NCBI GenBank assembly: GCA_030390025.1 | Contig: JASTWF010000121.1 | Span: 248,001-312,000, forward strand | Source: Squalus acanthias | Lineage: Eukaryota | Direction: 5' to 3' | Length of the DNA stretch: 64,000 nt | Shown here: in pieces, positions 1 through 64,000 of the stretch | Layout: the number at the start of each line of letters is the position of its first letter | Numbering within the stretch: position 1 is the stretch's first letter | Notes under the pieces: generated by a model | The model's input: only the letters and a program-made list of their open reading frames with translations | The model's database searches: none | Told to the model about the DNA's origin: nothing | Translations under genes and position numbers: made by a program

Positions 1-737
1 TAGTCAGAGAATCACCTGCAATGGCTTCTCTTCCTGCTCCCGCACCGTTACCTCTGGTGCCCCCAAGGATCTATCCTTGGCCCCCCTCCTATTTCTCATC
101 GACATGCTGCCCCTCGACAACATCATCTGAAAACATAGCGTCAGTTTCCACATTTACGCTGACGACACCCAGCTCTACCTCACCACCACCTCTCTCGATC
201 CCTCCACTGGCTCTACATTGTCACAATGCTTGTCTGACACCCAGTACTGGATGAACAGAAATTTCCTCCAACTAAATATTGGGGAGAACGAAGCGATCGT
301 CTTCGATCCCCGCTTGCTGACCAACACTGGCTCCCAGTTAATCAATGCCTTGATTTTAAAATTCTCATCCTTGTTTTCAAATCCCTACATGGCCTCGTCC
401 CTCCCTATCTCTGTAACCTCCTCCAGCCCTACAATCCTCTGAGATATCTGCGCTCCTCCAATTCTGGCCTCTTGAGCATCCACGATTATAATTGCTCCAC
501 CATTGGTGGCCGTGGCTTCAGCTGCCTGGGCCCTCCCTAAACCTCTCCGCCTCTCTACCTCTCTTTCTCCTTTCAGACACTCCTAAAACCTATCTCTTTG
601 ACCAAGCTTTTGTTCAACTGTCTTAATATCTCCTTATGTGGCTCAGTGTCAAATTATCTTTGAGAACACTCCTGTGAAGCGCTTGGGACATTTTACTACG
701 TTAAAGACGCTTAATAAATACAAGTTGTTGTTGTTGT
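1..737 (+). mobile_element. L2-clade LINE, degenerate 3' fragment
   Basis: Remnants of the RT motifs (G)VPQGSILGP and YADDTQLY; L2-type 3' end (cctgtgaagcgcttgggacattttactacgttaaag) with a (TTG)n tail. Confidence 0.8.
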
Positions 738-1087
738 AAGGGGTTAACTCCCAAGGCTGCACACAGCACTATTTCCTCAACATTAGACCAACAGGCTGAA
801 TTTAATCTCAATAATAGTGATTTGGAGAGATAAGCAAAATATAAATGTATGGTTGTTATATAGAAACACAAGCATCTCACGGACATTCAGCCCCATAAGG
901 CTGTTCCGCCATTCAATTGGATCATGGCTGATCTGTACCTCAACTCCATTTACCCTAAAGGGTGGTGTTGGTTCCAGTGTAGCTCATACAAAATACTTTC
1001 CCCCAAGTAAGTTACAACAGCACTTTCAAACGCCCAACCTTCTAGCATTTGGCCCTCTGCTTGTAACACAACACTTCTGCAGCTAAC

Positions 1088-2925
1088 ATGAACGGTTCTG
1101 ACACACAACTGGTTGAGCCATTCATTGGCAGATCTGGCTGGACCACATCAAGCACTATCAGGCCCTGCTCTCCTCTGCCAAAACTGCTCACTACTCCAGC
1201 ATCATCCTGGAATGCAGAGATAACCCTCGTCTTCTTTCATCCACTACCAATTGTCTCCCTAAACCCCTCTCCCCTGCGCTCACCAGCCTCATTTCTCATT
1301 TCCAACAGCAGGTACAAGGATCTTATGGACTTCTTTGTCAGTAAGATTCAGACCATCCATTTAGCTGCCTCTGCTGCATCCCTTCTTCCCCTAGCCCACC
1401 AAGCCAAACTTCAGCCAAGGTTGCCCCCTGCCCGACCCCTAAACTTGCATCTCACTGGTTTCTCTCCTATCTCCCCTCATGCTCTCTCCAAGCTGAGACC
1501 GACACCCTGCTCTCTCAACCCTATTCCAACCAAACCACTGACCAAACAATCCCTTCCTGGCCTCCATGCTCACTGATATTCTAAATGGTTCCCTCTCCTC
1601 AAGTACTGTCCCATTCTCTTTCAAATCTGCCGTCATCACCCCCCTCCTCAAAAAAAACAGCGTTGACCCCTCTGCCCTTGCAAACTGCCGCTCCATCTCC
1701 AACCTCGCTTTTCTCTCCAAAATCCTTCAAAGTGTTGTCGCCTCCCAAATCCGTGCACATCGTTCCCACAGTTCCACGTTTGAACCTCTGCAATGAGGTT
1801 TCTGTCCCTGACACCACTGAAACTGCCCCAATCACAGTGGCAAATGACATCCCATGGCACTGTGATTATAGTGCACGATCCCTCCTCATCCTTCTTCACC
1901 TGTTTGCAGCCTTTGACAAGGTTGACCACACCATCCTCCTCCAATGCTTCAACTCCATTGTCCAGCTGATTGGGTCTGCTTTCATCTAGTTTCACTCCTA
2001 ACTTTCTAGTCAAAGCCAGAGACGCTCCTGCGATGACTTCTCTTCCCTCCCTCATACCGTTAGCTATGGAGTCCCCCAGGGATCTATCCTTGGCCCCCTC
2101 CTATTTCTCATCTACATGTTGCCCCTTGGCTACATCATCGAAAGACACAACATCAGGTTCCACTTGCACGCTGACAACACCCAGCTCTACCGAACCACCA
2201 GCTCTCTCGACCCCTCCACCGCCTCCGTGTTGTCAGACTGCTTGTCCAACATGCTGTTCTGGATGAGCTGAAATTTCCTTCAATTAAGCATTGGGAAGAC
2301 CAAAGCCATTGTCTTTGGCCCCCACCACAAACTCTGTTCCCTAGCCACCGATTCCAAACCCCTCTCTGGCTATTGTCTCAGGCTGAACCAGACTGTTTGC
2401 AATCTCAGCATCCTATTTGACCCTGAGCTGAGCTCCCGACCCCATATCCTCTCCATCACCAAGACCGACTACTTCCACCTCCGTAATATCACCCGTCTCC
2501 GCCCCGCCTCAGCCCATCTGCTGCTGAAACCCTCATTTATATTTTTGTTACCTCCAGATTGGACTATTCTGATGCTCTCCTGGCCGGCCTCCATCTTCCA
2601 CCTTCCATAAATGAGCTCATCCGAAACTCTGCTGGCCGTATCCTAACTCGCACCAAGTCCTGTTCTCCCATCACTCTTGTGCTCGCTGACCTACATTGGC
2701 TCTCAGTCCGGCAATGCCTTATAATGCTCATTCTCATGTTCAAATCCCTCCATGGCCTCATCCCTCTATCACTGTAACCTCCTCCAGCCCCACAATGCTC
2801 TGAGAACTCCACATTCTTCTAGTTCTGGCTTCTTGTATATCCCCGATTTCCCTCGCCCCAGCATTGGCGGCCGTTTCTTCAGCTGCCTCGGCCCTAAGCT
2901 CTGGAATTCCCTCCCCACAACCCCT
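1088..2925 (+). mobile_element. L2-clade LINE, degenerate ORF2 fragment
   Basis: Frameshifted pieces: [72 protein letters not shown]. Confidence 0.85.
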
Positions 2926-3274
2926 CTGGTGGCAAAATTTGTTTCTGCAGTGCCTGTGGGTCTCTCCCATGGTCAGCCATTGTTGATTCGTCCATAGCAC
3001 GATATTCAGAAGGATCTCAGCACCACCAGCAGCCACAATGCACCTCCCCTTTAAGTGGTGCAGGCTCACTTTAAGTATTGCTAGGCACTCACGTTATTGG
3101 GCATTGGGCTTCCTGCTGATGTGTGCAGCCAATGAACAGCACAGGGAGCGCTGGCTGCACACAGAAATCATGGAGATGAGCAGGCAGCACGAAGTTAGCG
3201 TCTTGCCTGCATTGCAATGTACAGGCGCAGGTTAATCGCACATTGTGACCCCTGTGCCCATTTTCGGGGTTATT

Positions 3275-4038
3275 GGGCCAAAAATTCGGCACTTGCCGGG
3301 TGAGTATGCGCTGTGTACTCACCCGTAAGGCCTCCTGAAGTGCCGGTTTCCTGCATGCACTGCGCATGCGCGGGAAACCGGAACTTCCGGTCTGGTGAAG
3401 GGAGCGGTTCAGAGGTGAACCGCGTGCACGGTAGAGGCTGCGCGCACGCAGCACACTTAGGAATTTTTTCAGGTTTCTCCGGGAGGGTAAGTATTGAAGA
3501 AGCTGCGCTTTTAAAAAGGAGGCGCAGGACCCGTTTTCAACAAGGTAAGTGGTTAATTAATTACAATTAAAACATTTTTTCAACAGGTTTATCTTTTTTA
3601 GATACTTTAAAGAAAGGTAAGTTTATTTTTAGCACTTTTAAAAAGTATTTTAATTTTTTCAAAAATTTAAATTTTTGTTTAAAGTAGTTAATTTATTTAA
3701 CTTATAGTATTTTAAAAATGTGATGGTTTTTAAAAAATGTATTTCAAGTTTAGGTGTTGTTTTGGGGCCGATTTCAATTCACAGATTAGACAGGTCTTCC
3801 TGTCAAATCTATGAATGAAAGATGGTCTGCTGCCATTGGCTCTCCATGGCCCACGTGATCCCAGGGGACACATCGCACTAACTACGCCCCTGGGACACGC
3901 AAGCACTGCGCGCCGACAGTTGGGGGAGGCCCAGGAGCTGAAGTCCCCGTGGGCCCAGAGGTCAACGGCAGGCGCGGTCGGTAGGTGCGCGCGGGATCCT
4001 TGCACCCGCGGGAAGCCAGGGAGCCTAATTTCTGGGCC
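3275..4038. mobile_element. Non-autonomous DNA transposon (PIF/Harbinger-like MITE)
   Basis: Imperfect 16-bp TIRs (gggccaaaaattcggc / gcctaatttctgggcc), 3-bp TSD ATT (3272-3274, 4039-4041); a related copy lies at 58762-59836. Confidence 0.75.
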
Positions 4039-4144
4039 ATTATCTTTAACCCCCCTGCCTCTCCACCTCTCTCCTTCTTTAAGAATCTGTTTAAAAGTTA
4101 ACTGTTTGACCAGGCTTTTGGTTCCCTGTCTTAATGTCACCTTC

Positions 4145-4745
4145 TTTGCCTTTGTTGCGTCTAGACTTGACTATTCCAACGCACTCCTGGCTGGTCTCCC
4201 ACATTCCACCCTATGGAAATTTGAGGCCATCTAAATCTCTGGTGCTCGTGTCCTAACTCACACCAAGTCCTGTTCGCCCATCACCCCTGTGTTCGCTGAC
4301 CTACATTGGCTCCTGGTTAAGCAGCGCCTCGATTTCAAAATTCTCATCCTTGTTTTCAAGTCCCTCCATGGCCTCACCACTCCCTATCTCTGTAATCTCC
4401 TCCAGCCCCACAACCCCCCCGAGATATCTGCGCATCCTCTAATTCTGCCCTCTTGAGCATCCCTGATTATAATCGCTCAACCATTGGCGGCCGTGCCTTC
4501 TGTTGCCCAGGCCCTAAGCTCTGGAATTCCCTGCCTAAATCTGTCCACCTCGCTACCTCTCTTTCCCCCTTTGGGACACTCCTTAGAACCTACCTCTTTG
4601 ACCAAGCTTTTGGTCACCTGCCCTAATTTATCTTTATGTGGATCGGTGTCAAATTATTTGTCTTAAAATACTCCTGTGAAGCACCTTGGGGCGTTTTACT
4701 ACGTTAAAGGCGCTATATAAATACAAGTTGTTGTTGATGTTGGTG
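4145..4745 (+). mobile_element. L2-clade LINE 3' end
   Basis: SRLDYSNALLAG and LHWL remnants; same 3' terminus and (TTG)n tail as 1-737. Confidence 0.8.
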
Positions 4746-4808
4746 TTACTTTTGGTCTGTTTACTCTCCTGGGAAATGTTTACTGTGTTAAAGTCACTAT
4801 ATAAATGC

Positions 4809-5586
4809 GGGCAACAAGGGCAGACATCGCTGATGAAGTCCAACACCACCTTCAGTGTGCCAATGCAGCCTTCGCTCGCCTGAGGAAAAGAGTGTTTGAA
4901 GACCAGGACCTCAACCCCTGCACTAAGCTCATGGTCTACAGTGCAGCAGTGATACCTGCCCTGCTGTATGCCTCAGAGACATGGACCATGTACAGCAGGC
5001 ACCTCAAAGCACTGGAGAGGTACCACCAACGCTGCCTCCGCAAGATCCTGCAATTCCATTGGCAGGATAGGTGCACCAATATCAGTGTTCTCGCTCAGGC
5101 CAACATCTCTAGCATCGAAGCTTTGACCACGCTCGATCAACTCCGATGGATGGGTCACATCGTCCGCATGCCCGATACGAGATCCCCAAAACAAGTGCTC
5201 TACTCGGAGCTCCGACTGGGCAAGAGAGCCCCAGGTGGGCAGAGGAAACGCTTCAAGAACACCCTCAAAGCCTCCTTGAAAAAGTGCAACATCCCCACTG
5301 ACACTTGGGAATCCCTGGCCCAAGACCGCACAAAGTGGAGGAGAAGCATCCAGGAAGGCGCCAAGCAGCTCGAGTCTCTTCGCAGGGAGCAAGCGGAAGC
5401 CAAGCGCAGGCAGCGCAAGGAGCGCACGTCAACCCAAGCACCCCACCCACCCACCCCTTCAACCCCCGTCTGCCCCACCTGTGACAGAGACTGTAGGTCC
5501 CGCATTGGACTCATCAGTCACCTGAGAACTCATTTTGAATGTGGAAGCAAGTCATCCTCGGTTCCAAGGGACTGCCTAAGAAGAAG
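4809..5586 (+). mobile_element. RTE-clade LINE, 5'-truncated
   Basis: Open C-terminal RTE ORF (LLYASETWT, QLRWMGHIVRM, CPTC..C.SRIGLISH zinc finger), (AAG)n tail, 10-bp TSD ATATAAATGC at 4799-4808 and 5587-5596. Confidence 0.9.
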
Positions 5587-5730
5587 ATATAAATGCCAGT
5601 TGTTGTTATAAAGGGGGGAGGAGGTTTGGCTGCAGGGGTTTTAAATGGGTGTTTTAAACATTTATGTCGCTGCAGCCAATGTGGCCCCCACTGTGTGAGC
5701 TCTCAGTGTGAAGTCGATACATTGTGGGGA

Positions 5731-5878
5731 ACTTCCTCTCAGTAAATCTTTCACTTTATCTCTGAAGTGTTAACCGAGTCGCTTAACGGAAAATCCACCC
5801 AGTAATGTCTGTTCTCAGAATAGAGCAGTCATTGGCTTATTGTCACTGCTTCCTCTTTATGTACTCTTTAACTTCCTT
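5731..5878 (+). promoter_or_regulatory. Candidate haematopoietic-type promoter of the Ig-like gene (Ets/PU.1-like, IRF-like and reverse CCAAT motifs)
   Basis: ACTTCCTC 5731-5738, GCTTCCTCTTT 5848-5858 and ACTTCCTT 5871-5878 (GGAA cores on the minus strand), TTTCACTTT 5749-5757, ATTGG 5831-5835. All lie in non-repeat DNA 115-265 bp upstream of the leader ATG. Function is inferred only. Confidence 0.4.
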
Positions 5879-5993
5879 ATCACAGAAAGAAGGGATATTA
5901 AATAACCTGCAGACAGCTGGGACACATCGTGTCTCGATGTCTTTACTGTACATACAATAAACTGTGGATAAACAGGACTGTCATTCTGTTGAG

Positions 5994-6045
5994 ATGATCA
6001 GTAAAACCCTTTTTGCTGTGACCCTGTCCCTCTGTGTTGCTTTGG
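5994..6045 (+). CDS. Signal-peptide (leader) exon, MISKTLFAVTLSLCVAL-G
   Basis: gagATG start, 17 codons plus 1 nt, basic n-region and hydrophobic core, canonical G|GTAAGT donor (6046-6051). Phase 1 matches the VJ acceptors, giving ...CVALG-AKAPVLLQSP or ...CVALG-ANDPVLLQSP. Linkage to the V exons is inferred. Confidence 0.65.
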
Positions 6046-6261
6046 GTAAGTATGAGTTTCAGTTTGGTTCGGAGGTGTTTGACGTATAAAAAGAACTTTA
6101 CATGGTTTGTGTTGCTGTGTGACTGCTCCTGCATTTAGTATGAATTCTATTGTTCGAACATTCAGAACTGGACATGAGTATTACAAGGAGAATTTATCGC
6201 TGTATTGAGATTGTTTAGTGCTCCTGGCACAGATCTACACAGGCTGGGAACACGTAGTTAG

Positions 6262-6460
6262 AATGTGGAACTCGCTACCACAGGGAATAGCATAGATGCA
6301 TTTATGAAGAAGCTAAATAAGCACATGAGGGAGAAAGGAATAGAAGGATATGTTGACGGGGTTAGATGAAGAGGGGTGGGATCAGGCTCGTGTGGAGCTT
6401 CAATAGCGGAATGGATCTGTTGGGCTGAATGGCCGGTTTCTGTGTTGTTAATACTTTGTA
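6262..6460 (+). mobile_element. CR1-clade LINE 3' fragment
   Basis: WNSLPQ remnant and a CR1-type 3' UTR (gggctgaatggcc..tttctgtg). Confidence 0.65.
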
Positions 6461-6528
6461 GCAGAACAACTGGGTGTGCTCTTCCCATCATTTTCTGTCG
6501 TTCATTTTATTGGGGTAGGTTTGAGTAA

Positions 6529-7277
6529 CAGTCTGCACATTAAGGATGTGTATTTGGTTTGATTTAATCAGTCTGCACATTAAGGATGTGTATTTGCTTT
6601 GATTTACTCAGTCTGCACATTAAGGATGTGTATTTGGTTTGATTTACTCAGTCTGCACATTAAGGGTGTGTATTTGGTTTGATTTACTCAGTCTGCACAT
6701 TAAGGGTGTGTATTTGGTTTGATTTAATCAGTCTGCACATTAAGGGTGTGTATTTGGTTTGATTTACTCAGTCTGCACATTAAGGATGTGTATTTGCTTT
6801 GATTTACTCAGTCTGCACATTAAGGATGTGTATTTGGTTTGATTTAATCAGTCTGCACATTAAGGATGTGTATTTGGTTTGATTTAATCAGTCTGCACAT
6901 TAAGGATGTGTATTTGGTTTGATTTAATCAGTCTGCACATTAAGGGTGTGTATTTGGTTTGATTTAATCAGTCTGCACATTAAGGATGTGTATTTGGTTT
7001 GATTTAATCAGTCTGCACATTAAGGGTGTGTATTTGGTTTGATTTAATCAGTCTGCACATTAAGGGTGTGTATTTGGTTTGATTTACTCAGTCTGCACAT
7101 TAAGGATGTGTATTTGGTTTGATTTACTCAGTCTGCACATTAAGGATGTGTATTTGGTTTGATTTACTCAGTCTGCACATTAAGGATGTGTATTTGGTTT
7201 GATTTACTCAGTCTGCACATTAAGGATGTGTATTTGGTTTGATTTAATCAGTCTGCACATTAAGGGTGTGTATTTGG
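6529..7277. repeat. 40-bp minisatellite, about 18.7 copies
   Basis: Unit cagtctgcacattaaggRtgtgtatttgStttgatttaMt repeated head-to-tail with few variant positions. Confidence 0.97.
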
Positions 7278-9269
7278 GGGGGATTTGAACGGCTACCTAC
7301 AGTTCTTGAATCTACAGCTTTGTGATTCAGAGATGAGAGTTCTACCAACTGAGCCAAGCTGACACTCACATCAACTTTACACATTAAACAATACTTAACT
7401 TGTTACATTAAAACACCTCCAAGTCCTTCACATACAATGAATCCATTTGAAGTTCTGGAACTGTTCTGTCAGTGAACACTGTAGCTATTCTGTGCCAGCA
7501 ATATTCCCCAAAGATTAATGAGATGAATGGCCAATTAATGTGTTTTGTGATGGTGTTAGTTGGAGGATGAATAATGGCCAGGACACCAAACCCATGTTCT
7601 GCTCTTTGTAAAATTGTACCTTGGGATCTTCAATATTGAACTGGACCACCACATTGGTGGGGTATGGACTCAGTGTAAGAGCTCATCTGCAGGACGACAC
7701 TCTGACAATGCAATCTTCTCTCTGTAGTCCTCCAGAATGTCAGCTTAGATTGAGAGCTCAAAGCTCTGAAATGGGACTTAAAGCCACAGCTTTCTGAGCT
7801 GAGTGTGAGAGTGCTACCAACAGAGCCAAGCTGACACATTAGCCTCACTGCTGCTGTCGGATCTCATCCTCTCCTCCCACCATTTCCCATCTGTTTAACA
7901 GACAGAAAATGATGAGGACCATGCCCGCGAGTTCCCAATCTGCAGACCCAAAGGGAGAGACTCCCTGCAGGAAGTGCGATTTTGTAAATTATCCTGAGTT
8001 CAGTATTGCTTTCTCAGAACAAGAGCTGCAAACTAAGCACATGGAGCAGGAGAGGAGAAGCAGGCGTGTCTGCACCAAAGTGGAACTTCCCTCTTCTCGG
8101 GATATTGTGGTGACTCATGTGGTGCCGAGTGTGGAAGACACAGTGTCCTGTAGAGCGAGTGGGGAAACATGAGCTCGTCCACTGACACAGGGACACTCAA
8201 TGACTCCAGTCAGAGACCTCACCAAAATAGAAACTGCAATCTCTGATTAACGCCTTTTAACTTCTGTAACGTGTTTATTATTTTTACAAACCAGCAAAAG
8301 GTCGAGTCATTTACCAAAACTCAAAAATTGGTCCGTCTTTTCTCTCTGATTATTTAACAAGTTAACTTTTGTGTTATAAAAGCACACGAGGGATTTAGAC
8401 CGAATATGTCACATGTTCTCTGGAGGAGCATCAGTTAGAAATTATACCTCATTAATCTTGAGAGCTTGGAATGCCTAATGACCTTGTTTGAAGCAATAAC
8501 ATGGGGAGACAGGGAGACAGAAGTTAGACTAACTTCAGTGAATTTTGAAATAAATTCTTAGCTTTCCATCTGTTCCAGTTTTTCCTCAAATGCAATCCCA
8601 GCAATTCCCAGTTTATTCAGCAACAGAATCAGTCTGTCCCACTGGCTCTGCTACAGTTTCCACGAGCTCTTTACAGCAATTTATAAAAACTGAAATTTCA
8701 AAAGAAATATTGTAGCTTGCTAATTTCACCTCCCACTTGTTGTGGAATCGAGAGGTATCTTGGTTTGTTTTCTGCTGCCTGTCCCGTACATTGTCGATAA
8801 TCCATTAGAAACCTCTATCAGGTACATGGTTGTGTTTGACTTACAGATGTAGTGGTAGTAACTGTTTGTGAATGGGGAGATTGGGGAGAGTGCCAGAAAG
8901 GCATGTCCCTGTTATTTAGCCCTTTCGGCCAAGCTGTGCGGCTCTTTTACACGTGTGGTGTAAATGCCGTTTCACGTTTATATTTTTCTTCTGTGGGAAT
9001 TGTGTGGTTATCTGTTGTCCACACTCATGGTTTTATAGGTTTTAGTTCCATGTCATTTTGGTCCAGATGAAAACAGCAAACATGTTGAATGTGCATCAAT
9101 GAAGCTCACTGGGTGCAAATAAGCAACTATAGATACCAAAGAGGGACAAGAGGCCAGTCTACATTGTAAGCTCTCGCTGGTTTAACAGACATACCTGCTA
9201 CTCCTACTGGCCTACTCCTGCTCCTAGATTCTATGTTTCTATGTTTCTATGCTGGAAAGAAAGACCGAC

Positions 9270-9420
9270 TGACTGACTTACATTTATAGAGCGACCTCAG
9301 GATGTCCCAAAGCACTTTACAGACAATGAAGTACTTTTGAAGCATAGTCACTGTTGTAATGTAGGAAACGCGGCAGCCAATTTGCGCACAGCAAGCTCCC
9401 ACAAATAGCAATATGATAAA
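9270..9420 (-). mobile_element. Deu-SINE (SacSINE1-like) 3' fragment
   Basis: Reverse complement of the tgggagcttgctgtgcgcaaattggctgccgcgtttcctacattacaacagtgact core also seen at 23461-23754. Confidence 0.75.
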
Positions 9421-9804
9421 CTGTCCTTCCCCCTCCTGGCCCTATAAGGAATGTTTAAAAAACTTACCTGTTTAGGTCTATTCTGGCCCCGGCTCCTCTT
9501 CCCACTAGCTTCACCATGGAAGAAAGTCCCAATATCTTCCCCACTCAGGTAGAGAGAGCAGGGCGGGTGATGCACGTGCCTGTTCAGTGGTTCCAGGGAC
9601 TACGTAAACCTGGTGCTGGGAGTTTATGATTTTGACACAGGTGTGCAGCCAGCACTATCCATGCTATTCATTGGCTGCGTGCCTACTTGGGAAGGTGGGA
9701 AATCAGGTTTATTTCACATCACTGAAAGGCGGCCTACACCTATTAAAGTAGAAGCGCACCCTGACCACAGATACCAGGGAGCAATTGTTAACACAGAAAC
9801 GGCT

Positions 9805-10010
9805 GCCAGACCCACAGATCGGGCCATCAGTTTCTCTGATGATGCATTGGCGGCCCTGGTCCGGGTGGTGGACAGGTGGTGTCCTCCAGGCAACACCTCC
9901 GCCAACAGTGGGGAAAGGCAGCAGAGGAGATTAATGCCAGCTTAGCTCACAGGACATGGCTGCAATACAAAAAATATTTAAATGTCCTCAGTGGAGTTGT
10001 CACGGTAAGA
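9805..10010 (+). mobile_element. Degenerate Myb/SANT-like DNA-binding ORF of a PIF/Harbinger transposon
   Basis: Frameshifted pieces FSDDALAALVRVVDR and QWGKAAEEINASLAHRTWLQYKKYLNVL resemble the Harbinger Myb/SANT domain (W..VA..V......RT..QC.K..NDL). Confidence 0.6.
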
Positions 10011-10300
10011 ATCTTACCTCTCACCTCAACTACTCTCTCCTCACACCTGCAGCCTCATTACTCACAACACTCCCCTCCCCCACTCTCCTACAGCCCCACG
10101 GGCAGGGGGAGAGTCACTTTTGTGACAATGCTGGAGGAGACACCGTGCAGGCTTTCTTCACACTGTATCGGCTTCTTTTTCCCTTCAAACCTCTACCTCA
10201 CCCCACACACTCTGCATGAGAAACTGTAACTCTTCTCACCAGCCACTCAAAGCTAACTCTTGTCCGTCTCTCAGAGGCTCGAGTGGAACCACAGCTACAA

Positions 10301-10545
10301 GGGTCAGCCATGGCTCAGTTGGTAGCACTCTCTCCTCTGAGTCAGAAGGTCATGGGTTCAAGCCCCACTCCATGAATCCAGGCTGACACTCCAGTGCGGT
10401 TCTGAGGGAGGGCTGCACTGTCAGATGTGTTGACTTTTGGATGAGGCATTAGAGCGAGGCCCTGTCGTCTCTATCAGGTGGTTGTAAAAGATCCCATTGC
10501 ACTATTTAAAGAGCAGGGCAGTTCTCTATTTATTGCCCAATATTT
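10301..10545 (+). mobile_element. tRNA-derived Deu-SINE (SacSINE1-like)
   Basis: Pol III A box (tggctcagttggtag) and B box (ggttcaagcc), followed by a degenerate Deu core. Confidence 0.75.
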
Positions 10546-10825
10546 ATCATAGAATCATAGAAGGAGACCATTCAGCCATTGTCGATGTGCCGGCTCTGTG
10601 AAAGAGCTCTCCATTTAGTCTCACTTCCCTGCTCTTTCCCCATAGACCTGCAAGTTTCTCCTATTCAAGTATTTATCCAATTTCCTTTTGAAAATTATTA
10701 TTGAATCTGCTTCCACCACCTTTTCAAGCACCGCATTCTCGATCAGAACAACTTGTTGCTTAAAAAAATCTCATTTTTTCCCCCCTGGATATTTTGTCAA
10801 TTTGTGTCCTCTGGTTACCGACCCT

Positions 10826-11950
10826 CAGAGGGACAGAGGAACAGGAGGAGGCCATTCAGCCCCTCGAGCCTGTTCCACCATTCAATGAGATCATGGCCGA
10901 TCTGCGACCTAACTCCATATACCCGCCTTTGGCCCATATCCCTTAATACCTTTGGTTAACAGAAAGCTATTAATCTCAGATTTAAAATTAACAATTGATC
11001 TCGCATCAATTGCCATTTGAGGAAGAGAGTTCCAAACTTCTACCACCCTTTGTGTGTAGAAGAGTTTCCTAACTTCACTCCTGAAAGGTCTGGCTCTAAT
11101 TTTTAGACTATGCCCCCAGTCCTAGAATCCCCAACCAGCGGAAATAGTTTCTCTCTATCTAGCCTATCAGTTCCCCTTAATATCCTGAAAAATTCGATCA
11201 GATCACCCCTTAACCTTCTCAATTCTTGGTAATGCAACCCTAATTTGTGTAATCGCGCCTCGTAACTTAACCCTTGAAGTCTGGGTATCATTTTGGGAAA
11301 CCTACGCTGCACTCCCTCCAAGGCCAATATATCCTTCCTAAGGTGTGGTGCCCAGAACTGCTCACAGTACCCCAGGTGTGGTCTAACCAGGGCTTTGTAT
11401 AGCTGCAGCATAACTTCTACCCCCTTGTATTCTAGTCCTCTAGATATAAAGGCCAGCATTCCATTAGCATTTTTGATTATTTTCTGTACCTGTTCATGAC
11501 ATTTTAATGATCTATGTACCTGGACCCCCAAGTCTCTTTGGACCTCCACTGTTTTTAGTCTTTCACCATTTAGAAAGTACCCTGTTTTGTCCTTTTTAGT
11601 TCCAAAGTGGATGACCTCATTTTTGCCTATATTGAAATCCATTTGCCACAGTTTTGCCCTTTCACTTAATCTGTCGATATCCCTTTGTAATTTTAGGCTT
11701 TCAGCTACACTGCCTACAATGCCGCCTATCTTTGTCTCATTGGCAAATTTGGATATATGACTTTCTATGCCATCATCTAAGTCGTCAATAAATACTGTGA
11801 ATAGTTGAGGTCCCAACACAGATCCCTGCGGGACACCACTAGTCACATCCTGCCAATTTGAGTACCTGCCCATCATCCCTACTCTCTGTTTCCTGCCACT
11901 CAGCCAGTCTCTGAACCAGGTCAATAATTTGCCCTCAATTTCATGGACTT
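10826..11950 (-). mobile_element. CR1-clade LINE, 5'-truncated (RT C-terminus)
   Basis: ORF 11103-11975: [32 protein letters not shown]; CR1 3' UTR near 10830-10900. Confidence 0.9.
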
Positions 11951-12075
11951 CTACTGCTCCTGCCAGTGGAAACATTTTCTCCCGATCTACTCAGTCAAAA
12001 CCCCTCATAATTGTGAATACCTCTTAACCTTCTCTGCTCTAAGGAGAACAATCCCAGCTTCTCTCGTCTCTCCAC

Positions 12076-12237
12076 CAATGTGCCCACTAATTTTTTTGGG
12101 TGCGCGACACCTTTAACGGGCTGCGTGGCCCGTTCAAATTATCGCACATGCGCAGGTTTTGCCATTTGAAAGCCGTTGAGATGCCTGCGCGGGACCTCCA
12201 GAACGCTGCACGGCTGCGCAACTTAATGGGAACATTT
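12076..12237. mobile_element. hAT-superfamily MITE (162 bp)
   Basis: 8-bp TSD CTCTCCAC (12068-12075, 12238-12245); TIRs caatgtgcccactaa / ttaatgggaacattt; interrupts a CR1. Confidence 0.8.
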
Positions 12238-13492
12238 CTCTCCACATAACTGAAGTCCCTCATCCTTGGCAGCATCTGGTAAATCTACTCTGCACCCTCT
12301 CCAAGGCCTTGACATCCTTGCAAAGTGTGGTGGCCAGAATTGGACACAATACTCCAGCTGAGGCCGAACCAGTGATTTATAAATTCCCTGCTTTTGTCCT
12401 CCATGCCTCTATTTATAAAGACAAGAATCCCTTTGGCTTTTTTAACAAGCTTCTCTACTCTCCTGCCACCTTCAAAGATTTGTGTGCATACACCCCCAGG
12501 TCTCTCTGTTCCTAAACCCCTTTAAAATTGTACCATTTAGTTTATATTGCCTCTCCTCATTCTTCCTTTCAAAATGCATCATTTCACACTTCTCTGCAAT
12601 GTCTCTGCCCATATTCCTCCTTTGTCTTCATCCTCTTGAAGTCTGATACTAGCCTCCTCACTGTTTACTACATTTCCAAGCTTTGTCTCATCTGCAAACT
12701 TTGAAATTATGCCCTTTATTCCGACTGTATACTCTCCTCCCACCTGATAAACAACCGTTCACCACTACATTGTGCTTTCTGTCTCTTAGTCAATTTCATA
12801 TCTACACTGCCACTGCCCATGGGCTTCCATTTCACGAGCAAGTCTGTTGTGTGGCACTTTCTCAAATGCCTGCTGAAAGTCCATATACACAACATCAACT
12901 GCACTACCTTCATCAACCCTCTCCGTTATTTTATTGAAGAACTTAATCAAGTTTGTCAGATACGATATATCTTTAACAAATCTAAGTTGGCTGTCAATTA
13001 TTAACCCATGTTCTTCCAAGTGACAATTAATTTTGTGCTGGATTATGGTCTCTAGAAGTTTTCCCACCACCGATGTTAGGCTGACTGGCCTGTAGTTACT
13101 CGGTTTATCTCTCTCCCCTTTTTTGAATAGGGGTGTAACATTTGCAATCCTCTGACACCACTTCCATACCCAAGGAGGATTAAAAGATTGTGGCCAGAGC
13201 CTCCGCAATTTCCATCGTTATTTCCCTCAGCAACCTAGGATGCTTCCCCTCTGGACCGGGTGACTTTTCTTCTTTGAGCACGGTCAACCTTTAGCACCTC
13301 CTCTTTATCTATTCTATCCAATCCAATTTCTCTACCCACTCCTCCTTTACTGTGACATTAGTAGCATCCTCTTCTTTAGTGAATATAGATGAAAAGTTCA
13401 CATTTAGTACCTCAGCCATGCCCTCTGTCTCTGCAAGAAGATTTTCTTTTTTTGTCCCTAATCCTCCGCACCCATTCTTTGACTATCCCCCA

Positions 13493-13685
13493 AACAACTT
13501 CACTAAAACAGATTATCGGGCAATTATCACATTGCTGTTTGTGGGAGCTTGCTGTGCGCAATTTGGTTGCTGTGTTTCCTACATTACAACAGTGACTACA
13601 CTTCAAAAGTACTTCATTGGCTGTAAACGCTTTGGGACATCCGGTGGTCATGAAAGGCGCTATAGAAATGCAAGTCTTTCTTTTC
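13493..13685 (+). mobile_element. Deu-SINE (SacSINE1-like) 3' half
   Basis: Same core and tail (cactaaaacagattatc...ggcgctatagaaatgcaagtc) as 45452-45790. Confidence 0.8.
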
Positions 13686-15087
13686 TTATATTTATAAAAA
13701 CTTTATCTATTAGCTTTTATATTACTTGAAATTTCTTTTCGTATTCCTTTTCGCAGTTCTTAATATTTCTTTGTGTCCCTCTGTTGCTTTCCCTATTTCT
13801 CCATTGGATTACCACTTTGTTGTAAGCCACTTCTTTTAGATTTATACTGTGACCTACCTCAGGTGTTGACCGTGGGTGCTTGACTTTACAAGTGGAACCG
13901 TTGCTCTTTAGGGGTAAGTATTCCATTATATTGTACTAAATACTTTGAATACCTCCCACAGGTAGGTTTACCCGTCAACACCTCATCCCAGTTTAACGTG
14001 TTCAGTTTACATTCCTTCAAAGTCGGCCTCACTTAGGTTTAAAACCTTGGTTTGTGTGTGATCTTTCTCCATCACAAACATGATCTAGTTCAGTTTGCCG
14101 ATGGTCCAATTCTTGCCCCACCTTCTTTGCGCTCTACCTTGGTTTGTCTGAGCCTTGGAGTTGTCTCAGCACATTTTCCTTCTCCATCATTGCCTCTTTC
14201 CATGCTTTAGCTCATTTTGGCTTTGTATTCACATTGCTACTCCTGTGTTCATTCACTTGGTGTTCAGAGCTGGTCTTTTTCTTGACTTCTGCCTCCTTGT
14301 CACAGATTTCTGAATCTCTTTTGGTGAACTCGTGCCTAATCTATTTACAGTCACTTTAGTTTTGGGCTATCTGCTCCTTCATCTCCTGTTGTAGTTTTGC
14401 TTCGAATTACAGAATTTTCACTTCCTCGTCAGATCACTGTTCTTCCATTGCCTGCAAGTCTGTTTCCCTTTGCACCCTTCCTGTTTGAATTCCTGAGGCT
14501 CTGTCTTGGGTTTCTTGTCTTTTGTAGTTCAGGAGATACAACAGTGTAACAACAGAGACCATCTGGGGTTTGGTTTCCATTACTATTAACCTCTCCACGA
14601 GCTCCTGCTGCCCATCCAAGGTTTTTCCATGGTTTAGTCCATCCTTCTGTATCGGACAAATCTCTGTAATCCACAGGATTAAGGTGGGTTATGGTCCTGT
14701 CATGATAAACTTTTACCATTCTAAACCTGGGACCAGCTATGGCATTTTGTTTTAGGGCCACTATCCCTTTACTTCAATTCCAACTCACACATTTGGGTTC
14801 CACAATTATCATCCACATCTAAGGTTTATAAGATTTAGCCCAACTTTGAACCATTTTATATTACCCAGTCCAAGGTGTACAAACAGTTACACAATCAAAA
14901 CCAATCATAGGGATGATGTGCACAACTGAGTGAGGTGATTAACTGCTAATTGCCAGAGTTATCTAGGGAGAAGTTAGATATAGAGGTGCATCAACTAATG
15001 TGTATATGATAATGCAGTTAACACGATCACAAGGTTAAGTATTGGGAATCATTGAAAGTACTTTGCAGAGTTAATGGGAGGGCCCTC

Positions 15088-15109
15088 ATTTGCATGGGGC
15101 AGGCAGGTG
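15088..15109 (+). promoter_or_regulatory. Octamer ATTTGCAT plus E2A-type E-box GGCAGGTG (second copy at 39741-39762)
   Basis: Perfect octamer at 15088-15095, with GGCAGGTG at 15102-15109; both are retained in copy 2. This pairing is typical of Ig promoters and enhancers but could occur by chance. Confidence 0.4.
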
Positions 15110-16049
15110 AAGTCCCATCTGAGGCACGTCTATTGGCCCATACCAGCAGAAATTTGGTGGGTGTCCACTCGTGGGGAGGTATTGTCCAGGGAACCCAATC
15201 CAGAGCAAGAGGGACGATCAATTTTTTTCCCAAAACAGTTTCTTCTTCTTCAAGATCCTGGCTGTATCTTCAGTGTTGACCCTACGTGAGCCCATCTCTA
15301 GTTGCCCTGAGAAGGTGGTGGTGGGCCTTTTCCTTGGACCACTGTATTTCTTTTGGTGCTGGTGCAGCCACAATCCTGCATCTGGCAGCCCACCACTGCA
15401 GGATGGGTGTGGTTAGAAATTATGGTCTAGATATGACATGAGACCAGTGTGTTGTGGGCACCTGCTGGGCATCCCCAGGCATTCCACCGGCGAAGAGGAT
15501 TCCAATTTCAGACCACTGTGTCACTGGTATCGGCCCTCGGGTAGGTCCTGGGAGGGAGGGAGGAGCTGATTGGGAGAGAGGGGAGTGATTGTGAATAGGA
15601 TGGAGGCGATCGGGAGGAATAGAGGGGTCGAACGGGAGTGGGGGAGGGAGCGATAGGGAGGGAGGGTGAGGGCAATCAGGAGAGAGCTGGCAATGGTCTT
15701 CGATGCTGCTGTGGAGGCGGGAGGCACACTCCTGCACCTCCCAGCTCCACATTCAGGGAAGTACTTTATTAAAAACTCACCTTTTAGGTGAGGGGCTGTA
15801 GTGGTCCCCTTAAGGACCACTGGTTAGGCTGCTTGTAGACCTGGTCTGGCGCTGGCGTCATTCAGGGTAGATTTTGAGACGAGATCCTTCAACAGCCGTT
15901 AGGCCCCTTATTTTCACATGGAAAGGGTCTAACGCTGGATTCAAACTCACAGCCTGAATGGCTCTTTTTCTATTTTCACCAATATGGCCATAGTGGACAC
16001 TTAGGTCACCGTTTTGTGCCTGTAAAACGAGCGTGGCATCAACCGGGTA

Positions 16050-16445
16050 CGGTCACATCGTGGTTCTGTTACTGAACTAGTAATCTAACGACTAAAGATC
16101 CGGAGACATGAGTTCAAATCCCACCACAGCAGCTGGGGAATTTAAATTCAGTTCATTAAATAAATCTGGAATAAAAAGCTAGAATCAGTAATGGTGACCA
16201 TGAAACTATCGGATTGTTGTAAAAACCCATCTGGTTCACGAATGTCCTTTAGGGAAGGAAATCTGCCGTCCTTACCTGGCCTATATGTGACTCCAGACTC
16301 ACAGCAATGTGGTTGACTCTTAACTGCCCTCTGACATGGCCCAGCGAGACACTCAGCTGTCACCACCTTCTCAAGGGCAATTAGGGATGGGCAATAAATG
16401 CTGGCCTTGCCAGCGACGCCCACAGCCCGTGAATGAATAAAAAAA
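16050..16445 (+). mobile_element. tRNA-derived SINE (duplicate at about 40573-40975)
   Basis: B-box-like gagttcaaatccc, shark-type SINE body, and tgaatgaataaaaaaa tail. Confidence 0.65.
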
Positions 16446-16720
16446 TTAATTTCTAGGCCAATGGCATTGCACTTGTGACCCAGAGCTATGGGGTTATTCA
16501 CAAACAATGCATCACATGATGGTTTCCCATCATTGGAATATGCGAACCAATATTTGAACAATATTCCTCGTTCACCTTCACTTTCAACGTTAAATCCCAG
16601 AAGTGGTGGCAGGACATGTGGATCCAGCGAAACGATTGCCTGTACATTGTTTATTCTCCCGCCTGTTGGATTTAACACAGGAACAGTTTCTCATATGATA
16701 TTCATTTGATATTCGAGCAA

Positions 16721-19700
16721 GTTACATAGGAACAGGAGGAGGCCATTCATCCCCTCGAGCCTGTTACACAGGAACAGGAGGAGGCCATTCAGCCCCTCGA
16801 GCCTGTTACACTGGAACAGGAGCAGGCCATTCATCCCCTCGAGCCTGTTACACAGGAACAGGAGGAGCCCATTCATCCCCTCGAGCCTGTTACACAGGAA
16901 CAGGAGGAGGCCATTCAGCCCCTTGAGCCTATTACACAGGAACAGGAGGAGGCTATTCAGCTTCCTCGAGCCTGTTACATTAGGAACAGGAGGAGACCAT
17001 TCAGCCCCTCGAGTCTGTTACACAGGAACAGGAGAAGGCCATTCAACCCCTCAACCTATTACATAGGAACAGGAGGAGGCCATTCAGCCTCTTGAGCCTG
17101 TTACACAGGAACAGGAGGAGGCCATTCAGCCCCTCAACCTATTACACAGGAACAGGAGGAGGCCATTCAGCCCCTTGAGCCTGTTACACAGGAACAGGAG
17201 GAGGCCATTCATCCCCTCGAGCCTGTTACACTGGAACAGGAGGAGGCCATTCAGCCCCTCGAGCCTGTTACACAGGAACAGGAGGAGACTATTCAGCCCC
17301 TCGAGCCAGTTACAGAGGAACAGGAGGAGACAATTCAGCCCTCGAGCCTGTTACACAGGAAGAGGAGGAGGCCATTCAGCCCCTCGAGCCTGTTACACAG
17401 GAACAGGAGGACATCCAGCCCCTCGAGCCTGTTACACAGGAACAGGAGGAGGCCATTCGGCCCCTCGAGCCTGTTACACAGGAACAGGAGGCCATTCAGC
17501 CTTTCGAGCCTGTTACACAGAAACAGGAGGAGGACATTCAGCATCTCGAGCCTGTTACACAGGAACAGGAGGAGGCCATTTACCCCTCGATTCTGTTACA
17601 CAAGAACAGGAGGAGGCCATGCAGCCTCTCGAGCCTCTTACACAGGAACAGGAGGAGGCCATTCAACCCCTCGAGCCTGTTACACAGGAACAGGAGGCCA
17701 TTCAGCCCCTCAAGCCTTTTACACAGGAAGAGGAGGAGGCCATTCAGCCCCTCGAGCCTGTTACACAGGAACAGGAGGACATCCAGCCCCTCGAGCCTGT
17801 TACACAGGAACAGGAGGAGGCCATTCAGCCCCTCGAGCCTGTTACACAGGAACAGGAGGAGGCCATTTACCCCTCGATTCTGTTACACAAGAACAGGAGG
17901 AGACCATTCATCCCCTCGGGCCTGTTATACAGGAAAAGGAGGAGGCCATTCAGCCCATCGAGCCTGATACACAGGAACAGGAGGAGGCCATACAGCCTCT
18001 CGAGCCTCGTACGCAGGAACAGGAGGAGGCCATTCAACCCCTCGAGCCTGTTACACAGGATCAGGAGGACATTCAGCCCCTCGAGCCTGTTACACAGGAA
18101 TAGAAGGAGGCCATTCAGCCCCTCGAGCCTGTTACATTAGGAACAGGAGGAGACCATTCAGCCCCTCGAGTCTGTTACACAGGAACAGGAGAAGGCCATT
18201 CAACCCCTCAACCTATTACATAGGAACAGGAGGAGGCCATTCAGCCTCTTGAGCCTGTTACACAGGAACAGGAGGAGGCCATTCAGCCCCTCAACCTATT
18301 ACACAGGAACAGGAGGAAGTCATTCAGTCTCTCGAGCCTGTTACACAGGAACAGGAGGACATCCAGCCCCTCGAGTCTGTTACACAGGAACAGGACGAGG
18401 CCATTCAGCCCCTCGAGCCTGTTACACAGGAACAGGAGGAGGCCATTTACCCCTCGATCCTGTTACACAAGAACAGGAGGAGACTAATCATCCCCTCGAG
18501 TCTGTTATACAGGAACAGGAGGAGGCCATACAGCCCATCGAGCCTGTTACACAGGAACAGGAGGAGGCCATTCAGCCCCTTGAGCTGTTTACATAGGAAC
18601 AGGAGGAGGCCATTCAGCCCCTCGAGTCTGTTACATAGGAACAGAAGGAGGCCAGTCAGCCTCTCGAGCCTGTTACACAGGAACAGGAGGAGGTCATTCA
18701 GCCCCTCGAGCCTGTTACACAGGAACAGAAGGAGGCCATTCAGCCCCTCGAGCTGGTTACATAGGAACAGGAGGAGGCCATTCAGCCCCTCGAGTCTGTT
18801 ACATAGGAACAGGAGGAGGCCAGTCAGCCCCTCGAGCCTGTTACACAGGAACAGGAGTAGGCCATTCAGCCCCTCGAGCCTGTTACATAGGAAAAGGAGG
18901 AGTCCATTCAGCCCCTCGAGCCTGTTACACAGGAACAGGAGGAGGTCATTCAGCCCCTCGAGCCTGTTACATAGGAACAGGAGGAGGCCATTCAGCCCCT
19001 CGAGCCTGTTACACAGGAACAGAAGGAGGCCATTCAGCCCCTCGAGCTGGTTACACAGGAACAGGAGGAGGCCATTCAGCCCCTCGAGTCTGTTACATAG
19101 GAACAGGAGGAGGCCATTCAGCCCCTCGAGCCTGTTACACAGGAACAGGAGGAGGCCATTTACCCCTCGATCCTGTTACACAGGATCAGGAGGAGACTAT
19201 TCAGCCCTCGACCCTGTTACACAGGAAGAGGAGGAGGCCATTCAGCCCCTCGAGCCTGTTACACAGGAACAGGAGGAGGCCATTCAGCCCCTCAACCTAT
19301 TACACAGGAACAGGAGGAGGCCATTCAGCCCCTTGAGCCTGTTACACAGGAACAGGAGGAGGCCATTCATCCCCTCGAGCCTGTTACACTGGAACAGGAG
19401 GAGGCCATTCAGCCCCTCGAGCCTGTTACACAGGAACAGGAGGAGATTATTCAGCCCCTCGAGCCAGTTACAGAGGAACAGGAGGAGGCCATTCAGCCCC
19501 TCGAGCCTGTTACACTGGAACAGGAGGGGGCCATTCAGCCCCTCAAGCCTTTTACACAGGAAGAGGAGGAGGCCATTCAGCCCCTCGAGCCTGTTACACA
19601 GAAACAGGAGGAGGACATTCAGCATCTCGAGCCTGTTACACAGGAACAGGAGGAGGCCATTTAACCCCCGATTCTGTTACACAAGAACAGGAGGAGGCCA

Positions 19701-22460
19701 TACAGCCTCTCGAGCCTCTTACACAGGAACAGGAGGAGGCCATTCAACTCCTCGAGCCTGTTACACAGGAACAGGAGGACATTCAGCCCCTCGAGCCTGT
19801 TACACAGGAATAGGAGGAGGCCATTCAGCTTCCTCGAGCCTGTTACATTAGGAACAGGAGGAGACCATTCAGCCCCTCGAGTCTGTTACACAGGAACAGG
19901 AGAAGGCCATTCAACCCCTCAACCTATTACATAGGAACAGGAGGAGGCCATTCAGCCTCTTGAGCCTGTTACACAGGAACAGGAGGAGGCCATTCAGCCC
20001 CTCAACCTATTACACAGGAACAGGAGGAGGCCATTCAGCCCCTTGAGCCTGTCACACAGGAACAGAAGGAGGCCTGTCAGCCTCTCGAGCCTGTTACACT
20101 GGAACAGGAGGAGGTCATTCAGCCCCTCGAGTCTGTTACATAGGAACAGGAGGAGGCCAGTCAGCCCCTCGAGCCTGTTACACAGGAACAGGAGGAGGCC
20201 ATTCAGCCCCTCGAGCCTGTTACATAGGAAAAGGAGGAGTCCATTCAGCCCCTCGAGCCTGTTACACAGGAACAGAAGGAGGCCATTCAGCCCCTCGAGC
20301 TGGTTACATAGGAACAGGAGGAGGCCATTCAGCCCCTCGAGTCTGTTACATAGGAACAGGAGGAGGCCATTCAGCCCCTCGAGCCTGTTACACAGGAACA
20401 GGAGGAGGCCATTTACCCCTCGATCCTGTTACACAGGATCAGGAGGAGACTATTCAGCCCTCGAGCCTGTTACACAGGAAGAGGAGGAGGCCATTCAGCC
20501 CCTCGAGCCTGTTACACAGGAACAGGAGGACATCCAGCCACTCGAGCCTGTTACACAGGAACAGGAGGAGGCCATTCAGCCCCTCGAGCCTGTTACACAG
20601 GAACAGGAGGCCATTCAGCCTTTCGAGCCTGTTACACAGAAACAGGAGGAGGACATTCAGCATCTCGAGCCTGTTACACAGGAACAGGAGGAGGCCATTT
20701 ACCCCTCGATTCTGTTACACAAGAACAGGAGGAGGCCATACAGCCTCTCGAGCCTCTTACACAGGAACAGGAGGAGTCCATTCAACCCCTCGAGCCTGTT
20801 ACACAGGAACAGGAGGACATTCAGCCCCTCGGGCCTGTTACACAGGAATAGGAGGAGGCCATTCAGCTTCCTCGAGCCTGTTACATTAGGAACAGGAGGA
20901 GACCATTCAGCCCCTCGAGTCTGTTACACAGGAACAGGAGAAGGCCATTCAACCCCTCAACCTATTACATAGGAACAGGAGGAGGCCATTCAGCCTCTTG
21001 AGCCTGTTACACAGGAACAGGAGGAGGCCATTCAGCCCCTCAACCTATTACACAGGAACAGGAGGAGGCCATTCAGCCCCTTGAGCCTGTTACACAGGAA
21101 CAGGAGGAGGCCATTCATCCCCTCGAGCCTGTTACACTGGAACAGGAGGAGGCCATTCAGCCCCTCGAGCCTGTTACACAGGAATAGGAGGAGACTATTC
21201 AGCCCCTCGAGCCAGTTACACAGGAACAGGAGGAGGCCATTCAGCCCCTCGAGCCTGTTGCACTGGAACAGGAGGGGGCCATTCAGCCCCTCAAGCCTTT
21301 TACACAGGAAGAGGAGGAGGCCATTCAGCCCCTCGAGCCTGTTACACAGGAACAGGAGGACATCCAGCCCCTCGAGCCTGTTACACAGGAACAGGAGGAG
21401 GCCATTCAGCCCCTCGAGCCTGTTACACAGGAACAGGAGGAGGCCATTCAGCCCCTCGAGCCTGTTACACAGGAACAGGAGGCCATTCAGCCTCTCGAGC
21501 CTGTCACACAGGAACAGGAGGAGGACATTCAGCATCTCGAGCCTGTTACACAGGAACAGGAGGAGGCCATTTACCCCTCGATTCTGTTACACAAGAACAG
21601 GAGGAGACCATTCATCCCCTCGGGCCTGTTATACAGGAAAAGGAGGAGGCCATTCAGCCCATCGAGCCTGATACACAGGAACAGGAGGAGGCCATACAGC
21701 CTCTTGAGCCTCGTACGCAGGAACAGGAGGAGGCCATTCAATCCCTCGCGCCTGTTACACAGGAACAGGAGGACATTCAGCCCCTCGAGCCTGTTACACA
21801 GGAATAGAAGGAGGCCATTCAGCCCCTCGAGCCTGTTACATTAGGAACAGGAGGAGACCATTCAGCCCCTCGAGTCTGTTACACAGGAACAGGAGAAGGC
21901 CATTCAACCCCTCAACCTATTACATAGGAACAGGAGGAGGCCATTCAGCCTCTTGAGCCTGTTACACAGGAACAGGAGGAGGCCATTCAGCCCCTCAACC
22001 TATTACACAGGAACAGGAGGAAGTCATTCAGTCTCTCGAGCCTGTTACACAGGAACAGGAGGACATCCAGCCCCTCGAGTCTGTTACACAGGAACAGGAG
22101 GAGGCCATTCAGCCCCTCGAGCCTGTTACACAGGAACAGGAGGAGGCCATTTACCCCTCGATCCTGTTACACAAGAACAGGAGGAGACCAATCATCCCCT
22201 CGAGCCTGTTATACAGGAACAGGAGGAGGCCATTCAGCCCCTTGAGCTGGTTACATAGGAACAGGAGGAGTCCATTCAGCCCCTCGAGCCTGTTACACAG
22301 GAACAGGAGGAGGTCATTCAGCCCCTCGAGCCTGTTACACAGGAACAGAAGGAGGCCATTCAGCCCCTCGAGCCTGTTACACAGGAACAGGAGGAGACCA
22401 TTCAGCCTCTCGAGCCTGTTACATAGGAACAGGAGGAGGCCAGTCAGCCTCTCGAGGCTG
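16721..22460. repeat. 42-bp satellite derived from a CR1 3' tail, about 137 units
   Basis: Unit cctgttacacaggaacaggaggaggccattcagcccctcgag; runs directly into a minus-strand CR1 3' UTR/ORF end at about 22460-22770. Confidence 0.97.
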
Positions 22461-22770
22461 CTCCACCATTCAATCAGATCATGGGTGATCTGTACCTCTA
22501 CTTCATTAACCCACCATTGCTCCACATCCCCTGATACCATTGCCTAACAAAAATCTATCGATCTCAGACTTGAGAGCTGGAATTGACCCCCAGCATCCAC
22601 AGCCTTTTGTGGAGAGAGTTCCAGATTTCCACTGCCCTTTGTGTGATGAAGTGCTTCCTGATTTCACTCCTCATCAGCCTGGCTCTAGTTTTAAAATTAT
22701 GTCCCTTTGTTCTTGATTCCCCCACCAGTGGAAATAGTTTCTCGCTCTCTACCCTGTCGAACCCAATAAG
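22460..22770 (-). mobile_element. CR1-clade LINE 3' fragment (duplicate at about 42260-42570)
   Basis: ORF remnant EKLFPLVGESRTKGHNFK..HFITQRAVEIWNSL. Confidence 0.8.
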
Positions 22771-23460
22771 TTCCTCCACTTGTTTTATTTTTAGTACCCC
22801 TTCTATCGCTGGTATTTTAGACTCTTGCTCTACTGTGAAAATGGAAACAAAGTGCTCCTTTAATAAATCACCATCACCTTGTTATTGGCCCCGATATTAA
22901 CGGGGAGGTGGAAAATTGATTGAGGGCCTGGCTGGTGGGCGGGAGCACAAACAAGCAGCAGGGAGTCACAGCCGGGGACCCATGGGGACGGACCCTGGCA
23001 GCTAGTGGGGGGACACTCGGGGCCACGATCGGTGGGGGAGGGGGGAGAGGTCAGAGTGTGACCGGGGGCGGGGGCTGAGAGGTAGGGCCGGAATCGGGGG
23101 GGATTGTTTCAAAGCTCGGGGCCGTGATCGGGGGAAGGCGGGTAGCCCAGTTTATGGAGGCCCAAGGCTTCCTTGTGAAGCCCAGAGGATCACTCCTGCC
23201 CCTCCTGGCCCACAAGAAAACCTGAAAGATAAATGTCAAACTTTCCAGCTGGGCCTCTTCTGTCAGCCCTTCCCTATGTTGTTGGTCCCAACATGGACCA
23301 GGGCGACTGGATCTCAGCCTCCCTTTCACCCTAATCTTTCTCTTCCTGTCAGGTCCAGCCTGTGACGCTGGGAGTGATCAGAGATTACTGCCCTGGAGGT
23401 TCTGCTTCTTAATCCAGAAAGACTGTAGCCCTGTTGGAGGGTCAGGTCTTGGGTCTTAAC

Positions 23461-23754
23461 CGTCTTTCGGATGAGACGTTAAACCGAGGCCCCGTCTGCT
23501 CTCTCAGGTGGATGTAAAAGACCCCACGGTCACTATTTCAAAGAAGAGCAGGGGAGTTCTCTCCGATGTCCTGGCCAATATTTATCCCTCAACAACATCA
23601 CTAAAACAGATTATCTGGTCATTATCACATTGCTGTAGTGGGAGCTTGCTGTGCGCAAATTGGCTGCCGCGTTTCCTACATTACAACAGTAACTACACTT
23701 CAAAAGTACTTCAGTGGCTGGAAAAGCACTTTGGGATGTCCAGTGGTCGTGAAA
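23461..23754 (+). mobile_element. Deu-SINE (SacSINE1-like), interrupted by a CR1; tail resumes at 26343-26390
   Basis: Deu core cgtctttcggatgagacgttaaaccgaggccccgtctg...; the uninterrupted paralogue is at 45452-45790. Confidence 0.85.
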
Positions 23755-26342
23755 TACCAAGGGGCAGAAAACGTTAGTGGGAGTTCTATACAGACCCCCA
23801 AACAGTAATGCTGAGGTTGGGGATGGCATTAAACGGGAAATTAGAGACACGTGCAATAAGGGCACAGCAGTTATCATGGGTGACTTTAATCTACATATAG
23901 ATTGGGCTAATCAAATTAGTAACAATACTGTGGAGGAGGAATTCCTGGAGTGTATACGGGATGGTTTCCTGGACCAATATGTCGAGGAACCAACTAGAGA
24001 TCAGGCCATCTTAGACTGGGTATTATGTAATGAGAAAGGATTAATTAGCAATCTTGTTGTGCGAGGCCCCTTGGGGAGGAGCGATCATAATATGATAGAA
24101 TTCTTCATTAAGATGGAGAGTGAAGTAGTTGACTCAGAGACTGGGGTGTTGAATTTAAATAAAGGAAACTATGATGGTATGAGATACGAGTTAGCTAGGA
24201 TGGATTGGGGAGTGTTACTTAAAGGGTTGACGGTGGATAGGCAATGGCAAACATTTAAAGATCGCATGAATGAACTACAGTATTTGTTCATCCCTTTTTG
24301 GCATAAAAATAAAACAAATAAGGTGACTCAACCGTGGCTAACATGGGAAATTAGGGATAGCATAAGATGCAAGGAGAGGACATATAAATTGGCCAGAAAA
24401 AGCAGCAAACCTGAGGATTGGGAGCAGTTTAGGATTCAGCAAAGGAGGACAAAGGGATTAATTCAGAGGGGGAAAGTAAAATATGAGAGTAAGCTTTCAG
24501 GGAACATAAAAACTAACTGTGAAAGCTTCTATAGATATGTGAAGAGAAAAAGATTGGTGAAGTCAAGCGTAGGTCTCTTGCAGTCAGAATCAGGGGAATT
24601 TATAATGGGGAACAAAGAAATGGCTGACAAATTAAATATATACTTTGGTTCTGTCTTCACAAAGGAGGACACAAATAAACTCCCAGAGATGTCGGGTAAC
24701 ATAGGGTCTAATGAGAGGGAGGAATTGAATGAAATCAGTATTTGTAGGGAAATGGTGTTAGGGAAATTGACGGGATTGAAGGCCAATATATCCCCAAGGC
24801 CTGATAATCTACATCCTAGGGTACTTAAGGAAGTGGCCCTAGAAATAGTAAATGCATTGCTGGTCATCTTTCAAAATTCTATAGACTCTGGAACAGTTCC
24901 CATGGATTGGAGGGTCGCTAATGTTACCCCACTATTTAAAAAAGGTGGTAGAGAAAAAACGGGGAATTATAGACCGGTAAGCCTGACATCAGTAGTGGGC
25001 AAAATGCTAGAGTCCATTATAAAAGATGTAATAGCAGAGCACTTGGAAAACAGTGACAGGATCGGACAAAGTCAACATGGATTTACAAAAGGGAAATCAT
25101 GCGTGACTAATCTACTGGAATTTTTTTGAGGATGTAACTGGTAGAATAGATAAGGGAGAACCAGTGGATGTGGTGTATTTGGACTTTCAGAATGCTTTTG
25201 ATCAGATCCCGCATAAGAGATTAGCGTGCAAAGTTAAAGCACATGTGATTGGGGGTAAGGTACTGACTTGGATAGAGAACTGGTTGGCAGACAGGAAGCA
25301 AAGAGTTGGAATAAACGTTTTTTTTTCGAAGTGGCAGGCAGTGACTAGTGGGGTACCACAGGGATCCGTGCTAGGACCCCAGCTATTCACAATATATATT
25401 AATGATCTAGATGAGGGAACTAGATGTAATATCTCTAAGTTTACAGACGACACAAAGCTGGGTGGGCATGTGTGCTGTGAGGAGTATGCAGAGAAACTCC
25501 AGTATGATTTGGACAGGTTGGGTGATTGGGCAGATGCATGGCAGATGCAGTATAATGTGGATAAATGCGAGGTTATCCACTTTGGTGGCAAAAACAGGAA
25601 GACAGATTATTATCTGAATGGCAATAGATTGGGAAAAGGGGAAGTGCAACGAGATCTGGGAGTCCTTGTGCACCAGTCGCTGAAGGTTAAGAAGGCAAAT
25701 GGTACCGCCTTCATAGCGAGAGGATTCGAGTACAGGAGCAAGGATGTCTTGCTGCAGTTGTACAAGGCCTTGGTGAGACCACACCTTGAATATTGTGTGC
25801 AGTTTTGGTTGCCTTATCTGAGGAAGGATGTTCTTGCCATGGAGGGAATGCAGCGAAGATTTACCAGACTGATACCTGGGATGGCAGGCATGACGTAGGA
25901 AGAGAGATTGGGTCGATTAGGCTTATACTCGCTAGAGTTTAGAAGAATGAGAGGGGATCTCATTGAAACTTATAAAATTCTAGAAGGACTAGACAGACTA
26001 GATGCAGGACGGATGTTCCCGATGGCGCGGGAGTCTAGAACCAGAGGTCACAGTCTAAGGATAAGGGGTAAGCCATTTAGGACTGAGAGGAGGAGGAATT
26101 TCTTCACCCAGAGAGTGGTGAACCTGTGGAATTCTCTACCACAGAAGGCAGTTGAGGCCAATTCATTAAATATATTCAAGAAGGAGTTAGATATATTTCT
26201 TAAGGCTAAAGGGATCAAGGGATATGGGGAGAAAGCAGGGACAGGGTACTGAATTTGGATGATCAGCCATGATCTCATTAAATGACGGAGCAGGCTCGAG
26301 GGGCCGAATGGCCTACTCCTGCTCCTAACTTCTGCGCTTCTA
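23755..26342 (+). mobile_element. Young CR1-clade LINE (HER1-like), 5'-truncated, ORF2 endonuclease-RT with frameshift and stops
   Basis: ORFs 23777-25129, 25164-25898 and 25908-26252 (YRPPN, MGDFN, SDHN, GVPQGS, FTDD); TSD TGAAA; absent from copy 2. Confidence 0.95.
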
Positions 26343-27007
26343 TGAAAGGCGCTATATAAATGCAAGTCTGTCTGTCTTTCTTTCTTTCCCTTCAGTCCGC
26401 CCCAGTTCCCACCACTTCCCGTGACCGCCATGTGGAAGATGGCAGTAGGCTGGAGGTAGCAGTGGTGAAGACCCTGGGGCCGGGGAATGCAGGGAGAGAG
26501 CCTCCTCTTCCTCCAGTCTTGCCCCCACACCCTTCCCTGTGGAGACCTCAGTCTGCTGAGACCTAAACGGCTGTAGCCCTGTTGATCTTTGGGGAACTTC
26601 TGCCCCTTTAAATGCCTGGCCGCCTCGTCTAGTACCGCAGACACGTCCCAATTCCAGTTCTCACATCGCTTTGAATTCTGAGGAAGACTTTCCCACTATT
26701 ATCAGTACAGTAAAGATAATTCCAGTCTGAGAGAAGTAAGCTTGTATTAGAAGCTGTTGTTCAGTGTGAGATCAACATTGCTTTTCCTGTTATATCAGTT
26801 CACCTGTACTGCTGACATCAGCACACCTGCCCCTCAGCAAGTTTATTGTTTGATCTGAATCAGTAACAACCTAACCCACTGGCTCAGTCTCACAATCTGT
26901 TCTCTCTGTTTAACCTGATCTGTACTGCCTGGACTGTCCCTTTAAACACCAGGACACTTTGTAACTTTCAGACCGGTTTTTAAATTATTGATATTTTTCC
27001 CTTAAAG

Positions 27008-27355
27008 GTGCAAAAGCTCCAGTCCTTCTCCAGTCTCCGAGCCTGGAACGTGTCACAGAGGGTCACTCGGCGCGGTTACAGTGCACCATGCGGAACGCCA
27101 GTGTGAGCCACACCAATGTCAACTGGTACCGCCGGCAACAACCAGGGCAAGATATGGAGCGGGTTTTAACACATGAGGCAAGTGGCAGCACACGACGGAG
27201 CCCAGGTTCCACTGACCGTCTCCAGCCTTCCAGAGACACCTCCAATAACAGCTTCATTCTGACAATCACAAAGGTGCAGCCCAGTGACACTGCCGTCTAT
27301 TACTGCTCAGTTTGGCGAAGGATCTACGGGAGCGGGACCCTGCTCAGTGTCACCA
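27008..27355 (+). CDS. Germline-joined Ig/TCR-like VJ exon 1 (V-set domain)
   Basis: Acceptor tttttcccttaaag|, donor |GTGAGT, phase 1-1. Translation (G)AKAPVLLQSPSLERVTEGHSARLQCTMRNASVSHTNVNWYRRQQPGQDMERVLTHEASGSTRRSPGSTDRLQPSRDTSNNSFILTITKVQPSDTAVYYCSVWRRIYGSGTLLSVT has both canonical Cys, the WY, the DTAVYYC and a J-type YGSGT motif. No RSS is present. Confidence 0.93.
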
Positions 27356-27857
27356 GTGAGTACAGTTTACATTACAATAGCCTGAAAGTAATAACCCCTC
27401 ACACATGAATTAATTGGAGACCAGTATCTGATAAAGCGGCAGGATGTGAAGTAAAGTGGTCTGGGCGATGGATTAGCTGGGGGAAGAAGCTGAGCTCAGG
27501 TCGAGTAATTCCCCAAAGTTCGACATCTCTGGGCTTAGCCTGAGGGGGTGTCTGGGGAGGTTCGAGGCGTGTAGGGGTTTGCTGAGCTGAAGAGGAAGTG
27601 TTGTCTTCGCCGAGTCCTAATGTTGGACAGGCATTTGGAGAGAATGGAACAGCCTTGGAATCAATGGAGGAGGTGGAGAGGCAGAGCCGAGTGTTGCTGT
27701 CGATGTCAATGTTGACCCTGCTTCTGGATGATGTTACTGAGGGTGAAATGATGAAGAGGAGGAACCCAAGGATGGTGCCCTGGGGCACAGCAGAGATGGT
27801 CATTCAGACATCGGAGGAGACACCACTGGTGGTGATATAAAGCTAATGGTGTGACCA

Positions 27858-28856
27858 GCAACAACAACAACTTGTATTTATATAGCGCCTTTAATGTAGT
27901 AAAATGTCCCAAGGGGCCTCATGGGAGCGATATTAAACACAATTTGACACCGAGCCACATAAGGAGATATTAGGACAGATGATGAGGTAGATTTTAAGGA
28001 ATGTTTTAAAGGAGGAAAGAGAGGTAGAGAGGCGGAGAGGTTTAGGGAGGGAGTTACAGAGCTTAGTGTCTGGGCAGCTGAAGGCACGGCTGCCAATGAT
28101 TGAACGATTCAAATTGGGGAAGATCAAGAGACCAGAATTGGAGGAGCGCAGATATCTTGGGGGGGTGGGGGAGTTGTGGGGCTGGAGGAGATTACAGAGA
28201 TAGGGAGGGGCGAGGACATGGAGGGATTTGAAAACAAGGATGAGAATTTTAAAGTCGAGGCGTTGCTTCACCGGGATTCAATGCAGGTCAGCGAGCACAG
28301 GGGTGATGGGTGAACGGGACTTGGTGCGAGTTAGGACACGGGCAGCAGAGTTTTTGATGACCTCAAGTTTACAGAGGGTAGAACGTGGGAGGCTGGGCAG
28401 GAGTGCGTTGGAATAGTCAAGTCTCGAGGTAACAAAGGCATGAATGAGGGTTTCAACAGCAGATGAGCTGAGGCAGGGGCGGAGTCGGGCGATGTTATGG
28501 AAGTGGAAATGGGCGGTCTTAGTGATGTCACAGATATGTGGTCGGAAGCTCATCACGGGGCCAAATATGACACCAAGGTTGCGAACAGTCTGGTTCAGCC
28601 TCAGACAGTTGCCAGGGAGACGGATGGAGTCGGTGACTCGGGAACGGAGATTGTGGCCGGGACCGAAGACAACGGCTTCAGTCTTCCCAATATTTAGTTG
28701 GTGGAATTTTCTCTCATCCAGAACTGGATGTTGGACAAGCAGTCTGAGAGTTTAGATACAGTGGAGGGGTTGAGAGAGGTGGTGGTGAGGTAGAGCTGGG
28801 TGTCGTCAGCTTATATGTGGAAACTGACGCTGTGTTTTCAGATGATGTCGCCAATG
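27858..28856 (-). mobile_element. L2-clade LINE 3' fragment (duplicate at about 47257-48256)
   Basis: Minus-strand TLIHAFVTSRLDYSNALL and PVLADLH; (CAA)n tail at the left end. Confidence 0.85.
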
Positions 28857-30095
28857 GAGCAGGAGTGGAACCATGAGAGACCAGTGCCACGGAGGTGGAC
28901 TATTGAACAGAGACTTTTAAAAACATAAGAACATAAGAAATAGGAGCTGGAGTCGGCCAATTGACTCCTCGATCCTGCTCCGCCATTCAATAAGATCATA
29001 GCTGATCTGGTCTTGGCCTCAACTCCACTTTCCTGCCCGCTCCACATAACCCTTGACTCCCTTTTCGTTCAAAAATCTGTCTATCTCCACCTGAAATATA
29101 TTCAACGACCCAGCCTGCACAGCTCTCTGGGAAAGAGAATTCCAAAGATTCACAACCCACTGAGAGAAGAAATTCCTCCTCAAATCCGTTTTAAATGGGC
29201 GACCACTTATTCTGAAACTATGCCCCCTAGTTCTAGACTCCCCCTCGAGGGGAAACATCCTCTCAGCATCTACCCTGTCAAGCCCCCTCAGAATCTTATA
29301 TGTTTCAATAAGATCACCTCTCATTCTTCTGAACTGCAATGAGTAGAGGCCCAACCTGCTCAACCTTTCGTCATACGTCAACCCCTTCATCCCAGGAATC
29401 AACCTAGTGAACCTTCTCTGAACTGCCTCCAATGCAAGTATATCCCTCCTTAAATAAGGAGACCAAAACTGTACGCAGTACTCCAGGTGTGGTCTCACCA
29501 ACGCCCCGTACAGTTGTAGCAAGACTTCCCTACTTTTATACTCCATCCCCCTTGCAATAAAGGCCAACATTCCATTTGCCTTCCTAATTACTTGCTGTAC
29601 CTGCATGCTAACTTTTTGTGTTTCATGTACAAGGACCCCCAGGTCCCTTTGTACCGCAGCATTTTGTAATCTCTCTCCATTTAAATAATAATTTGCATTT
29701 TTATTTTTCCTACCAAAGTGGATAACCTCACATTTCCCACATTATACTCCATCTGCCAGATTTGTGCCCGCTCATTTAACCTATCTATATCCCTTTGGAT
29801 ATTCTTTGTGTCCTCTTCATAACTTGCTTTCCCACCTACCTTTGTATCATCAGCAAATTTGGCTTCATTGCACTCGGTCCCTTCATCCAAGTCATTAATA
29901 TAGATTGTAAACAGCTGAGGCCCCAGCACTGATCCCTGTAGCACCCACTAGTTACAGTTTGCCAACCTGAAGATGACCCATTTATCCCGACTCTCTGTTT
30001 CCTGTTATGATGCGGAGATGCCGGCATTGGACTGGGGTGGACAAAAATGAGAAGTCACACAACACCGGGTTATAGTCCAACAGATTTATTTAAAA

Positions 30096-30133
30096 TTACA
30101 AGCTTTCAGAGCTGTCGCCCCTTCCTCAGGTAA
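30096..30133 (-). ncRNA. Minimal type I hammerhead ribozyme motif (core intact)
   Basis: Minus strand reads UUAC-CUGAGGA-A-GGGGC GACA GCUCU-GAAA-GCUU-GUAA: stem I UUAC/GUAA, stem II hairpin, palindromic stem III (AGCU), the form typical of Penelope pLTRs. Confidence 0.75.
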
Positions 30134-30358
30134 AGTTACAATGAGTGAAACTACAATATTTCACAGTATATAAACACAGAAACTGCAGAGATACAATCTT
30201 TCAGGGAAGGTGTCCTTACATCAAAGACACACCAAGAGCAAAGCCAAGACAATGAGATGTGTCACAGGGGGTCCAACGTGTCAAATCCTGCTGTGTGCAG
30301 TGTTCTTTTTGTGTTTTTTTTTTCAAAACTGGAAAGACAGACAACGATGTCAAGTCAC

Positions 30359-33032
30359 ATTCTGTAGCGTGACATGAACCCGATATCCCTATTGAGGCCG
30401 TCCTCATGGGTGCGGAACTTGGCTATCAGTTTCTGCTAGATGATTTTACGTTGTCGTGTGTCTCGAAGGCCGCCTTGGAGAACGCTAACCCGCAGATCCG
30501 AGGCTGAATGTCCTTGACTGCTGAAGTGTTCCCCGACTGGGAGGTGACAATCCTGCCTGGTGATTGTTGCGCAGTGTCCGTTCATACGTTGTCTCAGTGT
30601 TTGCATGGTCTCGCCGATGTACCATGCTCTGGGGCATCCTTTACTGCAACGTATCAGGTAGACAACGTTGGCCGAGTCACATGAGTATGTACCATGTACC
30701 TGGTGGGTAGTGTCCTCACGTGTGATGACGGTATCTGTGTTCATGATCTGGCATGTCTTGCAGAGGTTGCCGTGGCAAGGTTGTGTGATGTCGTGGTCGC
30801 TGTTCTCCTGACAGCTGGGTAATTTGCTGCGAACGGTGGTACTTTTGAGGTTAGGCGGCTGCTTGAAGGCGAGTAGTGGAGGCGTGGGGATGGCCTTAGC
30901 AAGGTGTTCGTCGTCATCGATGACATGTTGAAGGCTGCGAAGAACATGGCGTAGTTTCTCCGCTCAGGGAAGTAATGGACGACGTAGGGTACTCTGTTGG
31001 TTGTGTCCCATGTTCGCCTTCTGAGGTGGTCTATGCGGTTTTTCGCTGTGGCCCGTCGGAACTGTTGATCGACGAGCCGAGCGTCATATCCCGTTCTTAC
31101 GAGGGCGTCTTTCAGTGTCCGTAGGTGTCCATCGCGTTCCTGCTCGTCTGAGCAGATCCTGTGTATTCGCAGTGCTTGTCCATAGGGGATGGCTTCTTTA
31201 ACGTGGTTAGGGTGGAAGCTGGAGAAGTGGAGCATCGTGAGGTTGTCCGTGGGCTTGCGGTAGAGTGAAGTGCTAAGGCGTCCGTCTTTGATGGAGATTC
31301 GTGTGTCCAGGAATGAAACCGATTCTGAGGAGTAGTCCATGGTGAGTTTAATGGTGGAATGGAACCTGTTGATGTTATCGTGAAGTCCTTTCAGTGATCC
31401 TTCGCCGTGGGTCCAAAGGAAGAAGATGTCGTCGATGTATCTGGTGTACAGCATTGGTTGGAGGTCCTGTGCAGCGAAGAAGTCTTGCTCGAACTTGTGC
31501 ATGAAGATGTTGACGTACTGGGGTGCGAATTTGGTCCCCATGGCTGTTCCGTGTGTTTGGGTAAAAAACTGGTTGTCGAAGGTGAAGACATTGTGGTCAA
31601 GGATGAAGTGAATGAGTTGTAGGATGGCGTCTGGAGATTGGCTGTTGTTGGTGTTGAGTACTGAGGCTGTCGCAGCGATGCCGTCATCGAGGGGGATATT
31701 GGTGTAGAGTGCCGATACGTCCATCGTGGCGAGGAGTGTTCCTGGTTCAACTGGTCCATGGGTGCTGAGTTTCTGCAAGAAGTCTGTAGTGTCGCGACAG
31801 AAGCTGGGGGTTCCCTGTACGATGGGTTTCAGGATGCCCTCGACGTACCCAGAGAGGTTCTCACACAGGGTTCCGTTGCCTGATACGATAGGACGTCCGG
31901 GTGTGTTGGCTTTGTGTATCTTTGGGAGGCAGTAAAAGTCTCCTACGCGGGGAGTACGTGGGATGAGAGCGCGTAGGATGTTTTGAAGGTCTGGATCGAA
32001 GGTCTTGATCAGTCTATTGAGTTGGCGGGTGTGTTCTTTGGTCGGATCTGCGGGTAGCTGTCTGTAGTGTTCCTGGTTGTCCAGTTGTCGGTATGCTTCT
32101 TTGCAATAGTCCATTCTGTTCTGTATAACGATGGCTCCTCCTTTGTCCGCTGGTTTGATGACGATGTTGCGGTTGGTCTTGAGAGCGTGGATGGCGTTGC
32201 GTTGTGCTCGGGTGACATTCTGGACTGTCTTGTGAGTGCGGCTGATGAATCTGGCGTTGATGCATTTCCTGACAGCTTGAGCATATTTGTCAAGCTTAGG
32301 GCAGCGACCCTCCGGAGGGGTCCAATTTGACTCTTTCTTCTTCGGTTGCTGCACTGCGGTTCCCTCTGTCTGCTGTTCCGGATTATTGATTGTCTCATTG
32401 GGTTTGTTGCTGACTTCTTGGGATTTGTGGTAGTATTCCCGGATCCTCATTCTCCTGATGAATTCCTCTGTTTCTGCCGCGAGACCGATAGGGTCCATTT
32501 TGGTGGTGGGGTAGAACTTGAGCCCTAGGGCGAGAACTTCGATTTCGTCTGGTTGAAGGGTGTGGTCGGACAAGTTGACGACGGACTTCCCTGTGGTTGC
32601 AACCATGGTACCGGGGGTGGCTTGGTTGCTGCTGGTGGTGATGCCGAGTTTCTCAAGCTTCCTGTTCTTGATGCGCATGTAGGCAGCGTAGTTCCGTTGC
32701 CTCGTCTGTTTGGCGGTGTCTCGTAGCTGGTCTGCTGTGTCCTGAGCACAGGCTGAGAGCATGGACTCTATCTTGGTTTCGAGGTTGCGGCGTCTGCTGT
32801 AGAGCTGGTCTACGAGATGGTTGAGGAGTGTGCGAGAGGTACGACGGCAAAGTCTCTCAGCGAAGTCTGTGTTGTATGTCAACTTGAGTGGGTTCGTGAT
32901 CTGTAGTCCTTTCTGAATCTTGTCTGCTTTCTTGCATCTCTGTAGATACTTGATGTCTGTGTCAATATGCGCGATCTTCTTGGAGATTCTCTCCACTTTG
33001 AGCCGGCAGTTTGCGGTGTCAATAGTGGTCAT
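30359..33032 (-). pseudogene. Penelope RT + GIY-YIG endonuclease ORF (frameshift near 30965, premature TAG at 30436-30438)
   Basis: Motifs KPADKGG, YCLPKIHK..PGRPIVS, MDVSALYTNIP, GTAMG, RYIDDIF and NVVYLIRC..WYIGET. The inverted copy shows the un-shifted frame. Confidence 0.9.
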
Positions 33033-33119
33033 GATGCGGAGATGCCAGCATTGTACTGGGGTGGACAAAAATGAGAAGTCGCACAACACCAGGTTATAGT
33101 CCAACAGATTTATTTAAAA

Positions 33120-33157
33120 TTACAAGCTTTTGGAGCTGTCGCCCCTTCCTCAGGTAA
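33120..33157 (-). ncRNA. Hammerhead ribozyme motif, core mutated (GAAA to AAAA)
   Basis: Same motif as 30096-30133, with ...GCUCC-AAAA-GCUU. Confidence 0.65.
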
Positions 33158-34700
33158 AGTTACAATGAGTGAATCTACAATATTTCACAGTATATAAACA
33201 CAGAAACTGCAGAGATACAATCTTTCAGGGAAGGTGTCCTTACATCAAAGACACACCAAGAGCACAGCCAAGACAATGAGATGTGGCACAGGGGGTCCGA
33301 CGTGTCAAATCCTGCTGTCTGCAGTGTTTCTTTTTTTGTTTTTTTTGTGGGTTTTTTTTGTGTTTGTTTTTTTTGTGTTTTTTTTAAAAACTGGAAAGAC
33401 AGACAACGATGTCGAATCACGTTCTGTAGCGTGACATGAACCCGAGATCCCTATTGAGGCCATCCTCATGGGTGCGGAACTTGGCTATCAGTTTCTGCTC
33501 GATGATTTTGCATTGTCGTGTGTCTCGAAGGCCACCTTGGAGAACGCTAACCCGCAGATCCGAGGCTGAATGTCCTTGGCTGCTGAAGTGTCCCCTGACT
33601 GGGAGGTGACAATCCTGCCTGGTGATTGTTGCGCGGTGTCCGTTCATACGTTGTCTCAGTGTCTGCATGGTCTCGCCGATGTACCATGCTCTGGGGCATC
33701 CATTCCTGCAACGTATCAGGTAGACAATGTTGGCCATTGACTGTTCCGACGGGCCACAGCGAAAAACCGCATAGACCTCCTCAGAAGGCGAACATGGGAC
33801 ACAATAAACAGAGTACCCTACGTCGTCCAGTACTTCCCCGGAGCGGACAAACTACGCCATGTTCTTCGCAGCCTTCAACATGTCATCGATGACGACGAAC
33901 ACCTTGCTAAGGCCATCCCCACGCCTCCACTACTCGCCTTCAAGCAGCCGCCTAACCTCAAAAGTACCATCGTTCGTAGCAAATTACCCAGCTGTCAGGA
34001 GAACAGCAACCACGACACCACACAACCCTGCCACGGCAACCTCCGCAAGACATGCCAGATCATGAACACAGATACTGTCATCACACGTGAGGACACTATC
34101 CACCAGGTACATGGTACATACTCATGTGACTCGGCCAACGTTGTCTACCTGATACGTTGCAGGAAAGGATGCCCCAGAGCATGGTACATCGGCGAGACCA
34201 TGCAGACACTGAGACAACGTATGAACGGACACCGCGCAACAATCACCAGGCAGGATTGTCACCTCCCAGTCGGGGAACACTTCAGCAGTCAAGGACATTC
34301 AGCCTCGGATCTGCGGGTTAGCGTTCTCCAAGGCGGCCTTCGAGACACACGACAACGCAAAATCATCTAGCAGAAACTGATAGCCAAGTTCCGCACCCAT
34401 GAGGATGGCCTCAATAGGGATATCGGGTTCATGTCACGCTACAGAACGTGACTCGACATCGTTGTCTGTCTTTCCAGTTTTAAAAAAAAAACACAAAAAA
34501 AACAAACACAAAAAAAAGCCACAAAAAAAAACACTGCAGACAGCAGGATTTGACACGTTGGACCCCCTGTGACACATCTCATTGTCTTGGCTGTGCTCTT
34601 GGTGTGTCTTTGATGTAAGGACACCTTCCCTGAAAGATTGTATCTCTGCAGTTTCTGTGTTTATATACTGTGAAATATTGTAGATTCACTCATTGTAACT

Positions 34701-34738
34701 TTACCTGAGGAAGGGGCGACAGCTCCAAAAGCTTGTAA
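34701..34738 (+). ncRNA. Hammerhead ribozyme motif, core mutated (GAAA to AAAA)
   Basis: ttac-ctgagga-a-ggggc-gaca-gctcc-aaaa-gctt-gtaa in the inverted pLTR. Confidence 0.65.
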
Positions 34739-35266
34739 TTTTAAATAAATCTGTTGGACTATAACCTGATGTTGTGCGACTTCTTATTTTTGTTTAATGT
34801 TAGTTAGTCAATCCTCTATCCATGCCAATATATTGCCCCAAACCCCATGAGCTCTTATCTTGTGCAGTAACCTTTTATGTGGCACCTTATCGAATGCCTT
34901 CTGGAAATCCAAATACACAACATCTACTGGTTCCCCTTTATCCACCCTGCTCGTTACTTACTCAAAGAACTCTAGCAAATTTGTCAAACATGATTTCCCT
35001 TTCATAAAACCATGCTGACTCTGCTTGACTGTATCATGATTTTCTAAATGTCTTCTACTACTTCCTTAATAATGGACTCCAGCATTTTCCCAATGACAGA
35101 TGTTAGGCTAACTGGTCTATAGTTTCCAGCTTTCTGTCTCTCTCCTTTCTTGAATAGGGGTGTTAGATTTGTGGTAAGTCTGGAAAGTGTGCTCAATGGT
35201 GTCTGAAGGAGCGAAGAGATCAAAGAGTATGTGAGGGACAGACAGTCGCCATCACAATCACACAGA

Positions 35267-36776
35267 TTCCAACATTCGATAGAATCTGGAACAGTACCCA
35301 TGGATTGGAGGGTAGCTAATGTTACCCCACTATTCAAAAAGGGTGGTAGAGAGAAAATGGGGAATTACAGACCGGTAAGCCTGACATCGGTAATGGGGAA
35401 AATGCTTGAGTCCATTATAAAAGATGTAATAACTGAGCACTTGGAAAACAGTGACAGGATCAGACAAAGTCCACATGGATTTACAAAAGGTAAATCATGC
35501 TTGACTAATCTACTGGAATTTTTTGAGGATGTAACTGGTAAAATAGATAAGGGAGAACCAGTGGATGTGGTGTATTTGGACTTCCAAAAGGCTTTTGATA
35601 AGGTCCCGCAAAAGAGATTAGTGTGTAAAGTTAAGGCACATGGGATTGGGGGCAAGGTATTGACTTCTATAGAGAACTGGTTGGCAGACAGGAAGCAAAG
35701 AGTTGGAATAAACGGGTCTTTTTCCGAGTGGCAGGCAGTGACTAGTGGGGTACCGCAGGGATCGGTCCTTGGACCCCAGCTATTCACAATATATATTAAT
35801 GATCTAGACAAGGGAACTAGATGTAATATCTCCAAGTTTGCAGATGACACAAAGCTGGGTGGGCGTGTGCACTGCGAAGAGGATACCGAGAAACTCCAGG
35901 ATGATTTGGACAGGTTGGGTGATTGGGCAGAAGCGTGGCAGATGCAATATAACATGGATAAATGCGAGGTTATCCACTTTGGTGTCAAAAACAGAAAGGC
36001 AGATTATTATCTGAATGGCAATAGATTGGGAGAAGGGGAAGTGCAATGAGACCTGGGTGTCCTTGTGCACCAGTCGCTGAAGGTAAGCATGCAGGTGCAG
36101 CAGGCGGTTAAGAAGGCAAATGGTATGTTGGCCTTCATAGCGAGAGGGTTTGAGTACAGGAACAAGGATGTCTTGCTGCAGTTGTACAGGGCCTTGGTGA
36201 GACCACACCTTGATTACTGTGTGCAGTATTGGTTGCCTTATCTGAGGAAGAATGTTTTTGCCATGGAAGGAGTTCAGCGAAGATTCACAAGGCTGATACC
36301 TGGGATGGCAGGAATGACGTATGAAGAGAGATTGGGTCGATTGGGCTTATACTCCCTGGAGTTTAGAAGAATGAGAGGGGATCTCATTGAAACTTATAAA
36401 ATTCTGACAGGACAGGACAAACTAGATGCAGGAAGGATGTTCCTGATGGTTGGGGAGTCCAGAACCAGAGGTCACAGTCTAAGGATAAGGGGTAAGCCAT
36501 TTAGGACTGAGATGAGGAGGAATTTCTTCACCCAGAGAGTGGTGAACCTGTGGAATTCTCTGCCACAGAATGCAGTTGAGGCCAATTCATTAAATAGATT
36601 CAAGAAGGAGTTGGATATATTTCTTAAGGCTAAAGGGATCAAGGGATATGGGGAGAAAGCAGGGACAGGGTACTGAATTTGGATGATCAGCCATGATCGC
36701 ATTGAATGGCGGAACAGGCTAGAGGGGCCAAATGGCCTACTCCTGCTCCTATCTTCTATGATTCTATGATTCTATG
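35267..36776 (+). mobile_element. Young CR1-clade LINE, 5'-truncated
   Basis: ORFs 35231-36049 and 36065-36676 ([17 protein letters not shown]); (ATTCTATG)n tail; same family as 23755-26342. Confidence 0.93.
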
Positions 36777-37450
36777 TCAGTTGTGACGTTGCTCAATGCC
36801 GTCTCAGTGTTGTGACAGAAGGCTGATTACAGGATCTGGAACAGTGAGTGGGCAGTAGGTGGGTCCCAACTGCAAGAGGCAAGAGGCAATGGAGTGGGTG
36901 ATCTTGATTGTGGACACAAAGAAGTCAATGTGTTCCTTGTAATTGGTGCCTGAAATGAGCATGGAGGGTGCGGTGAGGTGGGACAGATGGTTAGTGGTGG
37001 AGAGGAGCATTTTCGAGTTGTACCTACTCTCCAGGATTATCTGAGAGTTGAAAGAGGATTTGGCTGCTGAAAGGGAACAGTGGAGCTTGCTATGCTTGAG
37101 TCAGATTTAACAAGGAGCATCTGGGCAGGTCACTCACCAGGTGCTCAAGCTTGTGGCCTATGAGGCCATGGAGGTGGCTGTGAGACCAGGGGCGTGGTGG
37201 GAATGGGAAATTATTGGGGAAAATAGGGAAAGGATATCAACAGTAAATGTGAAACTTTTATGCAGTTGATGGAGTGAGATATTAATGTCATCATGGATGG
37301 AGTGAGGTTGGAGTGTGAGTTGGCACAAAGGAAGGTGGGCCAATTCCAGGGATAGAAACTAGGAGGGGAGATATTTAGGAGAAAGCTGATTAGGAAGGGA
37401 ATAGAAATAGCTTTGGAAAGTTTCAAGGTAGCAGATGTTGACAAGGTCAA

Positions 37451-38724
37451 GTGGGTGTGTGTGTGAGTGTGTGTGAGTGAGTCAGTGAGTGTGAGTGTGA
37501 GTGTGAGAGTACTCAGTGAGTGTGAGTGTGTATGTGAGTGTGAGTGTAGTCAGTGGGTGTGAGTGTGAGTGTGAGTGTAGTCAGTGAGTGTGAGTGTGAG
37601 TGTAGTCAGTGAGTGTGAGTATGAGTGTGAGTGTAGTCAGTGGATGTGAGTGTGAGTATGAGTGTAGTCAGTGAGTGTGAGTGTGAGTGTGAGTGTGAGT
37701 GTAGTCAGTGAGTGTGAGTGTGAGTGTGAGTGTGAGTGTAGTCAGTGAGTGTGAGTGTGAGTGTGAGTGTAGTCAGTGAGTGTGAGTGTGAGTGNNNNNN
37801 NNNNNNNNNNNNNNNNNNNNNNNNNNNNNNNNNNNNNNNNNNNNNNNNNNNNNNNNNNNNNNNNNNNNNNNNNNNNNNNNNNNNNNNNNNNNNNNNNNNN
37901 NNNNNNNNNNNNNNNNNNNNNNNNNNNNNNNNNNNNNNNNNNNNNNNNNNNNNNNNNAGTGTGAGTATGAGTGTGAGTGTAGTCAGTGAGTGTGAGTGTG
38001 AGTGTGAGTGTGAGTGTAGTCAGTGAGTGTGAGTGTGAGTGTGAGTATAGTCAGTGGGTGTGAGTGTGAGTGTGAGTGTAGTCAGTGGGTGTGAGTGTGA
38101 GTGTGAGTGTAGTCAGTGAGTGTGAGTGTGAGTGTGAGTGTAGTCAGTGGGTGTGAGTGTGAGTGTAGTCAGTGGGTGTGAGTGTGAGTGTGAGTGTAGT
38201 CAGTGAGTGTGAGTGTGAGTGTAGTCAGTGAGTGTGAGTGTGAGTGTGAGTGTAGTCAGTGAGTGTGAGTGTGAGTGTAGTCAGTGGGTGTGAGTGTGAG
38301 TGTGAGTGTAGTCAGTGAGTGTGGGTGTGAGTGTAGTCAGTGAGTGTGGGTGTGAGTGTAGTCAGTGAGTGTGGGTGTGAGTGTGAGTGTAGTCAGTGGG
38401 TGTGAGTGTGAGTGTGAGTGTGAGTGTGAGTATAGTCAGTGGGTGTGAGTGTGAGTGTAGTCAGTGGGTGTGAGTGTGAGTGTGAGTGTAGTCAGTGAGT
38501 GTGAGTGTGAGTGTGAGTGTAGTCAGTGGGTGTGAGTGTGAGTGTAGTCAGTGGGTGTGAGTGTGAGTGTGAGTGTAGTCAGTGAGTGTGAGTGTGAGTG
38601 TAGTCAGTGAGTGTGAGTGTGAGTGTAGTCAGTGGGTGTGAGTGTGAGTGTGAGTGTAGTCAGTGGGTGTGAGTGTGAGTGTGAGTGTAGTCAGTGGGTG
38701 TGAGTGTGTGTGTGAGTGTAGTCA
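37451..38724. repeat. GTGAGT/GTAGTCA compound satellite containing the assembly gap
   Basis: Runs of (GTGAGT)n punctuated by GTAGTCA; 163 N at 37795-37957. Confidence 0.97.
37795..37957. other. Assembly gap
   Basis: Run of N. Confidence 1.
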
Positions 38725-41247
38725 TCTCGTTTCTGCCCTAAAGTGGTCTGAATTTGATCTAGTTCAGTTTGCCGATGGTCCAATTCTTGCCCCACCTTCT
38801 TTGCGCTCTACCTTGGTTTGTCTGAGCCTTGGAGTTGCCTCAGCACATTTTCCTTCTCCACCATTGCCTCTTTCCATGCTTTAGCTCATTTTGGCTTTGT
38901 ATTCACATTGCTACTCCTGTGTTCATTCACTTGGTGTTCAGAGCTGGTCTTTTTCTTGACTTCTGCCTCCTTGTCACAGATTTCTGAATCTCTTTTGGTG
39001 AACTCGTGCCTAATGTATTTACAGTCACTTTAGTTTTGGGTTAGCTGCTCCTTCATCTCCTGTTGTAGTTTTGCTTCGAATTACAGAATTTTCACTTCCT
39101 CGTCAGATCACTGTTATTCCATTGCCTGCAAGTCAGTTTCCCTTTGCATCCTTCCTGTTTGAATTCCTGAGGCTCTGTCTTGGGTTTCTTGTCTTTTGTA
39201 GTTCAGGAGGTACATCTGGGGTTTGGTTTTCATTGCTGCTGACCTCTCCACGAGCTCCTGCTGCCCATCCAATGTTTTTCCATGGTTTAGTCCATCCTTC
39301 TGTATCGGACAAATCTCTGCAATCCACAGGATTAAGGTGGGCTATGGTCCTGTCATGATAAACTTTTACCATTCTAAACCTGGGACCAGCTATGGCATTT
39401 TGTTTTAGGGCCACTATCCCTTTACTTCAATTCCAACTCACACATTTGGGTTCCACAATTATCATCCACATCTAAGGTTTATAAGATTTAGCCCAACTTT
39501 GAACCATTTTAAATCACCCAGTCCAAGGTATTCAAACAGTTACACAATCAAAACCAATCATAGGGATGATGTGCACAACTGAGTGAGGTGATTAACTGCT
39601 AATTGCCAGAGTTATCGAGGGAGTTGTTAGATATAGAGGTGCATCAACTAATGTGTACATGATAATGCAGTTCACACTATCACAAGGTTAAGTATTGGGA
39701 ATCATTGAAAGTACTTTGCAGAGTTAATGGGAGGGCCCTCATTTGCATGGGGCAGGCAGGTGAAGTCCCATCTGAGTTTCTTCTTCTTCAAGGTCCTGGC
39801 CGTATCTTCAGTGTTGACCCTAGTTGCCCTGAGAAGGTGGTGGTGGGCCTTTTCCTTGGACCACTGCATTTCTTGTGGTGCTGGTGCAGCCACAATCCTG
39901 CATCTGGCAGCCCACCACTGCAGGATGGGTGTGGTTAGAAATTATGGTCTAGATATGACATGAGACCGGCGTGTTGTGGGCACCTGCTGGGCATCCCCAG
40001 GCATTCCACCGGCAAAGAGGATTCCAATTTCAGACCACTGTGTCACTGGTATCGGCCCTCGGGTAGGTCCTGGGAGGGAGGGAGGAGCTGATTGGGAGAG
40101 AGGAGAGTGATTGTGAATAGGATGAAGGCGATCGGGAGGAATAGAGGGGTTGAATGGGAGTGGGGGAGGGAGCGATAGGGAGGGAGGGTGAGGGCAATCA
40201 GGAGAGAACTGGCAATGGTCTTCGGTGCTGCTGTGGAGGCGGGAGGCACACTCCTGCACCTCCCAGCTCCACATTCAGGGAAGTACTTTATTAAAAAACT
40301 CACCTTTTAGGTGAGGGGCTGTAGTGGTCCCCTTAAGGACCACTGGTTAGGCTGCTTGTAGACCTGGTCTGGCGCTGGCGTCATTCAGGGTAGATTTTGA
40401 GACGAGATCCTTCAACAGCCGTTAGGCTCCTTATTTTCACATGGAAAGGGTCTAACGCTGGACTCAGACTCGGGTCCTGAATGGCTCTTTTTCTATTTTC
40501 ACCAATATGGCCATAGTGGACACTTAGGTCACCGTTTTGTGCCTGTAAAACGAGCGTGGCATCAACCGTGTACGGTCACATCGTGGTTCTGTTACTGAAC
40601 TCGTAATCTAATGACTAAAGATCCGGAGACGTGAGATCAAATCCCACCACAGCAGCTGGGGAATTTAAATTCAGTTAATTAACTAAATCTGGAATAAAAA
40701 GCTAGAATCAGTAATGGTGACCATGAAACTATCGGATTGTTGTAAAAACCCATCTGGTTCACTAATGTCCTTTAGGGAAGGAAATCTGCCGTCCTTACCT
40801 GGTCTGGCCTATATGTGACTCCAGACCCCCAGCAATGTGGTTGACTCTTAACTGCCCTCTGAAATGGCCCAGCGAGACACTCAGCTGTCACCACCTTCTC
40901 AAGGGCAATTAGGGATGGGCAATAAATGCTGGCCTTGCCAGCGACGCCCACAGCCCGTGAATGAATAAAAAAATAATTTCTAGGCCAATGGCATTGCACC
41001 TGTGACCCAGAGCTGTGGGGTTATTCACAAACAATGCATCACATGATGGTTTCCCATCATTGGAATATGCGAACCAATATTTGAACAATATTCCTCGTTC
41101 ACCTTCACTTTCAACGTTAAATCCCAGAAGTGGTGGCAGGACATGTGGATCCAGCAAAACGATCGCCTGTACATTGTTTATTCTACCACCTGTTGGATTT
41201 AACACAGGAACAGTTTATCATATGATATTCATTTGATATTCGAGCAA

Positions 41248-42258
41248 GTTACATAGGAACAGGAGGAGGCCATTCATCCCCTCGAGCCTGTTACACAGGA
41301 ACAGGAGGAGGCCATTCAGCCCCTCAAGCCTGTTACACAGGAACAGGAGGAGGCCATTCAGCCCCTCAAGCCTGTTACACAGGAACAGGAGGAGGTCATT
41401 CGGCACCTTAATCTATTAGACAGGAACAGGAGGAGGCCATTCAGCCCCTCGAGCCTGTTACACAGGCACAGGAGGAGGCTATTCATCCCCTCGAGCCTGT
41501 TACACAGGAACAGGAGGAGGCCATTCAGCCCCCTCGAGCCTGTTAACCAGGAACAGGAGGAGGCTATTCAGCCCCTCAAGCCTGTTACACAGGAACAGGA
41601 GGAGGCCATTCAGCCCCTCGAGCCTGTTACACAGGAACAGGAGGAGACCATTCAGCCCCTCAAACCTGTTACAACAGGAACAGAAGGAGACCATTCAGCC
41701 CCTCGAGCCTGTTACACAGGAACAGGAGGAGATCATTCAGCCCCCGAGCCTGTTATACAGGAACAGGAGGAGGCCATTCAGCCCCTCGAGCCTGTTACAC
41801 AGGAACAGGAGGAGGCCATTCATCCCCCTCGAGCCTGTTATACAGGAACAGGAGGAGATCATTCAGCCCCTCGAGCCTGTTACACAGGAACAGGAGGAGG
41901 CCATTCATCCCCCTCGAGCCTGTTATACAGGAACAGGAGGAGATCATTCAGCCCCTCGAGCCTGTTATACAGGAACAGGAGGAGGCCAGTCGGCCTCTCG
42001 AGCCTGTTACACAGGAACAGGAGGAGGCCATTCAGCCCCTCGAGGCTGTTACATAGGAACAGGAGGAGGCCATTCAGCCCCCTCGAGCCTGTTACACAGG
42101 AACAGGAGGAGACCAGTCAGCCTCTCGAGCCTGTTACACAGGAACAGGAGGAGACCAGTCAGCCTCTCGAGCCTGTTACACAGGAACAGGAGGAGGCCAG
42201 TCAGCCTCTCGAGCCTCTTACAAAAGAACAGGAGGAGGCCAGTCAGCCTCTCGAGCCT
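41248..42258. repeat. 42-bp CR1-tail satellite, about 24 units (paralogue of 16721-22460)
   Basis: Same unit and homologous flanks. Confidence 0.95.
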
Positions 42259-42622
42259 ACTCCACCATTCAATCAGATCATGGGTGATCTGTACCTCTAC
42301 TTCATTAACCCGCCATTGCTCCACATCCCCTGATACCATTACCTAACAAAAATCTATCGATCTCAGACTTGAGAGCTGGAATTGACCCCCAGCATCCACA
42401 GCCTTTTGTGGAGAGAGTTCCAGATTTCCACTGCCCTTTGTGTGATGAAGTGCTTCCTGATTTCACTCCTGATCAGCTTGGCTCTAGATTTAAGATTATG
42501 CCCCTTTGTTCTTGATTCCCCCACCAGTGGAAATAGTTTCTCGCTCTCTACCCTGTCGAACCCAATAAGTTCCTCCCCTTGATTTATTTTTAGTACCCCT
42601 TCTATCGCTGGTATTTTAACTC

Positions 42623-44801
42623 ATTTGGGGCACCACTCCAGCAGTAAGCTCCCTGCTGGAGCAGAGCTAATCTACAGAACAAACGGAAAATTATTCAACC
42701 TCCGTCACCTCCTGTCCAGATCCAAGGTTGTCCCATCCTCTGTCATTGAATTACCATATGCAGATGATGCTTGCGTCTGCGCTCACTCTGAGGTCGAACT
42801 CCAAACCATCGTCAGCATCTTCACTGAAGCGTACGAGAGCATGGGCCTTACACTAAACATCCGTAAGACAAAGGTCCTCTACCAACCTGCCCCCACCACA
42901 CAGGACTGCTCCCCAATTATCAAAATCCACGACGAGGCCTTGGACAATGTGGACCACTTTTCATACCTCGGGAGCATACTGTCAGCAAAGGCAGACGTCG
43001 ATGATGAAGTCCAACAACGCCTTCAGTGTGCCAGTGCAGCCTTCGGTCACCTGAGGAAGAGAGTGTTTGAAGACCAGGGCCTCAAACCCAGCACCAGCTC
43101 ATAGTCTACAGAGCAGTAGAGATACCCGCCCTCCTGTATGCTTCAGAGACATGGACCATGTACAGCAGGCACCTCAAAGCACTAGAGAGGTACCACCAAC
43201 GCTGCCTCCGCAAGATCCTGCAAATCCATTGGCAGGATAGGCGCATCAACGTCAGTGTTCTCGCTCAGGCCAACAGAGATATAGAAACATAGAAGATAGG
43301 AGCAGGAGTAGGCCATTTGGCCCCTTGAGCCTGCTCTGCCATTCGATGAGATCATGGCTGATCATCCAAACTCAGTACCCTGTACCTGCCTTCTCCCCAT
43401 ATCTCTTGATACCTTTATCTTTAAGAAATATATCTAACTCATTCTTGAATATATTTAATGACTTGGCCTCAACTACCTTCTGTGGTAGAGAATTCCACAG
43501 GTTCACCACTCTCTGGGTGAAGAAATTCTTCCTCATTTCTGTCCTAAATGGCTTACCCCTTATCTTTAGATTATGACCCCTGGTTCTGGACTCTCCGACC
43601 ATCGGGAACATTCTTCCTGCATCTAGTTTGTCCAGACCTGTCAGAATTGTATATGTTTCGATGAGATCCCCTCTCATTCTTCTATACTCCAGCGAGTATA
43701 AGCCCAATCGACCCAATCTCTACTCATATGTCATTCCTGCCATCCCAGGTATCAGCCTTGTGAATCTTCGCTGAACTCCTTCCATGGCAAGAACATCCTT
43801 CCTCAGATAAGGCGACCAAAACTGCACACAGTACTCAAGGTGTGGTCTCACCAAGGCCCTGTACAACTGCAGCAGGACATCCCTGTTCCTATACTCAAAC
43901 CCTTTCGCTATGAAGGCCAACATACCATACGCCTTCTTCACCGCCTGCTGCACCTGCAAGCTTACCTTCAGCGACTGATGCACAAGGACACCCAGGTCTC
44001 GTTGCACTTCCCCTTCTCCCAATCTATTGCCATTCTGATAATAGTCTGCCTTTCTGTTTTTGACGCCAAAGTGGATAACCTCGCACTTATCCACGTTATA
44101 TTGTATCTGCCACGCTTCTGCCCACTCACTCAAACTGTCCAAATCATCTTGGAGTTTCTCGGTATCCTCCTCGCAACACACACGCCCACCCAGCTTTGTG
44201 TCATCTGTAAAACTGGAGATATTACATTTAGTTCCCTTATCTAGATCATTAATGTATATTATGAATAGCTGGGGTCCAAGGACCGATCCCTGCGGTACCC
44301 CACTAGTCACTGCCTGCCACTCGGAACATCCCCAGCATCGAAGCTTTGACCACACTTGATCAGCTCCGATGGATGGCCCACATCGTCCGCATGCCCAATA
44401 CGAGACTCCCAAAGCAACTGCTCCACTCGAAGCTCGGACACATCAAGAGAGCCGCAGGTGGGCAGGGGAAACGTTTCAAGGACATCCTCAAAGCCTCCTT
44501 GAAAAAGTGGAACGTCCCCACCAACACCTGGGAATCCCAAGACCACACAAAGTGGAGGAGAAGCATTCGGGAAGGCGCCGAACACCTCGACTCTGTTCAC
44601 CGGGAGCAAGCGGAAGGCAAGCGCAAACAGCGGAAGGAGCGCACATCAACCCAAGCACCCCACCCACCCGCCCCTTCAACCACCGTCTGCCCCACCTGTG
44701 ACAGAGACTGTAGGTCCCACATTGGACTCATCAGTCACCTGAGAACTCATTTTTGGTGTGGAAGCAAGTCATCCTCAGTTCCAAGGGACTGCCTAAGAGA
44801 A
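42623..44801 (+). mobile_element. RTE-clade LINE, 5'-truncated, interrupted by a CR1
   Basis: ORFs 42625-43104 (YADD, GLTLNIRKTK, FSYLGS) and 44346-44852; same family as 4809-5586; absent from copy 1. Confidence 0.92.
43276..44324 (-). mobile_element. Young CR1-clade LINE nested in the RTE
   Basis: ORFs 43720-44412 and 43372-43716; TSD AACA at 43272-43275 and 44325-44328. Confidence 0.92.
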
Positions 44802-45451
44802 GATTTTATCCTCTTGCTCTACTGTGAAAATGGAAACAAAGTGCTCCTTTAATAAATCACCATCACCTTGTTATTGGCCCAGATATTAACGGGGAGGTGG
44901 AAAATTGATTGAGGGCCTGGCTGGTGAGCGGGAGCACAAACAAGCAGCAGGGAGTCACAGCCGGGGACCCATGGGGACGGACCCTGGCAGCTAGTGGGGG
45001 GACACTCGGGGCCACGATCGGTGGGGGGTGGAGGGGCGAGAGGTCAGAGTGTGACCGGGGGCGGGGGCTGAGAGGTAGGGCCGGAATCGGGGGGGATTGT
45101 TTCAAAGCTCGGGGCCGTGATCGGGGGAAGGGGGGTAGCCCGGTTTATGGAGGCCCAAGGCTTCCTTGTGAAGCCCAGAGGATCACTCCTGCCCCTCCTG
45201 GCCCACAAGAAAACCTGAAAGATAAATGTCAAACTTTCCAGCTGGGCCTCTTCTGTCAGCCCTTCCCTATGTTGTTGGTCCCAACATGGACCAGGGCGAC
45301 TGGATCTCAGCCTCCCTTTCACCCTAATCTTTCTCTTCCTGTCAGGTCCAGCCTGTGACGCTGGGAGTGATCAGAGATTACTGCCCTGGAGGTTCTGCTT
45401 CTTAATCCAGAAAGACTGTAGCCCTGTTGGAGGGGCAGGTCTTGGGTCCAC

Positions 45452-45790
45452 ACCGTCTTTTGGATGAGACGTTAAACCGAGGCCCCGTCTGCTCTCTCAG
45501 GTGGACGTAAAAGACCCCACGGTCACTATTTCGAAGAAGAGCAGGGGAGTTCTCCCCGGTGTCCTGGCCAATATTTATCCCTCAACCAACATCACTAAAA
45601 CAGATTATCTGGTCATTATCACATTGCTGTTTGTGGGAGCTTGCTGTGCGCAAATTGGCTGCTGCGTTTCCCAAATTACAACAGTAACTACACTTCAAAA
45701 GTACTTCATTGGCTGTAAAGCGCTTTGGGACGTCCAGTGGTCATGAAAGGCGCTATAGAAATGCAAGTCTGTCTGTCTTTCTTTCTTTCC
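45452..45790 (+). mobile_element. Deu-SINE (SacSINE1-like), uninterrupted
   Basis: Deu core and L2-like tail; empty site for the CR1 at 23755. Confidence 0.85.
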
Positions 45791-46408
45791 CTCCAGTCCG
45801 CCCCAGTTCCCACCACTTCCCGTGACCGCCATGTGGAAGATGGCAGTAGGCTGGAGGTAGCAGTGGTGAAGACCCTGGGGCCGGGGAATGCAGGGAGAGA
45901 GCCTCCTCTTCCTCCAGTCTTGCCCCCACACCCTTCCCTGTGGAGACCTCAGTCTGCTGAGACCTAAACGGCTGTAGCCCTGTTGATCTTTGGGGAACTT
46001 CTGTCCCTTTAAATGCCTGGCCGCCTCTTCCAGTACCGCAGACACGTCCCAATTCCAGATCTCACATCGCTTTGAATTCTGAGGAAGACTTTCCCACTAT
46101 TATCAGTACAGTGAAGATAATTCCAGCCTGGGAGAAGTAAGCTTGTATTAGAAGCTGTTGTTCAGTGTGAGATCAACATTGCTTTTCCTATTATATCAGT
46201 TCACCTGTACTGCTGACATCAGCACACCTGCCCCTCAGCAAGTTTATTGTTTGACCTGAATCAGTAACAACCTAACCCACTGGCTCAGTCTTACAATCTG
46301 TTCTCTCTGTTTAACCTGATCTGTACTGCCTGGACTGTCCCTTTAAATACCAGGACACTTTGTAACTTTCAGACCGGTTTTTAAGTTATTGATATTTTTC
46401 CCTTAAAG

Positions 46409-46753
46409 GTGCAAATGATCCAGTCCTTCTCCAGTCTCCGAGCCTGGAACGTGTCACAGAGGGTCACTCGGCGCGGTTACAGTGCACCATGCGGAACGCC
46501 AGTGTGAGAGACACCGATGTCCACTGGTACCGGCAACTACCAGGGCAAGATATGGAGTGGGTTTTAACACATGAGGCAAGTGGCAGCACACGAGGGAGCC
46601 CAGGTTCCACTGACCGTCTCCAGCCTTCCAGAGACACCTCCAATAACAGCTTCATTCTGACAATCACAAAGGTGCAGCCCAGTGACACTGCCGTCTATTA
46701 CTGCTCAGTGTGGGGATGGATCTACGGGAGCGGGACCCTGCTCAGTGTCACCA
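46409..46753 (+). CDS. Germline-joined Ig/TCR-like VJ exon 2 (V-set domain)
   Basis: Acceptor tttttcccttaaag|, donor |GTGAGT, phase 1-1. Translation (G)ANDPVLLQSPSLERVTEGHSARLQCTMRNASVRDTDVHWYRQLPGQDMEWVLTHEASGSTRGSPGSTDRLQPSRDTSNNSFILTITKVQPSDTAVYYCSVWGWIYGSGTLLSVT has the canonical WYRQ.PG, EW and YGSGT motifs. No RSS is present. Confidence 0.93.
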
Positions 46754-48707
46754 GTGAGTACAGTTTACATTACAATAGCCTGAAAGTAATAACCCCTCAC
46801 ACATGAATTAATTGGAGATCAGTATCTGATAAAGCGGCAGGAGGTGAAGTAAAGTGGTCTGGGCGATGGATTAGCTGGGGGCAAGAAGCTGAGCTCAGGT
46901 CGAGTAATTCCCCAAAGTTCGACATCTCTGGGCTTAGCCTGAGGGGGTGTCTGGGGAGGTTCGAGGCGTGTAGGGGTTTGCTGAGCTGAAGAGGAAGTGT
47001 TGTCTTCGCCGAGTCCTAATGTTGGACAGGCATTTGGAGAGAATGGAACAGCCTTGGAATCAATGGAGGAGGTGGAGAGGCAGAGCCGAGTGTTGCTGTC
47101 GATGTCAATGTTGACCCTGCTTCTGGATGATGTTACTGAGGGTGAAATGATGAAGAGGAGGAACCCAAGGATGGTGCCCTGGGGCACAGCAGAGATGGTC
47201 ATTCAGACATCGGAGGAGACACCACTGGTGGTGATATAAAGCTAATGGTGTGACCAGCAACAACAACAACTTGTATTTATATAGCGCCTTTAATGTAGTA
47301 AAATGTCCCAAGGGGCTTCACGGGAGCGTTATTAAACACAATTTGACACCGAGCCACATAAGGAGATATTAGGACAGATGACGAGGTAGATTTTAAGGAA
47401 CGTTTTAAAGGAGGAAAGAGAGGTAGAGAGGCGGAGAGGTTTAGGGAGGGAGTTACAGAGCTTAGTGTCTGGGCAGCTGAAGGCACGGCTGCCAATGATT
47501 GAACGATTCAAATTGGGGAAGATCAAGAGACCAGAATTGGAGGAGCGCAGATATCTTGGGGGGGTGGGGGGTGTTGTGGGGCTGGAGGAGATTACAGAGA
47601 TAGGGAGGGGTGAGGACATGGAGGGATTTGAAAACAAGGATGAGAATTTTAAAGTCGAGGCGTTGCTTCACCGGGAGTCAATGTAGGTCAGCGAGCACAG
47701 GGGTGATGGGTGAACGGGACTTGGTGCGAGTTAGGACACGGACAGCAGAGTTTTTGATGACCTCAAGTTTACAGAGGGTAGAACGTGACTGGCTGGGCAG
47801 GAGTGCGTTGGAATAGTCAAGTCTCGAGGTAACAAAGGCATGAATGAGGGTTTCAACAGCAGATGAGCTGAGGCAGGGGCGGAGTCGGGCGATGTTACAG
47901 AAGTGGAAATGGGCGGTCTTAGTGATGTCACGGATATGTGGTCGGAAGCTCATCACGGGGCCAAATTTGACACCAAGGTTGCGAACAGTCTGGTTCAGCC
48001 TCAGACAGTTGCCAGGGAGACGGATGGAGTCGGTGACTAGGGAACGGTGATTGTGGCCGGGACCGAAGACAACGGCTTCAGTCTTCCCAATATTTATTTG
48101 GAGGAATTTTCTCTCATCCAGAACTGGATGTTGGACAAGCAGTCTGAGAGTTTAGATACAGTGGAGGGGTTGAGAGAGGTGGTGGTGAGGTAGAGCTGGG
48201 TATCGTCAGCTTATATGTGGAAACTGATGCTGTGTTTTCAGATGATGTCGCCAATGGAGAAGGAGTAGAACCATGAGAGACCAGTGCCACGGAGGTGGAC
48301 TATTGAACAGAGACTTTTAAGAACATAAGAACATAAGAAATAGGAGCTGGAGTCGGCCAATTGGCCCCTCGATCCTGCTCCGCCATTCAATAAGATCATG
48401 GCTGATCTGGTCTTGGCCTCAACTCCACTTTCCTGCCCGCTCCACATAACCCTTGACTCCCTTTTCATTCAAAAATCTGTCTATCTCCACCTTAAATAGA
48501 TTCAACGACCCAGCCTCCACAGCTCTCTGGGAAAGAGAATTCCAAAGATTCACGACCCACTAAGAGAAGAAATTCCTCCTCATCTCCGTTTTAAATGGGC
48601 AACCAATTATTCTGAAACTATGTCCCCTCGTTCTAGATTCCCCCTCGAGGGGAAACATGCTCTCTGCATCTACCCTGTCAAGCCCCCTCAGAATCTTATA
48701 TGTTTCA

Positions 48708-48991
48708 TAGAAACATAGAAACATAGAAACTAGGAGCAGGAGTAGGCCATTCGGCCCGTCGAGCCTGCTCCACCATTCAATACGATCATGGCTGATCATC
48801 CAAATCCAGTACCCTGTCCCTGCTTTAATCCCCACAGTACACATATCCCACCCTACCCCCGTAACCCCACGCATTTAATTCCCCCTAACATAGCCCATCC
48901 TATCCCCATAACCCCACATATTTAATCCCCCCCTAACACTAAGGGACAATTTATCATAGCCAAATCAACCTAACACACACATTTTTGGACT
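48708..48991 (-). mobile_element. HE1-like V-SINE fragment sharing its 3' tail with the young CR1 family
   Basis: V-domain-like core (agtccaaaaatgtg..ttaggttgatttggctatgataaattgtcccttagtg on minus), CR1-type tail with (TTTCTATG)n, TSD TTTCA; absent from copy 1. Confidence 0.7.
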
Positions 48992-49849
48992 TTTCAATAA
49001 GATCACCTCTCATTCTTCTGAACTGCAATGAGTATAGTCCCAACATGCTCAAACTTTCTTCATAAGATAATCCCTTCATCTCAGGAATCAACCTAGTGAA
49101 CCTTCTCTGAACTGCCTCCAATGCAATATATCCCTCCTTAAATAAGGAGACCAAAACTGTACACAGTACTCCAGGTGTGGTCTCACCAACGCCCCGTACA
49201 GTTGTAACAAGACTTCCCTACTTTTATACTCCATCCCCCTTGCAATAAAGGACAACATTCCATTTGCCTTCCTAATTACTTGCTGTACATGCATGCCAAA
49301 TTTTTGTGTTTCATGTACAAGGACCCCCAGATCCCTTTGTACCACAGCATTTTGTAGTCTCTCTCCATTTAAATAATAATTTGCATTTTTATTTTGCATA
49401 CCGAAGTGGATAACCTCACATTTGCCACATTATACTCCATCTGCCAGATTTTTGCCCACTCACTTAACCTATCTATATCCCTTTGGAGATTATTTGTGTC
49501 CTCTTCATAACTTGCTTTCCCACCTACCTTAGTATCATCAGCAAATTTGGCTTCATTGTACTCGGTCCCTTCATCCAAGTCATTAATATGGATCGTTAAC
49601 AACTGAGGCCCCAGCACTGATCCCTGTGGCACCCCACTAGTTACAGTTTGCCAACCTGAAAATGACCCATTTATCCCGACTCTCTGTTTCCTGTTAGTTA
49701 GCCAATCCTCTATCCATGCTAATATATTACCCCCAACCCATGAGCTCTTATCTTGTGCAGTAACCTTTCATGTGGCACCTTATTGAATGCCTTCTGGAAA
49801 TCCAAATACACCACATCTACTGGTTGCCCTTTATCCACCCTGCTCGTTA

Positions 49850-50922
49850 TGTGAGTGTGAGTGTGAGTGTAGTCAGTGAGTGTGTGTGTGAGTGTAGTCA
49901 GTGAGTGTGAGTGTGAGTGTGAGTGTAGTCAGTGAGTGTGAGTGTGAGTGTAGTCAGTGAGTGTGAGTGTGAGTGTGAGTGTAGTCAGTGAGTGTGAGTG
50001 TGAGTGTAGTCAGTGAGTGTGAGTGTGAGTGTGAGTGTAGTCAGTGAGTGTGAGTGTGAGTGTGAGTGTAGTCAGTGAGTGTGAGTGTGAGTGTAGTCAG
50101 TGAGTGTGAGTGTGAGTGTGAGTGTAGTCAGTGAGTGTGAGTGTGAGTGTAGTCAGTGGGTGTGAGTGTGAGTGTGAGTGTAGTCAGTGAATGTGAGTGT
50201 GAGTGTGAGTGTAGTCAGTGAGTGTGAGTGTGAGTGTAGTCAGTGGGTGTGAGTGTGAGTGTGAGTGTAGTCAGTGAGTGTAGTCAGTGAGTGTGAGTGT
50301 GAGTGTAGTCAGTGAGTGTGAGTGTGAGTGTAGTCAGTGAGTGTGAGTGTAGTCAGTGAGTGTAGTCAGTGAGTGTGAGTGTGAGTGTAGTCAGTGAGTG
50401 TGAGTGTGAGTGTAGTCAGTGAGTGTGAGTGTGAGTGTGAGTGTAGTCAGTGAGTGTGAGTGTGAGTGTGAGTGTAGTCAGTGAGTGTGAGTGTGAGTGT
50501 AGTCAGTGAGTGTGAGTGTGAGTGTAGTCAGTGAGTGTGAGTGTGAGTGTGAGTGTAGTCAGTGAGTGTGAGTGTGAGTGTGAGTGTAGTCAGTGAGTGT
50601 GAGTGTGAGTGTAGTAAGTGAGTGTGAGTGTGAGTGTAGTCAGTGGGTGTGAGTGTGAGTGTAGTAAGTGAGTGTGAGTGTGAGTGTAGTCAGTGAGTGT
50701 GAGTGTGAGTGTAGTCAGTGAGTGTGAGTGTGAGTGTGAGTGTAGTCAGTGAGTGTAGTCAGTGAGTGTGAGTGTGAGTGTGAGTCAGTGAGTGTGAGTG
50801 TGAGTGTAGTCAGTGAGTGTGAGTGTGTGTGTGAGTGTAGTCAGTGGGTGTGAGTGTGAGTGCAGTCAGTGAGTGTGAGTGTGAGTGTGAGTGTGAGTGT
50901 AGTCAGTGGGTGTGAGTGTGAG
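49850..50922. repeat. GTGAGT/GTAGTCA compound satellite
   Basis: Same unit as 37451-38724; continues at about 55700-55960 beyond a CR1 insertion. Confidence 0.97.
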
Positions 50923-51010
50923 TTTATTCAGACTGCTGTGTGAGGCAAGGGAGGAGATTGCAGGGGCTCTTACACAAATTTTCAGAACCTCTCTGGCCAC
51001 AGGGGAGGTC

Positions 51011-51089
51011 AAAATTGAGAGGTCGCACAACACCAGGTTATAGTCCAACAGTTGGACTATAACCTGGTGTTGTGCGACCTCTCAATTTT
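51011..51089. repeat. Perfect 79-bp palindrome of Penelope terminal sequence
   Basis: 39-bp arms with a 1-nt spacer; arms match the Penelope pLTR end at about 30052-30091 and 33067-33105; flanked by duplicated CCACAGG(G)GAGGT. Confidence 0.95.
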
Positions 51090-52280
51090 CCACAGGGAGG
51101 TGCCAGAGGACTGGAGGACAGCTAACTTCGTACCATTATTCAAGAAGGGTAGTAGGAATAAAAAAGGGAATTACAGACCAGTGAGCCTAATATCAGTGGT
51201 AGGGAAATTATTGGAAAAAATTCTGAGGGACAGAATTAGTCTCCACTTGGAGAGGCAAGGATTAATCAAGCATCGTCAGCATGGCTTTGTCAGGGGGAGA
51301 TCATGTCTAACCAATTTGATTGAATTATTCAAGGGGCTGACTAGATGTGTGGATGAGGGTAGTGCAGTTGATGTAGTCTACATGGACTTCAGTAAGGCTT
51401 TTGACAAAGTCCCGCATGGGAGACTGGTCAAGAAGGTAAGAGCCCATGGGATCAAGGGCAATTTGGCACATTGGATCCAAAATTGGCTTAGTGGCAGGAG
51501 GAAGAGGGTGATGGTCGAAGGTTGTTTTTGTGACTGGAAGCCTGTGTCCAGTGGTGTACCGCAGGGATCGGTGCTGGGTCCTTTGCTGTTTGTAGTGTAC
51601 ATTAATGATTTAGATATGAATGTAGGAGGTATGATCAGTAAGTCCGCAGATGACACAAAAATTGGTGGAGTGGTAAATAGCGAGGAGGGAAGCCTCAGGC
51701 TACAGGACGATATAGATGGATTGGTTAGATGGGCAGAACAGTGGCAAATGGAATTTAACCCTGAAAAGTGTGAGGTGATGCATTTTGGGAGGACTAACAA
51801 GGCAAGGGAATATACAATGAATGGTAGAACCCTAGGAAGGACAGAGGATCAGAGGGACCTTGGTGTGCATGTACATAGATCCCTGAAGGCAGCAGGACAG
51901 GTAGATAAGGTGGTTAAAAAGGCATAGGGGATACTTGCCTTCATTAGCCGAGGCATAGAATATAAGAGCAGGGAGGTTATGATGGAGCTGTACAAAACGC
52001 TGGTAAGGCCACAGCTGGAATACTGTGTGCAGTTCTGGTCGCCACACTATAGGAAGGATGCGATTGCATTGGAGAGGGTGCAGAGGAGATTCACCAGGAT
52101 GTTACCTGGGGTGGAGCGCTTCAGCTATGAAGAGAGACTGGACAGGCTGGGGTTGTTTTCCTTAGAGCAGAGAAGGCTGAGGGGGGACCTGATTGAGGTG
52201 TACAAAATTATGAGAGGCATAGATAGGGTAGATAGAAAGGAACTTTTCCCCTTAGTAGAGGGGTCAATAACCAGGGGGCA

Positions 52281-55200
52281 CAGAAACATAAAAGATAGGA
52301 GCAGGAGTAGGCCATTCGGCCCCTCGAGCCTGCTCCGCCATTCAATGCGATCATGGCTGATCATCCAAATTCAGTACCCTGTCCTTGCTTTCTCCCATAT
52401 CCTTGATCCCCTTAGCCTTAAGAAATATATCTAACTCCTTCTTGAATATATTTAATGAATTGGACTCAACTGTCTTCTGTGGTAGAGAATTCCACAGGTT
52501 CACCACTCTCTGGGTGAAGAAATTCCTCCTCATCTCAGTCCTAAATGGCTTACCCCTTATCCTTAGACTGTGACCCCTGGATCTGGACTCACCCACCATC
52601 GGGAACATCCTTCCTGCATCTAGTCTGTCTAGTCCTGTTAGAATTTTATAAGTTTCAATGAGATCCCCTCTCATTCTTCTAAACTCTAGCGAATGCAAGC
52701 CCAATCGACCCAATCTCTCTTCATACGTCATTCCTGCCATCCCAGGTATCAGTCTGGTCAATCTTCGCTGCACTCTCTCCATGGCAAGAACATCCTTCCT
52801 CAGATAAGGCGACCAAAACTGCACACAATACTCAAGGTGTGGACTCACCAAGGCCCTGTACAACTGCAGCAAGACATCCTTGCTCCTGTACTCGAATCCT
52901 CTCGCTATGAAGGCCAACATACCATTTGCCTTCTTAACCTCCTGCTGCACCTGCATGCTTACCTTCAGCGACTGGGGCACAAGGACACCCAGGTCTCGTT
53001 GCACTTCCCCTTTTCCCAATCTATTGCCGTTCAGATAATATTCTGCCTTCCTGTTTTTGCCACCGAAGTGGATAACCTCGCATTTATCCACATTATACTG
53101 CATCTGCCATGCATCTGCCCAATCACTGTAGGGGGTGGTATGTGGGGTGAGCCTTCACCTCTGACTCAGTGAGCGGTTCGAATCGCTCCCACGCCCTTGG
53201 TTCTAGACTTTGGACTTATTTAGGGGTTGTGAACAAAGATGCAGTAGACAACAAGATCTGATGAAAGAATTTTGACTTTATTAAAAGAAAAAGGTAACAA
53301 ACTTAAAACACACTTAATACTTAAACACAGGTTGGGGAACAAACAGTACAGGTGAGGGAGAATGACAAAATACAAAAAAAACCTTATCCCTCCCAAAAAT
53401 CCCACTATCTAGCTAGGTTTTGGTTTCAGGAGATCAGGGATAATGCTCACCAAACGAATCCTTGACAGTTGAGAGTTAGGGTTTAGAGCCTTTTGAGTAA
53501 AAGGTTTTGTAAGGCCCTTGTTGCCGCGAGGTGTCCGATGGTCACTGAGGCAGTCGCTCTGGTTTCTTCTTGCGTGTTGGTCTGTTTGTGAAGTTGTTGG
53601 CCTTCTTTCCTCCTCCTGCTCGTGGCTTGTGGTGTCTTGCTGGAACAGAGCTGAGAGAGAGCTGTGCGAGCGTTGAGAGCGTTGTCAAAGAGTCCAGAGA
53701 GAGAGAGAGACTGTCTTGGGGGATAAGGCCCCCAATTATACTATTCAGCCCCTTTGTCCTTTTCGCGCCCAAAACCCCTTACTAAATCGGTTTCCTTTAG
53801 ATTTCAAATGAGCCCTGTAAATTCCATTGTCTTAGTTTTGGTGGGCTTGTTAGTTTCAATGGCTTTAACTTGGTGTTAAACATGTCCTGATGGCTTCTGA
53901 TGTTTCCATTTGGGCAGGGCCTTTATCTGCGCGCCAAATCTTGTCCCTATTGTCCTAAGTTTTTGGCGGGTTTGTAAATCTGTCCCTTTGGATACCTGGT
54001 TGATTGGTTTTTGATGAAGTAATCGGGGTACTAAATGTTTTATTGATTTCAGGCTTCTGGTATCCTGTTTGGGCCTGGGAATTTCAAAAGAGGTCTTGGA
54101 TTATTCATATTTCGATGTGTGTGTGAGGCTTTGGGTTTGTCTCTTCTTCCTTGGTAGGAATGCAGTGTAAACAAATTCCCAGACAGCTTGATTGGGCCCC
54201 CATACCCAAAGCTGTCCACTGCCTGGCCACGCCCCTCCACAGCCTGTCTGTGTCTGTGAAAGGTGTCTTTCCCAACAGTAAGATTCAAAGGTCATTTTCC
54301 TCAGGTTTTCTTCTTCCCTGATCTTTAAAATGTCCAAAACTGAGGTTTTTACCTCAAATCACTTCACTGAGGTCCCATCCTCCCAAGTTTGTATGAAAGG
54401 TCCAAAAATCACTCCCTTCACTGTTCTGTTCGAGTTTCTGGGGGATTTTGCGAAGCCTACATCACCCAACCTGTCCAAATCATCCTGGAGTTTCTCTGCA
54501 TCCTCCTCACAGCACACACGCCCACCCAGCTTTGTGTCATCTGCAAACTTGGAGATATTACATCTAGTTCCCTCGTCTAGATCATTAATATATATTGTGA
54601 ATAACTGGGGTCCTAGCACCGATCCCTGCGGTACCCCACTAGTCACTGCCTGCCACTCTGAAAAATACCCGTTTATTCCAACTCTTTGCTTCATTTCTGA
54701 CAACCAGTTTTCTATCCAAGACAGTACCTTACCCCCAATCCCATGTGCTTTAACTTTGCACGCTAATCTCTTATGCGGGACCTTATCGAAAGCCTTTTGA
54801 AAGTCCAAATACACCACATCCACTGGTTCTCCCTTATCTATTCTACCAGTTACATCCTCAAAAATTTCTAGTAGATTAGTCAAGCATGATTTCCCTTTTG
54901 TAAATCCATGTCGACTTTGTCCGATCCTGTCACTGTTTTCCAAGTGCTCTGCTATTACATCTTTTATAATGGACTCTAGCATTTTCCCCACTACCGATGT
55001 CAGGCTTACCGGTCTATAATTCCCCATTTTCTCTCTACCACCTTTTTTTAACAGTGGGGTTACATTAGCTACCCTGCAATCCATGGGAACTGTTCCAGAG
55101 TCTATAGAATTTTGGAAGATGACCAGCAATGCATCTACTATTTCTAGGGCCACTTCCTTAAGTACCCTAGGATGTAGATTATCAGGCCCTGGGGATTTAT

Positions 55201-55340
55201 CGGCCTTCAATCCCGTCAATTTCCCTAACACCATTTCCTTACAAATACTGATTTCATTCAGTTCATCCCTCTCATTAGAACCTATGTTCCCCGACATCTC
55301 TGGGAGGTTATTTGTGTCCTCCTTTGTGAAGACAGAACCA
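52281..55340 (-). mobile_element. Young CR1-clade LINE nested in a CR1, flanked by a 77-bp duplication
   Basis: ORFs 54359-55426 and 52351-53103; host 52204-52280 is repeated at 55341-55417. Confidence 0.92.
53127..54461 (-). mobile_element. Solo LTR (1335 bp; Gypsy- or ERV-type)
   Basis: TGTAGG...CCTACA termini, 4-bp TSD TCAC (53123-53126, 54462-54465), AATAAA on minus at 53277-53282; cleanly interrupts the CR1 RT. Confidence 0.85.
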
Positions 55341-55699
55341 AAAATTATGAGGGGCATAGATAGGGCAGATAGAAAGGAACTTTGCCCCTTAGTAGAGGGG
55401 TCAATAACCAGGGGGCATAGTTTCAAGGTAAGGGTCAGGAGGTTTAGAGGGGCTTTGAGGAAAACTTTTTCACCCAGAGGGTGGTTGGAATCTGGAACTC
55501 ACTGCCTGAAAGGGTAGTAGAGGCAGGAACCCTCACAACATTCAGGAAGCATTTAGATGAACATTTGAAACACCATAGCATACAAGGCTACGGACCAAGT
55601 GCTGGAAAATGGGATTAGAATAGACAGGGCTTGATGGCCGGCGCGGACACGATGGGCCGAAGGGCCTGTTTCTGTGCTGTGTAACTCTATGTCTCTATG

Positions 55700-55960
55700 A
55701 GTGTGAGTGTGTGTGTTTGTGTGTGATTGTAGTCAATGAGTTTGAGTGTGTGAGTGTTTGTGAGTGTAGTCAGTGGATGTGAGTGTGTGTGTGATTGTAG
55801 TCAATGAGTGTGAGTGTGTGAGTGTTTGTGAGTGAGTGTAGTCAGTGGGTGTGAGTGTGTGTGAGTGAGTGTAGTCAGTGGATGTGAGTGTGTGAGTGGA
55901 GTCAGTGGGTGTGAGTGTGAGTGTGGAGTCAGTGGGTGTGAGTGTGTGAGTGTAATCACT
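55700..55960. repeat. Degenerate GTGAGT/GTAGTCA satellite
   Basis: Same motif as 49850-50922, more decayed. Confidence 0.85.
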
Positions 55961-56423
55961 GGGTGGGGGAGCAGTAATTAATTGTGGACGGCTCATGGGG
56001 AAAAAGCTGGGTTGTGGGATCAAGGTGGGATTTGGAGATGAGCAATATGTCACCACTTTGGTGATTTGGGCAAGGGAAGATGCCAGCCAATATGTCCTGG
56101 GCCAGAGGAGGAGGCCAGGATCAGGTGGGGACAGGCTGTTTGGGAGCTGGTGTAACACGTGTGGGTGCGAGAAACTGGGGATTGGCTCTGAGTGGCTCCT
56201 GAGCACAGGGGGTGTACAGGGCCAGTTAGTAATCAGGTGGTACCTGGTGCCGGTGAATACTCGGGGGCACTATGTACTTGGCAGCAGAATGAGTAGTGAA
56301 GACTCAGGGTCAGGGAAAGGTGAGCATTGAGAGGAAAGCAGTGAGCACGGACAGGGTGGGGAGGGGATTAGGGAGTTTCAGGGAACATGCTGTGGGACTT
56401 GAGCAATGAGCAGAGCACCAGAG

Positions 56424-56787
56424 GAGGCTGGTATCAGGGAGGAGGGAGAGGGTGAAGTGTGGGGCTTGGGTACCCTAGTGGGGACAGGGAGCAGGCAAAG
56501 CCTAAGGCTGGGGACTGGTATCAGGGAGGAGGGAGAGGGTGAAGTGTGGGGCTTGGGGACCCTAGTGGGGACAGGGAGCAGGCAAAGCCTGAGGCTGGGG
56601 GCTGGTATCAGGGAGGAGGGAGAGGGTGAAGTGTGGGGCTTGGAAACACTAGTGGGGACAGGGAGCAGGCAAAGCCTGAGGCTGGGGGCTGGTATCAGGG
56701 AGGAGGGAGAGGGTGAAGTGTGGGGCTTGGGGACCCTAGTGGGGACAGGGAGCAGGCAAAGCCTGAGGCTGGGGGCTGTAATCAGGA
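56424..56787. repeat. 87-bp G-rich tandem repeat, about 4 copies
   Basis: Unit starts recur at 87-bp spacing (e.g. tcagggagga at 56434 and 56521). Confidence 0.95.
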
Positions 56788-58203
56788 AAACAGGAGTGGG
56801 AGATATCTGACTCATGATGTCTCTATATAGAGCGGGAAAAAGTGTGTGTGTGAAGATTTGTGACAAATCTTGCAGTTGAGTGGAGTTGCGATTGCTGTAG
56901 ACAGTCATTGCAAAATGTTTCTACTGGTTGTATCGAATCTATTGGTGTATTAGGCTGTTATCCTTCTGTCAGAGAGAGGCACTGAGAGAAGGAGACTGCG
57001 CAGAAGCACTGAGGCCCCACATCAATAGAACCCTTAAAAATATCAGCACAAAAGGTCCAACTGAATAATGTAAGTTTTAGGAAAGGTGAGAAACTCAAGA
57101 CTCAAACTCGAAAGAGAACTTGTGGCTCTGCAACCGGAGGTATTGGCGAGATGTCCAATAGGACTCGGGAGCTGGCTATGGACCAGCTTCAATATTCGGT
57201 GAATTATTTGTTTTATGAATTTATGATGTTATAAACCTTGTTGTTTCGGTCTAAATGTTTGGGTAGCTGAGGAAATGACAAAGGCTCCACAGAAATGGGA
57301 ACAATTTATCTCATCAGTTTGTTTGGTTTATTCTGTGGTAGCCGTTGGTTCATGAATGGCAGCGTTGAAACAAACCCAGCATTTTAATTGAGCATCAGTG
57401 ACTTTTCCCACCGATCCATAAATGCAACTGGTTTTCAATTGGTTTGGATTTAATTGATGGGATATTTGAGGCAGTGAGCATGGTTAGCTTAGCAGGTAGT
57501 TCTTAATAAACACAAGCATTATTTGATGACACTTTCGAGGTGTAATACTTTTGAAAAGTGTGACTTTCTGATGTGCATTAGATATAATTAAACCAGTGGA
57601 TCTTCTGTGGCATTGCTCCTGGTCTGTTGGATGACGTGCTGTTTTACAGCAACAGAAAGGTTGGACCGTTTGCTGCACAATGCATTATTCTGCTGCCGTG
57701 GTGGAGATTTCTTTAAGCTACAGTTTGCCTATAAAATCAGAAAATGTAATTGGTGTAAATCCCAAGGTCAATTAAAGGTTAATTGTTGGTGAGAGAGGAG
57801 CTTGTAACCAACATGTAATGAGACTTATTCTTTTTATATATACTTTCAAAAGTGTGATACGTGAAGTCTGATGGACACATGGTAGACACAAGACTTCTAT
57901 CTGGATGATTGGATGTCAACACCCATTCTCATTGTTCTGCATACAACTTATTACTCAATATTTGCTCACGTGTGTGCTGCTGAGATGGACATTGAATCAC
58001 TTAGGATGACAAGTCTCTCAGTGCAGAGGCTGAGGGAGGAATGGAGGGAGGATATCTCTGTGAGAAACTTGGGGTGGGGCTTGGGGAGGGTGGGTGGTAG
58101 AAAAATGAAGAGTTGAAAAGACAGGCTACAGTGGTGGAACAATTAGCTGCTTAAAAGTGGAGAAGGTACCAGAGGAGTAGGAGATACCGATGTGTGACGA
58201 TTT

Positions 58204-58620
58204 CGTCAAGGTGACCACAGGCCTCACCCTTTCTGCCTTTAGCTCTCCCAGGCTAGCACAAGGACCATGTGCAGTGTCAGCCTCTTTGCTGCCCCGGGTG
58301 TTACCGAACAGGGGACTGATGCATTGGTCAGCAGGGCCAAGACTCTCACCTCCTTTCCTAGACACAGAAACAGCAGCGTCACCGGGCTCGCCAGTTTCAC
58401 TGCACTGCAGGATTCTGAAATCCATGGAACACTGACAGCACCCATAAGGCCTATAGGCAAAATGCAGTAGCCTACATGATCAGAAAAGGATTCGACTCCA
58501 TCGGTGTGCAGCTACTGCGTGATATCAATGCCATGTCAGGCGGGGCAACACCCCTTCCCAGGCAGCAGTCCCTGCTCTTTCACTTTAAGACAATTATCTG
58601 TGGCAGGTTTATTTGAAGGT
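58204..58620 (+). mobile_element. Degenerate PIF/Harbinger (HARBI1-like, DDE_Tnp_4) transposase remnant
   Basis: Pieces VKVTTGLTL.AFSS, YMIRKGFDSIGVQLLRD (cf. NRKGFHSINVQ.VCD) and FPGSSPCSFTLRQ (cf. YPGS.HD.FILRQ), separated by frameshifts. Confidence 0.7.
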
Positions 58621-58761
58621 GAAGGCATGTCGTTACTCTCAGTCCCTCTCCCTCCTTTCACAATCTTTGCCCTCGTCTGCCTCCCTAAAAGCCTCTGCAT
58701 TTGCTACATCATCTTCTGTCATTTCCACCACCTACAGTATGATGCCACCAGTGAACATATC

Positions 58762-59836
58762 GGCCCAAAAATTAAACCTAATACGCGAGAGTACGCACTG
58801 TGTACTCTCGCGTATTAGATTCCGAATTGCCGGTTTCCTGCATGCACTGCGCATGCGCGGGAAACCGGCATTTCGTGAATTGCAAAAGGGGCAGTTCCTA
58901 AGTGAACCACGTGCGCGCTACACGCTGTGCGCACGCAGTGCACTTAGTTTTTTTTCAGCTTTGGACGCGCAGGTAAGTGGTGAAGATTTTACACATAAAG
59001 AAAGCAGGCGTAGGACCCCCTTTTAACAAGGTACAGGAAACTCTTTATTAACCGGCACCGACGGGACCGGCGTGGTGCCGGTTTATCGAAAGTACCGGAT
59101 AATGGAGAGTTATATCTACCGAGGCGATTTTTAACAAAGAAAAATAAATAAATCAAGAAATGTGCAGTATACAGTATTTGGGTACTTTTGAAAACTACCC
59201 CTACTGACTAAATCGGCGTTCACGGACTCGGACTCGGGATCGGCAACATTGCCGGTTATTTGAGAGGAGTTTTCGGAGGATGATTTTTGCCGGTTAAGCG
59301 AGAATTCCGGATATTTGGGTGCCGGATAAACAAAAGTTTCCTGTAAGTAGTTAATTAAGTGTTACTTTAAATTTTTTTCAACAGGTTTATCTTTTTTAGA
59401 GATTTTAAAGAAAGGTAAGTTTATTTTTATAACTTTTAAAAAGATTTTAAATTTTTTCAAAAATTTAATTTTTTGTTTAAAGTGGTTAATTTATTTAACT
59501 ATACTTATTTTATTAATGTGATGGCTTTTTTTTTAATTTAATTGAGGTTCAGCTGTTCTTTTGGGGGTTTGTAGTATTCATAGCTTTGACAGCTCTTGCT
59601 GTCAAAACTATGAATGAAAGATCGTGTGCTGCCATTGGCTCTAACTGAATCACGTGATCCCAGAGCTCGCAAAAACTAATTGCGCCTGTGGGATACGCAC
59701 ACACTGCACAGTTGCAACAAGAAGAGGCTCTGAAACTAAAGTTCGTGTGGGCCCCAAACAAAAAGGTAGGCGCGGAGTGCGATATCGCGGAGAATCCTTA
59801 CCCCCGCGGGAACCATCGATGTTTAATTTCTGGGCC
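58762..59836. mobile_element. PIF/Harbinger-like MITE, related to 3275-4038
   Basis: TIRs ggcccaaaaattaaac / gtttaatttctgggcc (15/16 match); internal homology to 3275-4038. Confidence 0.8.
59034..59343. mobile_element. Tc1/mariner-pogo (Tigger-like) MITE, 310 bp
   Basis: TA TSD (59032-59033, 59344-59345); about 26-bp TIRs caggaaac...ccggcacc; the empty site caaggTAagt is seen in the related element near 3541. Confidence 0.85.
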
Positions 59837-61320
59837 ACTATCTCCTTCTCTCCTCTCTCCACTTTCCTTCTTGTTCACTGATCCTCCAGCCCAATTTTCA
59901 GCTGCTCCTTGACTGACACCTTCCTGTGTAAGTGCAGGAGATCCGACACCTATCCATTCAACTCCTCCCACAACATCGTTCAGAGCCTCAAACACTCCGA
60001 GGATGTGAGATGCAGTTTATGTGTTCCTCCTCTATTCCAGGATACTGTATTCACTGCTCACACTGTGTTTTCCTTTACACAGATTAGGTGACTGTTTTAC
60101 CTGAGACCTCTATTCTATCTGCAGATTGTCTCCCTGTGGTCTGCTGCCTTTATTTCCTCTCCTATCCTCACTCCCTTTGGCTCACCAAAGGTGTCTGTGC
60201 TTTCCTGGGCTCGACTCTACGCTCTGGAATTGCCTCCCTCGACCTCTCTGCCTCTTTCTCCTTTTTTAGGACCCCCTTAAAACCCATCTCTTTGACCAAG
60301 CTTTTGGTTAACTCTCTTAATACCTCCTTTGGCTTGGTGTCCATTTTTCCTTCTACCTCTGTCAAGCACCTTGGATGTTTTTCTATATTAAAGGCACTAT
60401 ATAAACACAAGTTGTTGACCTCTCCACCTTTGGCCTCTGATACTGTTCCAAATGAGTGCAATGTAAGCTTCAGAGTCAATATCTTAACTTTATCCTGGAA
60501 ACTCTTTAACCCTCTGGTCTGAATATTGATTTAGTAACCTCAGACTTTAGCTATATTCCCCCATTTTCTATGTGGTAGAGGGTGCCGGTGATGTGGGGTG
60601 GGTCTTTTAGTGTCAGAGGGCAGGAGAGGCGGGTTGGCATTTGGGGTGGAGAGCCGAGGGAAGATTTCCCCGTTCCTGTGCCTGGGCGTATTGAACCGCC
60701 TGAGCACAACGTGTGGAGAAAGATCGGTTGAGGAGGAGTGTAGGTCCGTAAGGAAGCCTGCCTGATGTTCCCTCCATTCATTTAATGGACAGGAGATTGG
60801 GTGGGCTCCCTCATGGGCGCGTGCTTCTCTCTCCCCTCGATTCAATATCCCAGGCATTGCAATACATCCAGGTGCAGAAACAGGGAGATCTATCTCCTTT
60901 GTCAGAAGACTCAGCTGTTGCTGGAGTTTGTGGCCTTGGTGATGGTCTGTTTTTCCTCTCTACAGGACAGGCTGATCTACTGTATCTACCCAGTATTTTC
61001 TATTTTAATCATGGACCTGATCTGCAGGCTTTTTGTGTCTTTCTTTTCAACTCCCTCAATTTTCTTGCTTTCTCCCTCATGTGGGCCTCTCGCTCCTTTA
61101 ACGATTCACGTGTTCTTCGAATCTGTAAAGCTTTCTACTTCTTTAATGCTTCTTCCGGTTGCCCAACTGAGATGATCTTTTTTACATCATCTAACAATCT
61201 CCTGCTTTTCATTTCAGCAGCTTACGGATCATTCAACCTATTAACGCCATCTTTGTGCTTGGAGTTTCTCCTCCTTGTGTCCTGATTCTGTTGAAATGCT
61301 CGCTGATCTTTCAGCTGTCC

Positions 61321-61430
61321 GTTCTGAAGCAGGGCGTTGCCTGAAATGTTGACCTGTCTTCTCTCTCTACAGATGCTGACTGACCGGCTGTGCTTCCAGC
61401 AACTTCTGTTTTTTTGTTTCAGATTTACAA
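61321..61430 (+). mobile_element. Degenerate Penelope-type pLTR end with a decayed hammerhead-like motif
   Basis: ctgaagca-gggcgttgcct-gaaatgtt followed by ctctctctacagatgctgactgacc...tttcagattt. Confidence 0.45.
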
Positions 61431-61769
61431 CATTGGGGCCCTGAAATTCTGTGGAGCTTCTTCCTGTTTCCTGCCATGACCTCAGTGGGAGATCGGCAGA
61501 AACTCCGTCACAATGTGCAGTCATTTACACCATTTCTCCATAGGTTACAGCGGGAAACTGGTAGAACCCCATCAGAATTTCCAGGCCTTTTTATGAACAT
61601 ACGTTATAATGTTAGCTCCACAGATCTTGCATTGTAATATACTCGGGGCGATAGTCACAGGAAATTTGAAAAACACATCAAGTGACACAGAAGGGCCCAG
61701 CCTGCAGCACAATGTGTGTCAGTAAAGCAACGTGCATCATGCAGCTTGGTTGTGTTAGAAGGAATTAGA

Positions 61770-62630
61770 GTAGAATCATAGGATGGTTACAGCACATTAG
61801 GCCCGTCGAGCCCGTGCCGGCTCTCTGCAAGAGCACTTCAGCGAGTCCCACTCCCCCGCCCTTTCCCCGTAGCCCTACAATTTGTTTTCCTTCAGGTATT
61901 TATCCAATTCCCTTTTGAAAGCCACGATTGAGTCTGCCTCCAGCACCCTTTCAGGCAGCGCATTCCAGATAATAACCACTCGCTGCATAAAATAGTTTTT
62001 CCTCATGTCGCCTTTGGTTCTTCTGTCAATCAACTTAAATCTGTGTCCTCTGGTTCTCGACCCTTCCGCCAATGGGAACAGTTTCTCTCTATCTACTCTG
62101 TCTAGACCCCTCATGATTTTGAACACCTCTATCAAATCTCCTCTCAACCTTCTCTGCTCTAAGGAGAACAACCCCAGCTTCTCCAGTCTGTCCACATAAC
62201 TGAAATCCCTCATCCTTGGAACCATTCTCGTAAATCTTTTCTGCACCCTCTCTAAGGGCTTCACATCCTTCCTAAAGTGTAGTGCCCAGAATACTTCAGT
62301 TGAGGTTAAACCAGTGTTTTATAAAAGTTCATCATAACTTCCTTGTTTTTGTACTCTCTGCCTCTATTTATGAAGCCCAGGATCCTGTACGCTTTTGTAA
62401 CCGCTTTATCAACCTGCCTTGCACCTTCAATGATTTGTGCACATTTACCCCCAGGTCTTGCTGTTCATGCAGTCCCTTTAGGATGGTTCCCTTTAGTTTA
62501 TATTGCCTGTCCTCGTTCTTCCTATCAAAATGTATCACTTCGCACTTTTCTGCATTAAATTTCATCTTCCACCTCTCCGTCCATTCCACCAGCCTGTCTA
62601 TGTCTTCTTGAAGTCTGTCACTATCCTACT
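61770..62630 (-). mobile_element. CR1-clade LINE 3' fragment
   Basis: ORFs 61875-62264 and 62368-62589 (KFNAEKCEVIHF, RRLRGDLIEVFK). Confidence 0.88.
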
Positions 62631-62738
62631 TATGCCTAGTTATGTGCATATACAGTAAACATTGAAAGCGCTGTGAGGCTGTAGGAATGTTTGTTTGGGA
62701 CAGCCATGAAAGAATAGCAGGTTTTGAGGAAACCCCTT

Positions 62739-62915
62739 GGGGTGGATCTTGACTTTGTGCGATTGTGTAAACCGGGTGATCGTGAGTCGGGAGCACGTTC
62801 TACATCTCTCCCGGTTTTTATTTCTATTGGGATCAATAATCGGGAGAGATGTAGAACGGGCTGCCGACTCGCGATCACCCGTTTTACACAATCGCACAAA
62901 GTCAAGATCTACCCC
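62739..62915. mobile_element. Palindromic MITE (177 bp, PIF/Harbinger-like)
   Basis: About 80-bp near-perfect inverted arms starting ggggtRgatcttgactttgtgcgattgtgtaaa; 3-bp TSD CTT (62736-62738, 62916-62918). Confidence 0.85.
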
Positions 62916-62989
62916 CTTGTGACAGACCTGGCTTAAGAACACTGCTGTGCAGCCTTATCTCCACGGTTTGCTTCAGATCGCTCTTACTG

Positions 62990-63815
62990 GTCGGTTCAGT
63001 GGCAAATGAACTTTAACAGAGATAAATGTGAGGTGATGCACTTTGGTAGGAAAATTAGAAACATCACCGACACCTTAGACAATAAGAAACTGAATGGGGT
63101 GGAAGAGCAAAGGGATCTCGGGATACAGGTGAACAAATCATTAAAAGCAGCATCGCAGGTCAGCAAAGCAATTCAAAATGCTAACAAAGCACGGGGATTT
63201 ATTTCTAGGGGTATCGAATTCAAAAGTAGAGAAGTTACGATAAACTAGTACAGGACCCTGGTCAGGCTACACTTGGAGTACTGCGCACAGTTCAGGTCTC
63301 CAGACTATAAAAAGGACACAGAAGCACAGGAGAAAGTGTGAGGAAGATTTACAAGGATAGTACCGGAACAGAGAGATTACAGCTCTCGGGAAAGATTGAA
63401 CAGGTTGGAGCTTTTTTTCTTTAGGTGACCTGATAGAGGTCTTTAAAATTCTGAATGGGTTGGACAGGGTAGATGTGGAGAGATGTTTCCACTTGTGGGA
63501 GAATCTAAAACCAGGGGCCATAAATACAAGATAGTTATGAATAAATCCAATGGGGAAATGAGGAGAAATGTCTTTACTCAGAGGCTGGTTAGAATGTGGA
63601 ACTCATTACCACAGGAAGTGGTTGGGGCGAATAGCTTAGTTGCTTTTAAAAGGAAACTAGACGAGTACATGAGAGAAAAGGTTGGAGAAAGATCTGCTGA
63701 AAGGCTGAGATGAGGTTGATAGAATGGGAGGAGTCTCGTGTGGAGTATAAAGACCAGCACAGACTAGTTGGGCCGAATGGCCAGTTTCTGTGCGGTATAT
63801 TCTATGTAATTCGAT
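62990..63815 (+). mobile_element. Degenerate CR1-clade LINE 3' fragment
   Basis: FNRDKCEVMHFG and MFPLVGESKTRGH..WNSLPQ remnants. Confidence 0.8.
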
Positions 63816-64000
63816 GTAATATTTGCTGACAATCTGCTGCAAGTTGGTAAGAGCATTCATCGTGTCAGTTAATTCCCACAAGGCCCATTACACCAGTCTT
63901 TTTAGGGAAGGGGCTCCACGATGTGACAGAGGATGGAGTTCCTTCCCTCACTTTATCCAACGTGAGTTTCAGTGCAGCATCAGTAATTCTGGCCGTGTGT

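Follow-up and report, generated by a model that had tools for sequence, protein, structure and literature searches.

Tandem V exons of a shark multi-VJ receptor gene differ on a predicted binding face and in charge

Introduction

The N domain of CEACAM receptors lacks the canonical disulfide and is followed by IgC2-type domains. ITIM and ITAM genes of this family are clustered, have similar distal V domains and undergo conversion of the binding-domain exons, and in Xenopus ceacam pairs conversion is followed by nonsynonymous change on the CC'C''FG face, according to PMC5112662. Sigma-2 light chains (type I, NS5 and sigma-cart, as named in PMC4279169) are encoded with a single-exon VJ. V-only ectodomains are known from NILT, whose cluster contains ITAM and ITIM members (PMC3022915), and from TREM2, which, according to bioRxiv 10.1101/2020.02.24.963264, signals via an adaptor and binds anionic ligands through a basic patch. 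Non-rearranging joined VJ domains are furthermore found in CD79, NITR, SIRP, CD8, NKp30 and PRARP (PMC11599192), and in UrIg/UrIg2 (PMC12227049).

Here we analyse a window of 64,000 nucleotides (the whole stretch of DNA under study) from Squalus acanthias that contains a receptor gene with two distal V exons, V1 and V2. Our literature search, with most subscription journals outside its coverage, yielded no description of this shark receptor family.

Gene structure and comparison with known families

The gene reads in one open frame from the leader through V1, V2 and V3 into the transmembrane segment (TM) and tail, with V1 and V2 as distal domains (Table 1). A contig of run X3 links the leader to the start of a V exon. 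Both distal exons are open and flanked by AG/GT splice sites in phase 1-1, and V3 continues directly into the TM, with no C1 or I domain in the gene. The ITAM cassette comes first and the ITIM cassette lies farther downstream, and splice sites are intact for either tail (at least 462 aa with ITAM, 482 aa with ITIM). The gene sits in a cluster of about 1 Mb of C-less receptors with 2-9 tandem V domains, a TM and a tyrosine tail. By sequence, the cluster resembles paired ITIM/ITAM receptor systems, in that closely related binding domains are found on genes whose tails would signal in opposite directions.

Table 1. Features of the window, with net charge given as K+R-D-E.
Feature	Position	Strand	Description
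Leader exon	5994..6045	+	17 codons + 1 base, phase-1 GT donor; from tblastn with shark homologues and frame/splice check
Intron-1 segment	14081..17717	+	repeated at 38755-42258 (93-95%); upstream part of duplicated unit
Duplicated block around V1	26342..29307	+	97.4% identical to 45743-48707
V1 exon	27008..27355	+	single-exon germline-joined VJ, distal type, net charge +6
Unit junction	38722..38950	+	GT-rich satellite passes unbroken into second-unit intron sequence
Duplicated block around V2	45743..48707	+	partner of V1 block
V2 exon	46409..46753	+	single-exon germline-joined VJ, distal type, net charge -2

The shark genes share with CEACAM the clustering of ITIM and ITAM members, the alike distal V domains, the conversion of binding-domain exons and the nonsynonymous changes on the CC'C''FG face, together with an ITAM that has a phase-0 intron inside its YxxL and is preceded by a YxNx motif; this comparison (with CEACAM1/CEACAM3) is one of pattern and layout. 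Unlike CEACAM, however, V1 and V2 retain the canonical disulfide (C23-W41-C104) and a J motif, and the ectodomain is built of VJ domains throughout, without IgC2-type domains, so we rejected membership of that family.

The single-exon VJ of sigma-2 is the nearest V relative in both genome and database, with 47-56% identity to V2 and a mean identity of 43.9% versus 26.7-29.1% for V domains that we take to be IgH-, lambda- and TCR-like. A lambda label for the C3553 exons was dropped on account of their named matches, among them a 'type I' (sigma-2) light chain. Membership of the sigma-2 light chains was likewise rejected. The shark receptors have tandem V domains, a TM and a tyrosine tail instead of a CL exon, the window gene continuing in frame through V3, TM and tail, and their domains are not nested inside the sigma-2 clade (the trees neither favour nor reject a sister relationship, AU P=0.29).

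NILT, TREM2 and the shark gene have V-only ectodomains in common, and the NILT cluster also mixes ITAM and ITIM members, but V1 and V2 carry the J motif and only the two canonical cysteines, without a second pair (CX3C to CX7C), which sets them apart from NILT/TREM/CD300; moreover, TREM2 depends on an adaptor. From the other joined-VJ molecules the gene differs by its tandem VJ domains, built-in ITAM/ITIM cassettes and absence of a C1/I domain, and the VJ-C1 group (SIRP, PRARP, UrIg) was excluded on the direct opening of V3 into the TM. An Atlas look-up with one homologue returned nothing but generic V-set clusters.

Differences between V1 and V2

Codon alignment gives 12 substitutions, 11 of them nonsynonymous, and one 3-base indel, exactly the count of the original prediction. 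The changes (V1/V2) are K2/N, A3/D, S33/R, H34/D, N36/D, N38/H, an additional R41, Q44/L, R51/W, R63/G, R103/G and R104/W, with V101 (GTT/GTG) synonymous. Codons 4-32 (n=29) and 64-100 (n=37) are free of differences, in agreement with the predicted constancy of FR1 and FR3, and the net charges in Table 1 bear out the shift of about +8. The expected three changes in CDR3 were found, but CDR1 has three by IMGT, not four. N38/H corresponds to IMGT 40 at the start of strand C and R63/G lies on strand C'', and for this reason only 3+3 changes remain in CDR1 and CDR3. A single step separates Arg codons from those for Gly and Trp, and codon 51 falls on a CpG.

The pair was compared with 20,000 neutral simulations whose mutation spectrum, with its CpG component, was taken from the flanks; all features of these pair tests were chosen after the data had been seen. 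Eleven or more nonsynonymous changes out of 12 are not unusual (P=0.10), as the prediction had cautioned for the 11:1 ratio, and the exon is not more diverged than its flanks (12/345 vs 63/2618, Fisher P=0.27). Clustering and charge direction, which had been regarded as the actual signal, both exceed neutral simulation (P~0.01 and P=0.0007). Six of the 12 substitutions fall in IMGT CDRs (P=0.0097 under the flank-spectrum simulation), or 4/7 with the CDR1 and CDR3 clusters counted as one event each (P=0.03). A charge difference of at least 7 from substitutions has P=0.00065, or P=0.002-0.006 when conditioned on the observed nonsynonymous number and region, and the sign test on charge direction gives 8:1 (P=0.039). 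Within 25 'contact' codons of 114 lie 9/12 substitutions (P=5e-5), with 8 nonsynonymous changes where 1.15 are expected from the flank rate.

In the structure model (pLDDT 94.4), the changes map to loops BC and FG and to strands C, C' and C'', and strands B, D and E have none. They cluster on one surface that is predicted to be exposed, with side-chain exposure deduced from V-domain geometry. Changes at the same sites recur in other lineages. Among 150 homologous protein domains from other sharks (35 distal-type, 99 stalk-type, 16 unclassified), the distal-type ones place eight of the nine testable sites within the 23 highest entropies of 110 positions (P=3e-4).

Paralogues, exchange and selection

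We compared 19 paralogous exons, five distal-type in four genes and 14 stalk, setting aside two truncated exons (L020, L021) and four fragments. The distal exons of the window gene and of genes g99, g580 and c3786 are 91-99% identical; g99 and g580 run on into an ITIM cassette, and an ITAM cassette follows in c3786 and in the window gene. V1 is nearest to the g99 exon (4 nt different), which carries a stop in CDR3. V1 and V2 do not form a simple pair of local duplicates: V2 groups with g580 and V1 with g99 and c3786. Downstream of the exons, V2+g580 is favoured by 7 of 29 informative sites (bootstrap 77) and V1+V2 by four, and four exon sites joining V1 with g99 conflict with 12 downstream sites joining g99 with c3786. 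These discordant partitions indicate exchange among binding-domain exons. Multi-base tracts (codons 13, 47-51, 91-92 and 100) also move between copies, stalk exons included.

About half of the charge shift (4/8 units) stems from rare states of V2 (A3D, missing R41, W51 and W104), and the proposal that V1 became basic by V1-specific change is therefore not upheld. Residues private to V1, g99 and c3786 are nine more basic, two neutral and none more acidic, compared with 2/3/4 for V2/g580 and 3/14/2 for the 14 stalk exons; the trio was picked after the charges were seen, and its independent support, from the downstream sites, is modest. Gene c3786 acquired basic residues of its own, and codons 34 and 38 each underwent two distinct changes (D>H and D>V; H>N and H>R). 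Our analysis supports a charge shift beyond neutral expectation that recurs independently in a related paralogue.

Codon models M0, M1a and M2a were fitted by purpose-written code, with proportionally fixed branch lengths, to alignments from which the first seven codons and the indel column had been removed. No weight was put on individual sites in the resulting lists (naive empirical Bayes). In the five distal exons, wide CDRs have 14 nonsynonymous changes (3.3 expected) and one synonymous (1.3 expected), CDR omega is 4.6 (P=0.07), and the omega of about 1.2 in the framework gives no sign of purifying selection. M2a is preferred over M1a (P=0.0015), but also in the 14 stalk exons (P=3e-6), suggesting inflation by multi-base conversion tracts.

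We posit that the V1/V2 differences probably reflect diversifying selection on a ligand-binding face, with conversion and unequal crossing-over spreading them among gene copies. Relaxed or neutral change in a tandem cluster that recombines fast, with short conversion tracts, clustered mutations and a charge direction due to chance, would account for the framework omega, the mobile tracts, the disagreement of exon and flank trees and the stop in g99, and the codon neighbourhood of Arg and the CpG at codon 51 fit it as well. We nevertheless consider it rather unlikely, given that the CDR1 tract of V1 has no donor elsewhere in the genome (the two matches being V1 and g99), that the CpG-aware simulations still give P=0.002-0.006 when conditioned, that other sharks show hypervariability at these sites and that c3786 gained basic residues separately.

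It is less likely still that V1 is a passenger exon, skipped or part of a decaying copy, with differences of no present function. Its frame and splice sites are intact, a 74-base contig of run X2 differs from the CDR3-J end of V1 at one position and from V2 at three, and tandem distal domains are frequent in gene models of other sharks. These observations stand against the stop in its nearest copy, the large inverted repeats and LINE pieces between V1 and V2, and the absence of the V1 CDR1 residues H34/N36/N38 among the contigs listed for four runs (26/44 records; presumably RNA, species unrecorded). No record marked as RNA was among those listed for V1, which carries no weight for or against its expression.

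An assembly artefact, with two alleles set in tandem, is very improbable. The satellite separating the units does contain a short N stretch, and contig C3786, with one distal exon, may be the other haplotype of the window gene. The unit junction, however, is read through without a gap, about 0.8 kb away from that stretch, its first 33 bases match g580 and g99 and not the window's own first copy, and the units are 2.4% apart in addition to insertions of several kb.

Hardly credible, finally, is a fit of V1 to an unpaired membrane-distal position, as proposed by analogy with single-domain antibodies (VHH/VNAR): V1 is the most distal domain and R51 aligns with the interface Trp of antibody heavy-chain V domains, but loss of this Trp is not specific to such a domain, because Arg occupies the site in 14/19 paralogous exons, including those adjoining the TM exon, and in 22/99 stalk-type versus 7/35 distal-type domains of other sharks (where it is the fourth most variable distal site), and V2-type exons are themselves distal in single-copy genes.

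Conclusion

Diversifying selection on the binding face thus retains the surface clustering and directional charge shift of the original prediction, without its V1-specific change and single-domain-antibody analogy. The unit of V2 has flank sites and junction sequence in common with the ITIM gene g580, and an unequal crossover may have put a g580-like unit behind V1. The activating receptor would consequently carry look-alikes of the binding domains of two inhibitory receptors, possibly acting as a decoy receptor in the manner known from CEACAM pairs. Selection may have moved the binding face of the V1/g99/c3786 lineage to a more basic state, and an acidic ligand would then be favoured, for example LPS, teichoic acid, a microbial adhesin, a sulfated glycan or an anionic lipid; the basic patch of TREM2 is a precedent for this idea. 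That the ligand is truly polyanionic is possible but doubtful. The joint scenario of tandem, germline-fixed inhibitory look-alikes, directional selection of positive charge in one lineage for a polyanionic microbial surface and descent from, or shared immediate ancestry with, the germline-joined sigma-2 light-chain exon is unlikely as a whole.

The V1/V2 contrast alone is unsurprising, since binding-face diversification with conversion is already known in paired receptors. It matters because the family is large, belongs to cartilaginous fish, has no description that we found and is most like sigma-2 V exons. V1 and V2 offer a matched pair for ligand finding, 13 events and 8 charge units apart. 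If the joint scenario is true, this would be an innate paired-receptor repertoire made from an antigen-receptor V gene. A sigma-2 link, if it holds, would make the family informative on whether innate receptors took over their joined VJ exons from antibodies or whether such exons are older.

Divergence between V1 and V2

V1 and V2, the near-identical membrane-distal V-set exons of the receptor gene, lie within a duplicated block of 2968 bases with 97.4% identity. Codon alignment reproduced the counts of the original prediction exactly: of 12 substitutions 11 are nonsynonymous, a single codon is inserted or deleted, and the frameworks are identical over 29 and 37 codons. Neutral expectation was taken from how the flanking introns mutate, and the features behind all pairwise chance tests were chosen post hoc, with the data already seen. 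The 11/12 nonsynonymous changes were not significant (P=0.10), as had been anticipated, and exon divergence (12/345) was no greater than that of the flanks (63/2618, P=0.27). The proposed loop clustering was borne out by simulation, with 6/12 substitutions in IMGT CDRs (P=0.0097, post hoc). Nine of the 12 fall within the 25 codons that we take to be antibody 'contact' codons (P=5e-5, post hoc), and clustering weakens to P=0.03 when the CDR1 and CDR3 clusters are each counted as a single event. The claimed charge direction also held: net charge is +6 in V1 and -2 in V2 (P=0.00065; 0.002-0.006 conditioned on how many changes occurred and in which regions), while a plain sign test gave 8:1 (P=0.039).

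The AlphaFold model of V1 (pLDDT 94.4) is an antibody-type V domain, best matching VH/VHH (TM 0.83-0.89). Of the changed positions, 2 and 3 precede strand A, 33, 34 and 36 belong to the BC loop, 38 and 41 to strand C, 44 to the CC' loop, 51 to C', 63 to C'', and 103 and 104 to the FG loop, whereas strands B, D and E are unchanged. These positions make up the top and front face of the domain, where they are probably exposed. Among domains of other sharks, which are not independent of one another, 8/9 testable sites rank within the top 23/110 by entropy in 35 distal-type domains (P=3e-4), and mean charge is +2.3 in distal-type (n=35) versus -1.2 in stalk-type domains (n=99).

Receptor exons and associated features; C-numbers are contigs of this genome (G000), L-numbers loci
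Feature	Position	Strand	Remarks
Leader	window 5994-6045		
Intron 1 tandem array, first unit	window 16713-22466		~5.7 kb; period near 42/84 bases
V1 exon	window 27008-27355	+	complete V-set domain, joined J motif, AG/GT ends, open frame
Nested inverted repeats between V1 and V2	window 30004-34793		94-97% identity
Reading frame within repeats	window 33741-34367		
Intron 1 tandem array, second unit	window 41240-42258		1 kb; period near 42/84 bases
V2 exon	window 46409-46753	+	complete V-set domain, joined J motif, AG/GT ends, open frame
V3 exon (third V)	C262, 312380		past window end
TM exon, three tail exons (ITAM cassette)	C262, after V3		past window; YxNx, YxxL-x7-YxxL
Second TM exon, three tail exons (ITIM cassette)	C262, after ITAM cassette		IVYATL, IHYAVL, SEYAAV
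The two cassettes above, in tandem	C262:321023-334626 and 348073-360176		each complete; L049-L053
g99 exon (L009)	C262:99849-100196		TAA stop in CDR3; gene's leader, third V exon and TM appear intact
g580 exon (L010)	C262:580909-581256		
Orphan leader	C262:927014-927284	-	
c3786 exon	C3786:48138		
~50 sigma-2-type joined V exons	C3553, C24:46.6-48.9 Mb, C185		L063, L070-L074, L089
Divergent joined VJ exons	C515:293550-294020, C515:361540-362010, C2076:520076, C3676:71816, C284:280825		L076, L086, L028, L075, L077

Probable conversion and crossover among distal exons

Five exons have V1-type flanks: V1, V2, and the distal-type exons g99, g580 and c3786 of three related genes, each with one such exon in the 40 kb examined. 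An ITIM cassette follows g99 and g580, and an ITAM cassette c3786. V1 differs from g99 by 4 nt and from V2 by 12; an exon of an ITAM gene is a near copy of the stop-bearing distal exon of an ITIM gene. In the downstream flank V2 is nearest g580 (35/1954), and of 29 flank sites 7 join V2 with g580 (bootstrap 77) and 12 join g99 with c3786 (bootstrap 100). Four exon sites join V1 with g99, and this conflict with the flank grouping indicates gene conversion among the distal exons. A junction ahead of the V2 unit lies in unbroken sequence, its first 33 bases common to g580 and g99 and absent from the window's first copy; we infer that V1 gained a g580-like unit behind it by unequal crossover. The window gene and C3786 may be alleles instead of paralogues (leader 100%, TM 99%). 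In the g580 exon, 10 changes are packed into a tract of 15 bases in the CC' loop (codons 47-51). No leader of g580 was found nearby, and an orphan leader lies elsewhere on the contig.

Polarity, codon models and expression

Polarized against the other 17 exons, four charge units derive from rare V1 states (K2, H34, N36, R63, R103, less S33) and four from rare V2 states (D3, no R41, W51, W104); codons 34 and 38 each mutated twice, by different mutations. Net charge is +5 in g99, +11 in c3786, +2 in g580, and -1 to +4 in 14 stalk exons. Judged from these sequences, the basic direction is not confined to V1 and reaches g99 and c3786. Residues private to these three exons comprise 9 more basic, 2 neutral and no more acidic ones (binomial P=6e-5, post hoc), a basic bias that controls did not show. 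The Arg of V1 at the FR2 EW site (codon 51), Trp in V2, had been likened to single-domain antibodies. This analogy fails, since Arg stands there in 14/19 exons of this genome and, in other sharks, in 30/150 domains, in 22/99 stalk-type as well as 7/35 distal-type ones.

CDR omega reached 4.6 (P=0.07) with the distal five alone and 4.85 (P=0.007) with all 19 exons, and M2a was favoured over M1a (P=0.0015 and 1e-8, respectively). As framework omega is ~1.2 and stalk exons alone also favour M2a (P=3e-6), these tests are evidently inflated by conversion tracts. The framework omega speaks for mosaic drift, the main rival to directional change, as does the broken state of g99, V1's nearest copy, which counts against selection; we consider such drift rather unlikely.

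Contigs from four runs guessed to be RNA (species not on record) cover the V exon and contain leader-V and V-V3 junctions. One 74-base contig fits the V1 CDR3-J end with one difference, while V1 CDR1 residues occurred in no contig among the 26 of 44 records listed.

Receptor family and tail cassettes

Nineteen full-length exons in the genome share 85-100% identity with V2, most on one 1.06-Mb contig, and further V types occur besides. Distal and stalk exons here (L001-L019) group with each other and not with the corresponding exons of other sharks. An additional Arg codon following WY has reached 15/19 of them but occurs in 1/150 domains elsewhere, a mark of strong concerted evolution. Four of the divergent exons with joined VJ correspond to further subtypes of this receptor family; the fifth, L077, is a joined V of a different kind. 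A database search yielded 103 proteins out of 673 candidates; 102 bear shark, ray or chimaera names, every one an automatic label, and Pristiophorus japonicus supplies the closest (84-88%). In architecture these are type I membrane proteins with VJ domains in tandem and a tail of either ITAM or ITIM type. Literature searches found no paper on this family, and the covered parts of PMC6795676 do not mention one.

Among V exons, the nearest relatives are the light-chain ones of sigma-2 type, which are germline-joined and in several cases contain stops. In the one copy examined, a light-chain C exon comes next; this copy also matches named light chains of sharks, among them 'type I', which is sigma-2 (PMC4279169, in part). 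Receptor V domains share on average 43.9% identity with sigma-2 and 27-29% with V domains of other types; in trees the two groups stay apart and may be sisters. The features tested ruled out membership in CEACAM, NILT (PMC3022915, in part), and SIRP, PRARP or UrIg (PMC12227049; PMC11599192; both in part).

The first YxxL of the ITAM cassette is divided by a phase-0 intron. The frame is open through either cassette, giving at least 462 aa with ITAM (its last exon was not found) and 482 aa with ITIM. Since the stretch separating the cassettes yielded no V exon, the ITIM cassette would be either an alternative tail or a neighbour's remnant. Other sharks' gene models mix the two cassettes (P0003, P0082). 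Intron 1 bears tandem arrays, and the inverted repeats between V1 and V2 enclose a reading frame that is presumably GIY-YIG/Penelope-like.

In its presumed mode of action the receptor resembles CEACAM-type paired receptors, in which conversion aligns the binding exons and nonsynonymous change then collects on the CC'C''FG face (PMC5112662, in part). The basic patch of TREM2 is a precedent for anionic ligands (bioRxiv 10.1101/2020.02.24.963264, in part). Both cassettes splice in frame behind the same V exons, and a single gene could yield activating and inhibitory isoforms. The observation is thereby confirmed, and the original interpretation stands in part: we posit, as reasonably probable, that the moderately strong signal is real and reflects directional change, in one lineage of paired-receptor domains, on the face that binds ligand.
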